Of a DNA stretch of 64,000 nucleotides, positions 1-64,000 are shown piece by piece. The position numbers were made by a program, and so were the translations under genes. Every line of letters begins with the position of its first letter. Positions within the stretch are counted from its first letter, which is position 1. Below the pieces are notes generated by a model that saw only the letters and a list, made by a program, of their open reading frames with translations, was not told the origin of the DNA and searched no databases. Source of the stretch: Massalongia carnosa (taxonomy: Eukaryota); the NCBI GenBank assembly GCA_965645245.1, contig OZ287087.1, forward strand, positions 434,001 through 498,000. The letters are read 5' to 3'.

Positions 1-665
1 GGGAGGCCAATCAATGACCTCTATGCCGTTCTCATTGAACCATTCCATCACCTTTTAGCCTTATATATATGTGCGTTATCCTGCATGAAAATGAGGCCCG
101 GTTGCCAAATTCCAAGCAGATTATCGTTCAATAATTGCAGATATGAGTTCGCCGAGTACCTCATCTTCTTCGCAGCAAAATCACAAGCCAATTTGTAAAG
201 ATCTGACCTGTCATCTCCCCAAAAAATTGCTCAAACCATGACACTGACTCCTTTGCCTTTGGGGACAGGCTGTATCATCTCTTTATTCTATTTTTCTTTC
301 GACAATCTGAACACCCACTAATGCTATTTTCCTAACCCCTTTTCCACCGAGCACTCATCTAAAGTAATTCGGCTAGGGCGAAAGGTAATGCCGGGACCGA
401 GTGGAGGCAGGCCGTGGATAGCCAACGAAGGCCGAAGGAGGATGATGTCGAAATAGTTGGACAAGGAGGGGAGAGAAAGGGCATAAATAGGTGGCCTTTT
501 GGCACTCTTCTCCTCATCATCACCATTGATTCGGAGTTCAGCACCAAAAGGTCTTTTGAAAGTCTTTCCCGAATTAAAAACATCTGTCAATCACCCACCC
601 TCAACCCCATCATTCTAAATCACCTCCATTTCTCATCCTATATTACCTCCCACACTGAGCCCATC

Positions 666-3600
666 ATGCCTTTCCATCGCCCTCAAAGAATCACCAAGCC
701 TTCCGCCCACTCCGGAAACACCTCCGGGCCTGGTCAACGTCTCACTCGTTCCACCCGACCCCCTAGGGGAGGGGCCATAGTTCCAGAAACACAGCCTCCT
801 CCGAACACTCAAGGTTCGGAAGGAACACTTCGGGGCGATGTGATAGACGTCCACCGAACACCGGAACCAACCCCGGACCTGCTGTTGGACCTCAGGGCCT
901 AGCAGGAGGCCACGGCGACAGCCCTCAGGCAGGAGGAGACCCGTCACCTTCAAAAGCAAATCGCTGAGAACTTGGCGGCCATTCAGCGCATAAGGGAAGG
1001 AAACACAGTCCCCGAGGGTAGGCAGGAGGCACACACTCCCCACCCGAACCAGCTACTGCCCGCTGAAACCGAAGGTACGGATCCATGTCTCCTTCCTCTA
1101 ATTATCGAGTATCCTGCCATAAACAGCATTTATTTCCGACAAATTCTGAACAACAAATTCGATCCCATAAATATTTCCAAGCTCTGCACCGATGTAGTCT
1201 TAATCAAACCAACTGTCAAACGAGTGACCTGGCCAAAGGATACGAATTAATACAAGAAGAAGACGATGCGTCACCAGGAGACATCAAGGGACTACCTCAC
1301 CTGATTCGCTGCCTCGGGGTGTATTGGCAGGTCTTGCTTCATTTGGCACCATCCGGAATAAAGGACAGTCTTTGTAGGGTCTTTCAAATCTATCAGGACC
1401 GCTTGCTGTTACATTACACCATCTACACTTGGGAGTCAGTACGAGTGTTTCATATAGTCTTCCACAGGGGTCGGGTGTACCTGGGAGTGAACGACCCGGC
1501 CGGATGGAGGAGAATCGACACCACCGTCGAAAACATGTACCTTACTCGACGGACACCTAACTTGTCCATGACGGGAGGTACCACCAAGCAGCACCCGGGA
1601 TCAATTCCGGTAGGCGGCTCCACTGAACCAAAGCCTATGTCCTGCAATCGATACAACGCAGGGCGGGAATGTAAGGACTGCAGGTACCCTCACGTCTGTA
1701 GTCTCTGTTTCGGCCATCACATAAAAAACAACTGCCCCAAGGCACATATCAGCAACCTAAATTTCATGTCAACAGGTAGACGAGATTGACTAGCCGGCCC
1801 ATTTGATCATATCGCCGAAGGGTTCCCCTATCCGCTGATAGATAAATCAGCAATCGTACCCTCAGGGCCTCTAAGAAAAGAAGGCTGGGAACTTCACCTC
1901 ATGGGTCATCCGGACAAAATTTACAAACAGACCATTCACGATATAATCGTGTACGGGGCCAAAATTGGTTACACCGGCCCAGATCAGTTCATTCTAAGCA
2001 GCAACCTGGCCTCGGCCAACGAGGCCTCAGTCTGACCATGGACGTAGAGGACCAAAGGGCCAAAAACCGATTGATCGAGGTGCCCACCCTAGCAGCCAAA
2101 TAAATATGCTCCCCCTTAGGCCTGGTCCCCAAAGCAAACGGAGGATGGCGCCGTATTCATCACCTCTCCCACCCCGAGGGTAATTCGTTGAACGACTTCA
2201 TTCCCGAGGAATGGGGCGCTCTGGAATATACCACTTTCGACGAAGCCCTCGCCGGCGTCAGAAGAATGGGCAAGGACTGCGTACTGATCAAACGAGATCT
2301 AGCCGATGCCTTTCGCCACGTTCCAGTGGCGCAAAGCGATTGGTGGTTGCTTGGTTTTTGTTGGAACGGGGTTTGCTGGATAGAATGCTTTCTTCCATTC
2401 GGCCTCAGGACGTCTCCCTTCTTGTTTGACTTATTCGCGAAAGGTCTGAACTGGATGATGATTAATAAAACAAATGGCGAAGTTATTCACTACTTGGACG
2501 ATTTTCTTGGAATAGTTCGCGCTATTCCCGATGCGGCATCCTTCGATCGGAACTTTGCCGAAATTTGTTCAGACCTCGGCCTAAAAATCAACGAAAAGAA
2601 AAATAAACAAGGCACGGTAGTCGAGTTCCTGGACATAGAGCTAGACACACACCTGATGCAGGCACTTCGGAAAGCTAAGGATCTCGTCCAAACAACATTG
2701 AATAAATCCACGATAACCAGAAACGAGCTACATAGACACTCTGCTGGGATTTCTGTGCTTTGCAGCCAAAGTGGTGGTACCGGGAAGAACCTTTCTCCGA
2801 TGCCTTTTCAACAGCAAAATCGAGCCCGCGCGCCCATTTATTCATATCAATTCTCACATAAAAGCTGATCTTTTATGGTGGCATCATTTCCTTCCATTAT
2901 GGAACGGCATACATATTATTAGTCCTTCGAGACCCCTGCTCCGTCTCTGGACGGATGCCAGTGGGGACTTCGGAATCGGGGCATACATACTTTAAGGTGG
3001 TCAGACCACACACACATTGCCCGCTGAGCAAGTGGTTTCTGAACGTTATACCACCAGGCTCAGAGCAAAATATATCAATGAGAAGGAGATGACAGCAATT
3101 CTGCACGCCATACGGCGGTGGCTCCCCATGTGCAAGGGAGCTCATCTTCTTCTTTATTGCGACAGCTTTGCTGTAATGTCCGGGGTCAAAAAGACCTCCA
3201 TTCGGGGCAGGGCCATGCATCACCTCCGGAATATTGCCATGATGGCGGCAATATATGACATTGAGATTGAACCTCACTGGCTGTCTACCAAAGAAAATTT
3301 CTTAGCAGATTAGTTGTCCCGAGGACTATTTGGAAAAATCGCTGACAATTACCCCAACCTGCAGAGCATTTCATCGAAAAAATAATGGCGTCACTCGCCT
3401 GCGACCCCCCAGAGACTTGGTATAACGAGGTTCCGCTGGATCGCCGAGCAGCCAGATATTTTTGGTGGAGCATAGCAATTAGGACTCCAGGGCTATACGA
3501 TGCAGCCCGGAAAAGCTACACGACCCACTGTCAATTGGCAACGAATTTCTCTCCCTTTTCAGCTACAATTCGAAGTCTTTCGGCATGGATAGCCGCCCTG

Positions 3601-4474
3601 GGTCAGCGAGGGCTCCGCCCCAAAACCATCAAAAACTATTTAGCTGGAGTATGATCGAGCCAATTGTACATGGGCCTAGGGGACCTGGAGGTCTTTCACC
3701 ATCCAGTCCTAGACAGAATAATAGCGGGAATAAAACGAATGCACGGTGAACCAGAAAGACGAGAACGGCTACCAATCACACGCTACGTTTTGATAAAATT
3801 GCTACGGAAACTAGACACTACTAACGAGGTCCAGGCAACACTTCATGCGGCATACAGCATCGCATTCGCCGCCTTCTTAAGAGGGGAGAATTTACCTACA
3901 AACAGGGAGAAATGCAAGACTCCAGCTTCGATTCATGGCATTTAACTAGGAAATCGGTGGATCTATAGGCGGATCGAATAATTCTTTCCCTACCGTCATC
4001 CAAGACGGATCCTTTTCGAAGGGGTAGAAAATTTATGTCGCAGCAACAAACGACGAAGCATGCTCGATCACCTCCATTCGGAACTTGTTTACCCGATTCC
4101 CGAAACCAGCATCGTCCCCATTGTTCCAGGTTCAGGACAAGGCCTTCACTCGTGAATATTTAGTGCAGGCCCTACGGAGTGGCCTCCGGGCAGTTGGCGT
4201 CCGAGGGAATTACTCGGGTCATTCGTTTCGACGGGGTGCAGCAACAACGGCCAAGAACTCGGGCTTGCTAGAGGAAGATATTCAGACCTTGGGCCGATGG
4301 AAATCAGACTCGTATCAATTGTACATTCAGACACACCCGGACCAATTAATAGCGACCTCCCTTTGTTTTCAACGACCCCCGCCACGTTCCGAACAGCACC
4401 ACCGTAGGTGGGCCATTTCCTGCTTAGGGTTGGGAGTTTTTCCCCTCACTGCTGCCAAAACAAAGCCATTATAG
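666..4474 (+). mobile_element. Degenerate tyrosine-recombinase (DIRS/Ngaro-type) retrotransposon: gag, RT, RNase H, YR
   Basis: Gag-like region ending in a Cys/His knuckle (CNRYNAGRECKDCRYPHVCSLCFGHH, ORF 1085-1789); RT motifs DLADAFRHVPV, LPFGLRTSP, HYLDDF (2188-2868); RNase H WTDASG and INEKEMTA (2771-3313); recombinase SGHSFRRGAAT and GRWKSDSYQLY (4085-4474). Multiple stops and frameshifts. Termini not resolved. Confidence 0.88.
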
Positions 4475-4589
4475 GAGGGGCCCTCAGCAAAACTGAGCGC
4501 CAGCAGGGCAGCAGCGAGGGGAGAGTTGCCCAAACATAGATAGAAATTATATATATGTTCAGCTGACACGATGGAGCCCGCGAATTACC

Positions 4590-5160
4590 CATATAACTCT
4601 TGACCACTGCTCAAAAGTCCACTCACGCCGCAGCAAACACCAATCCAATCGTTTCTTGGCCACCTCAGGCGTCAATAAAGGTCGTTTTTTAGCCACCCAG
4701 TTGATTAAACCATACAGTTTGAGTGCCCGATAAATGGTCGTACGACTGCAGGCGAGCCCCACTTCTAGTTTGATTTGTGCATAAGTGATTCGTGGATTGA
4801 TCCGTGCATGCTTGATGATATAAAGTCGATCGCGTTCTGACAGCACTTCAGGCCGTCCAGAGCGTGATTTAGACACGCTGTCGTTGCGAATTGGGAACTT
4901 CTGAATGGTGCTCTGCACGGTCGATTTAATGAAATTAAGAGTCTTCCCAATCTCGGTCGGTGTGTGCCCCAACGCCTGGGCCCCAAAAATCGTACCACGT
5001 TGATATGGCGTCAACTCAGTGTTACGAGGCCGATTACCACTTATGGGGGTCAAAGAAGCACGAAGCATGGTGAAATGATGTGGTGGAAGATGGGGGGTTG
5101 ATGAGTTGAAAACGCGAAATCACGAAAATCACGGGTTGGGCCGCAGACTTTTGGCACGGG
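4590..5160 (-). mobile_element. 5' fragment of a Tc1/mariner transposon (HTH region only, truncated before DDE)
   Basis: ORF 4559-5068 with SRSGRPEVLSERD, RTTIYRAL, AKKRPLLT and WSRVIW; Tc1-like terminus TA|CCCGTGCCAAAAGT on the minus strand near 5160. Confidence 0.8.
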
Positions 5161-5389
5161 TATATGCTCCCCCAGTCCTCCCTCCGTGTCCTCTCCTTTG
5201 GTCCACATCCAGGCCCTTGTTGACTGGGGTGTGACAGGTGACTAGACGACCGAAAAGGTAGCGTTATGGGCTTGGAGTAGGTGCTCGGATTCAACCGTCA
5301 GGGTGGCCCGGAACGTTATGTTGCCGTCCGAGTCCTGATTCACCCCCAACACGTCGTCAACTCAGCACCTGAATTGCCCCCCCCAATAG

Positions 5390-5632
5390 TGTTAGATGTT
5401 AGATGAGGCCACCATCATATGGCCATCCATCATGAGCCCCGGGAAGTGACTGGCAAAGTGCCTAAACAAGCAGCTATGGGAGCCAAGGTCTGACCGTCAG
5501 GGTGCCTAAACAAGCAGATATGGGGGTACAAGGTCTGACCGTTTAGGTTCCTAGATGTGACTGTTTTGTGACTGCAAAAAATAGCCCACATAGATAATTA
5601 CCTTCAATGACAATCATGCTATTATACCTACA
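5390..5632 (+). repeat. Solo LTR related to the copia LTR at 50366-50583
   Basis: Begins TGTTAGATG and ends ACCTTCAATGACAATCATGCTATTATACCTACA, matching the end of 50366-50583. No TSD found. Confidence 0.6.
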
Positions 5633-6728
5633 AAGTGAATCTATAATTTCATATACAGCACCGTTTGGTCCCTGGTGAGCAGATATTGGCCACTTCAGCG
5701 AGTTTCTAAGAATCATAGAAGGTGTTACTAGTCAGCACCACGTAGAGGTTTCTGCTCGTCGCTGACCACAATGGTTATGAGACTCAAGCAGGAAAAGATC
5801 TAATTTCAATGGAGTTAGTTATTGCTTGACTACGCTCGGCCTATCTCAAAGTCACAAGGGCAGATATAACAGTTATCCCTATTTGATAGCACCTCTTGCG
5901 CAGAGAGGACTGCAACATCCAGAATCTCTACATGTAGTTTATAGTGCCAAGTCAGAATTGGCTTCGGAAGTTTGACGAGGCCGACGTTTTAAGCTGAGAG
6001 CTCAAGTGATTTTCCTCTAGCATTCGTTGCTCTGATCAGTTTCAATCAGGCAAAAGTCTTGACAGTGCAAGTCCAGTATCCTTCAAAACCCTCTTCTTCT
6101 TCCTCCTCTTTCTCCTTCTCTTCTACCTCTCCCCGCATAGCAAAGCCGTTTCCCTATCAGCATCATCATCCACTACCTCAGGAACTTTGTCTACCATTTA
6201 GCATCGAGCATAATCCTCCCCATGACGAGAAAGCAAACGTTATTCAAGTCGCTTCTCACGGCGGAACCAACCAGTATCTTTATTATGTAGGTCGGAAAGC
6301 CGGCGAAGACACACCTCAGCTTCCTTCAGCCCGTTCAGTAGACCTCATTCATCCCAAAGCTCAATGAAAGACTCGAGTGATGAAATGCTCAAGTACATCA
6401 AGACCTCCGTCGGGATTACGACAAGCGAGAAGGCAACTACGTTGATGAACATACAAGGACTCCTATTCGACGAAGACTGTCATTTTACAGTCAGACTTGG
6501 TCAAGTCTTGCGGGGGCTGGTAATGCACATTTTAGGTGTAGCTTCTTAAGGATTAAACTGATGAACGATGATTAACAGTACATCGCAGATCGAACCTTTT
6601 CATAACACTGTCATCACACCGTCGTCACGCCGACAAGGATATTACGATCACATCAGAAATAAGAGTCGAATCAGAAACTCACAATCAAACCCGTGAATTC
6701 AGCGATCATGTTAAGCCATTGAATAACT

Positions 6729-8364
6729 TTATACTAGAATTTCGTTCAGCTTCATAAGTATCTAAAGACATTGTAAGCACGAGCTTTCCGTAAAAGCTGT
6801 ATAATTGATAAACCTTGTCAATGTATTTCACACCCACTAAGACACCATCCTGGTCTTCGAAGCCAAAATCTGCAATGTCTTGATCTAGGCAAGTCAGACA
6901 GTTTATCACAACTTCCTCGTATCGCTCTCCCATCCGCTTAGATAGATCGCGTTTCGCAACAGCGATCAGGCGCTCTTTAATCAGAGCTGGCTGTTTGAGT
7001 TCGGGGCTGTTCGAAGTAATGCCGAGTGCTGCGGCAGGAAGAGGGGCTGTCACACCATCCGCATATGATACGAATGAATCCCACAACCCAAAAGACAGAC
7101 ACCTAGGCTGTAGATGTCATGTTGCATAGTATAGATTTCCTCAGGGTTTAATCCCTGACGATGTGGGTGACGGTAGAGATTCTTCTCCCAAGTAGAGTCA
7201 TCTGACCGCCTTGTTCGACCATCTGCCGTGCGCATCTTCTCGAAACCGACAAGGAAGAACAAGCCAATCTCAGATTCATTAGTTTAACACCCAAGAATAT
7301 TCTCGGGCCGGACGTTCTTGTGCACAAAGCCAAGTGTATGGACATAGCTGATAGACTTGGCCAGTTGTTTTGCAAGCTGGAAACGGTCTGTAAGTGTATG
7401 ATCGAAATATGAGGAGAGATAACTCTGAAGACTTCTAGGCTCATTGCTGAGCTCTCTGGGTATTCGGAATATGAAATCAAAAGAGGATGATCTGCCGCTG
7501 CTGGGTTCTATAACTCGAACTACGCCGCGGCACTGAAGTATGCCGAATGTAAGAGGGTCCACAGAAGAGATTTTTCTTGCAAGCTCCCTTACATCTCTCG
7601 TCATCAAGCCTATGTCGACTTCCGGATCGCATGGGATGCGGTCTAGCACGAACCATTTGTCCGAACCAGCTCTCTGCATACACTTCGCAGATGCGAAAGG
7701 AATCTCGCGCATCCGCGCCGTCTGAAGTCCATCTTTTGGAAGGAAAACGGAGACTTTCTGAAAAGGCCGCTCCCTCAGAGCGTCTCTAAGGCTATGCGTG
7801 CCGGTGAACGAAGATATCGCCAACCCATTTCTGCTCAGCTCCTGGTCAATCAAGGGACTTGAGACCTTCAGGATTAAAAACCAAGATAGATCGAACAACT
7901 TCTGCCATGAGGTCAAATCCTCAATAGATTCATCAAGACATTTTTTAATAAGGACATATTTCAATTTATTTACTTCTGTAACCCAGCCCTTTGTTGCTTG
8001 ATTATCGGATCTCCTTTTAGACAGTTTAACAAGTTTAGAGGTTATGAGGCTTAATTTGTTGATTAGTACCTGGTAAATCCGATCCTGAATTGATTGATGT
8101 TCCTCGTCCAGGCCGTTCCATATCCGCTTGATAAAGTCTAGTTGTAAGTCTGTGCGTTTCCAGTGATTTTCTACGCAGAGTACTCGCTCATTTATCTCGG
8201 CCTCTGCGCCCTTGAAGGTTGCGCTTGTCTCGACAAGAATCTTAACATATCTGGATTGTGTCAGATGGCAGTGCAATAGAGAGAGAATGAAGACGAGCAA
8301 CTCACTTGATACATAGGTCGGCTGTTGCAAAAACAGCAAACGTTATCCCGACTACTTCTGCCAT
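6729..8364 (-). pseudogene. HeLo-like N-terminal domain plus pseudokinase (MLKL-like), copy 1, inactivated
   Basis: ATG at 8364 and intron 8305-8251. Compared with the intact copy at 59525-61179 it has an in-frame TAA at 7284-7286 (CAA in the intact copy), a 7-nt frameshifting deletion near 7090 and a 12-nt deletion near 6861. Confidence 0.85.
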
Positions 8365-8891
8365 GAGTCACGACAGTGTACTTGGATCCTGGACACAAAA
8401 AAGCGGTAAATGATGGGGAAGAGAGACGTCGTTGTATTCCATTAGGCGGAACACTCGATAGAGGCGGTTTCTGCTCTAGCTAGATAGGGTACTTGGGGAT
8501 GTGATGGTGGGGCTGAATCCTAAGGCAGAAGGCATAAGGCTGGATTTCGTTTTCCGTAGCCATCATGAAAACGAGCTTATACTTACCTATATCATAAAGG
8601 GGCACGCTCTGCCATTCAGAATAACCGGACCCTGTCATCTCTGTTGAATCCGGCGCCTCTGACGACGACCCCGTCGCTGATGCGGAGCAGTGCTCAGGCT
8701 TCGGGATGTAGGTCAGGCATAGTTCACATACTACACTATGGTACATGGATGACCGACCATCTTTTGCGCGTTGTGATTGTAAGCTGTGATCGGTGACTGC
8801 CGGTATCCTATGATTTGCGCGTGAGTTCGAGCTGATGATCTACAGACCAAGCGCCTCCTGTCCGCACAAGAGCAGATGTCAGATCGCTACC
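8365..8891. promoter_or_regulatory. Putative bidirectional promoter between the divergent gene pair (527 bp)
   Basis: Short interval between two divergent ATGs, conserved in unit 3 (61180-61734) and partly in unit 2 (29521-29887). No specific motifs identified. Confidence 0.55.
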
Positions 8892-11287
8892 ATGCCACCT
8901 ATTTCAGACCTTGTGCAGGTTTCAAAGCTCGAGACTCAATTCCACTCTGATCCGGAATATACGCAACACGTCCAGTACGTTTCTGGAAGTACGGCAAGAC
9001 AAAGAAAAGTTCGCATGGAGGAAAAATGGATGAGAGAAAGGATGCTAGGAAGCGGCAGTTTCGGGATCGTCTGGTTAGAGCGGTGTATTCATGGGAACAG
9101 TGAAGGGAAAGTACGAGCTGTAAAGAAGGTCCGAAAACTTGAGTCAAGCGATTATTACAGAGAATTGGAAGCTATTGCTCTGTTTTCTCACAGCAATGTA
9201 AGTCTACTGCTGTTATTTTTTCACAACCTACTTTTCCACACCTTACGCTAACGTCAAGCTAGTACGAACGATGCTTTGTTAAGTCCTTCGGCTGGTATGA
9301 TGATAGTGACAGCATATTTATTACTATGGAGTACCTTTCATATGGTGATTTGCATAAGTACCTCGGTTCACCGCTACCAGAGAAGGAAGGACAGCATATC
9401 GTTTTTCAGATCCTCGAAGGCTTACAATTCATGCATGATAAAGGGTTCGCTCACAGAGATTTAAAGCCAGCTGTAAGCCTAGCTACATGCATCAATAAAA
9501 TCAGAAAATTAGCTAATACTCTAATTAATACAGAACATACTAGTTGTGTGCAAAGGCCCAGATTGGTGGGTCAAGATCGCAGACTTTGGAATCAGCAAGC
9601 GGGCAACAGAGGGACTTACAGCATTAAGAACCCGAACAGGTACACCTGCTTTTACGGCACCAGAAGTACTCGGCATTATTCAATCGAACGACGAATCAAA
9701 TGATTCGTATACAAACGCTGTTGATATCTGGTCTCTAAGTGTTATCACATTCTTCATACTCACCGGCGAGATTCTTTTCAAAGACCCGCGCCGTCTAGGT
9801 AAGTATGTTGCGGGCAACTTTAAATTTCCTTTGAATGTCTTGCTTGTAAACAAAGTAAGCAGACAGGGATGCGACTTCTTAAAAAGCTCAATGGCGTCAA
9901 ATTCTGAGGATCGTCCAAGGGCTAATGAATGTTTACAACATTCGTGGTTGGATTTTCTTATAGAAGAGGCGGCTCCCGACACTCCAAGGTATTACTTCTT
10001 ATAGATGGAGACAGAAAATTATTATAATATCTTATAATAATAATATTGTAGTGTTGCTGATATCTTTGCAGAAAAATCAATGTTACAAAGCCAATGTCAA
10101 CACCGCTGGACTGTTCAGATCCTGAGCCCTCTGCTAGTTGGAGCACTCAAGACTCAATTTCGGCCTACGAGACGCATAGCTCTACGGGCGTGCTTACTAA
10201 ACAGACTTTGTCTACTTCCAAGGAAGCAGTCGCACCTTCAAAATCAGAACCAGCGACTCAAATCTATTGGCATATGGCAAGCATCCTCAAGGGTCATTCG
10301 AATTATGTTTGCGCGGTGGCGTTCTCGCCAGACGGGAAGCAGATCGCGTCCGCATCGTGGGACACGACGATCAGGCTCTGGGACTCGGCCACGGGGGCTT
10401 CGCGCAACATCCTCGAGGGTCATTCGGGTGAGGTTTTGGCGGTGGCGTTCTCGCCAGACGGGAAGCAGATCGCGTCCGCATCGTGGGACAGGACGATCAG
10501 GCTCTGGGACTCGGCCACGGGGGCTTCGCGCAACATCCTCGAGGGTCATTCGGGTTATGTTTTCGCGGTGGCGTTCTCGCCAGACGGGAAGCAGATCGCG
10601 TCCGCATCGTGGGACAGGACGATCAGGCTCTGGGACTCGGCCACGGGGGCTTCGCGCAACATCCTCGAGGGTCATTCGGGTTATGTTTTGGCGGTGGCGT
10701 TCTCGCCAGACGGGAAGCAGATCGCGTCCGCATCGTGGGACAGGACGATCAGGCTCTGGGACTCGGCCACGGGGGCTTCGCGCAACATCCTCGAGGGTCA
10801 TTCGGGTGGAATTCTGGCGGTGGCGTTCTCGCCAGACGGGAAGCAGATCGCGTCCGCATCGGCCGACACGACGATCAGGCTCTGGGACTCGGCCACGGGG
10901 GCTTCGCGCAACATCCTCGAGGGTCATTCGGGTGGAATTCGCGCGGTAGCGTTCTCGCCAGACGGGAAGCAGATCGCGTCCGCATCGGCCGACAGGACGA
11001 TCAGGCTCTGGGACTCGGCCACGGGGGCTTCGCGCAACATCCTCGAGGGTCATTCGGGTGAGGTTTTGGCGGTGGCGTTCTCGCCAGACGGGAAGCAGAT
11101 CGCGTCCGCATCGTGGGACAGGACGATCAGGCTCTGGGACTCGGCCACGGGGGCTTCGCGCAACATCCTCGAGGGTCATTCGGGTTATGTTTTCGCGGTG
11201 GCGTTCTCGCCAGACGGGAAGCAGATCGCGTCCGCATCGAACGACACGACGATCAGGCTCTGGGACTCGGCCACAGGGGCGGCGTAA
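8892..11287 (+). CDS. Ser/Thr protein kinase fused to 8 highly conserved WD40 repeats, copy 1 (about 728 aa, intact)
   Basis: Exons 8892-9197, 9263-9472, 9534-9988 and 10072-11287 splice in frame through three GT-AG introns. Kinase motifs [38 protein letters not shown]; Ser/Thr-rich linker; GH...WD repeats of 42 aa. Confidence 0.92.
10292..11284 (+). repeat. Coding tandem repeat, 8 x 126 bp (WD40)
   Basis: Consensus GHSxxV/[37 protein letters not shown]; units nearly identical at DNA level. Confidence 0.97.
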
Positions 11288-14200
11288 TATGGTTTCCCAG
11301 TACCTAGAAAAGTTTTTCACATAGAAAATTATTACGACCTCCTTCCCCACCCACCTCCATCGCCCTTTACGTCCTTATATACCATTTTAATCATTGGATT
11401 ATTAATTCCTGCTTCAAAGAATGTCGCTCTACTTTGATTTCTAAGCTACTTCGAAACTCTTGTCCTGGAATGTACTTTGCTTTGAAATCCTAAGTCACGG
11501 CGTATAACGACCTCGCGGTTAAATAAGCTTTACCATTAAGTTATTGGAATTTGCCGAGATACCTGAATATTTGCGACCGAGGTTCTTTTGCCTCCTGCTT
11601 ACTAATTTCCAGTTTAGGCAGTCATATGCTATATGCGAAAAGCTTCAGATATCGGCACGACTTCTGCAACTACGAGGAGGCAAAAGTATGCAGCAAGAAT
11701 GCTACATTTCGGAGGCAATTCAGCTGTTCATGATCACTGAGTGTCTCGGTGTCTCCGGTCAGCAACGAGGTGTATTTTGCCCAGCTGAAAAGGTTCAAAG
11801 GAAGCAGGTTCATGCATTTGATATAGGCCGAGATGGAGGCCCTCAAGCAGTATAAAGAGACGATGATTCCTCATGTAATTTAGCTATTCAGTCGTTCAGA
11901 ATTCAGTTCAGCAGATAGCTAAATTTGGAGTATCTTCACTGGAAATACGGAGTACCTGCATCACGTTTGCCAAGCACTTCTCTTTGCCTATCCTTGATAG
12001 CCCTAGACCCTCTTCTCCTGCATCCCGCTGCCGTATGCCTGGTTGATTTTTTGTTCAACATAAGTTAACCGACCTATTAGCCTTGTAGGACGAATAGGCA
12101 CAAATCTGTAGTGAGAAACTTCAGTGCTTATTCTAGTACGTGTACGATAGAGGCACATTAATCAGAAAACGACAGTATAAACGCAAACAGAAAAAAGTAA
12201 CCTTTCCAAAAACGCAGAATAAAGAACGTAGCTTCAGGCGACGTCACTACATCACAAACCAAATGCTGTTCCGCTGCCATCAAAACGAGACGAATGCAAA
12301 TCTACGGCGGACGGTAAATACCAAACCGCCATAACGAAATTCTTGAGTTTCGAATCGCGACATTGCGACGAAAAAACAACGTACATTTATAATTCCACGC
12401 TTTCTTCTCTTCCCATTTCTTCCTCTCTATATATAAAGTTAGTATAGTTCAATGATGGGACTTCGTACGATCTGAAACATACTCTTCAACCTTGTCTGAT
12501 ATGCTTAAAGTGTCAACCTGCGCTGCCGCCTACTCTCGAGACAACTGATCATCAGGGTTGTCTTCTACAGAAGACAACGAGACGGTTGTCTCAATTGTAC
12601 GACGCTCTGACGCAGACGCAGACGACGAAAGAGGGAGTGCCACATGAGAGAACTGTTGCGTTAAGGGGGGAATAGGTCTGACGATCGCGTACACTCCGTC
12701 TATGATGATGATGATGATAAATTCTTACACCGATATGTCACCGGCCGAAGGCCGGCCCATGCGGGCGTGGTTCTATATGACTATTGTACATAGGAAAACC
12801 TTTTAAGGAATAAAAACCTAGTAACCAAAATTATCGCCTGCGGGATCCCCATGACCCCTCAGTGTACCTAATAACGTGTATCTGTGAGGTCCTTGAAAGA
12901 AAACGGAAAAGAACGAAAGAAAAGGGGAGGAAGTCAAACATTTCAAATGCTGTGTCGACGGGAACTATCCGTACAGCATGGTTGCTGCAATTGAATACTG
13001 TTTTAGTATATCTGCCCGCATTAACCATGCTGTCAGCTTTTTCAATTTTGCGGAATTTTCAATTATCGTGCGATAATTGTTAGTTTTCACTTGATTAAAT
13101 AATTCATTTCTTCCGTCTATCAGCTGACAGTGCATGATGACGTGTTTGGCCGTCTGCCTTGGCCATCCACATATGCACGCCGGTGAGTTTACATTGGGTA
13201 CCCTTCGGTTGAAAAGAAAGTTGGCTAGCCCGATTTTCTCCGTGCGAATTTGCGTTGCTAGTGAACTCTCCGCTTTTGCCAAATTGCTGTGAATTTTTAA
13301 TCTCTTTTTGTCAAGCGAAGCTTGTTGAGCTTCGGTGGGGAGTGGAATACGATTTTGATAAGTCGCCCATGTTGACTTCCTTATTTTCATATGATGCTCC
13401 ATGAGCCGCGTATAATGTGCCCGTTGGGCCGTTCGCGCTTCTCTCAGCTCCTTGAGATATTCTGGACTGGCCTCGTACCACGGGGGCGCGGAAGGCGGTA
13501 ATCTGACGGCGGCCTCTCCATTTAAAATTGCCTTGGCCCATGTGTGTTTCAGTTCTCCGGGTGTTGGCGGCGGAGTTTTTCTTCGACCCGCTCTTTCCCG
13601 TAGCTTATTAGCTATTATCTTGCATGCGGAGTTAGCGAGTGCTTTTTGCCCCGTGATTCGTAGTCGATATCTGGCTTTAGCCTGTAGTTGATCCAAATAC
13701 ACATCTATTGGGGCTATGTGTGTTTCTGCCTCCAGCACCGGTATCAGGGTATCCTTGAACGCTCCGGCGACTGTGCGTAGGCATCTGTTCTGAATGACCA
13801 CCAATTTGGACGTTATAGATTTATTTCTATTTACGTCTTTCGGTTGTGCCAGACGATTGAACCATATGTCATGGCTAGCCGCACCACCGCCGTTTATACT
13901 TGCCTAGCCCTAGCGAACGAAGCTCCCCAGGTAGACGTGGAAATTTTTGTTAAGGCCATGCTCTGCTTGACCATCTTCTCCTGCGTTTTCCGTATGTGTT
14001 GAAGACAGAGTATTCTTATATCCGCTTTTGGTTTGATTAGGCTGTTTTCTATATTAATAGTAGCCGTCATATCAAATTTCTTTGGATTACTAGATAAATG
14101 AATAAGCTCGTACTTAGTCGGAGCAAATAAGGATCCGTGCCGTAGAGCCCATCTTTCACATTCTCTGTGAATTCTTTCTAGCGTTCTGCAATTTTCTTGC

Positions 14201-15529
14201 GTGCTTTTCCCATATGCTAGTACATTGATGTCATCGACGAATCCGAGTCCGCTCGTTTTCGTGCCGGGCCTGTTACATATGTCTAGTAAATCCGCATTGT
14301 AGAACAAATACAGAATGGGAGAGATAGGTGAACCTTGCGGAATTCCGGTTCTCGCATCAAACTCGTCGGTGGTTCGTCGGTTGACTAAGAATGATAAAAT
14401 AGAGTTGACATCTCCTTCGTGAAGTCTCTATCCCAGTTTTCGTTCATCTCACTGGTGCGTTTTACGGCCCAAGACTATTGATGAATTCTACGATTGGGGT
14501 GAACGACGTCCCTTTCGCCCAGGTCAAACCCAGTTTACTCCTTAAGCATATATCAAGGGCGAGTCTAGCCGTAGCCCATGCGCCGGCGAACCGACGGGTT
14601 CTCGTTACGAGCGAGATAGACATTCCCTGCTCTATATACACCGACATGCGCATACTGTCCTCTCGGGCTATGCAGACGGTCTCCGTACGGTGGCCGCCAT
14701 TGCATACCACGCCTCACGGGTTTATTACGCCCACTTCGCGTTATTCATAAAGGTCTCCCGTTTATGAACCGACCATGTCTCGCAGGGATTTCGACCACTA
14801 TGCTCCTGACCAGGCAGTATAGTATCGATTTTCCGTCCCTACTAACCAAAACGAGTCGAGGACAACTCGGAGGGGTGCTCGTTTGAAATTCGTCTATTAG
14901 CTCAGGGCCTAGAGTGTTATCTATTAACGGGTTCCTCGTACATTGCCCTCTTCTTGTCCCAAGGGTGTCCTATTTGATGACTAGGTTGCCTCCACCATCC
15001 CCAGTACGACTCCGGTTCGGGCCGTGTTGCTCACGGTAGCCATCAATCGGATGGTTTTCATAACCCAAATCCCTTGTATCGTGTAGGGTGTGACCCTACA
15101 CTATGTGTCTATATGTTTTTTTCTTTCAGCCGGAGGGCTCCGTGTTGTAGACGAAGGAGACCCGTGTGATAGACATAGCTGACCCGTGTCGTACGTCTTT
15201 AGCTCTCAGCCGATGACTGCATGAAAGGACTTGAACCTTTAAGAGTATGACCGAACATTGTTAACGAGGTCTATGAAAATCTTATTAACGAGGTCTTCGA
15301 GAACAATATTAACGAAGTTCCGCTGAACTCTTTTCATTCGTTTTGTGATCCATCGAGGTCTACCCGTGTCAAATCCACACTATGCCCGTGTCAAAATACA
15401 TTATTTTCAGCTGATGAATGCTAGAAAGAACTTGAACCTCTAAAAATATGTACTCCGATATTAACGGGGTGCAGATCTTTCTTAACGAGCCCCCGCAGAT
15501 CCCCCTTTACAGGGACGTGTTATTGATTT

Positions 15530-15665
15530 GTGACTGTGTTTTTTGTGACTGTTTGTTTTGTGACTGTGTGTTTCATGACTGTGTGATTGTGACTGTATAT
15601 TTGTGACTGTGTGCTTTGTGACTGTGTGCTTTGTGACTGTGTGCTTTGTGACTGTGTGCTTTGTA
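15530..15665. repeat. Minisatellite, 15-bp unit GTGACTGTGTGCTTT
   Basis: About 8 degenerate tandem copies; a shorter inverted version lies at about 40305-40420. Confidence 0.85.
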
Positions 15666-16149
15666 CAACGTGTGATTGATGACTATGTGTTTTGTAACTC
15701 TCTGTTTTCCTCGATTTTATTTAACAGGCCGGGCCTATTAAATGGGATATTGTTATTCTGCTCCGAGATGGAGTTTTCTTGAGGTGACAGCATTCGCCCC
15801 GGTGCCTTTACGCGTTCTGTTGATCCCAGCTGATGACTGCATGGGGAGACTTGAACTCTCAGGAGCTAGAACGCGTGTCGACTGTGCCCGGGTGGGGGAT
15901 GATGCGGCTCCTTTGGTCCACATCTTCTTCCAGCTGATGACTGCATGAAGGGACTTGAACCCTTAGAAGCATGGTGCAGGGACGCGCGCATTCTACCCCT
16001 GGCGGTTGGCCTTCGTATCCTCTTCCGTACGTACGTCTGCGACGCGTGTGAACGCGTTAAATTAGTATTGTTTTGATGCGAAGAGATAGGAGCAAATCTA
16101 TATGTTTGACGGTCGCCCCACGGTGAGGCCTTTGGCGTCTCCGTGGTGA

Positions 16150-16262
16150 GGACCGATGGTCCAATGGTGTAGAAGGAGGAGGACCGATGGTGTAGAAGGA
16201 GGAGGACCGATGGTGTAGAAGGAGGAGGATCGATGGTGTAGAAGGAGGAGGACCGATGGTGT
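16150..16262. repeat. Tandem repeat, about 23-bp unit GGAGGACCGATGGTGTAGAAGGA
   Basis: 4-5 contiguous copies without spacers. Confidence 0.85.
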
Positions 16263-18279
16263 AGGATAGTGTCGGACCGTTCTTATTGATCTGGAAAATG
16301 ATGTTCTCCTTGTCTATCTAAACTGGAAATTCTAGCTAGCTATATAGACCATTTCGCCACATTCTTTCATAATCTAGATATCTTCCAGCCACTTCTATTT
16401 ACTAATAGATCATTAGTGATCCGGAACCCATGCGAGGTACAATGCTTTGAAATCATTGAGTATTAGAAATCAGATATATGGCATAGAAAGAAATAGCATC
16501 TGAAAGATCGAGGCCTCGGTTATTAGTCCGAAATCACGTGCTTCTCCTTCAACAGGATCTTACTTCGGGAATTGGCTTGAACCACGGTCTATTAATATCG
16601 ACAGAAAGCAATGATTTATGATGTGATAATAATATAATAATGTAATAGTAAATGTGAGAGTAATTTAAATGATCGACGAGGAAGGATGTTGCAATCGCAA
16701 CAAATAATTAGCTGCACCGCGAACGAATTGCAATCTTATTGATAATTCAATATCATCAAAAAATTCAATATACTCCTTCAGGGTTACACTCCGTCTATAA
16801 CATAATTAAATAAAGCAATAAGATTCTCACATATTTTAGACATTACGTACGATATCGGCATTGAGCCGAAGCATCTCCCCAAACGCAATTGGCACACGCG
16901 CCTTCTCTCAAGACATCTAAACCATAGCATCCAATGAAGGGCCCCGATCCTCGTACGCAACGCTTGCACGGAAGATGACGAAGAGCCCCTCGAGATGCTA
17001 TGATTAGAGCTTAAATATAAGAAGACCGGGCTCGTTCAATCTGATGTGCCTTGATCCCTTCCGCATGCCTTAATTGCACATTGCGACCCGTGGGACGTCG
17101 CAATAAGAAAACACGCAATTCTTCGTGCAAGGCATACGGAAGTAACTAAATCAAATTAGAAACATGAATAACAATATGAGACAAGAACTTACCTCAGGAG
17201 CTGCAGTCCGCACCATCATAGAATAAGCGAGAATGTCAGCGGCAGAAGACAAAGACGGCACTGAACATAATATATCAGTTCGTACGAGTCACTTACTGTT
17301 AGATAGATAAATGATATCACATACCGGAAGACATAGTGATGAGGACAATGATGAAAGAAAGAAAGAAGAAAAAATAAGTGAGCTAGAAGACTGCACATGA
17401 TGATATTCACTGTCACAACACGAGCTTGCGTTATTCACCCGTACGTTTCATTATTAGACTTTCATATCTATATAGTACTGAAAGAGTTACCCTGCTACTT
17501 TGGGCAAAACTACCTCATTCGGTTAGATCAAATCTATATATTACTGAAAGAGTTCCCCTGCTACTTTGGGCAACACTACCTCATTCGGTTAGATCCTACC
17601 TCATGCGGTTAGGTTTAACCCGAAAAAGGGAACGCGGCTTGCGGAACAGTACTGAGTTATCAAATAATGCGGAGAGGACGCCGTACGGAAAGGACCAAAA
17701 AGAGGCACCTCATTGCGAGCATGCATTTTATCGTATGATATCGTAAAACTTTGCAGACCTACTAATCACATCAACCATAGTCGATATCTCGAAACTTGCG
17801 TGCTTTTTCGCCTGTTTGCGGTGGGGGGAGGAGGTCTCTTTGCGAAGCATCAGATTTTCTTTGAAATCGTCCATAAGAGATTTAGCGCGGACTCGATTGG
17901 GTTTACGGTGCTTTTTTTGTTATTTACCTATCATCGCAGCTCTTTTCATCCTAGCCTTTTCATCGCAGCTCCTTTTACCGCTGAATATCAACGTGAACTC
18001 GATACAGGAATATTAACGGAAGATACTTTGACGAAAAAAATTGACGATGATATAGATAAGACTCGAGACGGACGAGCTTATAATCACGTCAAACGACATA
18101 TAATAGAAAATCGGGTTGGAAGGGAGAAAACGGAGTCGATTAATTTTAAGCTTCTAGAGTGTCTCATTATCGACAGCTTCGAGAAAATAGACGAATTCAA
18201 GATGCACGAGACCAAAAAGCTAAAGCAGCTATGCGAAAAGCGGCGGAAAAAGAAAATTGATAACGAGGGAGATAGATAT

Positions 18280-18840
18280 TGAGGCTATTCAAGAGGCTAT
18301 CTGATAGCTATTTGGGAAACTATTTGGGAGACTATTTGAAAGGCTATTTGAAAAGCAGCGGAGATTATCTGGGAGACTATTTGGGAGGCTAATTGGAAAG
18401 CTATTTGGGAGGCTATTTGGGATATTATTTGATAGCTAAGCAGAATATCTGGAAGGCTATTTGGGAGGCTATTTGGAAGACTATTTGAAAGCGGTGAAGA
18501 TTATCTGGGAGGCTATTTGGGAGGCTTTATGCGAGGCTTTATGCAAGGCTATTTGAGATACTATCTGAAAAGCAGCGGAGACTATTTGGGAGGCTATTGA
18601 TAGCTATTTGGGGGAATATTTGGGAGACTATTTGGGAGATATTTGAGAGATACTTGGAAGGTAATTGAAGGGCTATTTGGGAGGCTATTTGAAAGGCTTT
18701 TTGGGAGGCTTTTGGGAGGCTTTTGGGAGGCTATCTGGGAGACTATTTGAAAAGCAGCGGAGACTATTTGAAAGCTATTTAGGGGCTAGATGTGGGGCCT
18801 TTAAAAATCAGCGGAGGCTATCTGGGAGACTATTTGGAAG
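18280..18840. repeat. Degenerate 12-bp minisatellite (GGGAGGCTATTT)n
   Basis: Dozens of imperfect GGGAG[GA]CTATTT units over about 560 bp. Confidence 0.9.
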
Positions 18841-21800
18841 ATGCTTTGACAGATGCTTTGGCGGGTGCCAAGGAGGAGATAGCGTAGGGCCGTTGCGGAG
18901 CGAAGCGAAGCATGTCCGGAGCAGAAATCAGAGATATTTTGAGATTCGCATGAAAAAATAGCAAGCCAAATAGTAAGTAAATGAAAAGTAGTAGTAAATT
19001 AGATTTTTTCATTCGAAACATCTCAGGTCTGAGATGGCACTGTCTCCTTATATTACACTCTCGATTTCTATTTTAATCTAATTGACTTGCTTGGTTTCAC
19101 TCTACATATAAGAGTTACTCGTCCTTAACACTACGTAGAAGTGCAAGTCTTGTTCAGGTATCGTACACATCCCGTACGATTAAGTAGTGCTTGTGCTTGT
19201 GCTGTAACTTTAAAAACATACTCACTTTAATAAAGAACAATGTCAGTTTCTCGAGTCGTTCCGTCATCATTAAAAACATGATTCCCAAATATTCATTATA
19301 TTATTACAAGATTGCGCCAATGTCATTTGAAACCTACCGCTCGTACGGGTCATTGTTGAATGATGTATGTAGGGCTCGATGTCGTCAAACTTCAAATGCT
19401 TTCGCTTAAATTTTGAAGTTAGGGTTACTCTATCGTTTTCAATGAAGGTAATGGCTGACTTAAGCCGTACGAAACATAAAACATGTGTACTTAAGAAAAG
19501 CCACAACTAACAACTCCTTCATCAGCCTAATACGAACAGAGATTCAATGGCTCTGTTCTTCCGATTTTAAGTCCATCTTGGACCGCGTACGACGAGGTGA
19601 TATCGTTGTCAAGATGTGTAATGGGCTACGAGACCAGTAAGCTTATCACGAGCGACACTGATCTCGAAAGGGGAAATGCTCAGCGTGAGAGGAGGAAGAT
19701 AGCTACTACTTGCTAGTCTCCGAGAGTATATGTGATCCAAAGAACTAATGGATGTGGAAGGGCTTGGACCAAGAGATCTCGTCCGAGACCCAAACGTAGG
19801 TTGTTCATAGAATAAAGACTAATTGCTAACGAATACTACAAGATTCGTTCTGATATTTATCCTACTCACCCCAAGCCTATAGCCTTGGGAGCCTTGGAGC
19901 CTTAGGAGCCTTGCAAGCCTTGGGAGTCTTGCGAGCATTACAGCCTTGCAATCCACATCCGACTTTATCGCATTACATCCAACCATCCCTCAGGATCCAT
20001 CCACGAACTCGGCGTTCGCTGGATCATCTAGTCAGCCTCGAGCAGCCTTCTAGACCTTCCCTTGCAAGGTAGAACAATTCTACCCCCGGCTAGATCCCTC
20101 ACTACATGCCTCAGGCTATGTAGCTTCATTTCGCCGTCACCACTACCTAGTGATGGAAGGTTACCTCCGACTGAATACCTCGCTACAATGCGGACCTGCC
20201 TCTAGACACAAGGTCTAGACAACGAGGTCATATAGGTTCATTCAGCCGACATCACTACCAACGTAGTAATAAAGCTTGAAGCTGAAGTTTACACCGGGGA
20301 GCCTAGCTCAAGCTGCGTCCAGCAAGCCGTGCCTCCTGCTACCTCTCTTGAACCATCAAGAGATCCAGTAGCTCCGAGTAGGCCAGTAGATCCCATATAG
20401 AGTTCCTTGGCGTCTCCACAGGAGTCCGCCTTACACTCCATGGCAATCTACCACCACGGCCTCGACAGGTGTTTGATCTGTAAGTAGTCAAGAACGTGAT
20501 AACAATAACTCCGAAGTTTCGGGGCAAGATGGCAGTGTGTCAGCCTCGACGGCTTATGCGACTTCGTACTACGGCATGGTCCACGCTAGTTAATCCCGCA
20601 ACCGCCATAGGCGATCACGTATCCCTCTAGCGCCATCCGTATTACAAGATGGAAGTTGGCGGAGAGCGGACAGAAATGGTTCTTTTGCGTAGATTTTCCA
20701 CTGAAGGAAAAGAAGAATCGGTCAATTCTTCCTGTAAATTGTTAACAAGAGGATGCAACAACACGTACGAGTCATACCTTGAACATGCGCATCAGAAATC
20801 TATTCCTGTTTGAAGATTTTGTTCTTCTTGACACATCGTCCGAGTCTTTTCTTTCCAACTTGATTTTAGATTTCGAATTAAATCGAACTCTGATCTTGGG
20901 TTTTACAGGAGTCTCCACAGTGTCTTTGTCCGAGGTGTCTTGCGAGTCGTACGAGGTATCCGGTCTCACCGCAATCACCCACATGTTGTGTTCATTGATT
21001 GCAGACTTTTTAAAGTGCTGCAGATATTCAGTTACATCTCTAGCACTGAGACCCAAATCTGTGGCTCAATGTTTGTCTGACTAGTCACATGCCAAATACA
21101 CTTCTATGGCAGTGGATTTCAAGTCATCGTAAGATTTCATTTCTAGTAGGATTGATTTGTTTAGGAAAATGGAAGGATTGAACTCCGTATGCTCGTTGAG
21201 AATTATGTTTGTCATGGCTAATATATTAATATAACAACTCCTAACGGAAGAAACGACAGTATAAACACTTACAAACTTTGATCCATTTAACAGTCTTGCT
21301 GTTATCGGACAAATTATATTCTCGAATCACCAAATGTGCAATTAGCTTATGCACTATGCCAGAAGATACTTGAGATTGAGATCCTGTCTTCCGTACGCTC
21401 TTGGCTGGCAATCCAGCATGAGGTTTCAGAGAAACTTTGGACATTGGAATGGTTCCCAGTCGTTGATGATTCACATCCTTCCTATCTCAATACGTGGCAA
21501 ATCGTTTTGCATGCTGAACTCTACCCCGATCTTGAGCCGTTTTTACATTCTGAGCTCTCAGTAGGTTCGTACGAGATTCAAGAATCTCGGGCGAATCGTC
21601 TAAGACAATGGAATTTGCCATAGACTTTCCAGGAGTGATTTCCGCGTTCGTAGCAGCAAAACGTGTCGGATTGAAAAAAAAAGCAATGAGGACAATGAGG
21701 CAAGCTCCAAAAATCGTTATGCGCCACGGGCGCTTTCGTACAAATTTCTTCCCAAGTTCTGGACGATATGATGTTGAAAATGATATTGAGGACAATGACT

Positions 21801-22060
21801 CTTGTACAATTATCTTGCAATAGAAAGCACAAATCTAATAACAGAAACAAGATTTTCGACGCATGTTCACCGCTAAATCTTGCAATTAGTAAAATTGTCC
21901 TCGTATCAAACTACTTATTCAGTAACTGCATGTGGAACGATCAATCATATGACTGTGGTATATATTATCATAACACAGTAGTACGTCTGAAAAAAACTAG
22001 AACAAATTGTAACCCTGAAAAAATCCATCGTACGCTTACAACAAGTGAGCTAATCTCTTC

Positions 22061-23770
22061 TTATAACGCCATATGCAAATCCTCCAGAAAATCATCGTCT
22101 TGAGCGTTTTCATCTGGACCCTCCTCTACTAAATCTAGATCTTGCACCATTTCTCGATGCGTATGAACAGCGTCCTCGTCAGGCTGCCATTGAAACGTGG
22201 CATTTGGCTTTTGACATAATGTCAAATTCCGGCTATTGTTGACTTTGAATGTGATCTGATGCTGCTTGTCGCAGTAGTAAATACGCCACGTAATGCGTAC
22301 GATCTTGTGATTGATTAGGAAAAGCATCTGCTGCAGTGATAGTGTTGATGTCAATGTCAAGTCCTTGCATGATTTCTTGAACCCATTGCAAGGTTGTCGC
22401 AGGAAGATATTCATCTATGGCTGTAACATCATTAGGTCGCGTACGTGAAATATTGAAGTCATAACATGCTTACGCAATTCCGCCATGTCATCTTGCAAGA
22501 TTTGTAACAATTCCGCATTTGGCTGAAGGCGATGATCTTCTGTTCCTTCAGCGGGATAATTGTACAATCTGACAGGTTGACCGGATAAAGAATTGAGTCG
22601 CTGACGCTGTTTGCGTATCCTGTGTACATTCCACAATCGTACGAATCCAAAGATCTCTCGCCGAATGATAGGAGTATAAATAGCTAGAAATGCAATGCAA
22701 TCGGACAACATATGAGAATTATATAGCTTGTCTTCTTGCAACATGGAAAAATACGTCTGTAATGTGTTAACGCTTGTCATTGAAAATGTACGAAAGCGAT
22801 GACTTACTCGCCATCTAAACACAGAACTCTTTGTCAGTTGTCCCCACCATGCCTCGATTCGTTGATTCGCTATACTAGTACCATAGTAATAATATTCCTC
22901 AAAAGAAATATCAGGCGATTGCTTCTGCATTAACTAATAGTGAGCATTGGCCATCATTGTTGTCTCGGAACCTCTATCCGTACGAATGGTCTGAGGTTGG
23001 GTGTTTTCTCTTTGCAGAATATCCAAATATTGACGCAACACGCTGATACCGGTTCTATTTGTGATACCTACATAAGCGTAAACCTCAAGCCCGTACGCCT
23101 TGAGTTTATCGTATCTATCCATAGACCAAAGATAATTCGGTCCCGGAATAACGTATTCTCCTCTATATCGAAGCAAGTCGGAATAACGCAGTTTTATTCC
23201 CACAGGATCTAACGTACGAACAGCGGCAAACAATCTGTCACTGAAAAGTTAATAGTAACTTAAAATGACGAGTCTCAAAGATTTACACAGGCCGTGAGAT
23301 AATGTTTCCTTGCGTACGAAAGTGATAGAATAATTGTCCTTGTCCGAATCCATCAATAACTCCGGAATCTAGTTCCTGACGCACTAGTCTTTCTGCTTCA
23401 GCGTCTGCTTCCGCTTTATTGAAAACAGACACTGGTTTGTATATGCCCATAGATTTTCGAATTCGTTGTAAAGCTCGTGGTGCAATAGTAAAACCTTCTT
23501 GCACAAGAGCATGTAGTGTGTCTGCATCATTGAAGCAAGACTCGTACGTAAGAGCAATAATTCCTAATCTAAGACCAGCAGTATCTGAAGTTATAACATG
23601 TGTGCCAAGAATCCAGCTTTTCAAACGTTCGTTCAAGAGTTCTTCTATTGACTTGTACAGAATGATTTTGAGACAAAAGATATCTTATTTCTAAGACTGT
23701 ATGTTTTTATTGTATCAAACCTGTAACATACAGTTTGTATGCTTCCAAATCAATAAATCGTGGAGGCATT
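22061..23770 (-). pseudogene. Integrase-core transposase with introns, degenerate
   Basis: Fragments GPNYLWSMDRYDKLKAYG, IRTDRGSET, TSIANQRIEAWWGQL and WNVHRIRKQ in ORFs 23283-23636, 22934-23233 and 22415-22930. Confidence 0.7.
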
Positions 23771-24230
23771 TTTAACTTGTAAGGTGCGAGGTCGCGATTG
23801 ACAGTTTCAAATTTTCGTTATGGCGGTTTGGTATTTACCGTCCGCCGTAGATGGCGGGAGCTTCTATCCCTTCGTCTGGCAATTTGGCAGCCACCTTAAA
23901 TAGGCTTAGTGAGATACCGTAGGGCTGAGTCGCGAACTTCAAAATATTCTCCCCTTTTTTTGTAAATAAGAAGGTAAACGTCAGTTGAAAATCATTAAAA
24001 CATCTACAATTTCTATAGAATAATCATGAGAGGCATTGAGATAGAAGTTCCTGACCAATCAGACGCTTTGCGCCCCTCAATTCTGAAAGAACAGGCCAAA
24101 AAGAATAAACCCAGCGTACAAAGCATAATTGACTCCATGCCCCCTCTGTCATCAAATTATTGTCCAATTTCGATCCCATTTCGAAAACCACAGCCGGACG
24201 AGACGTTGCGCTTGATAAATCAGACTCCTT

Positions 24231-24602
24231 TGTCATGGAGTGACTGGGCACCTGCCAGTTAGTTCATTGAACCAACCTTAGCTGCTTGAACGAAGCTCTA
24301 GCCGGCTAGCCGATCCGAAAGGAACTAAGCTTAATCCGGTTTAATCAGGGCAAAGGTAAGTGTTCCGGCTGAAGGTAAGTGTTCGGACTGTCAATAGTGT
24401 CATAGCGATAGTTTCATGCCAGGGACTTGGGAAATTAGATCAACGGCTGGATTGGGACTGGTTCCGTTCGCCAGAGTCTTATACTCGCCCACGTTAGATT
24501 TTCTGTTTCTTTTCTCCTTGTCCAACGTCTTGTCTACCTAGCTAGACAATCAAGTAATACGTTTGCACCATCTGAATTTCTACCTGACCTCGCACCGTGA
24601 CA
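24231..24602. repeat. Solo LTR
   Basis: TGTCA...TGACA ends; 5-bp TSD TCCTT. Confidence 0.85.
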
Positions 24603-25632
24603 TCCTTTCAGTTTATTCTGTCTCTTCTTTAGCTTTGAAAGACTTGAAATCATAGCTAAAAACACCAATATTAAAGCGAAAAAGAAGTATGTCCTAAACG
24701 ACATCAAGAGACGTCAATGGCATGACACCTCTTCTTCTGAAGTAGGAGCTTTTCTGGAAATTCTGTTATATATGGGGTATACACTGATGCCACGTCTTAC
24801 TGACTATTGGAACACGTCTCCTAAATTTGCCATACATGACATGGTGATTCAAGCCATGAGTCTTCGAAGATGGGAGCAACTCAAGCGAGTTTTGAAGATA
24901 TCCAACTCCGACGAAAATGAGATCATTGATACTCGAGGCCCTGATTGGTGGAAAAAGCTGGAACCATTGGCCACAGACTTTCGAAAAGCATCAAAGAAAT
25001 ACTGGATTCCTGGAAGTCATGTATCAGTTGACGAGCAATTGATTTTATTCAGGGGTAGGAGCTGCCATACTATGCAAATAGCCACCAAGGCGGCTGGTGT
25101 AGGCTTCAAAATCTATAGTTTATGTCAGGAAAATTATCTTTTTGACTTCTTATTTACCTCCAAGGTGAGTAGAAAAGGCCTCAATTTGCATCGTACTAAT
25201 TGCAAGACAGGTGTCCAAAATTAGTGAGTTAAAAACGCCAGGACAATTGAAATTTCCGTCAACCAAATGGGATTTGTCTCCTTTCTCCCTAGTCGTCATT
25301 CAACTGGCTCGAAGTTTACCGTCTGATGAAGGCTTGAAATACGTCATCTTTCTGGACAACTTCTTCACAAATACGAAGCTATTCAAAGCTCTGAAAACCA
25401 TTGGAATTGGTGCCTGTGGGACGGCTAAATCTGGATGCGGTTTTCCTGTTGATCTTCTACGTCTGAGGGTTGCAGTCACCAAGAATAAGGACTGGGGAAA
25501 GAAGGCATTGATGACGGTACCTGCAAATAAAAGTAAAAAATCAAACATTGATGACGGGGACATTCTGTGTATGGCATGGGTGGATTTAAACACCGTGCAA
25601 TTCATGACCACGGTTCATACAATTGATGATTT

Positions 25633-26055
25633 TGTCACGGAATCGCTTCGCACCCTCCCGCTTGTCCTGATCGGGTTTGTATTTAACAGGGCCCATTGCT
25701 GTCATCCATCGTGCTCAGGCGTTCTTCTGCCGCCCTCAGCGGACTATCAATCTCCTACAATCCGCATCCAATCTCAACGTCTCCACTATCCAGGCTTATG
25801 ACTGAGAGTGCTTCAGCACAGATAAAGGCGGGATAGGTCAAAGCAATCATGTTAGGAAATTAGTACAGGAACAGAGACGGGGCAAGTCGAGAATAGGAGA
25901 GTTGAAAGCCATGGGTATAAAGTCTATGTGGTTTCCCAGGTGTTTAGAGCTCTTCATCCGACGTCTTGTGTATTATTCTCTACTTCTAGTTTTAGCATAT
26001 CTAGATATCCGTTCTGCAAGATAGAGTCTTGTATCTCTCCAGCCCTCCCCTGACA
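25633..26055. repeat. Solo LTR
   Basis: TGTCA...TGACA ends; 5-bp TSD GATTT; interrupts the piggyBac transposase frame. Confidence 0.85.
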
Positions 26056-29000
26056 GATTTGAAGACTTCTTTCTACAAGAATTCCCGTCGACGTCGTGGA
26101 ATTCCTGCAAATTCCAGAGTCATCGTTGATGATGAAGAAGAAAAGCTTCCATTTCCCATGCCCATCGTGGTATATAACCAGCACATGGACGGGTCAGATG
26201 GGAATGCTCAGCAAAGAGCATATTATTCACCTCAAAGATCTGATCGTCGCTACTGGTGGTCAATTTTCATCTTTCTTCTGGATGCAGCCGTTCTAAATGC
26301 CTTCAAATTGTGGAGAATTCTGTATCCGAATTCAACACTCAGCTATTTGGACTTTCAAAAAGAAATAGTAAATGCCCTACTATCCAATCAAGCCGGTGCC
26401 CTACGGAAACGTCCGACAGATGTCATAGTTACTACTAATCAAGACGTTAATAAAGACGTCGAGTCAACTTGCAAATGGGAGCATTTGAATAAGAAGGACT
26501 ATTGTTTGGCCTGCAAAAGGCAAGTGCCAAGACTCAAACGACGCCGACCACTAGCGGAAATTGATGAAAATTGCACCAAAAGACGACGTGCAAGTCAGAC
26601 CAGATGGCAATGTAAGAGCTGTAGACCATGTTGCAAAAAGGAGGCATGTTGGGAAATTTTACATAGATCATGAGGGGTGATTGAGGTGTTGTACCCATTA
26701 TCGTTGAAAAGGGAAAATCTGATTGGCCAGATTAAACTTATTAGTCATTACCCGGAGAAGGCGCGTGTAAAATTGAATATTACCGAAATGGCTGCCAAAT
26801 TGCCAGACGAAGGGATACCTCAGACGTTTTCTATTTTTCATACCACGTAGCTCCCGCAGCACCATTAGTCAGCCCCATTTGCTTACTTACATCACCTGGC
26901 TTATATTCAATGAACTTGTCTTATGTTCAATGAACATACACTATTCAATCCCACATAAGTATAGTAAATTTCTCGCTGCTTAGATGAGAAAACCTCCCCC
27001 CCCGGTGCCAGCATATAAAATTTCCTCCGGCGCCAACATAAAAAAATTACCCCCGGTGCCAACATAGAAAATTCCCCCCGGCGCAACTTAGAAAACCCCC
27101 CCCTTAGTCATCATTTTCATCTCGTCGCCGCTTCCAAAACCCCCCCGTCGCCGCCTCATCTTTCAGCTCTTGCAAGGCCTCCTCCACCCCCTGTCTTCTG
27201 ATTGGGCCAGTCAATTTCTCCAGCCAGCCAAGCCATCTCTCTATTTGAGGATTTCTTTCCTCAGCTGTCCAATCAGCGGTATGCTCCATAACTTCGTAGA
27301 ATTTCTCTTTTATAGTGTCTAAAATCTCCCTCATCTGCAGCATATGACGATCAGGTTCCTCGATATCTTCGTGACGTTCAATATTCAGTCTAGCCGACGT
27401 TTCATACACTTCGAAGCCGCTATCTTCAAACATCTCGGCCCTAGCAAACCAATCCGACTCCTGAAACGTCCCGAAGACGATATGATATTGCCATAGATGC
27501 CTGCACGGAAGTTGATATTGTCGATAAAATCAACAATGTACAGGACATGTCAGCTCATCTGGCATTTCACCTGCCGGTGCTTCACCGTCTGCTAGGCTTT
27601 TAGCAGCTAGCTTCCATTGATCAACTATAAGCTTTTGCACTGGAAAGGGAAATTTTCGTAGATGAGGGCATTCCTGGCATTCGGCCGTGCTAGTAGTACG
27701 AAAGCTAGCTTTTTCAGCGCGAGCTCTATTTTCCCATTGATCCCCTACGCGAATCACATGATTTGCAGCCCCCGTCAACGATAAAGTCATGAAATCCGCT
27801 TTACCTATTATACTAATTAATGTGGCGAATAAAGCTTTAAAAATATGAAGATCTTACCATCTGCATGCTTTTTAATTGGTGCATGCCAAGATTCAACCGG
27901 ATTAGTGGTCATACATTGCATCAATAAGCATGAATGCTGACGGGTATAATTAGCCCATTGAGACTTAGTCAAAATCCATTCTCGTTCTATATATTGACGT
28001 TTTTCTTCAGGGGCTGCTTTTAAACCTTTTTTGATACTGTCATCGCATCCGAGCTCGGTTTTCATGAAATATAGAGCATCATATAGATGCTTTCTGGCAT
28101 TATGACATCTGGCACCACTAAGTTTTCGATTCAACGTACGCTCTGAATGGGTGCGACAAAGAAAATGTGAAACCTCTATCTCCCCTGCTATCAGGCCTTG
28201 AAAGGCAAGGCTGCAGAATCATCAGTGAGGATGTAACGAAGTCTCTATGCCCTAGACCATTGTTTGATTTGACGAAGAAATTCTCCTATGATATCACCGT
28301 CTTCGTTGCTAGCTAGCATATGAGCTCCAGGAATCCAGCTTCCATATTCGTCGCGAATCATCTGGGTAAATAATTTCCATTTCAGATGATTAGTATTATG
28401 AGTGCTATCCATCAAAGTCAAATGACCACGTTTCATCAAAATTTTCAATCTAGACCTTTTTGCAAATGCTATAGCGTTATGATTTTTCTCTATCAACTGC
28501 ACGACTTATTTCAAGCTTTGCAGCTAAAACGTCTTCGCCCAATACTTGCAAAGCATCAAAACAATCCTTCAATTGATTAACCCAGGCCTCTTTAGCCCCC
28601 AATACTCGTGCATCAGGATGCGCTCTTTTGAAATCAATGCTAGCATTTTGAACGGCCTTGAGGTTAAAATGCGAGCCCCCTGCGTCTTTCAAGGTTTCAG
28701 AATTTCCCAGCCATTTGATGCCTTGCATATTTCGATTGACGACGGCCGGGGTGTATCCTTTTGCCACCTCTTTGCCTGCGGTGAGTTTTATTGCGGAGTT
28801 GATTTTGATACCATCTAAATATTCCAAAGTATGATTGTGCTCCTGCTGATCAAGCTTTTTTACTGCGTATGCATATAACCTCACCGTTAGCAGATTATCT
28901 GCATCATCAAATGATTTCAACAAAGCTAATTTTTTGCTGCAGGAAGAAGTTATTCTTAGACGTTTAGCTCGAATTCCATGTCCCTCGGATTTTTTTTCGA

Positions 29001-29887
29001 CGTCATTTTTCCATAGCCTACAGTACCAATAAGATTTTTGAATCTGTTTCTTCGTCATCGCCCCTGTATGACTATGCACCCAGATGTTGTCCACAAACGG
29101 CCAGAATTGTGCATATTCATCCACCGTCCAAATCAACTCTACATGCAGCTGAAATGCTTGCTGACGAATCAATAACTGATTGGGTGGAAGAGACAACAAG
29201 GTGGAAAGCGGAAGCGGAGCGGAGGAAGCTGGTCCTCGGGCGACAGTCAGTTGACTGTTGACATCTTGATTGACGGCGTCTTGACTATCAAGGTCGCTTT
29301 CGGGTTTGGTGGCATCGAAATATGAAGACATGTTGAATAACTTCAAAGTTGGAGACAGCGAGGTATGATTATTGAAGACGGTGAGATAGGGGAGACGCGT
29401 CCCATGTTTACATCAATATTTAGTTTTAGCCCTAACGAGGTTAGGGGGCTGACTAATTATGCAGCGGGAGCTATGTGGTATGAAATTTAAAAAAAAAACG
29501 TCTGAGGTTTAGAAGTCCCCTAGATGGCGGGGCTGAATCCTAAGGTAGGCTAGATTTCGATGAGAAAGAGCTTATACCTACCTATATCATAAAGGGGCAC
29601 GCTCTGCCATTCAGAATAACCGGACCCTGTCATCTCCGTTGAATCCGGCGCCTCTGACGACGACCCCGTCGCTGATGCGGAGCAGTGCTCAGGCTCCGGG
29701 ATGTAGGTCAGACATAGTTCACATACTACGCTATGGTATCTTGAATGACCGACCATCTTTTGCGGTTTGTGATTGTAAGCTGTGATCGGTGACTGCCGGT
29801 ATTTTACGATTTGCGCGTGAGTTCGAGCTGATGATCTACAGACCAAGCGCCTCCTGTCCGCACAAGAGCAGATGTCAGATCGCTACC

Positions 29888-32157
29888 ATGCCACCTATTT
29901 CAGACCTTGTGCAGCTTTCAAAGCTCGAGACTCAATTCCACTCTGATCCGGAATATACGCAACACGTCCAGTACGTTTCTGGAAGTACGGCAAGACAAAG
30001 AAAAGTTTGCATGGAGGAAAAATGGATGAGAGAAAGGATGCTAGGAAGTGGCAGTTTCGGAATCGTCTGGTTAGAGCGGTGTATTCAAGGGAACAGTGAA
30101 GGGAAAGTACGAGCTGTAAAGAAGGTCCGAAAACTTGAGTCAAGCGATTATTACAGAGAATTGGAAGCTATTGCTCTGTTTTCTCACAGCAATGTAAGTC
30201 TACTGCTGTGATTTTTTCACAATACACGTTTTCACACTTTAAGCTAACGTCAAACTAGTACGAACGATGCTTTGTCAAGTCCTTCGGCTGATATGATGAT
30301 AGCGACAGCATATTCATTACTATGGAGTACCTTTCATATGGTGATTTGCACAAGTACCTCGGTTCACCGCTACCAGAGAAGGAAGGACAGCATATCGTTT
30401 TTCAGATTCTTGAAGGCTTACAATTCATGCATGATAAAGGGTTCGCTCACAGAGATTTAAAGCCAGCTGTAAGCCTAGCTACATGCATAAATAAATCAAA
30501 AACATTACCTAATACTCCAAGTAATACAGAACATACTAGTTGTGTGCAAAGGCCCAGATTGGTGGGTCAAGATCGCAGACTTTGGAGTCAGCAAGCGGGC
30601 AACAGAGGGAATTACAGCATTGAGAACCCAAAGAGGCACACCTGCTTTTACGGCACCAGAAGTACTCGGCTTGATTCAATCGAACGACGAATCAAATGAT
30701 TCGTATACAAAAGCTGTCGATATCTGGTCTCTAAGTGTTATCACATTCTTCATACTCACCGGCGAGATTCTTTTCAAAGACCCGCGCCGTCTAGGTCAGT
30801 ATGTTGCGGGCAACTTTAAATTTCCTTTGGATGTCTTGCTTGTAAACAAAGTAAGCGGACAGGGATGCGACTTCTTAAAAAGCTCAATGGCGTCAAAGTC
30901 TGAGGATCGTCCAAGGGCTAATGAATGTTTACAACATTCGTGGTTGGATTTTCTTATAGAAGAGGCGGCTCCCGACACTCCAAGGTATTACTTCTTATAG
31001 ATGGAGACAGAAAATTATTATAATATCTTATAATAATAATATTGTAGTGTTGCTGATATCTTTGCAGAAAAATCAATGTTACAAAGCCAATGTCAACACC
31101 GCTGGACTGTTCAGATCCTGAGCCCTCTGCTAATTGGAGCATTCAAGACTCAATCTCGGCCTACGAGACGTATTGCTCTACGGGCGTGCTTACTAAAAAG
31201 ACTTTATCTACTTCTAAGGAAGCAGTAGCATCTTCAAAATCAGAACCAGCGACTCAAATCTATTGGCATATGGCAAGCATCCTCAAGGGTCATTCGGATT
31301 CTGTTCAGGCGGTGGCATTCTCGCCAGACGGGAAGCAGATCGCGTCTGCATCGTGGGACACGACGATTAGGCTCTGGGACTCGGCCACGGGGGCTTCGCG
31401 CAACATCCTCAAGGGTCATTCGGGTGGGATTCGTGCGGTGGCATTCTCGCCAGACGGGAAGCAGATCGCGTCTGCATCGAGCGACACGACGATCAGGCTC
31501 TGGGACTCGGCCACGGGGGCTTCGCGCAACATCCTCAAGGGTCATTCGGGTGGGATTTGGGCGGTGGCATTCTCGCCAGACGGGAAGCAGATCGCGTCTG
31601 CATCGTGGGACACGACGATCAGGCTCTTGAACTCGGCCACGGGGGCTTCGCGCAACATCCTCAAGGGTCATTCGGGTGGGATTCGGGCGGTGGCATTCTC
31701 GCCAGACGGGAAGCAGATCGCGTCTGCATCGTGGGACACAACGATCAGGCTCTGGGACTCGGCCACGGGGGCTTCGCGCAACATCCTCAAGGGTCATTCG
31801 GGTGGGATTCGTGCGGTGGCATTCTCGCCAGACGGGAAGCAGATCGCGTCTGCATCGATGGACACGACGATCAGGCTCTGGGACTCGGCCACGGGGGCTT
31901 CGCGCAACATCCTCAAGGGTCATTCGGATTCTGTTCAGGCGGTGGAATTCTCGCCAGACGGGAAGCAGAGCGCGTCCGCATCGTGGGACACGACGATCAG
32001 GCTCTGGGACTCGGCCGCGAGGGCTTCGCGCAACATCCTCAAGGGTCATTCGGATTCTGTTCAGGCGGTGGCATTCTCGCCAGACGGGAAGCAGATCGCG
32101 TCCGCATCGTGGGACATGACGATCAGGCTCTGGGACTCGGCCACCTGGGCGGCGTAA
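29888..32157 (+). pseudogene. Kinase-WD40 copy 2 (7 repeats), nonsense mutation in exon 2
   Basis: Same exon structure (29888-30193, 30259-30468, 30530-30984, 31068-32157). TGG to TGA at 30289-30291 in frame. WD repeats also carry changes at otherwise invariant positions (LLNS, VEFS, KQSA). Confidence 0.88.
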
Positions 32158-32186
32158 TATGGTTTTCCAGTACCTAGAAAAGTTTT

Positions 32187-32430
32187 TGTCAAATGTCAGC
32201 TATACTGGCATTAACCAACATTGGTCAACGGGCCCGTCACATGCCCGTCACATGACATTGCCACCGCGGCAAAGGTAAAAATTCTTCATCCCCCACATTC
32301 TTTCTTCCTTCGGAGAAATCTCTTGATCTATCCCCTGGCGGCATACCTAGCTAGAAAATCATCTATAGATCACCTCATCTGGTCAAGACGTAAATCATCT
32401 CAACTGATCATTAGGGCAAAAAGCCTCAGA
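32187..32430. repeat. Solo LTR-like insertion just downstream of kinase-WD40 copy 2
   Basis: Absent from copy 1 (empty site near 11312); TSD GTTTT; starts TGTCA. Confidence 0.7.
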
Positions 32431-33585
32431 GTTTTTCACATAGAAATTATTACAACCTCCTTCCACACCTACCTCCATCGCCCTTTACGTCCTTCTATGC
32501 CATTTTAATCATTGGATTATTAATTCCTGCTTCAAAGAATGTCGCTCTGCTTTGATTTCTAAGCTACTTCGAAACTCTTGTCCTGGAATGTACTTTGCTT
32601 TGAAATACAATTTGCTTTGAAATCTTAAGTCACGGCGTATAACGACCTCGCGGTTAAATAAGCTTTACCAGTAAGTTAATATAAGAGGGACAGTAGACAC
32701 TAGTCCTTATGGGTTATAATGCTCAGTGTGACTGCTAATAGATTGGTAGGTGCTAAAGCTAAAAGCTGATTCCCTGAAGATGGGAATCGAGCTTTCTATA
32801 TACCCCTTGGGGTCCTATTTACTAACTACTTGTCTGGTTACCTGTCTGCCTTGTTGCCTTCAGCTGAGGTCTAGTAGATAGCCTTGCTGCCTTCAGCTGA
32901 GGTCTAGCAGATAACCTTGTTGCCTTCAGCTGAGGTCTAGCAGATAGCCTTGTTGCCTTCAGCTGAGGTCTAGCAGATAGCCTTGTTGCCTTCAGCTGAG
33001 GTCTCCTAGGCGTCCCAGGCCTCCCATGAGATCGAGGCTTATCTGAATAGCTTCAGTTGCTGCCTAATAAACTGGTAAGGCTGATTGCTGATGGCTTAGT
33101 ATTGCTATCCGCCTTATCATGACTAAGCATCCGGATTATCAGTCACCCGGTCTTCTTGGGTGAGTCATCTCAGGAGCTAGCGCAGTCCTGTATTGCCGCG
33201 CTATTACAATTACCTCCCTTCTAGTAATGAGCTCCTGCGAAATTCATCCCAGGTAGTTCGTGCGTTCAGCCCATCATCGCGTGGTAATTGCAAGCGGTTA
33301 ATCGTGCCGATGGCTTTAACGTCGATGGCCGCTTGAATGCAGGCTAGCAAGAGTTGGGATTTGTAAGAGCTTGGAAGATATTAGGATAACATAACTTGAT
33401 GCTCTGGCTCAGCCTCATTAAAAACCTCCCACCTCCCTTCTAGGGAAGGTGCTAGGAAAAGAGCTACTGGCCTGGATGGAATCGAGCATGACGTTACTGC
33501 AACACATTGCTGAGCTCCTAGCGCAGCCTCATTAAAAACCTCCAACCTTTTTTCGTGGGCAGGTGGTAGGAAAAGAGTGCTGGCC

Positions 33586-36500
33586 TTATTTAGTCCTCTT
33601 TGTGCGTCGTCCTGTTTCTTTCGCTAATGAGGGAGTCCTAGTGGCCTGAGGGGTGGACTTTGCTGTTGGCTTGGTAGGATTTTTCTCATGAAATTCCCTC
33701 AATAGCTTTCGTAGATGTTTGACGCCGGCGACGGGCTCCCATGTGTCTTCCGCGTCGGGATAACCTTTCCAATGCACTAGATAATATAATCCAGCCGGTC
33801 GTCCGTCTTCTGCTTCTTTTGCATAGACTGCACTATCTCGTATGCACTCTACTTCATACTCTTGCATGTCATCGTCTTCGAATTCAAGCTGTTCAGCCAT
33901 TTGTTCGTCTACTACCTCCCTTCTAGTGGTGTCTCTTTCCAGTAGAGACACATGAAAGACTGGGTGTATTTTCCAACTTTCGGAAGTTCTAGCTCGTAAG
34001 CTTGAGTGCCTACAGGCCTCAACACCTTAAAGGGACCCAAGAACTTATGCTCAAGCTTCTTGTTCCTTTTCGTCTTAATATGTTTGCTGTTTAGCCAAAC
34101 CATATCATCGGGAGCGTAGCAACGTTCTTTCACCGTTCTATTGTGATATTTGGCTTGATTGTCTTGGGCTAATTGCAGGTTATTTTTCAACTCTGCTAAC
34201 AAATCGCGTAGATTTTTAGCCTGTTCCTCAGCTGTCTTCGACTTCGATCGAGGGTCTTGGTTATCTTCATAACTCATCCTTGGGTGGTAGCCTATATTAG
34301 CCTCGAACGGGGTGAGCTTGGTGCTTGAATGACGGGTGTTATTGTATGCAAATTCAGCGGTAGGGAGCCATTGCACCCAGTCATCTTGTTCGAAACGGCA
34401 GTAAGACCTAAGGTAAGCTTCCATGGTACTATTTTGACGTTCTGTCTGACCGTCTGTTTGTGGATGGAAGGCTGTGCTTAGCCTACGCTTTATCTTCATG
34501 TAATAGCATAGGGATGACCAGAAGTTTGATGTAAATAGCGAGCCCCGATCGGTGACTATGGAGTCAGGTAGGCCGTGATACTTGAACACGCAGTGCCTTA
34601 GCACTTCAGCTAACTGTTCAGCAGTCAGCGTTTTCTTCACTGCCTCATAGTGCACCATCTTGGTGAGCCTATCAACGACGACTAGGATGGAGTCATAATC
34701 AACTCCCCTCCAGTCCTTACTCTTAGGTAAGCCAGTGACGAAGTCCATCGTAATGTCCTTCCACTTATGAGTTGGTATAGGCAACGACTGCAAGTTTCCA
34801 TAAGGCTTATGCCTCGTAGCTTTGCTACTCATGCAGACGTCGCAACCCTCTACATAGCGTGCTATGTCTGACTTCATCGATGGCCAGTAGTACTTTCTAC
34901 TCACTAGCTCAATCGTCTTGTCTTTCCCGAAGTGCCCTGCCAGCGGATCATCATGATTTAACTCAAGAATTTCTCCTCGTAAGGAGGCTGGGATGTAGGC
35001 CTTTCCTTCATGGAATAGACAGTGGTCCGAGTCCGACCATGGCTCGCTGGAGGGCGCCACCTCCTGTGTCCCCGACACGTCACTGTCTTTCAAGGTAGCT
35101 AACCTTTTCCGAACAGTGATAGCGACCTCGTCAACCTGTTGCAACTCAGGAAGACGCTCTAATACTCCCCTAGAAGCGGGTTGAGTATAAGGTGACTCGC
35201 GCTGTGCGAGAGAGTTTCGCAATGAACTCCAGTATGCCTTCACCTTCGGAACAACCAATGTTCCGCATGTTATGATCTTCCATATTTCACCGTGGTGAGA
35301 CCCCGTCGGGCCAGAAGCATCATCTAACGACTCCCCTGACATTGCCCTCATTAGACAAACGCGTGCGTTCTTATCTGCTAGGGATGTCTGCAAAAGGTGG
35401 AGCGTTTTGCGGTTTTCAACCAGCACTTCGCCATCATCATCGCCAGCGGTAGGAGGTCTTGACAGCCCATCGGCTGGGTTCCTCTTACCCTGACGATAAT
35501 CGATGCGGAAATTATACCTGGAAAGCTCTTGAGCCCACCTTACTTGCCTGCCGCTTAGGCGCTTGGTATCCATAAACCTCGTAAGGTTATTGTGATCAGT
35601 CAACACGAGAATTTCGTGAGACGACCCCTCAAGGTAATGTCTCCAAATTTTGAAGGCCTCGACTATCGCTAATAGTTCAGCATCATGGGTCTCGTAATTA
35701 CGCTCAGCCGGTAGCATCTTGCGTGAGTAATAGGCAACAGGGTGCCATTGTCCCTCGTCATCTTGCTGAGCCAATATGCCGCCAATAGCATAACCTGACG
35801 CATCGGTTTCCACGCGTACTGGTTTACTAGCATCGTAATGCCTTAGTACCGGGGCCTCTATGAACGACTTTTTCAGCTTCTCAAAAGCCTCTAGAGCTTC
35901 CTCCGTAAGGAACTCGCTTTCGACACCCTTAGGTGCTTTCTGTCTATGATTAGCGGGCTTTGTTTTCAGCATAGCGGTAAGTGGCCCTGCTATTTTACTG
36001 AACCCACGAATGAATCGTCTATAGAAATTCGCGAAGCCTATGAACACCTGTACATCGCGTACGCATGTGGGCCGTGGCCAATTTTGCACTGCTTGGATGC
36101 GATCTTTTCGCATATAAACACCCTTAGGATTGATGACATAGCCTAGGAATTCGACTTCGTCGGTGCTGAATCGGCATTTTTGTAAGTTACAAAATAAGCC
36201 ATGCTTGCGGAGTTGTTCTAACACCCATCGCACAGCATCTTCATGGGCCTTACCCTTCTGTTCGGTATAGATCAGTATATCATCCAAATAAACGATGCAG
36301 AAGACATCCAGTTTTAGTGCCAACGCTTTATTAATATAAGCTTGGAAGGAGGCGGGAGCATTGGATAATCCGAACGGCATGACGCAGTATTCGAAATGGC
36401 CATATCGGGTGCGAAAGGCTGTCTTCCATTCGTCGCCTTTCTTAATTCTGATGCGATTATAGGCTGCAGTCAAATCCAATTGGGTGTATTGTTTGGCCCG

Positions 36501-37514
36501 TCCTAGTCGATCTAAAGACTCGCCTACTAATGGTAGCGGGTAGCGATTTTTAACTGTCAAATTGTTCAGACCCCTATAATCCACGCAGAGCCTCAGGGTA
36601 CCATTTGCCTTAGGCACGAAGAGAATAGGAGCTCCAGCTGGTGAGGTGGATGGCCGGATAAATCCATTAGCCAGGTGAGCATCGAGGTAGGCTCTTAGCA
36701 CTGCAAGCTCTGTTTCTGATAGGCTATAGATAGGTCCATATGGAGGCTGCTTTCCATCCACGAGGTCGATCGCATGATCATGGGGCCCGTGCTCTGGTAG
36801 CTCGGCTGCACTATCTTCAGAAAAGACATCTGCGAAATCCTTATAAGCCTCAGGGACCTTGATTTCTTGTACCTTCACTGAGGCTATTCTAGCTCGACGG
36901 CTCGAATGGATGTTATCTACACCTAGCGCCTTAGCATGGACCACGTAGGTCAGTGTATCTTCTGATAACGCCTCTTCTATGAAGACTTCTGGCTCTATAA
37001 GCTCTATCTGATGAGTAGTCATCATGGCCGATTGAACGCTTAGTTCTCGCCAATTCAGGGTCCTTGCTGACCAATCAATATCGGGATTGGCTAGCTGCAG
37101 GAATGGCATGCCCAACACGATATTATGAGGTATATCTGCTATTAGGAATGTTTCCTCAAAGAAACGTTGCAGACCTAATTGATCAGTTACCCCGAACACC
37201 AACAGACCCATGCCATGTGTCATGACTTGCTGGTGATTAATAGCTTCCAAACTGACGCTGGAGTGTAACACTGTCAGAGCGCATATATTTGCGTAAGCTC
37301 TAGAAATAAGGTTAACTTCACTTCCGCTGTCAATTAGTGCTTTTGCTGTTTCTTTAGCGTGTGTTATTTCGTACTCTATGCAGGGTGCGACTTCCAATGT
37401 CTTAGGACTTGCCGATGCCTCTTTGATAGTAGTCGCCGGTAGGGAGGCAGCAGCGGCGACTATGCTTTTTTTGGATGGGGACAGTCTTTTACCCAATGTT
37501 CGAGGGATCCACAA
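33586..37514 (-). CDS. pol: Ty3/gypsy Pol (protease, RT, RNase H, integrase, chromodomain); one frameshift near 33980
   Basis: Motifs LIDSGS, VYLDDILI, TDASGYAIG, ITMDFVTGLP, TDRGS, GQTERQN and GPF; chromodomain YLVHWKGYPDAEDTWEP lies in the adjacent frame (33586-33951). Confidence 0.93.
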
Positions 37515-38614
37515 TTATAGCAGCTATTCTTGTTATTATCTTGTATCTCGGTCACAGTGCCTAGCGGAATGGCATTGCTATTTGTCGACGGCGCGCTAGT
37601 ACCAGCCGGAGCCGCATTCCTGCCGCCTCGGCCTCTTCCGCCTCTATTGCCTCTTCCGTGGTGACTACCTCGATGACCTCTTCCGCCTCGACCTCCGCGA
37701 TGATTAGTTGGATATGGTTCTCGGCGGCCCTGATCGTTAGAAGCCTGGGCACCTTGCTCCCGCCTGGAGTAGCCTCTACCTGTTGATGATGGCAACACAG
37801 CCGCTCCCTCAGCTAGCTGTGCATCACTGATGAATTCCGCTATGGTAGCGGGATGTCGATGACCTAGTGCTAAGGAATTCCGAATTATTGGTATGACTCC
37901 CGTACGAAGCTTCTGGACCATCTGTTCTTCGGTAATAGGATGTTCCGGATCTGCATCGGCTAATATTGTTCGTAGGCGTTGTAAGTAGGCCGCAAAGGAT
38001 TGAACAGTATCATTGGGACGTTGTTGTGCATGATGGTACTGCATCCAGGTTCGATCTTTGAAAACTTCTGTAGAGCCTAGTTGATTCATGAGGTTCTTTT
38101 TGAACTCCTTCCAGGTAAGATTCAGATGACCCCCTCGTGATAGTATCTCATGCCAATTGTCGCTAGGGGTGTCTCGAAGGTAGCTGCCTGCATAGGCTAT
38201 ACGACGATCTTGTTCCGTTTCAGGCATGCCACTAGTGTTAAAGACAGCCTCGCATTGTCTGGTGAATTCGAACAAGGTCTTATGGTCCTTGCCATAGTAC
38301 GGGTCGGGCGACTTAGCTTTGAGGTTATACCTGACAGATCGTTCCATGGAGCGAGGACGACGAGGCTCTCTTTCCTCGTGTAGTCGTTCTAGTTCCCTTT
38401 CATTGGCAGCGAGACGGGTACTTTGCTGAGTCAATAAGGTGGCCTGGGCCTGCATGGCTGCTGTCTGTTCGGTCAAATGGGCCTGCATGACTCTAATCTC
38501 GTCGATTAGCTGGTTTGGTGGTGTTTGTTCCAGCGTATCGTAGTCCAGTAGGTCATCACCCTGATTGGACGTGGGATTGGCCGAATTCTGGCCGCCTCGT
38601 CCTCGTGTGTTCAT
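37460..38614 (-). CDS. gag: Ty3/gypsy Gag with CCHC zinc knuckle
   Basis: 384-aa ORF with CYNCGSLEHWVKDC and an RGG-rich region; overlaps pol at an A-run (probable programmed frameshift). Confidence 0.92.
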   Translation of the reverse strand: MNTRGRGGQNSANPTSNQGDDLLDYDTLEQTPPNQLIDEIRVMQAHLTEQTAAMQAQATLLTQQSTRLAANERELERLHEEREPRRPRSMERSVRYNLKAKSPDPYYGKDHKTLFEFTRQCEAVFNTSGMPETEQDRRIAYAGSYLRDTPSDNWHEILSRGGHLNLTWKEFKKNLMNQLGSTEVFKDRTWMQYHHAQQRPNDTVQSFAAYLQRLRTILADADPEHPITEEQMVQKLRTGVIPIIRNSLALGHRHPATIAEFISDAQLAEGAAVLPSSTGRGYSRREQGAQASNDQGRREPYPTNHRGGRGGRGHRGSHHGRGNRGGRGRGGRNAAPAGTSAPSTNSNAIPLGTVTEIQDNNKNSCYNCGSLEHWVKDCPHPKKA

Positions 38615-39292
38615 GTTGACGATAAATAGGTTGAATTGTTTGGACGGTAGGTGTGATAGGATTGAACTATCAACAGTCGGACCAAGCTATCCTAAGATAT
38701 GGAGCTTTTAGAATTATAAGAGGGACAGTAGACACTAGTCCTTATGGGTTATAATGCTCAGTGTGACTGCTAATAGATTGGTAGGTGCTAAAGCTAAAAG
38801 CTGATTCCCTGAAGATGGGAATCGAGCTTTCTATATACCCCTTGGGGTCCTATTTACTAACTACTTGTCTGGTTACCTGTCTGCCTTGTTGCCTTCAGCT
38901 GAGGTCTAGTAGATAGCCTTGCTGCCTTCAGCTGAGGTCTAGCAGATAACCTTGTTGCCTTCAGCTGAGGTCTAGCAGATAGCCTTGTTGCCTTCAGCTG
39001 AGGTCTAGCAGATAGCCTTGTTGCCTTCAGCTGAGGTCTCCTAGGCGTCCCAGGCCTCCCATGAGATCGAGGCTTATCTGAATAGCTTCAGTTGCTGCCT
39101 AATAAACTGGTAAGGCTGATTGCTGATGGCTTAGTATTGCTATCCGCCTTATCATGACTAAGCATCCGGATTATCAGTCACCCGGTCTTCTTGGGTGAGT
39201 CATCTCAGGAGCTAGCGCAGTCCTGTATTGCCGCGCTATTACAGTTAACCGATATTGGAATTTGCCGAGATACCTGAATATTTGCGACCGAG

Positions 39293-42200
39293 TTGCCTCA
39301 GTACCTCAGACGTGCCCGGCTAAGCCCCTTCGGCCCTTCGGGTTAGCCTTACAGAACGTTAAGCCCCTTCGGGTTAACAGGCTGACTACGCAGCACATCT
39401 GTAGCAAGTCTGAGCCCAAAACTCAAGATTACGGTCAGATATGGCTTAAGGATCATGACAAGAACGATTTCGACCTTATAGAACAACGTCATAACTTCAT
39501 TGTCTTCATGATTGTAACGTCGCCGTCGCTTGATATGATCATGATCAATGTATTTTTGATTTTTTCGTTATAAATTTCAATCTTTATTTATGTTTATAAC
39601 GTGCAGAGCAATTTTACATACATCTTGTTATTTTCGTTAAGTCGATTCTCGATTTCTATGCGAAGTGCAATCAGATTGCCCCACATGAACTTTACAACGA
39701 ACAGGAATTTCAGGGAATTTTTATACAAATTCTACTTGAATTCTTTCGAAGAAATAACCCGTGTCAAACGAAAAAGCAAGACGTCAAAATGTCGAAAAAT
39801 CGTAATAATACACGATTTATTACGAATATCTGGATCGGTCCTCCTCCTTCTACACCATCGGTCCTCACCACGGAGACGCCAAAGGCCTCACCGTGGAGCG
39901 ACCGACAAACATAGATTTGCTCCTATCTTATCGCATCAAAACAATGCTAATTTAACGCGTTCACACGCGTCGCAGACGTACGTACGGAAGAGGATACGAA
40001 GGCCAACCGCCAGGGGTAGAATGCGCGCGTCCCTGCACCATGCTTCTAAGGGTTCAAGTCCCTTCATGCAGTCATCAGCTGGAAGAAGATGTGGACCAAA
40101 GGAGCCGCATCATCCCCCACCCGGGCACAATCGACACGCGTTCTAGCTCCTGAGAGTTCAAGTCTCCCCATGTAGTAATCAGCTGGGATCAACAGAACGC
40201 GTAAAGGCACCGGGGCGAATGCTGTCACCTCAAGAAAACTCTATCTCGGAGCAGAATAACAATATCCCATTTAATAGGCCCGGCCTGTTAAATAAAATCG
40301 AGGAAAACACAGTCACAAAACACATAGTCATCAATCACACGTTGTACAAAGCACACAGTCACAAACATACAGTCACAAACACACAGTCAAAAAACACACA
40401 GTCACAAAAAACACAGTTACAAATCAATAAGACGTCCCTGTGAAGGGGGTTCTGCGGGGGCTCGTTAAGGCAGATCTACACCCCGTTAATATCGGCGTAC
40501 ATATTTTTAGAGGTTCAAGTCCTTTCTAGCAGTCATCAGCTGAAAATGATGCATTTTGACACGGGCATGGTGTGGATTTGACACAGGTAGACCTCGATGG
40601 ATCACAAAACGAATGAAAAGAGTTCAGCGGAACTTCGTTAATATTGTTCTCGAAGAACGCGTTAATAAGATTTTCATAGACCTCGTTAACAACGTTCAGT
40701 CATACTCTTAAAGGTTCAAGTCCTTTCATGCAGTCATCGGCTGAGAGCTAAAGACGTACGACACGGGTCAGCTATGTCTGTCGCACGGGTCTCCTTCGTC
40801 TACAACACGGAGCCCTCCGGCTGAAAGAAAAAAACATATAGACACATAGTGTAGGGTCACACCCTACACGATACAAGGTATTTGGGTTATGAAAACCATC
40901 CGATTGATGGCTACCGTGAGCAACAGGGCCCGAACCGGAGTCGTACCGGGGATGGTGGAGGCAACCTAGTCATCAAATAGGACACCCTTGGGATAAGAAG
41001 AGGGCAATGTACGAGGAACCTGTTAATTGATAACACTCTAGGCCCTGAGCTAATAGACGAATTTCAAACGAGCACCCCTCCGAGTTATCCTCGACTCGTT
41101 TTGGTTAGTAGGGACGGAAAATCGATACTATACTGCCTGGTCAGGAGCATAGTGGTCGAAATCCCTGCGAGACATGCTCGGTTCATAAACGGGAGACCTT
41201 TATGAATAACGCGAAGTGGGCGTAATAAACCCGTGAGGCGTGGTATGCAATGGCGGCCACCGTACGGAGACCGTCTGCATAGCCCGAGAGGACAGTATGC
41301 GCATATCGGTGTATATAGAGCAGGGAATGTCTATCTCGCTCGTAACGAGACCCCGTCGGTTCGCCGGCGCATGGGCTACGGCTAGACTCGCCCTTGATAT
41401 ATGCTTAAGGAGTAAACTGGGTTTGACCTGGGCGAAAGGGACGTCGTTCACCCCAATCGTAGAATTTATCAATAATCTTGGGCCGTAAAACGCACCAGTG
41501 AGATGAACGAAAACTGGGATAGAGACTTCACGAAGGAGATGTCAACTCTATTTTATCATTCTTAGCCCGGCGTGGCACCGCGAAGCTACCGTTGCGGCAA
41601 CGGCCCGACACAAGCAGATGCAAACAATCAAAGCACGACAAATGAAGGTCTGGAACGACTCGTGGTGGGCTTATCAAAATCGCGTCATCGAACCCTCCAT
41701 AGCACAATCAGTCCCACTGAGCAAAAAACGGCTGAAAATACACACGCAGCTAAAAAAGGCAGAAAGCGCTCTAACAACTCAAATCCGCACTGGCAAAATC
41801 GGGTTAGCTGACTTCCTCTACAAGCGACGGGTGCCCTCCGTCACCTCACCGGCCTGCTCATGTGGCTGGCACAGACAAACTCCAGAACATGTAATCATGC
41901 TCTGCAGACTTATTGACAATAGAGAACAGATGTTTCGCGCTGCCGGCACGAGCGACTATCAGCAGCTGGCCAAATCATCAAAAACTCTGAAGATACTAAC
42001 TGCTTGGCTAATGAAAAAAGGCTTATTGAATCAATTCTCACTAGCATCAACATTATTGTAAAATCAACAATAGTGGAACCTTTCTTTCTTTCTTCTCTTT
42101 TCACAAGGCATTACAGTTCCCACACGTCTTTTGCACTGCGTCTCCCGCCCGACGTCGACCCGTAGTCACATCGGACGGGTATCAAGGGACATGGTTTTTA

Positions 42201-42459
42201 CACCTGTGAAATGTTTTCCATGTAACATAACTTAGATAGCTTTGCCCGCATGGGCCGGCCTACGGCCGGTGTCATATCGGAGTATGAATAAATCATCATC
42301 ATCATCATTACGAATATCTGACCGTAATATTAATTTTGCGCTCAGACGTGCTATCGCAGCCACGTTAGTCAGCTGGGACGCTAATCCGAAGGAGCTTAGC
42401 GAAATAGGCTAACCCGGAGGGGCTTAGACGGCCCACGCACGTCTGAGGTACTGAGGCAA
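39293..42459. mobile_element. Non-autonomous TIR element (about 0.7 kb of its own sequence) hosting chimeric retrocopy B
   Basis: 23-bp TIR TTGCCTCAGTACCTCAGACGTGC; TSD CGACCGAG (8 bp, or 6 bp GACCGA if the TIR is one base longer); empty site at 11575-11582 in unit 1. Confidence 0.82.
39833..42306 (+). mobile_element. Chimeric retrocopy B: same noncoding module (39833-41565) fused to a short LINE 3' end (41566-42306)
   Basis: 14-bp TSD ATTACGAATATCTG at 39819-39832 and 42307-42320; (CAT)n tail; ORF 41618-42061 with QIRTGKIGL and CSCGWHRQTPEHVIMLC. Confidence 0.85.
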
Positions 42460-42896
42460 CGACCGAGGTTCTTTTACCTCCTGCTTACTAATTTCCAGAT
42501 TAGGCAATCATATGCTATATGCGAAAAGCTTCAGATATCGGCACGACTTCGGCAACTACGAGGAGGCAAAGGTATGCAGCAAAAATGCTACATTTCGGAG
42601 GCAATTCAGCTGTTCATGATCACTTAGTGTCTCGGTGTCTCCGGTCAGCAATAAGGTGTATTTTGCCCAGCTGAAAAGGTTCAAAGGAAGCAGGTTTATG
42701 CATTTGATATATGCCGAAATGGAGGCCCTCAAGCAGTATAAAGAGACGGTGATTCCTCATGTAATTTAGCTATTCAGTCGTTCAGAATTCAGTTCAGCAG
42801 ATAGCTAAATTTGGAGTATCTTCACTGGAAATACGGAGTATCTGCATCACGTTTGCCAAGCACTTCTCTTTATGACAATCATGCTATTATACCTAC

Positions 42897-43067
42897 TGTG
42901 ACGAAGCGAGATAGTGAATAGATTTCTACCATTGCGCCACCTGTCCTTCCCGACCAAAAGGCACAATACTTAGTCCGCAGACCAAGCTCTATTCTACTAT
43001 AACTGGGACTCCTGCTATGTTCGCTGTAGGTCCTGCCGTCCGCACCACGCTTGGTCGAACCGTTACA
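42897..43067. repeat. Short solo LTR
   Basis: TGTGAC...GTTACA ends; TSD CCTAC; empty site at about 5627-5631. Confidence 0.8.
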
Positions 43068-43162
43068 CCTACAAAGTGAATCTATAATTTCATATATAGC
43101 ACCGTTTGGTCCCTGGTGAGCAGATATTGGCCACTTCAGCGAGTTTCTAAGAATCATAGAAG

Positions 43163-43326
43163 TGTAGAAGTATGAGGTTATTCATTTTGTTATTTTCATG
43201 ATTCTCTGACTCTCTACTTCTAAGGTCTAAAATCATCCAAATCCAGGATGCGTGCCGCTTACCGGAATAGGTCTACTGTTATACGTGACCATAATAATGT
43301 CTAGCGCCATAGGTTGGTATCCAACA
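43163..43326. repeat. Short solo LTR
   Basis: TGTAG...CAACA ends; TSD AGAAG; empty site at about 5717-5721. Confidence 0.8.
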
Positions 43327-46300
43327 AGAAGGTTTTACTACTCAGCACCACGTAGAGGTTTCTGCTCGTCGCTGACCATAATGGTTATAAGACTCAAGCA
43401 GGAACGAGATGCTTAGGGACAGTCCCCCCCCGACCGTCCCCCCTGTGTAAATCTTTACTAGTAAACAGCCATTTTACTACTCATCCAGGGTGCGTACAAG
43501 CTAGCAGTTACACTACGTATTAATAACGTTACTGTTACTAACTAAATGTATTCAACATCTACAAATCTACCTATTGCGATGACTTCAATTCCAAAAACTC
43601 GTCAATCAATTGCGATACATCATCTTTTCTAGGCTTCATGATTTTAGCCACCTTTCTCATCATCGTTTCCTTTCTCGCTTGAGTCCTAATCTGTTTGATT
43701 GATTTCTCGACTCTTTCCTGAGATTCCAACTCCAACTGAGCCTTTGATTTCTTCGTCACATCTCGAGACCTTCGCGTTGTTGCGGAGGAAGTAGGAAGAA
43801 TTTGACTGACGCGCACGTTTTGACTTAGACTATAAAGAGATGAAGGCGGCGCTGCCTGAAATAGTGCTTTTTGACTAGTTATGCTTGGCAAGTGTTAAAT
43901 AAACAGTTGACGGCATAATGTTGAAATAACTACGGAGGTGACTGCTTATAGCAGTCATGGCAGCCTGCAGGGCTGAGCTAGAACTAATGGGGCTAAGCGA
44001 GTATTACAACACCCTTCGAGCGTGGCTCCCCTTTCGCCTCCAAAATTGAAACTATCCAGCTTTTATCACTCCCCTTGCGAAGTGATTCATCCAGCTGTGT
44101 CCGATTCGCTCCCCTTGCAGAACGAATCTAGCTCCCTCCACCTCTCCATCTGCCCCATCCTTCAATATATATTCCCTGCTAGTTTCCCCTCCATACCGGG
44201 AGACCCTTACCTGCTTCTACACCACTTTCTCTGGCATGGCTAAAGGAGAGAGTCTGTACACATTCCCCAAACTCATGGGGAGTGGTAACTATAAGAAATG
44301 GTCTAGAGACATGGCCTTCGCCCTGCAGGAAGCGGAACTCTGGAGTTATGTGACTTGTGCTCGGAAAATGCCCCGAGAGATTCCCCTTCCACCTAATAAA
44401 CCTAGTGAGAAAGAGGGAGACCCTCCGGAGGAAACTTTAGAATCAGAAGAACAACTCGACAAAAGAGACCAAAGGGACCTTGAACGACTAGAGTTCTTGG
44501 AGAAACAAAGGAGGGTAGTTGGTAAGATAGGAAAGATGTGCACGGACGACGTGCAGCAGGAATTCCTGTCTATGAGAGACCTAGCTAATGGATCAGTCTG
44601 GGACCCAAAAGATCTTTGGGAACATCTAAAAACCCGGTACACTCTAAAGAATTGGAGTGCCAAATGGAGCACCTTCAACCGGCTAGAGGAGATAAAATAT
44701 GAAAAGTGCAAGTCCATCGAAGAATACGGAAGCCTTGTCAGGGACATCAAGGCCGAGATCACCGACATGGCCCTGACTGTCGAACAAATAGTCGTGCTTA
44801 GGCTTCTGAATGGACAAGGAAACTCGTTTAGCACCTATCTTACAATACTGAACGAGCAAGCCCGGCGTGAGGATAAATTCCCTGCGCTGAATGCTTTGTT
44901 GAAAAACCTGGAGGACGAGGAAGCTCGCATGCGCCAGGACCCCATTGCCACAGCCAATGTGCTAAAGACAAAAGGGAAGACTAACAACAAAAAGCACCCC
45001 TCCGGAGCAAGGTCCGGAGAGGGTAAGACCAAATGCAACTGTTGCGGGAAGTTTCACCCCGGAACATGCAGGTATATCGACTCCAAATGCAAAACATGTG
45101 GTAAAGTAGGCCATTTAGAAAGCGTTTGCGAGGAAGGAGGCCATGAAGCCTCAAAGCCACAAATAGTCTGTATGATAAGGGAATGTTCCGGGAAAAGTAC
45201 CCAGGAAACACCGCTTATTTGTATGGGAAAACCGTCCCAAAGCCCCCAACGTCCCCAAAGCTTGTTACTCGACTCCGGTGCAACCTCACATATTCTCTGC
45301 AACAAGGACTTCTTTCTAGAAGGAACCTTTCGGAGCGAGTACAACTTTCTAGAGACAGGGTCCGGAGAAGTACTACCAACAGAGGGCACAGGCTCTCTGC
45401 TTATCCCGCTGGACAATGGCAATGGGAGTCAAACTGACCTCATTCTGACCGATGTCCTATACTCCCACGCCTAAAATTTAACCTCATCAGCACCATTAAG
45501 CTTGGTAAGAAAGGCATAGTAACATACCTGATGGCGGACGAGCAGCCCGCACAATTAGTGCACAAAGGAAAGGTGATTGGACTGGCCAAAACGATAAATA
45601 ATCAATATATTTTGGAAACCACCATCAGCCCTATCGGTGCACGGGCCCTCACCACCACAAATTCTGCAAAGTCCCCTATTCAAATATGGCACGAACGACT
45701 CGGCCACCTCAGCTATCCAAACCTCCTAAAACTAAATCACTTAGCCAATGGAGTCACCATCGAAGGACCCATACCAGAAGAAGTATGCGGCCCATGCATG
45801 ATGGGTAGACAACAGCGGAAAATAAATCGCACTCCAAGGACCCGAGCAACATAATTCCTGGGTCTAGTGCATAGCGATTTGGGGGGACCATTCCCACTGA
45901 CAAGGTTCGGTGAACGTTTTTATGCTACAATGAAAGACGATTTCTCCGGAGTAGTGTGGGTGTATTTGCTGAAAACAAAGGGTCAGACCTTTGAAATTTT
46001 CAAAGAGTTCAAAACATGGATAGAAAATCAATCAGGAAAGAAAATAAAGCACCTTCGAGCTGATGGAGGAGGAGAGTACACGGGTGGAGACTTCCAGAAT
46101 TTCCTAAAAAAGGAAGGCATTCAATGGGAAGCCAGGGCACCGAATGTGCCCGAGCAAAACGGAAAAGCCGAAAGACAGAACTATACTCTCATGGTCCCTA
46201 CCCGGTCCATGTTGAAAGCAAAGAAACTTCCAAAGTCTCTTTGGGGGGAAGTCCTGAAGACTGCTGGGTACATCAAAAATAGAAGTCCCGGGGTCGACGA

Positions 46301-47481
46301 GGTCACTCCATATGAACGCATGAACAATGCGAAACCCTTCCTCGGCCATATGAGAACGGTCGGGGCAAGGAGGTGGGTACATATCCCAAAGGAGAAACGA
46401 AAGAAATTGGATGATCGTTCCTGGCAAGGCATATTTGTCGGGTATGATGGAAACAATCAATATCGAATCTACGATCCTCTCACTGGAAAAGTCCATGTTT
46501 GTCGCGATATCACCGTCGACGAAGGCAATATATATGATCTCAAGGACAAAAAGGCCTGGGACCTAGCCGATATTCCATGGGAGAAGAATGATGATGGTTT
46601 GTTTGATGATCCGGACGACTTTGTCGAAAATGAAGTCGAAATCCCAAATTCGTTATCTCCGATAAACCCGAACTCCAAAATATCGAGAAGTTCGGAAGAC
46701 CAACAGGTATCGGCCCCATCAACTCCACGAATAATGCTTCATCCAATGGGAGTAAATGCGTCGGGGGGAGGCCAAGCCGAGGAGAGTGAGGGGGAGGATG
46801 ATCCAAGTGAAACGGAAGAAATTCCTTCACCCCTCATCGAACCTCGAAGATCTGGGCGATTAAGAGTTCCCAGTCAAAAGTCACTGGAGAACTCCCGTCC
46901 CAGCATAAATATATTCAGGTCAAACCAGGTGCCAGAATCCCATAAACATATGGTACGAGTGCTAATCACCCTGGCAAGAGGCGAGGACACAGAAGGCCTC
47001 GATGAACCTCTGACACTGAAAGAGGCAATGTCCTCACCCCACTGGGAACAATGGAAAAAGGCCATGGAGGCCGAATACCAATCCCTAGTGGAGAATGAAA
47101 CATGGACACTAGAAAAAGCACCGACAGATCGAAAGGTGATCACCGGTCGCTGGGTGTTCAAACTAAAGAAAGACAGAAATGGGAAAGTACTAAAGTACAA
47201 AGCAAGATGGGCAGTTCACGGCTATAAACAAAAGGAAGGCCTGGACTACCTCGATACCTTTGCTACATGGTAAAACCAGTCTCCTACAAAGCATTGATGG
47301 GAATCAGTGTTAAAAAGGGGCTTTGCATTCACCACATGGATGTGGTGACTGCTTTCCTATATGGCTTCCTAGATGAAGCTATTTATGTCATACAACCCAC
47401 CTTGTTCGAAAAAGGGGAGGACAAGGTCTGCTTACTACGAAAGGCCCTATATGGCCTAAAACAATCCCCTCGTGTATGGTA

Positions 47482-49273
47482 CTAGGTTCGGGTGAAAAGT
47501 ATTGACGGATTAAGCGAGAAAATCAAAATCGATCTTTCAATCACCTCCACAATCAAAAATACTAAACCTTCAATTCAACACGATAATTTCTACAATTGAT
47601 GTCGAAGTCAGACGTATGTATAAAGTAGTTGATCTGAATATTTGAAGCATGTTTTACACTCAATATTTGGTGGAAAAACCATGATTTTTAATCACAGCCC
47701 GACAACGATCTCGCATCGTGTTGATCCATTTCAGATGCTTATTTTCCACCACCAACCCGTTCCATTCGTTCGTTCCTGCTATGAATATGTCTTTTGCATT
47801 CGTGACTAAACGAGGATATCGTTTGATCTTCTGCTTGCAGCCCCTCCACATGTACTCGATGGGATTGAGATCAGGACTCGAAGGGGGCCAGGTCATGACT
47901 TCTATCTGATGTTGTCGTAGCCACAAACGAGCCTCTTTGGAATCGTGAATGCTCGCATTGTCTTGCATGAAGATATGACGGTGGCCTTGTGCTTTGAGAG
48001 CTTCGTACCAAGGAAAAAGGCATGGTTCCAAGATCTGATTGATGTAATCAGTGGTGGTTATCGAGTCCTTCAATAGGTCTTTGTTTTTCCCCCTTGTCAA
48101 GGACTGGGTTAGGGATTGAACTAATGTTCCTAAGACTGGGATTGGGTGATCAAGATGTCTTTATTAATGAAGCTATAGCTAGGGGATGGTTGGCTATACA
48201 AGACGTCGGACGAGGAGTCAACTATCTACAGGATATGTCCTCTTTTTATACCTGAGCCAGCCCCTTCTTTCTCATGTTTTACCTTCACCCTAGATGAGAG
48301 ATTTTGGTGATGGTGGCGGCGATAAGATGGAGCGATAAGTGGGCCCGTGGATGTGATCGTTCTAGCGATAAGAGGGTATAGTGGAGTGAGGAGATTGGTG
48401 GAGTGGAGTAAGGGGTTTATTCAGACTCATACCGAGGATGAATCTGAATAGGCTTTCAGGTGGCTTTTACCTCGATCGCCGCTTGACGGTTCGGTAATCA
48501 TTAGGTTTTAACTCAAACTTTATTTCATGACACCCCTCTTCATCTTCTTCAAAGTCTTCTTAAACTCCACCAATTCGCTGGCCTGCTGTTTACATATGCC
48601 TCCCCAAACCATGACTGACTGTCGACCCGAGTGCTTAAAGCTATTCAGACAATCAGGACAGTACTTTTCCCCTGACCTTCGGGTAACGAACTGACGAGCT
48701 CTCTGTCCCGTTTCAAACGTGCTCTCATCGGTAAAAATAATACGCAACCAGTCTTCTTCTTGCCAAGACAGATGCTCTCGTGCCCATTTGAGACGTTTGC
48801 GACGATTGATCCAGGAAACCAGGGGCTTGGGACAGGCCACACAGCGACGAAAGCCTGCTTTTCGAAGCGCCTTTCGAATAGTCGACATTGAAGCTTGAAT
48901 TCCAAGATCTTTGGCTATCTTCATGTAGGATGCTTGTCTACCATCTTTAGAACTCGTCACTGCACGCACAAGATGTCGCACGTCTCTGGGGTTGAGTTTG
49001 ACAGGTCGTCCCGAGCGAGGATGTGCATCGTGCCGAGGCTCTCCAGATTTGCTCCATCTTCGCACAGTTGGTGTGGGTACACCAGTTGCTCTAAATATTT
49101 GAGTAGCTGGCATATGACTGTCATGATATAGATCTAGTACTCGCTGCCGTGTGGGAGTTTCCCATTCGGAATTGGGCTGATGGGAGGGGTGATTCATGAT
49201 GATGATGTGGAGAAGCGGAGGGGAAAAATGCAAAATAAGCGAAAATCCGTCAATACTTTTCGCGCTAACCTCG
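47482..49273 (-). mobile_element. Tc1/mariner transposon inserted in copia 1 RT
   Basis: TA TSD splitting codons RVWY|QTL; about 30-bp TIRs containing GAAAAGTATTGACGGATT; transposase motifs IIFTDES, FMQDNA, WPPSSPDLNPIE. Confidence 0.93.
48095..48532. repeat. Solo LTR inside the Tc1 transposase
   Basis: TGTCA...TGACA ends; TSD CCCCT. Confidence 0.85.
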
Positions 49274-51493
49274 TACCAAACCTTGCAGGATTTTCTGCAA
49301 AAAATGGGGTTTAAACGGACATATTCGGACCATGGAGTTTTTGTATCGGATGATATGTTTATAGCGATTTACGTCGACGACCTCCTCATCTTCGACAAAG
49401 ATACTTCAAAATTGCAGCAACTGCAACACGAATTGAAGTCTCGTTTCCGCATGACGGACTTGGGAGAAGTATCCCATTATTTGGGAATTGAGGTGAACGT
49501 CAACACCGAAAAATCGATTATAACTCTCCGACAAACAATTTATCTGAAGAAGATACTGCAGCGATTTAATAAGGTCGACTGCAGACCTATTTCCACCCCC
49601 ATGGACCCCGGTGCCGGAAACACACTCATGCCGTCATAAGACCAGGCCGACAAGAAAACAATTACCTGGTACCAGTCGGTGGTAGGCTCGCTCATGTGGC
49701 CAGCCATGCATACACGCCCCGACATCGCTTATGCAGTGGGAGTACTGAGTCAATATTGTTCGAACCCAGGCCCATTACACTGCAAATATCTTCAGCGCAT
49801 TATGCGCTATATCTCCAGTACCCTAAATGCAGGCCTCGTGTTTAGAATAGACACCGAGGATGACATTGTGGGGTACTCGGACTCGGACTATGCTGGAACG
49901 AAAGATGGAAGAAAATCGACAGGGGCCTATACATTTTTGTTAGCAGGCGCCCCGATTTCTCACTGTTCCAAGCTACAACCTACCGTCGCCCTATCCACCT
50001 GCGAGGCCGAATATATGGCCCTAACAGAAGCAGCTAAAGAGGCCATTTGGTGTGCACGATTTCTGACCGAGCTGGGATACCGCCCAGTCCTACTTCGAGG
50101 GGACAATCAAGGGTCAATTGCACTGGCCGAAAACCCGGAGTTTCACCGTCGCACCAAGCACATTGAAATCAAATGGCATTGGATACGGGAGGTGGTTGAA
50201 TTGGGAAAGATAAAAATCAAATTTATCTCGACCAAAGAGATGGTGGCAGATGGGCTTTCGAAGCCACTGGCCGCTAAACCCTTTGAGGACTTTAAGTTAA
50301 TGCTTGGCAAAAACTAAGCTCAAAGAGGTAATATTCGAATAGTCTCAAGATGACTGAATGGGAGTGTCAGATGGTAGGGACTACCATCATGGGCATTCAT
50401 CTAGTGCTTATCTTCGGCGACTCTACCATGGGGACCGAGGTGACCTCCGGGGACCGAGATTCAGTGGACCGGCTGACTCCTTATGAAAAGGGTCGCCGAA
50501 AGGTCTCCAATGTGACTGCTATATAATGAAGTAGATTACATATAATCCATACCTTCAATGACAATCATGCTATTATACCTACACGTGACTTTTACTATTC
50601 ATCAGCAAGCACATCGTCAATATTTTCGAGCGAATCCGACGAGGCTTCTGATGAAAGCATAACATCATTATCGTCATCCGAAGGAAGCATAGGACTCATA
50701 GAACGACCGAGAATGGGCTGAGTGTTATATACTGCACCTCCTCGTCGTCGGAGATGATAGGCGCGTTTTCGATTCTCTTCATGACTAATTTTTCTCCTAA
50801 ACCTATTGTACAAATCGGGTCTAGGAAGTCAGCAAACACTTCGCTTAATTTCCCCTCATCTAAATTCCCCCCTTACTTCACCCTCCCCTTTCTCCATCAA
50901 TTTTCATTTGATCAACGAAATGCCTTCCAACCCCAAGACGGCTAGACGTGAATATTCGTCTGAAACCATTGCTATCGTTGTAGCCCTTCATGAAGTCCAC
51001 TATTCCTATGCTGAAATAGCCCGTCAAGTTCGGCTGGCCCGTTCCACCGTGGTCACCATAGTTCATAGAGCTAAGAGACAAGCCGACGCCTCTTCCGTTC
51101 CCAAAAAACGTACTGGTCGGCCAACCAAGCTAAATGTCCGTGCCAGACGGGCATTGATTCGCCATGTTGAGAAAAATCCACACGATAATTTGCTGGCCCT
51201 GACTACCCCTTCCAAATCGGGTCAAAAGCTCTCTCGCGTCACCGTACGAAAATATCTGAAGCTCGGTGGCTAATTCCGTTTCAGGGCTAGAAAAAAGCCG
51301 TTTCTATCAGCACGTCACAAAGCAATCAGGCTAAAATGGGGCAAGGAGCATAAGCATTGGACGGTAGGAGATTGGGGCCGAGTTATATGGACAGATGAAG
51401 CTACGTTTGAAACTGGTTTAGACACTCGCTCGTGCTACGTCACGAGACGAAAAGGCACGGCCATGGAGTCTAGATATCTGAAGCCTACATTCA

Positions 51494-54400
51494 TATTGTA
51501 ATTGAAGCTCTGCTGGCATAGTAAAAAGCTCACTTTTGAAACGATTGATCTTTCTATCTACCTATCTAAGGACCGTGTTTATATAGATAGAAAAACATGC
51601 CGAAAACCGTTCTCCCTATGACTCACCTTCCTGCTTCCTAGAAATCTAAGATTGGTGATTGACTCATATCCAATTTATGACTCGATGGGAATGTTCATAG
51701 AAGTTTTGCGGTGCTTCTCGAGGTCGTTATGTGTTGCCTAATGTTCTTACCAACGCACTAATCCCAATGCGGTACCATGTGACTCTGAACACTTTACTAG
51801 GCATCAGCCGGGTGACTTTGCACATTACAACACTCCCACTGCAAAGTTGCCAGGTGAGTAATAATATCCTAAACGCCGGTTTCCAATCTGATTTTGTGTG
51901 GCCTATGTGGTCAATTTAGGTGGCCTTATGATGAAGCGTCCTCCATCTTCCTATGCCTCTCTTAGGCCTAATTTCTCGCGCAACTTTCGAAAGATAGGTG
52001 CCGCCAGTGGTTTAGTGAAGATATCTGCCACCATATCGTGAGTGGATACGTGCTGTATAGTGGCATAGTTGTCTTCAACGACCTCCCGAAGATAATGAAG
52101 CTGAATATCCATATGTTTGGACCGACTATGGTGCTCAGGGTTTTTTATCAAATCGAGCGTACCCTGGTTGTCGCCATTTAGGATAATTGGTAGGTTCATA
52201 TCTTTGGAGAAGTTCAACTCTCCGAACCATCTAGTTGCCCACACTATATCTTTTGAAGCCTGGCACATGGAAGAATACTCTGCTTCCATGGTGGATGTGA
52301 CGACTGACCGTTGCCTCTTACTGGCCCATATAACTGCCCCGTTTCCTAGCATCAGAACGTGGCCATATGATGATTTTCTATCATGGTTATCACCATACGC
52401 TGCATCAGCATAACTAGTGGGTCCGGTGTCATTGGGTTCGTAGGTAAGTGCCAAATTCGTGGTCCCATTCAGATATTTCATGAGATGGTCTACCGCGTTT
52501 CGGTGCCTAATTGCTGGATCGTGCGTATATTGACTAAGCTTTCCAACTGCTTGGGCAATGTCTGGTCGCGTGTTGATCATCAAAAACATCAAACTCCCTA
52601 TCCGTTCTTGATATTCTAATTGGTTTGTCCTAGGTTCGTTGACGATGGCAGGACTGCATGCATCATAGTTGATCATAGGGGTAAGGACTGAATTTGCTTT
52701 ATACATCTTATATTTCTGCAGGAAGCTGCGAATGTAAGATGATTGGTCAATCATTATTTTGTCTTTCTCGCGACGTATGCGAATCCCTAAGATGAACTTT
52801 GCTGGCCCTAAGTCTTTCATATTATATTCCTTTATTAGTAGACTTTTGAGCTCCTTTATGGCTGTCATGCTTTTGGAAAATATCAGAAAATCATCAACAT
52901 AAAGGCTAATGATAACGTGGATAGTGTGATTAACGAACACACAATTGTCTCCTGAGAGCGCTTTGAAACCAATGGATGTTAGATAATTGGTTATCTTTTT
53001 ATTCCATCCTCGGCCAGATTGTTTGAGACCATAGAGTCCTTTCAGAACGCGCAACACATGGTTCGTCAGATGTGGGGGAAGCACCAAGCCTTGGGGAGGC
53101 TCCATATAGATTTCGTCATCTAGGGAGCTTTGCAAGTATGCGTTTGGTGCGTCCATTTGCTCAATATGGAAGTTATATTTACATGCGAAATATAGGAGCA
53201 TTCGTAAGGATTCATACCTTAGGGTGGGTGAAAACGTGTCCCCATAGTCTGTCCCGGGGATTTGTTTGAAGCCCTTGCTACTAATCGTGCTTTATAGCGG
53301 TCAACATGGTTAGTAGGGGTGTATTTCACTTTGAAGACCCATCTAGCGGTGATGAAGTTCTTATCTGCTGGTCTTTCAACATATTTCCATGTATTATTGG
53401 CGGCGAGAGCATTTAATTCGTCTTGAATAGCAATTTTCCATTTGCGATGGTCAGTGCATTGCATGGCCTGATTATATGACTGCGGCTCGTACACTTTGGA
53501 TGGTTGTTTTGCTATATTTGCCCGGTCCCGGTCCTTTTTGTTTCCATAAGAGTTATCGAATTCGTATCGGTTATACACATCTTTCCTGCGGTTGGAACGT
53601 CTGGTAGGTGATGAAGAAGGGGTCCTATTTGTCTCCTGAGTTTGGTTGTTTTGGTGCTGGGCACCTGCATCATCTTGGTGCGGATTATCCTGAGCACCTG
53701 CATCATCATCCTGATGCTGAATACCATCGCCCTGGTGCTGATCACCATTAGTAGGAACTCCCACTTGATCAGTAGTAGGGTGGTTGGTTGGTGGTGACGA
53801 TTCATTGTCATCGGAAGAGTCATCGTCATTTAGGACGACGGACGGGGATGATAGGCCTTTTGTAAGTAAGGATCCCCCCGGTCTTTTTTCGTCAAACTTT
53901 ATTGAAGTCTGAATTTCCACCTTTTTTGTTTCCACATTGTATAACCTATATTGATTGCTTGAATGATATCCGGTGAATATTGCCTGATATGACACATTAT
54001 CTAGTTTGGAGCGTTTTTCCTTTGGGACATGCACAAAAGAGACGCATCCGAACGTACGAAGAGTGTTGATGTTAGGTCTTAGCCCGGTCCAAGACTCATT
54101 AGGCGACGTGGTGTTGGTGGTAGGTAAGAAGTTTCTGAGGTGGTTTGCTGCTACTGCTGCTTCCCCCCAGAAAGATTGTGGCAATTTGGCCCATACCAAC
54201 ATAGACCTTACCATTTGAACAATGGTTCTATTGAATCTTTCGGCGACACCGTTCTGCTGGGGCGTGTATGCGGTGGTTGGCTCCATACGAATTCCTAATG
54301 GCTGAAGTTGCTCTGCGAGATATTTATACTCTTTGGCATTATCAGCACGAAAGCGAATGATTTTGAGCCCCTTTTCCAACTCGACCATTGCCTTCCAGTC

Positions 54401-56698
54401 TTTTATGATGCGGTATATGTCTGCCCTACTTTTCATACAGAAGAGCCAAGATTTTCGGGTATAGTCGTCTATCAAAGAAACGAAATAGGTATGCCCACCT
54501 AAACTGGCCTTCTTATATGGACCCCAAACGTCAGTATGTATTCTATCGAGTGGTCTATTTGCCTTCGAGAAAGGAATTTTGCTGATTGTACGGGTCATAT
54601 TAGTTAAATTGCAAATCTGGCACGGTAGGTCCAGAATTGCCTTTGAAAATTTCTTCCCTGTTGCTTGTTGAAGTCGTATATCATTGGGGTGCCCCAATCG
54701 TGTGTGCCATAACCAATATTGGGCCTCATTGGTGGCCTCATTGGTGGTCTCTTTGGGTGCTCCCACTGGATCGCTATCGATGCAGTCAGGGGTAATAGGA
54801 GGAGGAGTTTTGGGTTGAATTTCGCCGGAGGAAAGCGAGGTCAGATATGTGGTTGATTTAAGGTTTGCCGGTGGTTCGGGGCCATCTAAATCATCATTTT
54901 CATCATGGGCTTCGAGGGCCACATGAGATGTGTGGAGGAAGTACGCCCGTCCCCTAAGAATTCCGGTAGCGACCAAAGTACCATCCCTGAAAATCTCGAC
55001 ACCTCTCCGGTTAAATGAAACGTTCAAACCCTTCCGATTAAGGGCTGCAATTGATAGCAAGTTGACGTCTAGTTCAGGCACGAATAGAACGTTTGTCATC
55101 CGGATATTTTTCCCATCGATATTGGTGCAAATCGTACCTACTCCTACGGAGAAGAGTTTTTCGCCGTTTGCAATTCTAATGGTGGTCCGGTATGGCTTGA
55201 TTTGGGTGAAGATCGATTTATTGTATGTCATATGCCTGGAGGCTCCTGAGTCGATTACCCATCCAGGTGAGTGTTGATCATCTTGCGCCATCCACGCACT
55301 ATTCTCACTATCACTATTCGATTCATCCTTTGCTGCTCGTGCTGCCCCCCTTCCTCTCGGTTTGTTTTTGGACTGCTTGTTATCACTCTTTGGTTTTCGG
55401 TTATTTTCTGGTCTAGGTTTCACCTCATTAGGGTGTTCTTTGACCCATTTTTTACCTTCATCTGTGTTGTCCTGCCAGTCCCAGCAATCATTGCTATTAT
55501 GCCTCTTTGGGCAATGTGAGCATTTGGGGATTGCCTTACCCTTGTTAATGGCCTTATTGGCCGTCTCGGTCTCTTGCCCATCTTTTAGTCGTTGCTCCAC
55601 CCGTTTTAGGCTTTCCAGAGTCTTTTCTAATGTGGGATCACCAAGGTCTTCAAGGATGAACTTCGCGGTGTCATAAGCTGGGTCCTTAATGGCGTTCATG
55701 AGGGTCATGGCCACAGACAGATCTGATGGCTGTTCTGAAGTCTTTATATCTGCGATTTCCATCGCAAGGTTCTGCAATTCATTGGCGACCTCATCGATGG
55801 GTTGATCGACTGACATTTCATATGTATAGAATTTTCTCTGAAGCACACATATTCTGCTTTTGGCTTTGACTCCATGGACGTTCCTCAATGCTGCCCAAAC
55901 ATCCTTTGCGGTCTCCTTGTTCCTAACAGTGACATATTGAGACTTTTCTATATTGCCCCTGATCCAGAGCTGTGCCTGAGTGTCATCAGTAAACCATTCC
56001 TCATAGTCTTTTAGATAGGTGACAGGGTCTGGAGAAGAAATGGCCCCGTTTACTATCCTCCACATCCTTTTAGATTTGAGAAGAAGTTGCATGTCATCGG
56101 CCCAGGTCAGATAGTTGTTGGACCCAAGCTTCGGCTCTACTTTATAGTCTCCTTTTCGAATGGCTTTTAAATATGATCCATCAGGGGTTGTGCCCTCTTT
56201 CGCGGGAGCTGCGGAATCGCTCTCTTTTCCAGACATGGTCCAATAATAGGAGAACTGATGGATGGAACGAAGAAGAGTATGGCTTCGTAACTTTGGAAAA
56301 CAACAGAATAGATAGATTAATTTATGCGGAAGAAAAAATTGCTTTCCGGGCTCATAACCTATTGTAATTGAAGCTTTGCTGGCATAGTAAAAAGCTCACT
56401 TTTGAAACGATTGATCTTTCTATCTACCTATCTAAGGACCGTGTTTATATAGATAGAAAAACATGCCGAAAACCGTTCTCCCTATGACTCACCTTCCTGC
56501 TTCCTAGAAATCTAAGATTGGTGATTGACTCATATCTAATTTATGACTCGATGGGAATGTTCATAGAAGTTTTGCGGTGCTTCTCGAGGTCGTTATGTGT
56601 TGCCTAATGTTCTTACCAACGCACTAATCCCAATGCGGTACCATGTGACTCTGAACACTTTACTAGGCATCAGCCGGGTGACTTTGCACATTACAACA
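51494..56698 (-). mobile_element. Full-length Ty1/copia retrotransposon 2, recent
   Basis: 339-bp LTRs at 51494-51832 and 56360-56698 (2 differences seen); PBS-like GGTTATGAGCCC after the 5' LTR; purine tract AGTGGGAG before the 3' LTR. Confidence 0.96.
51951..56236 (-). CDS. Copia Gag-Pol polyprotein with one 1-nt frameshift near 53272
   Basis: Motifs IDSGASRH, WHTRLGH, HTDVWGP, RADNAKEY, QNGVAER, KARLVAR|GF, LYVDDFL, YADAAYG. Confidence 0.92.
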
Positions 56699-57838
56699 AT
56701 CTAGTTCGTGTCAATCTCGTTATATTGCTACTAAGTATGTTTGGGCTATTGCTCACAGCCCCCGGCCTCGAGAGGGGGACTCGATAAGGGCCTTGCTGTC
56801 TACTAATGTAAGACCCTCTCGCAGGCCTTGGGCTGTGAACAGACTCCCTCTATCTAAGCGACAGAAGAACTGGAGTGGGTGGGTGGGAAAGAAAACGTTG
56901 CAAACAGTGCTATCAAAATGCTATGCTTTTTGATTGTCTTGAGATGTGAGATGATGAGGGATACCGTCTGGGACCTCCTCTTTATATATCTTCTTCCTAT
57001 TCTCCTTGTCCTACTCTACCATCCCAGTATGCCCCATCAACGCGGCCCATAGCAAGGCATACACAAATCCGAAACCTAACTGTCGTCCGAAGGATCGATG
57101 CGGTGCTAAGATCTCTATGCCGTGCTGAGACATCCTTATGGTGCTGAGACATCTATGCCGTCCGAGAGATCCATGCGGTGCCGAAATCAAAGCGGGAGCT
57201 GTCTCGATTAACGACGCACTAGCTCTCAGCATAGCCGAACTAGTCAAAAGCGGACGAAGCACTGTGGGCATCTGGGCTAGCATACGATTGGGTGAAAAAG
57301 GCCCTATGCTCGTTTTGAATAAGGGGAGACGAATGAATTCAGATATCTACATTGACGAGGTGCTACGGCCTTTAGGGCTCTCGTTTTATGAAGCATGCTT
57401 GACTAGGCGAGGTTTGACGATCTGGATGGATGACGGAGCCAGCTATCATACTTCGAAAAAGGTGATTGATTGGGGGAGACGAAACGGGCTTTTACGCATG
57501 GATTGGCCACCTCAGTCACCCGATTTGAATCCCATTGAGAATCTCTGGCGTATTATCAAAATACGGGTCAGTGCCCGTCGTCACCAAATCAATACAATTG
57601 AGGCCATGGAGCAGGCTATTCGGGAGGAATGGGAGCTGTTGACTGAGGACTTCAGACGGTGCATTGAGAGCATGCCTGAGCGTATTCGCTTTCTTATTAA
57701 GGCTAAAGGGGGTTCTATTAAATATTGATGACTTAATCTTCTTCAGCATACAGTATTTGACGAAATATGAAGGTTTCAAAGCATCAAGTGGGTGGAACGT
57801 GCGCTGTTCGGTCACTTCCTAGACCCGACTGTACCTTG

Positions 57839-58100
57839 TGTTGAGTTAAATAGGTAGGTAATAGTATGTGTGGGAAGGATTGATTATTCTATCTAGGTTG
57901 CTATCTACTATGTTTATATAGCTAGATAGATGAGAGATGAATAAGATAGAGAGCAGGCACAGCGGCAGGGCAGGTTTGCCTTGAATCTCCCTGCCGTACC
58001 ACCTCATTCCCTAGCCGTGTGCGGATCACCTGAAGACGTTATTCCCAAGCCGTTATGTTGCCGTCTGGCACGGCACAAAGGATGGCTGTCTCATCTAACA
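57839..58100. repeat. Solo LTR
   Basis: TGTTG...TAACA ends; TSD CCTTG. Confidence 0.82.
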
Positions 58101-59524
58101 CCTTGTACCCATTATTAGCCGACCCGAGCGCAATAGTGAGTTCTGTGATCAACGCGAAGCCTTGGATGAAGGCATAGTCTTGAAGACGAGTCTTCGCCTT
58201 CTTTCAAGACGAAACTAACTCATTCTCTTGCCGAGGGAGGAGGCGAGATGGGGCAATGGCATGTTGCTTCCGTGCATCCAAAGAAGTGGGATCGGACTCC
58301 ATCGCGATGAGGAGTAATAAAGTATATAATATGAGGTATAGCATAAGTGGAAGGGGAGATTTAGGGAGGGCAAAGGTGAGGGTGAGGGCATGCTTTATCA
58401 GACCGAGTATGGTAATTATTAGTAGCAATAAAAACGTGATACAATTTAAACCGAAAAGAGTTTAATGTGCTGTTGACAGCTGCATTACTAGCTTGTACGC
58501 ACCCTGGATGAGTAGTAAAATGACTGTTTACTAGCAAAGATTTACACAGGGGGACGGTCGGGGGGACTGTCCCTAAGCATCTCGAAGCAGGAAAAGATCT
58601 CATTTCAATGGATTTAGTTATTGCTTGACTACGCTCGGCTTATCTCAAAGTCACAAGGGCAGATATAACAGTTCTCCCTGTTTGATAACACCTCTTGCGC
58701 AGAGAGGACTGCAGCTTCCAGAATCTCTACATGTGGTTTTTAATGCCAAGTCAGAATTGGCTTCGGAAGTTTGACGAGGCCGACGTTTTAAGCTGAGAGC
58801 TCAAGTGATTTTCCTCTAGCATTCGTTGCTCTGATCAGTTTCAATCAGGCAAAAGTCTTGACAGTGCAAGTCCAGTATCCTTCAAAACCCTCTTCTTCTT
58901 CCTCCTCTTTCTCCTTCTCTTCTACCTCTCCCCGCACAGCAAAGCCGTTTCCCTATCATCATCATCATCCACTACCTCAGGAACTTTGTCTACCATTTAG
59001 CATCGAGCATAATCCTCCCCATGACGAGAAAGCAAACGTTATTCAAGTCGCTTCTCACGGCGGAACCACCCAGTATCTTTGTCATATAGGTCGGAAAGCC
59101 GGCTAAAACACACCTCGGCTCCCTTCAGCCCGTTCAGTAGACCTCATTCATCCCAAAGCTCAATGAAAGAGTCGAGTGATGAAATGCTCAAGTACATCAA
59201 GACCTCCGTCGGGATTACGACAAGCGAGAAGGCAACTACGTTGATGAACATACAAGGACTCCTATTCGACGAAGACTATCATTTTACAGTCAGACTTGGT
59301 CAAGTCTTGCGGGGGCTGGTAATGCACATTTTAGGTGTAGCTTCTTAAGGATTAAACTGATGAACGATGATTAACAGTACATCGCAGATCGAACCTTTTC
59401 ATAACACTGTCATCACACCGTCGTCACGCCGACAAGGATATTACGATCACATCAGAAATAAGAGTCGAATCAGAAACGCACCAAACCCGTAAATTCAGCG
59501 ATCATGTTAAGCCATTGAACAACT

Positions 59525-61179
59525 TTATACTAGGATTTCGTTCAGCTTCATAAGTATCTAAAGACATTGTTAGCACGAGCTTTCCGTAAAAGCCGTATAA
59601 TTGATAAACCTTGTCAATGTATTTCACACCCACTAAGACACCATCCTGGTCTTCGAACTCGCTCTGATCGCCAAAATCTGCATTGTCTTGATCTAGGCAA
59701 GTCAGACAGTTTATCACAACTTCCTCGTATCGCTCTCCCATCCGCTTGGATAGATCGCGTTTCGCAACAGCGATCAGGCGCTCTTTAATCAGAGCTGGCT
59801 GTTTGAGTTCGGGGCTGTTCAAAGTAATGCCGAGTGCTGCGGCAGGAAGAGGGGCTGTCACACCATCCGCATATGATACGAATGACTCCCACAACCCAAC
59901 CTCCAAAAGACAGACACCTAGGCTGTAGATGTCATGTTGCATGGTATAGATTTCCTCAGGGTTCAATCCCTGACGATGTGGGTGACGGTAGAGATTCTTC
60001 TCCCAAGTAGAGTCACCTGACCGCCTTGTTCGACCATCTACTGTGCGCATCTTCTCGAAACCGACAAGGAAGAACAAGCCAAACTCAGATTCATTAGTTT
60101 GGAAGCCAAGAACAGTCTCGGGCCGGACGTTCTTGTGCACAAAGCCAAGTGTATGGACATAGCTGATAGACTTGGCCAGTTGTTTTGCAAGCTGGAAACG
60201 GTCTGTAAGTGTATGATCGAAATATGAGGAGAGATAACTCCGAAGACTTCTAGGCTCGTTGCTGAGCTCTCTGGGTATTCGGAATATGAAATCAAAAGAG
60301 GATGATCTCCCGCTGCTGGGTTCCATAACTCGAACTACACCGCGGCACTGAAGTATGCCGAATGTAAGAGGGTCCACAGAAGAGAGTTTTCTTGCAAGCT
60401 CCCTTACATCTCTTGTCATCAAGCCTATGTCGACTTCCGGATCGCATGGGATGCGGTCTACCACGAACCATTTGTCCGAGCCAGCTCTCTGCATACACTT
60501 CGCAGATGCGAAAGGAATCTCGCGCATCCCCGCCGTCTCAAGTCCATCTTTTGGAAGGAAAACGGAGACTTTCTGAAGAGGCTGCTCCCTCAGAGCGTCT
60601 CTAAGGCTATGCGTGCCGGTGAACGAAGATATCGCCGACCCATTTCTGCTCAGCTCCTGATCAATCAAGGGACTTGAGACCTTCAGGATTAAAAACCAAG
60701 ATGGATCGAACAACTTCTGCCATGAGGTCAAATCCTCAATAGATTCATCAAGACATTTTTTAATCAGGACATATTTCAATTTATTTACTTCTATAACCCA
60801 GCCATTTGTTGCTTGATTATCGGATCTCCTTTCGGACAGTTTAACAAGTTTAGAGGTTATGAGGCTTAATTTGTTGATTAGTACCTGGTAAATCTGATCC
60901 TGAATTGATTGATGTTCCTCGTCCAGGCCGTTCCATATCCGCTTGATAAAGTCTAGTTGTAAGTCTGTGCGTTTCCAGTGATTTTCTACGCAGAGTACTC
61001 GCTCATTTATCTCGGCCTCTGCGCCCTTGAAGGTTGCGCATGTCTCGACAAGAATCTTACCATATCTGGATTGTGTCAGATGGCAGTGCAACAGAGAGAG
61101 AATGGAGACGAGCAACTCACTTGATACATAGGTCGGCTGTTGCAAAAACAGCAAACGTTATCCCGACTACTTCTGCCAT
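59525..61179 (-). CDS. HeLo-like N-terminal domain plus pseudokinase (MLKL-like architecture), intact, about 515 aa
   Basis: Predicted exons 61179-61121, 61065-59610 and 59557-59525 (second donor GTTTAT is weak). N-terminus MAEVVGITFAVFATADLCIKYGKIL. Kinase C-lobe motifs RFQLAKQLAKSISYVH, VHKNVRPETVL, LVGFE, YRHP, HDIYSLGVCLLEVGLW. No Gly-rich loop or VAIK lysine recognisable. Confidence 0.88.
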
Positions 61180-61734
61180 GAGTCACGACAGTGTACTTGG
61201 ATCCTGGACACAAAAAAAGCGGTAAATGATGGGGAAGAGAGACGTCGTTGTATTCCATTAGGCGGAACACTCGATAGAAGCGGTGTCTGCTCTAGCTAGA
61301 TAGGGTAAAGCTTGAGCTTGGGGATGTGATGGCGGGGCTGAATCCTAAGGCAGAAGGCATAAGGCTAGATTTCGTTTTCCGTAGCCATCATGAGAACGAG
61401 CTTATACCTACCTATATCATAAAGGGGTGTTTGAGAGGTCTCCTTCACGCTCTGCCAGTCAGAATAACCGGACCCTGTCATCTCCGTTGAATCCGGCGCC
61501 TCTGACGACGACCCCGTCGCTGATGCGGAGCAGTGCTCAGTCTTCGGGATGTAGGTCAGGCATAGTTCACATACTACACTATGGTACATGAATGACCGAC
61601 CATCTTTTGCGCGTTGTGATTGTAAGCTGTGATCGGTGACTGCCGGTATCCTACGATTTGCGCGTGAGTTCAAGCTGATGATCTACAGACCAAGCGCCTC
61701 CTGTCCACACAAGAGCAGATGTCAGATCGCTACC

Positions 61735-64000
61735 ATGCCACCTATTTCAGACCTTGTGCAGGTTTCAAAGCTCGAGACTCAATTCCACTCTGATCCGGAA
61801 TATACGCAACACGTCCAGTACGTTTCTGGAAGTACGGCAAGACAAAGAAAAGTTCGCATGGAGGAAAAATGGATGAGAGAAAGGATGCTAGGAAGCGGCA
61901 GTTTCGGGATCGTCTGGTTAGAGCGGTGTATTCATGGGATCAGTGAAGGGAAAGTACGAGCTGTAAAGAAGGTCCAAAAACTTGAGTCCAGCGATTATTA
62001 CAGAGAATTGGAAGCTATTGCTCTGTTTTCTCACAGCAATGTAAGTCTACTGCTGTTATTTTTTCACAACCTACTTTTCCACACCTTACGCTAACGTCAA
62101 GCTAGTATGAACGATGCTTTGTTAAGTCCTTCGGCTGGTATGATGATAGTGACAGCATATTTATTACTATGGAGTACCTTTCATATGGTGATTTGCATAA
62201 GTACCTCAGTTCACCGCTACCAGAGAAGGAAGGACGGCATATCGTTTTTCAGATCCTCGAAGGCTTACAATTCATGCATGATAAAGGGTTCGCTCACAGA
62301 GATTTAAAGCCAGCTGTAAGCCTAGCTACATGCATCAATATAATCAGAAACTTAGCTAATACTCTAAGTAATACAGAACATACTAGTTGTGGACAAAGGC
62401 CCAGAGTGGTGGGTCAAGATCGCAGACTTTGGAGTCAGCAAGCGGGCAACAGAGGGACTTACAGCATTAAGAACCCAAAGAGGCACACCTGCTTTTATGG
62501 CACCAGAAGTACTTGGCTTTATTCAATTGAACGACGAATCAAATGATTCGTATACAAACGCTGTTGATATCTGGTCTCTAAGTGTTATAACATTCTTCAT
62601 ACTCACCGGCGAGATTCTTTTCAAAGACCCGCGCCGTCTAGGTCAGTATGTTGCGGGCAACTTTAAATTTCCTTTGAATGTCTTGCTTGTAAACAAAGTA
62701 AGCAGACAGGGATGCGACTTCTTAAAAAGCTCAATGGCGTCAAAGTCTGAGGATCGTCCAAGGGCTAATGAATGTTTACAACATTCGTGGTTGGATTTTC
62801 TTATAGAAGACGCGGCTCCTGACACTCCAAGGTATTAATTCTTATAGATGGAGACTGAAAATTATTATAATATCTTATAATAATAATGTTGTAGTGTTGC
62901 TGATATCTTTGCAGAAAAATCAATGTTACAAAGCCAATGTCAACACCGCTAGACTGTTCAGATCCTGAGCCCTCTGCTAGTTGGAGCACTCAAGACTCAA
63001 TTTCGGCCTACGAGACGCATAGCTCTACGGGCGTGCTTACTAAAAAGACTTTGTCTACTTCTAAGGAAGCAGTAGCACCTTCAAAATCAGAACCAGCGAC
63101 TCAAATCTATTGGCATATGGCAAGCATCGTCAAGGGTCATTTGGGTTCTGTTCGGGCGGTGGCATTCTCGCCAGACGGGAAGCAGATCGCGTCCGCATCG
63201 GGGGACACGACGATCAGGCTCTGGGACTCGGCCACGGGGGCTTCGCGCAACATCCTCAAGGGTCATTTGGCTTCTGTTCGGGCGGTGGCATTCTCGCCAG
63301 ACGGGAAGCAGATCGCGTCCGCATCGGGGGACACGACGATCAGGCTCTGGGACTCGGCCACGGGGGCTTCGCGCAACATCCTCAAGGGTCATTCGGGTTA
63401 TGTTCGGGCGGTGGCATTCTCGCCAGACGGGAAGCAGATCGCGTCCGCATCGGGGGACACAACGATCAGGCTCTGGGACTCGGCCACGGGGGCTTCGCGC
63501 AACATCCTCAAGGGTCATTCGGGTGATGTTCGGGCGGTGGCATTCTCGCCAGACGGGAAGCAGATCGCGTCCGCATCGGGGGACACGACGATCAGGCTCT
63601 GGGACTCGGCCACGGGGGCTTCGCGCAACATCCTCAAGGGTCATTCGGATTATGTTCAGGCGGTGGCATTCTCGCCAGACGGGAAGCAGATCGCGTCCGC
63701 ATCGTGGGACAATACGATCAGGCTCTGGGACTCGGCCACGGGGGCTTCGCGCAACATCCTCAAGGGTCATTCGGGTGATGTTGAGGCGGTGGCATTCTCG
63801 CCAGACGGGAAGCAGATCGCGTCCGCATCGAAGGACACAACGATCAGGCTCTGGGACTCGGCCACGGGGGCTTCGCGCAACACCCTCAAGGGTCATTCGG
63901 GTGCAATTTTCGCGGTGGCATTCTCGCCGGACGGGAAGCAGATCGCGTCCGCATCGCGGGACACGACGATCATGCTCTGGGACTCGGCCACGGGCGTGCT
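61735..64000 (+). CDS. Kinase-WD40 copy 3, open to the window edge (at least 7 repeats)
   Basis: Exons 61735-62040, 62106-62315, 62377-62831 and 62915 to the end; all catalytic motifs intact; no stop codon seen. Confidence 0.9.

Follow-up and report, generated by a model that had tools for sequence, protein, structure and literature searches.

In fungal receptors of the immune type, a nucleotide-binding switch is considered necessary between the sensor repeats and the effector, the known exceptions being proteases that cleave gasdermins. The locus described here raises the question of whether a protein kinase can be joined to such repeats directly and, if so, what that kinase would act upon. 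The sequence analysed, which we call the window, is the whole 64,000-nt stretch of Massalongia carnosa contig OZ287087.1 (GCA_965645245.1, positions 434,001-498,000, forward strand). Coordinates are counted from its first letter.

The gene at the centre of this question, gene A (8892-11287, plus strand), has four exons (Table 1). Spliced together they give a coding sequence of 2187 nt, or 728 codons and a stop, with 0 internal stops, and the start agrees with the N-termini of homologues. The Pfam Pkinase profile crosses exons 1-3 without a gap. The sequence-only reading, in which three introns join four fragments into a protein of about 728 aa, therefore holds up. It had also placed the end of the frame at 10004 should intron 3 be retained, and an in-frame stop does lie at 10002-10004.

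Table 1. Features of gene A, its paralogues and their divergent neighbours, in window coordinates.
Feature	Positions	Strand	Description
Exon 1, gene A	8892..9197	+	Conserved N-terminal extension, glycine-rich loop, beta3 Lys, alphaC Glu; Pkinase profile 3-59, E 0.0069
Intron 1, gene A	9198..9262	+	65 nt, GTAAGT...CTAAC...AG; profile continuous from 59 to 61; position common to copies B and C
Exon 2, gene A	9263..9472	+	Kinase core as far as the HRDLKPA catalytic loop; covers Pkinase profile positions 61-127 (E 1.8e-14)
Intron 2, gene A	9473..9533	+	61 nt, GTAAGC...AG; profile continuous from 127 to 128
Exon 3, gene A	9534..9988	+	Kinase C-lobe: DFG, APE, subdomains IX-XI; Pkinase profile 128-263, E 8.9e-22
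Intron 3, gene A (predicted)	9989..10071	+	83 nt, GTATTA...AG, phase 2; joins kinase to linker and WD40
Exon 4, gene A	10072..11287	+	Ser/Thr-rich linker, 8 WD40 units, TAA stop
Conserved linker motif	10118..10153	+	From alignment; common to homologues across classes, which have 1-3 copies
Eight WD40 units, gene A	10283..11284	+	42 aa (126 nt) each, near-identical; variable unit positions 7, 8, 10, 26, 28
Intergenic region, copy A	8365..8891	.	527 nt between divergent start codons at 8364 (-) and 8892 (+)
Divergent neighbour of copy A	6706..8364	-	Helical N-domain and pseudokinase gene, decayed; exon 1 8364-8306, intron 8305-8251
Divergent neighbour of copy C	59598..61179	-	Intact; 20-aa first exon 61179-61121, then open frame: helical N-domain and pseudokinase (HKN, GFE)
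Paralogue B	29888..32157	+	Same introns, 7 WD40 units, premature TGA at codon 113 (30289-30291), degenerate repeats
Paralogue C	61735..64000	+	Same introns, open to window end; at least 6 full WD40 units and one cut by the window end

The junction between kinase and WD40 array depends on intron 3, which is predicted. We credit it because in relatives a single genomic ORF runs without interruption through kinase, linker and WD40. At four related loci (L008, L009, L023, L030) intron 3 is absent and the frame is continuous from kinase to WD40, and at L019 it runs from kinase into ankyrin (ANK) repeats. Six metagenome or run-assembly proteins (P0004, P0008, P0011, P0018, P0022, P0026) also pass from kinase into WD40 in a single frame. 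Three more loci (L001-L003) have the same donor position, their frames ending exactly where intron 3 of gene A starts, and the boundaries and phase of this intron are preserved in all three paralogues of the window. Contigs of unspecified type from four sequencing runs carry the introns of gene A (single pieces span 9909-10136 and 9066-9497), with no joints, and are neutral on splicing. Another contig (X3) joins 8952 to 10282 with other letters between, and we take it to be a repeat-driven assembly join. Gene A is a real fungal gene, predicted from its sequence and that of its relatives to fuse a kinase to a WD40 array.

The catalytic motifs of a protein kinase (GxGxxG, beta3 Lys, alphaC Glu, HRDLKPAN, DFG and APE) are all present in the translation of exons 1-3, and they are conserved throughout the family of kinase-repeat proteins to which gene A belongs. 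For a homologue that is 74% identical over exon 3 (P0002), the best solved kinases are CaMK1, STK17/STK17A, CHK2/Rad53 and DAPK, with E from about 1e-25 to 1e-20. Judged by these motifs and matches, gene A encodes a catalytically complete CAMK-like Ser/Thr kinase that looks active. The pN/pS between the kinase copies is 0.34-0.72, which shows purifying selection weakly because it rests on 22-34 differences.

Between the kinase and the first blade lies a linker of 70 aa, of which 23 are Ser or Thr; the sequence-only reading had made it roughly 80 aa. Its count of 8 WD40 repeats is borne out by PF00400, which finds 8 WD40 stretches in exon 4 (E 1.4e-112), and by Tandem Repeats Finder (10277-11280, period 126, 8.0 copies, 94% matches, 0 indels, score 1740). 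An alignment that spans classes shows the linker to be conserved, in the same frame, to either side of the intron 3 junction; among the related loci, L009 alone gave a match to the linker of the window.

The array itself is the part of the protein most familiar from fungal immunity. Its units are 89-100% identical to each other in DNA, with units 2 and 7 identical, and only 3 of the differences within copy A are synonymous. Among 19 full units pooled from copies A, B and C, and leaving aside the decay of copy B, variation is limited to positions 7, 8, 10, 26 and 28 (plus 3 and 9). Most alternative residues fall at 8, 10, 26 and 28, plus 7, flanking a conserved V/I-9 and D-27. Paoletti et al. 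2007 found codons 7, 9, 25 and 27 of the WD40 repeats of Podospora HET-E/NWD to be under positive selection, and after a one-residue offset these are positions 8, 10, 26 and 28 of the gene A unit. Of the long fungal arrays, those of NACHT-WD40 'HET-E-like' proteins are the most similar, at 58-69% identity; identity is 61-78% to members of the kinase family and 39-56% to bacterial-type STK-WD40 proteins. On this evidence we agree with the sequence-only reading that the array is of the fungal NLR type. We place it with the HET-E/NWD arrays, and its top face appears hypervariable. Gene A thus resembles the HET-E/HNWD-type proteins in its 42-aa units of very high internal identity, in variation at two pairs of top-face positions around conserved residues, and in a repeat number that differs between paralogues (8 in copy A, 7 in copy B). 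It differs from them in having an active-looking kinase instead of HET as its N-terminal module, and in having no NACHT or P-loop.

The absence of the nucleotide-binding module is the point on which the question turns, and several searches agree on it. No exon of gene A has a Pfam match to NACHT or NB-ARC, and no Walker-A-like motif (G-x4-GK[ST]) occurs in the gene A model or in 22 family members. When the first 700 aa of each of five NACHT-WD40 proteins were searched against the whole window by tblastn, the matches were to WD repeats only. In gene A and the family members the regions before the WD40 array match kinase domains only, among the matches listed. Set against the definition of a fungal NLR, gene A has the C-terminal array of high-identity repeats and lacks the central nucleotide-binding oligomerisation domain (NOD) with its P-loop. 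These searches, together with the single frames of the relatives, support the sequence-only reading of a kinase fused to WD40 with no nucleotide-binding domain, and we take the predicted protein to be NOD-less. Without NACHT and P-loop an NTP-driven oligomerisation switch cannot operate.

The family of gene A is conserved and as yet uncharacterised, and most of its weight lies in lichen-forming ascomycetes. Its closest database relatives are lichen-forming Lecanoromycetes, and exon 3 is 77% identical to a kinase-WD40 protein of Lobaria immixta. WD40 families stand beside Pkinase in 22 of the 44 relatives of exon 3. In a 48-row tree of the kinase C-lobe, the strongly supported branches require the WD40 label to have changed at least 6 times and the ANK label at least 4 times. 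In these sequences one kinase scaffold carries WD40, ankyrin or TPR sensors interchangeably. In the accessible open-access literature we found no kinase-WD40/ANK family described that lacks a NOD and is paired with a HeLo-like pseudokinase; the parts covered include those of PMC4986451, PMC12258605, PMC12881547, PMC10197012, PMC9815663 and bioRxiv 10.1101/2024.08.16.608140. The sequence-only reading had dealt with gene A alone, and the three paralogues in the window, the swapping of WD40, ANK and TPR sensors in the family and the recurrent MLKL-like pseudokinase partner go beyond it.

The window holds three paralogous kinase-WD40 copies, sitting among retrotransposons: A is intact, B has a premature stop, and C is intact up to the window end. 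In the exons that precede the repeats, the divergence between copies is only 1-5%. Copy B is a probable pseudogene because of its premature TGA and degenerate repeats, and no divergent neighbour gene was detected beside it. Copies A and C each have a divergent partner about 0.5 kb upstream, that of copy C starting 556 nt from the copy-C start codon. The partner of copy A carries an in-frame stop (7284-7286) as well as 7-nt and 12-nt deletions relative to that of copy C. The local cluster is therefore partly decaying, since copy A's partner is a pseudogene, with a stop and a frameshift, and copy B is broken. The region between gene A and its partner is presumably a shared bidirectional promoter, and it is 97.5% identical between copies A and C.

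The partner is found well beyond the window. We counted distinct related metagenome loci with at least 3 kb of upstream sequence (n=10). Homologues of the partner stand upstream of the kinase, in the same divergent position, in five of them (L007, L019, L022, L023 = L024, L030) and are absent from the other five (L005, L008, L013, L025 and L009, the one locus that matched the linker of the window); at a further locus, L002, a match to a partner homologue falls at the contig edge. Between the partner-bearing loci the kinases are 30-44% identical and the partners 33-48%, and the partner recurs beside kinases carrying either WD40 or ANK.

What kind of protein the partner is can be read from its alignment and from an AF2 model. 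The model built on a 68-sequence alignment has a pLDDT of 87.5 (an earlier one from 5 sequences was poor, with a pLDDT of 54.8, and was left out of the fold searches). Its secondary structure has four long helices and two short ones preceding a kinase fold. The kinase fold occupies residues 166-491, the part of the model covered by VIA-align, and in a search of 48,161 chains it gave Z 20.8 to BRAF, 18.5 to RIPK1 and 18.2 to the rat MLKL pseudokinase. In the VIA Z ranking MLKL comes 28th, level with many kinases, and Foldseek with the whole model gave generic kinases in the best 50 matches, MLKL not being among those 50. Across the 68 aligned members the catalytic loop has HKN replacing HRD (H in 66, K in 66, N in 53), and the DFG equivalent is GFE (G in 67, F in 67, E in 39). 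All 68 members have Ser or Thr at position 348 of the alignment, in the activation segment. Matches to Pfam Pkinase or PK_Tyr fall below or near the cut-offs, and DUF7580 reaches its cut-off in L030 (27.7 against 27). The kinase-fold domain, as modelled and aligned, reads as a pseudokinase lacking both the catalytic Asp and the DFG Asp.

The N-domain of the partner is probably HeLo-like. In the language-model Atlas the clusters nearest to its first 165 aa are HeLo clusters (0.93, 0.90 and 0.88, with 163 shared features), which we treat as a lead only. Pfam HeLo and Helo_like_N match 0 of the 68 members at E up to 0.001 or up to 1; at E up to 1 the 68 members give a single weak match to PigL_N. 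A profile of the N-domain built from 4 sequences had no match below E 0.04 among PDB sequences.

Several known systems share some of these features. Fungal NLRs with an N-terminal PKinase are listed by Dyrka et al. 2014 (PMC4986451) and are rare in Sordariales (PMC12258605). Like gene A they combine a kinase with superstructure-forming repeats of NLR type, and unlike gene A they have a NOD between the two. Another parallel in layout comes from S8 or CHAT proteases fused directly to WD40, TPR or ANK and clustered with fungal gasdermins (PMC10197012, PMC12881547). In both cases an enzyme sits on NLR-type repeats with no NOD, in a two-gene cluster with a putative membrane-targeting executioner. 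The differences are that gene A has a kinase and not a protease, that its neighbour has a helical N-domain and a pseudokinase and is not a gasdermin, and that activation here would be by phosphorylation and not by cleavage.

The RIPK3-MLKL pair of animals shares the logic of a Ser/Thr kinase, active in RIPK3 and predicted to be so here, and a partner with a helical N-domain, two short helices, a GFE pseudokinase and a conserved hydroxyl in the activation segment. MLKL orthologues also carry GFE in place of DFG (PMC6013482). The sensor kinase here differs in being CAMK-like, with its own repeat sensor and no RHIM; the partner differs in that Pfam does not recognise its N-domain as HeLo or MLKL_N and that, by fold, many TKL kinases resemble its pseudokinase at least as well as MLKL does. 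The animal genes are not known to be adjacent. The bacterial STK-WD40 proteins, such as PkwA of Thermomonospora curvata, also have, within a single polypeptide, a Pkinase and then a WD40 propeller of highly repetitive units. Those found here are 1000-1900 aa long and their WD identity to gene A is lower than that of fungal NACHT-WD40 arrays. The kinase of gene A, by contrast, is encoded by spliced exons, and the solved kinases that match it best are eukaryotic and of the CAMK group. PkwA is not known to have a divergent pseudokinase partner. A recent transfer of a PkwA-type gene from bacteria was considered and rejected on the three spliceosomal introns, the CAMK-group matches and the closeness of the array to fungal NACHT-WD40. 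LRRK2 and the ROCO proteins also have a kinase domain directly before a C-terminal WD40 propeller, as in gene A. LRRK2 differs in its ROC-COR GTPase, LRR and ANK domains and in WD40 blades that are divergent, not near-identical.

The explanation that we favour, and that taken whole we consider moderately probable, is that gene A encodes an intact NOD-less CAMK-like kinase-WD40 sensor whose likely substrate is the MLKL-like partner encoded head-to-head with it. The hypervariable top face of the propeller would be the ligand-recognition surface, by analogy with HET-E/HET-D, and the kinase would be the output of the sensor protein. Its most likely substrate would be the product of the gene about 0.5 kb upstream, whose probably HeLo-like helical N-domain is followed by a pseudokinase and whose activation segment always has a Ser or Thr at one position. 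Binding of a ligand would then lead to phosphorylation of the MLKL-like executioner. The ligand, the substrate and any cell-death outcome are parts of this scheme that we infer. Gene A, its own partner being decayed, would act on the partner of copy C, which is 97% identical, or be on its way out.

Four other explanations deserve to be weighed against this one. Intron 3 has a weaker donor, GTATTA, which departs from the commonest form, and there is an in-frame Met near 10094, downstream of the acceptor. Kinase and WD40 array could then be separate products, the transcripts ending in or retaining intron 3 and the WD40 ORF being translated from that Met or left untranslated. The relatives with a single uninterrupted ORF, the linker conserved in frame across the junction, the intron boundaries and phase kept in three paralogues, and a linker pN/pS of 0.10-0.50 all stand against this, and we consider it quite improbable. 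A more general doubt is that gene A may be a recently duplicated, redundant copy drifting towards loss, its intact frame a sign of youth and not of function. The premature stop of copy B, the decayed partner of copy A, the abundance of retrotransposons and the small divergence of the exons upstream of the repeats all fit such a fate. However, gene A has 0 lesions in 728 codons as against three in a neighbour 0.5 kb away, the differences between its WD units are almost all nonsynonymous and fall at selected positions, and introns 1 and 2 of copies A and B are more diverged (85-86% identical) than the exons (97-98%). We think it unlikely that gene A is merely drifting.

The remaining two explanations concern what the kinase is for. 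Gene A may be a self-contained receptor kinase, as the sequence-only reading proposed, its propeller or linker inhibiting or dimerising the kinase until ligand binds, with general signalling substrates and an irrelevant neighbour. Its architecture is the same as that of the bacterial STK-WD40 proteins, which are abundant (PMC5587647; about 40 of the best 120 WD matches carry Pkinase), the motif conserved in the linker could have a regulatory role, and half of the related loci have no partner. Against this, the same divergent neighbour recurs beside kinases as little as 30-44% identical that carry WD40 or ANK, which is hard to explain without functional coupling. The recurrence of an MLKL-like divergent partner points to an output by trans-phosphorylation rather than a self-contained switch, and we doubt the self-contained reading. 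The kinase domain could also be bait, an integrated decoy monitored by another receptor. Decoys of this kind have been proposed for CHK2-like PKinase domains in Sordariales NLRs (PMC12258605, PLoS Genet 2025), and the kinase of gene A is likewise CAMK/CHK2-like. The family has retained all of its catalytic motifs, however, and the protein has neither a NOD nor any other signalling domain that could report the state of the bait, so we regard a decoy as very improbable.

We return to the sensor kinase with a head-to-head substrate, since it is here that the family would matter. It sets an active-looking kinase directly on rapidly diversifying sensor repeats, repeatedly next to a gene whose domains are arranged as in MLKL. 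As a two-gene module it would parallel the NLR/HeLo and protease/gasdermin modules of fungi, working by phosphorylation and without a NOD. In fungi, certain HeLo-like domains are attached to pseudokinases described as 'reminiscent of MLKL', for which the accessible part of PMC12881547 names no upstream activator; an adjacent, conserved sensor kinase is a concrete candidate for that role. We extend this only tentatively to the family as a whole, as a possibility and not an expectation: its members may be innate-immune-type sensors in which a ligand of the propeller, ANK or TPR repeats leads to phosphorylation of the partner at its invariant activation-segment Ser/Thr, release of its HeLo-like N-domain and damage to membranes, a fungal counterpart of RIPK3-MLKL necroptosis in a two-gene module expanded in lichen-forming fungi. 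Since the close relatives are concentrated in such fungi, the family is a candidate for partner or non-self recognition in the symbiosis. A kinase-WD40 gene head-to-head with a dead-kinase, MLKL-like gene suggests a kinase-driven cell-death switch; if this is true, phosphorylation would join amyloid signalling as a link between fungal cell death and necroptosis.

The gene at 8892-11287 (gene A, or copy A) was originally read from sequence alone as a kinase, a linker and eight WD40 repeats in one frame with three introns, and the spliced frame, Pfam and a repeat scan bear this out. The spliced coding sequence (2187 nt) reads through 728 codons to a TAA without an internal stop. The Pfam protein-kinase profile spans exons 1-3 without a gap (3-59, 61-127, 128-263), so introns 1 and 2 are fixed independently. 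The glycine-rich loop, beta3 Lys, alphaC Glu, HRDLKPAN, DFG and APE can all be found, and by this full motif set the protein looks like an active Ser/Thr kinase. Exon 4 opens with a linker of 70 aa that includes 23 Ser or Thr residues (about 80 residues separate the end of the kinase from the first blade). Eight 42-aa WD40 units follow (PF00400, eight stretches, E 1.4e-112); Tandem Repeats Finder places the array at 10277-11280, where it counts 8.0 copies with a period of 126 nt, matching at 94% and free of indels. The kinase also has a conserved N-terminal extension, a candidate regulatory or docking element.

Coordinates of gene A, its paralogues, their divergent neighbours and the retroelements of the window
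Feature	Position	Strand	Remarks
Gene A, exon 1	8892-9197	+	sequence reading
Gene A, exon 2	9263-9472	+	sequence reading
Gene A, exon 3	9534-9988	+	sequence reading
Gene A, exon 4	10072-11287	+	sequence reading
Gene A, intron 1		+	65 nt; short, GT..AG ends
Gene A, intron 2		+	61 nt; short, GT..AG ends
Gene A, intron 3		+	83 nt; short, GT..AG ends
Copy A neighbour	6706-8364	-	about 0.5 kb upstream of copy A; broken
Copy B, kinase-WD40 paralogue	29888-32157	+	seven units
Copy C, kinase-WD40 paralogue	61735-64000	+	open up to window end
Copy C neighbour	59598-61179	-	intact; start codons 556 nt apart
Retrotransposon gene	2104-2865	+
Retrotransposon gene	33915-38686	-
Retrotransposon gene	44086-47270	+
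Retrotransposon gene	51954-56395	-
Retroelement-like ORF	12968-13903	-	no Pfam match; label from sequence reading only

The repeats are of the type found in fungal NLRs. The eight DNA units of copy A are 89-100% identical, units 2 and 7 being the same, and they differ at codons 3, 7, 8, 9, 10, 26 and 28 in ways that change the residue; there are only three synonymous differences, two of them in the last unit. When the 19 full units of copies A, B and C are pooled, positions 7, 8, 10, 26 and 28 carry 3-7 different residues each, with almost no variation elsewhere. Paoletti et al. 2007 (PMC1805685) found strong positive selection at codons 7, 9, 25 and 27 of the Podospora HET-E/NWD repeats; these codons lie on the propeller's top face, paired about codons 8 and 26, which are conserved. 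The four selected codons are our positions 8, 10, 26 and 28, since the unit start is shifted by one residue; 8 and 10 flank V/I-9, and 26 and 28 flank D-27.

The sequence-only reading held that such high-identity arrays normally sit behind NACHT domains in fungi, and both the matches to the array and Dyrka et al. 2014 (PMC4986451) agree. Among the matches listed, the best named fungal proteins are NACHT-WD40 proteins annotated HET-E-1-like, with at most 69% identity over all 334 residues. We searched the array with longer proteins as targets and counted domain classes by hand from the Pfam families listed for the 120 best matches: at least 31 have NACHT-type families and at least 42 have Pkinase. 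None of the Pkinase-bearing proteins has a fungal name among the matches listed; they are unnamed metagenome or bacterial-type proteins, the latter 1000-1900 aa long and 39-56% identical.

Despite its repeats, gene A is not an NLR, because the nucleotide-binding oligomerisation domain (NOD) that defines the class was looked for and is absent. No exon matches NACHT or NB-ARC in Pfam, and neither the gene A model nor 22 family members contain a Walker-A-like motif. Compared with retrieved NACHT-WD40 and kinase-WD40 proteins, the parts preceding the repeats (the gene A model and about 13 members) gave kinase domains only. When the first 700 residues of each of five NACHT-WD40 proteins were compared by tblastn with the whole 64-kb window, the only matches were WD repeats. 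The Pfam, Walker-A and tblastn results uphold the earlier claim that no nucleotide-binding domain is present. Gene A is intact, and its product couples what looks like an active kinase to a hypervariable propeller of the NLR type, with no NOD in between.

Support for the junction between kinase and propeller is comparative; public run contigs that match the gene retain its introns. Exon 3, searched against longer proteins, gave 44 relatives, of which the most similar belong to lichen-forming fungi (Lobaria immixta 77% identical, Protoblastenia 74%, Sticta 72%, Lasallia 71%, Letrouitia 71%, Endocarpon 69%). By precomputed Pfam families listed, WD40-type families accompany Pkinase in 22 of these relatives, 4 have ankyrin repeats, TPR, SH3 and ricin-type lectin occur once each, and 15 show a kinase alone. 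Six relative proteins from metagenome or run assemblies (P0004, P0008, P0011, P0018, P0022, P0026) run from kinase through linker to WD40 in a single frame; several such relatives begin at non-ATG codons or exon boundaries. In the DNA of the related metagenome loci L008, L009, L023 and L030 a single ORF runs unbroken from stop to stop through the C-lobe of the kinase, the linker and WD40, and in L019 the kinase and a long ankyrin array share an ORF of 1146 aa. The frame in L001, L002 and L003 ends right after the residues matching the end of exon 3, so the intron has the same position there. The linker can be aligned across the junction among relatives. A 12-residue motif within it (window 10118-10153), short, acidic and with Ser/Trp/Thr-Gln, is kept in Lecanoromycetes, Eurotiomycetes, Leotiomycetes and Dothideomycetes in one to three copies and is doubled or tripled in several of P0001, P0008, P0014, P0018 and P0023. 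It could be a regulatory or docking element, with docking site, phospho-motif or pseudosubstrate as candidate roles. We judge from these comparisons that the kinase-WD40 fusion is real in the family and very probable in gene A.

The family is conserved and its sensors are exchangeable. C-terminal domain types lie scattered over a maximum likelihood tree built from the C-lobe of the kinase (149 columns and 48 rows, seven more having been left out for short matches). Domain labels come from the Pfam families listed, and a row with no sensor seen may reflect an incomplete gene model. The branches with strong support require at least six label changes for WD40 and at least four for ANK, and a clade of nine rows, itself well supported, comprises five proteins with ANK, three with WD40 and one with TPR. 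In L013:5450-6148 (+), L012:1052-1396 (+), P0030 and P0027 what comes after a kinase of the family is a TPR, ankyrin, ricin-type lectin or SH3 domain, so the range of sensors goes beyond the three repeat types of NLRs. The majority of full-length WD40 members carry seven units, with internal identities from 28% to 87% and positions 7, 8, 10 and 26 again most variable; within this range the window genes stand at the end where arrays are young and highly homogenised. The annotation of P0012 lists HET, a partial kinase and WD40.

Copies B and C, found by tblastn of the gene A model against the window, have its exon-intron structure and intron positions. Copy B is probably a pseudogene because TGG has become TGA at codon 113 (30289-30291) and several repeats are degenerate. 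Copy C has at least six full units with different top-face residues. Copies A and C have about 5 kb in common at 97-99% identity, upstream gene included; similarity to copy B begins within the intergenic region and extends onward, with nothing further upstream in common. When A is compared with B, identity is 97-98% in the flanking exons and 85-86% in introns 1 and 2. Intron 3 is the same in both, suggesting exchange between these copies. The pN/pS values between copies (kinase 0.34-0.72 with 22-34 differences, linker 0.10-0.50) fit mild purifying selection, if weakly. One contig of a public run (X3) joins 8952 to 10282 through 39 other letters that are WD-repeat-like; the assembly has probably joined paralogues or repeats here. 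Most of what remains of the window is retrotransposon sequence, and retrotransposon genes separate the copies (Ty3/gypsy-type pol and gag, two copia-type elements, reverse-transcriptase fragments). A 186-aa ORF at 4559-5119 (-) resembles the helix-turn-helix N-terminus of a Tc1/mariner-type transposase.

Copies A and C each have a divergent upstream neighbour, which encodes a helical N-domain and, after it, a pseudokinase with HKN and GFE motifs. In that of copy A, a first exon of 20 codons (8364-8306), whose small product segment is hydrophobic and rich in glycine, is followed by an intron of 55 nt and a long exon; the gene carries a stop at 7284-7286 and deletions of 7 nt and 12 nt relative to the neighbour of copy C. 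Homologues hold the same position in L007, L019, L022, L023 and L030, with an edge match in L002 (L024 is a near-identical duplicate of L023). The neighbour is present in five of the ten distinct loci with at least 3 kb upstream and absent upstream of the kinase in L005, L008, L009, L013 and L025. In L005 a HET-domain gene (8175-8918 (-), PF06985, E 9e-30) lies divergently upstream and the pseudokinase is absent; another cell-death domain may partner the kinase in its stead. Across paired loci the kinases, with WD40 or ANK, are only 30-44% identical and the neighbours 33-48%; persistence of the pair across such divergence argues for functional or regulatory coupling.

The neighbour family is large, with 3868 cluster representatives when the cut-off is E <=0.001 and 486 when it is E <=1e-30. 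Among 68 aligned members at E <=0.001, Pkinase matches 50, PK_Tyr_Ser-Thr 41 and DUF7580 10; the HeLo Pfam family matches none of the 68, even at E <=1. An AlphaFold2 model from this alignment (pLDDT 87.5, pTM 0.86) has four long and two short helices and then a kinase fold, and residues 166-491 align with many TKL-type kinases. MLKL is one of many near-ties in fold rather than the closest (Z scores: BRAF 20.8, IRAK1 19.7, RIPK1 18.5, rat MLKL pseudokinase 18.2, RIP3 17.7), and the Foldseek top 50 are generic kinases. In the catalytic loop, H and K are each kept in 66 of 68 members and N in 53; the DFG equivalent has G in 67, F in 67 and E in 39; no glycine-rich loop is evident in the alignment; and a single activation-segment position is Ser/Thr in all 68. 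PMC6013482 reports that MLKL orthologues have GFE in place of DFG and are activated by phosphorylation of an activation-loop Thr/Ser a few residues beyond it. The neighbour is like MLKL in both its GFE and its invariant Ser/Thr. In a language-model Atlas its N-terminal 165 residues fall nearest HeLo-domain clusters (0.93, 0.90, 0.88; 163 shared features), scores that by the Atlas's own calibration are a lead and not proof; for the whole protein the scores are 0.98-0.99, against clusters with HeLo in 11-98% of their members.

We propose what seems the likeliest way for such a pair to work. The top face of the propeller would bind a variable ligand, as has been argued for HET-E and HET-C, and binding would alter the activity or clustering of the kinase. 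The kinase would then phosphorylate the invariant activation-segment Ser/Thr of its partner, whose helical N-terminal domain would thereupon act on membranes. The propeller may also auto-inhibit or dimerise the kinase, as the sequence-only reading had it. We are highly confident of the architecture of gene A and its place in the family, find the case for an immune-type or non-self sensor role evenly balanced, and think the full kinase-to-pseudokinase cell-death module rather unlikely.

Gene A uses NLR-type repeats, and kinases are also among the N-terminal modules listed for fungal NLRs. It has a two-domain layout in common with the bacterial PkwA-type kinases, but it is spliced, the best solved matches of its kinase, searched through the homologue P0002 (74% identical over exon 3), are to the eukaryotic CAMK group, and the arrays nearest to its own are fungal. 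In concept it comes closest to the protease-repeat proteins without a NOD that partner fungal gasdermins. The database relatives of gene A are hypothetical proteins only, and the accessible portions of the open-access literature gave no description of the kinase-repeat family or of its pairing with a pseudokinase. The interest of gene A lies mainly in the kinase/pseudokinase gene pair, which makes the question of what activates fungal MLKL-like proteins directly testable.

Follow-up and report, generated by a model that had tools for sequence, protein, structure and literature searches.

We found three dispersed paralogues, in which a Ser/Thr kinase is joined to highly internally conserved (HIC) WD40 repeats, within a 64,000-nucleotide stretch of the genome of the lichen-type ascomycete Massalongia carnosa (the whole stretch is referred to here as the window). 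We consider it fairly probable that this diversified sensor and a neighbouring HeLo-like pseudokinase gene form a two-gene module similar to that of RIPK3 and MLKL. The paralogues are dispersed in tandem, and each would be a NOD-less receptor kinase composed of a kinase, a linker and an HIC WD40 propeller. Diversifying selection acting on recognition specificity may keep the variable codons of the propeller diverse, which was also the proposal for the HNWD repeats of Podospora. By analogy, the pairing of a hypervariable WD40 kinase with a likely cell-death gene looks like the design of an immune receptor minus the usual NLR core.

Gene structure

Pfam searches place Pkinase on exons 1-3 of copy 1 (E = 8.9e-22 on exon 3) and eight WD40 matches on exon 4, and only about 100 residues separate the kinase from the first WD40 unit. 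The spliced copy 1 product contains all of the motifs GSGSFG, VRAVKK, HRDLKPAN, DFG and APE, and the copy 1 Ser/Thr kinase is apparently active. The only families found on the four exons were Pkinase/PK_Tyr_Ser-Thr and WD40-type families, with no HET and no NACHT/NB-ARC domain. Since the HET and NACHT domains are absent, these genes are neither HNWD genes nor NLRs.

Table 1. Coordinates of the kinase-WD40 genes, their repeat arrays and their partner genes (positions within the window).
Feature	Position	Strand	Description
Copy 1 kinase-WD40 gene	8892..11287	+	Ser/Thr kinase, ~100-aa linker, 8 WD40 units; 728 aa, frame open
Copy 1 exons	8892-9197, 9263-9472, 9534-9988, 10072-11287	+	splice model, GT..AG introns
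Copy 1 array	10292..11284	+	exactly eight 126-nt WD40 units
Copy 1 array, TRF	10277-11280		period 126, 8.0 copies, 94% matches
Copy 1 partner	6706..8364	-	HeLo-like four-helix N-terminus, pseudokinase; head-to-head with kinase gene
Copy 2 kinase-WD40 gene	29888..32157	+	exon structure as copy 1; 7 WD40 units from 31288
Copy 2 array, TRF	31273-32144		period 126, 6.9 copies, 94% matches
Copy 3 kinase-WD40 gene	61735..64000	+	kinase part open; WD40 units from 63135, 7th cut by window end
Copy 3 array, TRF	63120-63994		period 126, 6.9 copies, 95% matches; cut by window end
Copy 3 partner	59502..61179	-	intact; head-to-head with kinase gene; exon 1 ~61179-61120, exon 2 ~61067 to stop at 59502

Two of the five gene copies in the window are broken. 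A TGG to TGA change in the copy 2 kinase produces a premature stop at residue 113 (30289-30291), and copy 2, upstream of which we found no partner gene, is a probable pseudogene. The copy 1 partner is disrupted by an in-frame stop at 7284-7286 and by two deletions, one of 7 bp near 7092 and another of 12 bp near 6862. Within the window, the copy 3 pair is the sole pair that looks fully intact. The first-pass annotation of this DNA had inferred a different recognition specificity for each paralogue; three specificities are an overstatement because the copy 2 kinase and the copy 1 partner are broken and the end of the window truncates copy 3. The surroundings of the genes are full of LTR, Tc1, piggyBac-like and LINE-type fragments.

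The partner gene

In the copy 3 partner an N-terminal hydrophobic helix is encoded by exon 1, which an intron separates from exon 2. Kinase and partner genes lying head-to-head would share a promoter of roughly 0.5 kb. Pkinase matches of the partner are weak (E = 2e-8 to 7e-4), and its catalytic motifs are degenerate, with HKN for HRD and GFE for DFG, the latter being the change that MLKL carries as well. Across 24 homologues the H, K, G and F of these motifs are invariant and the E is found in at least 90%. Judged by these motifs on a kinase fold, the partner is a predicted pseudokinase. The best matches in a profile search of the PDB were B-Raf and RIPK1. In one source, homologues of the partner are labelled 'Het-s domain protein'.

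The predicted structure of the partner consists of four long N-terminal helices (2-32, 39-68, 71-99 and 109-140) followed by a kinase fold, at a mean pLDDT of only 60.6. The Atlas clusters nearest to the partner are 93-98% HeLo (PF14479; score 0.95, 182 shared features), and Pfam HeLo was found in none of six proteins of the partner family at E<=1. In Foldseek alignments of the partner, full-length MLKL (4btf) ranks 18th with 457 aligned columns and AtMLKL3 (6ka4) ranks 49th with 598; TM-scores against MLKL are low (0.22-0.27).

In six named fungal species, genes related to the kinase and to the partner have consecutive locus tags on the same contig, and several ascomycete classes share this conserved gene pair. 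Of 79 metagenome loci, 22 have the partner next to the kinase, and adjacency to kinases persists down to 31-45% partner identity. This persistence, together with the six named species, argues against the reading that selection on the repeats is real and the kinase sends no signal to its neighbour, having other substrates or a scaffold role, with adjacency reflecting co-regulation only. The arrangement of the genes in relatives fits such a reading: the partner lies downstream on the same strand, not head-to-head, in the close relatives L002 and L003, many distant relatives of the kinase have no partner, and among the 41 metagenome loci with at least 3 kb upstream a head-to-head partner is found in 13 and in none of the other 28. 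That the kinase would bind and phosphorylate its partner is suggested by analogy. The partner is a predicted pseudokinase, and in reviews (PMC12881547 and PMC10197012) this type of domain is described, in MLKL, as the docking and phospho-acceptor domain for RIPK3; overall, we regard a kinase that does not signal to its neighbour as somewhat unlikely.

Comparison with known signalling systems

The pair found here resembles the animal RIPK3-MLKL system, in which, according to the same sources, an active Ser/Thr kinase is combined with a protein made of a four-helix bundle and a pseudokinase. RIPK3 is described there as being recruited via its RHIM amyloid motif, while the kinase studied here carries a WD40 array at its C-terminus. 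Furthermore, the animal RIPK3 and MLKL genes are unclustered, whereas the genes described here are adjacent. A second resemblance is to NOD-less fungal sensors, which PMC12881547 describes as S8 or CHAT proteases fused directly to WD40, TPR or ANK repeats and encoded beside gasdermin genes. Shared with these, as far as described there, are an enzymatic signalling domain fused to superstructure-forming repeats and an adjoining gene for a membrane-targeting executioner; the differences are that the enzyme here is a kinase and that the candidate executioner is a HeLo-like pseudokinase, not a gasdermin. In other fungi, the same kinase is fused to ANK (P0029, P0037 and P0042) and TPR (P0043) repeats.

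The domain order of a Ser/Thr kinase followed by WD40 repeats is also that of bacterial PkwA (PDB 5yzv). Among the best solved chains matched by the family profile are 2ymu, an HIC WD40 protein of Nostoc (E = 6e-231), and PkwA through its WD40 domain (E = 3.5e-118). NACHT-WD40 proteins in the database reach at most 72% identity in the WD part. We know of no partner gene and no analysis of hypervariable sites for bacterial kinase-WD40 proteins. Within the openly accessible literature searched, no kinase-HIC-WD40 gene paired with a HeLo-pseudokinase is described. The phenomenon of hypervariable repeats is already known, while the architecture of these genes appears to be a new form.

In the proposed RIPK3/MLKL-like module, binding of a ligand to the propeller would activate the kinase, which in turn would act on the head-to-head neighbour, a pseudokinase built like MLKL with a four-helix (HeLo-like) N-terminus, and the pseudokinase would then mediate a membrane-targeting or cell-death response; these steps are modelled on the systems above. 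Extending this analogy, we tentatively suggest a necroptosis-like immune module of fungi without a NOD, in which the WD40 repeats might sense non-self, a pathogen or a symbiont, the kinase might phosphorylate the HeLo-pseudokinase as a 'fungal MLKL', and the cell would be killed or permeabilised. The ANK and TPR variants would then belong to a modular receptor-kinase family that exists alongside the NLRs, with an expansion among lichen-forming fungi. Hypervariable, internally conserved repeats in fungi have been studied almost only in NLRs, and here such a sensor is fused directly to a kinase and encoded beside an MLKL-like gene. Should the two genes act together in the proposed way, fungi would possess death signalling from kinase to pseudokinase, of the RIPK3-to-MLKL type, with a diversifying receptor of its own. 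What immune-type receptors of fungi recognise could then be asked in a testable system of two genes, and lichen-forming fungi, whose partner recognition lacks an explanation, would gain a candidate recognition system.

Repeat arrays and variable codons

TRF matches of 94-95% over 6.9-8.0 copies place all three arrays of 42-aa units above the 85% identity by which HIC WD40 repeats are defined. We numbered the codons of each unit from the G of its GH motif (codon 1), so that unit i of copy 1 starts at position 10292+126(i-1). The first-pass annotation had listed motif strings for each array, and these agree with the translation in 22 of 22 units. We found that 22 of the 42 codons of the unit are invariant and that diversity is concentrated at few positions, with 4 codon types at codon 4, 7 at codon 5, 10 at codon 7, 8 at codon 23 and 5 at codon 25 across the 22 units. 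Within these five codons 13 of 15 nucleotide columns vary, as against 31 of 126 across the whole unit. The eight different codons that had been reported at a single position before the conserved D were recovered at codon 23 (TGG in 11 units, GGG in four, GCC in two, and AAC, AGC, ATG, AAG and CGG in one each). Whole-codon change, also claimed earlier, is indeed frequent, all three bases differing in 82 of 231 unit pairs at codon 5, 54 at codon 7 and 44 at codon 23. RIP was set aside as a cause of the codon changes, since it acts by C-to-T transitions and changes such as TGG to GCC or AAC are of another kind.

The positions match those of the Podospora anserina HNWD/NWD genes (HET-E, HET-D, HET-R), NLRs whose WD40 repeats show high internal conservation (PMC1805685, PMC4986451). 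Both groups share WD40 units of 42 residues, a DNA identity of approximately 94% and the same pairs of hypervariable codons, flanking a conserved V/I and a conserved D. In Podospora these are pairs 7/9 and 25/27 around conserved positions 8 and 26 (PMC1805685); here pair 5/7 flanks V6 and pair 23/25 flanks D24, an offset of 2 from the numbering of Paoletti. The likeness to HNWD proposed in the first-pass annotation thus extends to the codon, since codons 5, 7, 23 and 25 correspond to those four of the HNWD repeats for which positive selection has been reported. Taken as an a-priori set, they hold 26 of the 49 extra codon types, compared to 4.7 expected (binomial P = 1.8e-14). Also common to both groups are pseudogene members with open repeats and repeat-rich surroundings. 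They differ in that here the kinase is joined directly to the array, with no HET and no NACHT/NB-ARC domain, and in that the host is a lichen-type fungus.

Interaction hotspots on the top face of WD40 propellers (R1-2, R1 and D-1) follow a rule derived from 29 WD40 complexes. Mapped by this published sequence rule and the strand pattern, codons 5, 7 and 23 are the contact positions R1-2, R1 and D-1, and codons 4 and 25 flank them. In a single-sequence AlphaFold model of the propeller, which is poor (pLDDT 48.5), strands lie at unit positions 6-11, 17-22, 27-30 and 37-41. On this layout the d-a loop contains codons 4 and 5, strand a begins around codon 7, and the b-c turn contains codons 23 and 25. 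The 22 units carry 20 distinct five-residue words, none of them common to different arrays, which is compatible with different specificities and is no demonstration of them.

Selection on the variable codons

We found that site models allowing omega above 1 fit the repeats better than those that do not, in our own implementation (not PAML or HyPhy), which ignores recombination among units (M1a versus M2a, 2dlnL = 52.6, p = 3.8e-12; M7 versus M8, 2dlnL = 59.0, p = 1.6e-13). A share of 9.4% of sites receives an omega of approximately 11, the sites picked by NEB are 4, 5, 7 and 23, and the test still passes on a star tree (2dlnL = 157.6). Under a single shared synonymous rate, site tests thus indicate positive selection in these genes; for the HNWD repeats, Paoletti 2007 used FEL and Suzuki-Nei tests (PMC1805685). 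The check named in the first-pass annotation, whether dN/dS exceeds 1 at these sites, has a divided outcome. M2a and M8 reject omega<=1. In tests with a codon-specific synonymous rate, the excess in the pooled a-priori codon sets is not significant (beta/alpha 0.81, p = 0.66, and 1.61, p = 0.39). For single codons with a site-specific synonymous rate, significance is reached at codon 4 alone (p = 0.022) and not at codon 5 (p = 0.084), 7 or 23, while beta<alpha at codon 25. Because the excess is no longer significant once codons receive their own synonymous rate, we regard diversifying selection at the variable codons as likely, short of proof. More generally, published claims of omega>1 for repeat arrays hinge on the synonymous rate chosen as the neutral reference.

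With the dual-rate tests not significant, codon-local hypermutation, or artefacts of multi-nucleotide change and recombination in a tree-based model, are candidates. In a reading without positive selection, the loop codons of a young, constrained repeat would be unconstrained or would mutate or convert fast, the pattern being a by-product of array turnover. The fitted synonymous rate fits this, being about 10 times higher at the a-priori codons than in the scaffold (alpha 5.9-8.4 versus 0.58), as does the large number of multi-nucleotide changes, which single-step codon models handle badly. Relaxed constraint alone, however, predicts that pN does not exceed neutral pS, and we observed a pN of 0.48 at the hypervariable codons, whereas pS of the scaffold is 0.051 over all unit pairs and 0.018-0.039 between units of one array. 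Furthermore, the same structural positions vary in arrays of other species with different scaffolds and in the unrelated Podospora NLRs, such that a mutational hotspot would need to track protein structure, not DNA sequence. To our knowledge, no mechanism is known that targets these codons for mutation. We therefore consider it unlikely that the pattern arose without selection.

Evolution of the arrays and their relatives

The repeat scaffold has a beta/alpha of 0.36 (p = 0.02), which indicates purifying selection. The earlier statement that synonymous sites outside the variable codons are almost invariant was roughly right; scaffold pS is still 0.051 over the 231 unit pairs, and codons 10 (GCG/GCA), 20 (TCC/TCT) and 42 (GAG/AAG), which serve as markers of the individual arrays, account for most of it. 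As in HNWD genes, units cluster by array and their number differs between paralogues (eight, seven and at least seven). Because units are closer within arrays (pS 0.018-0.039) than between arrays (0.047-0.082), some are identical (c1_2 and c1_7) and four-gamete patterns are present, unit turnover or gene conversion is shown to keep the scaffold near-identical within each array. Mosaic evolution of units is visible, the GGI cassette being combined with either variant of codon 10 (GCG or GCA) and with either variant of codon 20 (TCC or TCT). In contrast to HNWD genes, we found no sign of unit exchange between paralogues, between which the pS of the scaffold (0.047-0.082) is similar to that of the kinase part (0.035-0.071).

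That the arrays are decaying relics of a transposon-rich region with no current function is very improbable: the premature stop of the copy 2 kinase, the stop and frameshift of the copy 1 partner, the transposon fragments that fill the region and changes in copy 2 units that break the WD motif (e.g., W30L and D31N) would fit decay, but none of the 22 units contains a stop codon, the scaffold is constrained, omega of the non-repeat coding sequence is 0.34-0.51, open frames are kept by the kinase-WD40 gene of copy 1 and by the copy 3 pair, and the gene pair is conserved across several ascomycete classes.

Among the metagenome loci of relatives, most of which are collapsed or short, only three have arrays of 126/127 nt just downstream of the kinase (2.5-4.2 copies), and a fourth such array lies approximately 6.5 kb away from the kinase in locus L077. 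The positions that vary most in the window are also the most variable in three of nine arrays of relatives examined (Lobaria, Letrouitia and Endocarpon).

We compared the non-repeat part and unit 1 with sequencing runs of other samples, the pieces listed being contigs of approximately 100-430 nt in which paralogues are mixed. Five runs from three studies contain approximately 0.6 of the kinase-part words, and no RNA run was listed as containing them. In three runs unit 1 is covered 15-23 times as deeply as the kinase part, a ratio that is not a copy number. Loose contig ends in other runs carry further variants at codons 4, 5 and 7.

Hypervariable codons map to top-face positions in the WD40 propeller

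Anchored at the G of the GH motif (codon 1 of 42), the WD40 arrays of the three paralogous Ser/Thr kinase-WD40 genes, copies 1, 2, and 3, contain 8, 7, and 7 units, respectively, the last of which is cut by the window end. A first-pass annotation had described whole-codon hypervariability at a few fixed positions of these units and likened it to the pattern that marks diversifying selection on the binding face in HNWD proteins. We found its motif strings to be exact in 22 of 22 units, and the position to which it assigned eight codons is codon 23 (TGG, GGG, GCC, AAC, AGC, ATG, AAG, and CGG). Across the 22 units, 22 of the 42 codons are invariant; codons 4, 5, 7, 23, and 25 take 4, 7, 10, 8, and 5 codon types, respectively, these five codons vary at 13 of their 15 nucleotide columns, and codons 3 and 6 have minor variation only. 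Codons 5, 7, 23, and 25, set beforehand from work on Podospora, account for 26 of the 49 extra codon types compared to 4.7 expected (P = 1.8e-14). All three bases differ in 82 (codon 5), 54 (codon 7), and 44 (codon 23) of 231 unit pairs. The described hypervariability is correct and non-random.

Paoletti et al. (2007, PMC1805685) report positive selection at codons 7, 9, 25, and 27 of the HNWD unit. The pairs 7/9 and 25/27 flank conserved codons 8 and 26 and belong to the d-a loop and b-c turn, respectively, of the top face. Shifted by an offset of 2, the four HNWD codons correspond to codons 5, 7, 23, and 25 here, which flank V6 and D24. Wu et al. (2012) define the top-face hotspots from sequence as R1 and R1-2 of the fingerprint (V/L/I)-R1-R2-(V/L/I), together with D-1, which precedes the tetrad Asp; via V6-x7-A8-V9 and x23-D24 they fall on codons 7, 5, and 23. 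A single-sequence propeller model was poor (pLDDT 48.5), and its strands, which recur in every blade at unit positions 6-11, 17-22, 27-30, and 37-41, are consistent with this mapping.

Rates of change and tests of selection

Between paralogues, the non-repeat coding sequence has a pS of 0.035-0.071 and an omega of 0.34-0.51. In the scaffold (37 codons) pS is 0.051 over all pairs, 0.018-0.039 within arrays, and 0.047-0.082 between arrays, and pN at codons 4, 5, 7, and 23 is 0.48 over all pairs and 0.41-0.47 within arrays. Two results are robust: the hypervariable codons change at least 10 times faster than neutral scaffold sites, and the scaffold is under purifying selection (beta/alpha 0.36, p = 0.02).

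We fitted codon site models with our own implementation, using a tree of the 22 units built with IQ-TREE. Both comparisons favored selection (M1a vs M2a, 2dlnL = 52.6, p = 3.8e-12; M7 vs M8, 2dlnL = 59.0, p = 1.6e-13), with omega of approximately 11 for 9.4% of sites and codons 4, 5, 7, and 23 as the selected sites; a star tree in place of the IQ-TREE tree gave 2dlnL = 157.6. An FEL-type test with a site-specific synonymous rate gave a different result: codon 4 alone was significant (p = 0.022), codon 5 gave p = 0.084, codons 7 and 23 were not significant, and codon 25 had beta<alpha. When the codons set beforehand (5, 7, 23, and 25) were pooled, beta/alpha was 0.81 (p = 0.66); for the pooled set of 5, 7, and 23 it was 1.61 (p = 0.39). 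The verdict of omega>1 hinges on the neutral reference chosen. In a single-step, single-tree model the local synonymous rate can be inflated by deep, selectively maintained cassettes amid homogenised flanks, by multi-nucleotide changes, and by recombination among units.

Relaxed constraint alone cannot produce a pN of 0.48 beside a pS of 0.05. Because of this, and because these contact positions, which are defined by structure, are also variable in other species and in an unrelated family of NLRs, diversifying selection is the likely, though not proven, best reading of the hypervariable codons.

Turnover of the arrays

Units of one array resemble each other more than they resemble units of the other arrays, and each array carries fixed markers of its own. 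At codon 10, all 8 units of copy 1 have GCG and 13 of the remaining 14 units have GCA; codon 42 is array-specific (GAG vs AAG), units 2 and 7 of copy 1 are identical, and unit number varies between arrays. The multi-nucleotide cassette GGx-ATT is combined with either marker at each of codons 10, 20, and 42, and the DxQ cassette with either TCT or TCC at codon 20, yielding four-gamete patterns within 15-45 bp. Homogenisation of the flanks around persisting cassettes would be expected to leave such a mosaic. Since the scaffold is as diverged between paralogues as the kinase part, no exchange between the paralogous loci was seen.

The 22 units contain 20 distinct 5-residue words, none common to different arrays. 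About 0.6 of sampled kinase-part words were present in five runs (three studies, one labelled lichen metagenome), and short contigs from these runs, where they continue past unit 1, have the same scaffold with additional combinations of residues at codons 4, 5, and 7, a hint that the variant pool is larger than the window's 22 units. Summed contig depth of the WD40 unit (window 10308-10417) relative to the kinase part, which is not a copy number, was 15-23x in runs X2, X3, and X5, above the approximately 7-fold ratio that 22 units spread over 3 genes would give; the genomes may have many more units of this type.

Kinase-WD40 genes and their relatives

The window is eukaryotic, with GTAAGT...YAG introns, and all three copies have the same gene structure and splice sites. 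Pfam placed Pkinase on exons 1-3 of copy 1 and eight WD40 stretches on exon 4, and detected no NACHT, NB-ARC, or HET domain on these exons. The copy 1 kinase looks active by its motifs, since GSGSFG, VRAVKK, HRDLKPAN, DFG, and APE are present. Copies 1 and 3 are 95.6% identical across 5.4 kb, including an upstream gene; copy 2 has just 2.6 kb in common with them. Copy 2 is probably a pseudogene with open repeats, because its kinase has TGG>TGA at residue 113 (W113*, window 30289-30291) and several changes break its WD motifs (e.g., W30L and D31N); 7 of 7 units are open despite W113*. This parallels the NWDp1/p2 pseudogenes of Podospora. Copy 2 may be a reservoir of units, a role that has been proposed for the Podospora NWD pseudogenes.

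Two motifs are conserved in the kinase-WD40 family across several fungal classes: PDLVxxSKLETxFHSDPEY at the N terminus (copy 1 residues 1-45, window 8892-9026) and a linker motif of 13 letters (window 10072-10290). They could have a docking or regulatory role.

A search with the kinase exon returned kinase-WD40 proteins of 400-760 aa, mainly from lichen-forming fungi, with the best match in Lobaria immixta (77%) and others in Sticta, Lasallia, Letrouitia, Psora, and Endocarpon, as well as Ciborinia, Meristemomyces, and Elaphomyces. In other fungi the same kinase domain is fused to ANK or TPR repeats (proteins P0029, P0037, P0042, and P0043); these three types of repeat, WD40, ANK, and TPR, are also the ones that fungal NLRs use. 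Positions 4, 5, 7, 23, and 25 were again the most variable in three of nine relatives, those with the most internally conserved arrays: Lobaria (4, 5, and 5 residues at positions 5, 7, and 23 among 5 units), Endocarpon (5 residues at position 5 among 7 units), and Letrouitia (4-5 residues at all five positions among 7 units). The closest long relatives of the array are NACHT-WD40 proteins, some annotated HET-E-1 (≤72% identity), and bacterial STAND/kinase-WD40 proteins; among solved structures, the best matches are 2ymu, an HIC (highly internally conserved) protein of Nostoc, Apaf-1, and the bacterial kinase PkwA in its WD40 domain.

A conserved pseudokinase partner

Copies 1 and 3 lie head-to-head with a partner gene, with start codons approximately 0.5 kb apart. 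The partner is intact at copy 3, a pseudogene at copy 1, where the kinase-WD40 gene itself is intact, and lacking at copy 2. Its homologues are 450-560 aa long. The partner product begins with a hydrophobic helix, and in the predicted structure four long helices precede a kinase fold. HKN replaces HRD and GFE replaces DFG, and in 24 homologues H, K, G, and F are invariant and E is found in at least 90%; by these motifs the partner is a pseudokinase.

Evidence that its N-terminal domain is HeLo-type is mixed. Pfam detected no HeLo in the partner and Pkinase only weakly; one source names homologues "Het-s domain protein", and in the protein Atlas the clusters nearest the N-terminal 170 residues are 93-98% PF14479 HeLo (score 0.95, 182 shared features). 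Among the long Foldseek alignments of the partner model are those, with low TM, to mouse MLKL over its full length (4btf, rank 18, 457 columns) and to Arabidopsis MLKL3 (rank 49, 598 columns).

Kinase-partner adjacency is conserved: members of the two families have locus tags that directly follow one another on a single contig in Psora testacea, Endocarpon pusillum, Brigantiaea leucoxantha, two Polycauliona species, and Ciborinia camelliae. The partner adjoins the kinase in 22 of 79 metagenome loci, many of which are too short to tell, and is head-to-head in 13 of 41 loci with at least 3 kb upstream; many distant kinases on metagenome contigs have no partner.

The data show the architecture, the hypervariability at top-face positions, the homogenised scaffold, and the conserved gene pair. 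We propose that the propeller would act as a diversifying ligand sensor whose kinase, by analogy with RIPK3 and MLKL, would activate the adjacent HeLo-like pseudokinase. Since hypervariable HIC WD40 repeats are already known from fungal NLRs, the core idea of the first-pass annotation is of a known kind. The review PMC12881547 notes that HELL domains occur on kinase/pseudokinase proteins and that some proteases, encoded beside gasdermins, are directly fused to WD40/TPR/ANK; the literature searched yielded no description of a kinase-HIC-WD40 and pseudokinase pair. The new elements are a kinase architecture without a NOD, the conserved pairing of this architecture with an MLKL-like gene, its spread in lichen-forming fungi, and the finding that, of the three loci, just one is fully intact.

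Surrounding DNA

The surroundings are transposon-rich, with gypsy and copia LTR elements and Tc1, piggyBac-like, and LINE-type fragments. A gypsy-type element lies directly downstream of copy 2, and its insertion looks recent because its flanking 533-bp direct repeats, each with a 33-bp tandem repeat, are 99.8% identical. A degenerate 12-nt tandem repeat directly follows the ORF at 17713-18282.

Features of the window
Feature	Position	Strand	Details
Reverse-transcriptase fragment	2188-2868		RVT_1
Tc1/mariner fragments	4559-5068, 48520-49233, 57138-57728		
Copy 1 partner, pseudogene	6706-8364	-	in-frame stop 7284-7286; 7-bp deletion near 7092; 12-bp deletion near 6862
Copy 1 exons	8892-9197, 9263-9472, 9534-9988, 10072-11287	+	spliced to one open frame, 728 aa
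WD40 array, copy 1	10277-11280	+	126-nt unit (TRF); 94-95% matches across the three arrays
WD40 array, copy 2	31273-32144	+	as copy 1
WD40 array, copy 3	63120-63994	+	as copy 1
412-bp repeat	11574-11985 and 42460-42871		96.6%
Inverted duplication	14385-16188 vs 41565-39834		1.8 kb, 93% identity
Degenerate 12-nt tandem repeat	18307-18749		~38 copies, 67% matches, higher-order periods 46-80 nt
piggyBac-like transposase	25211-26673		
Gypsy-type LTR retrotransposon	32680-39247		gag, RT, RNase H, integrase ORFs 33912-38614 (-)
Copia-type elements	51494-56701 and 44236-47273		one with 342-bp LTRs, 99.1% identical; other a nearby copia fragment
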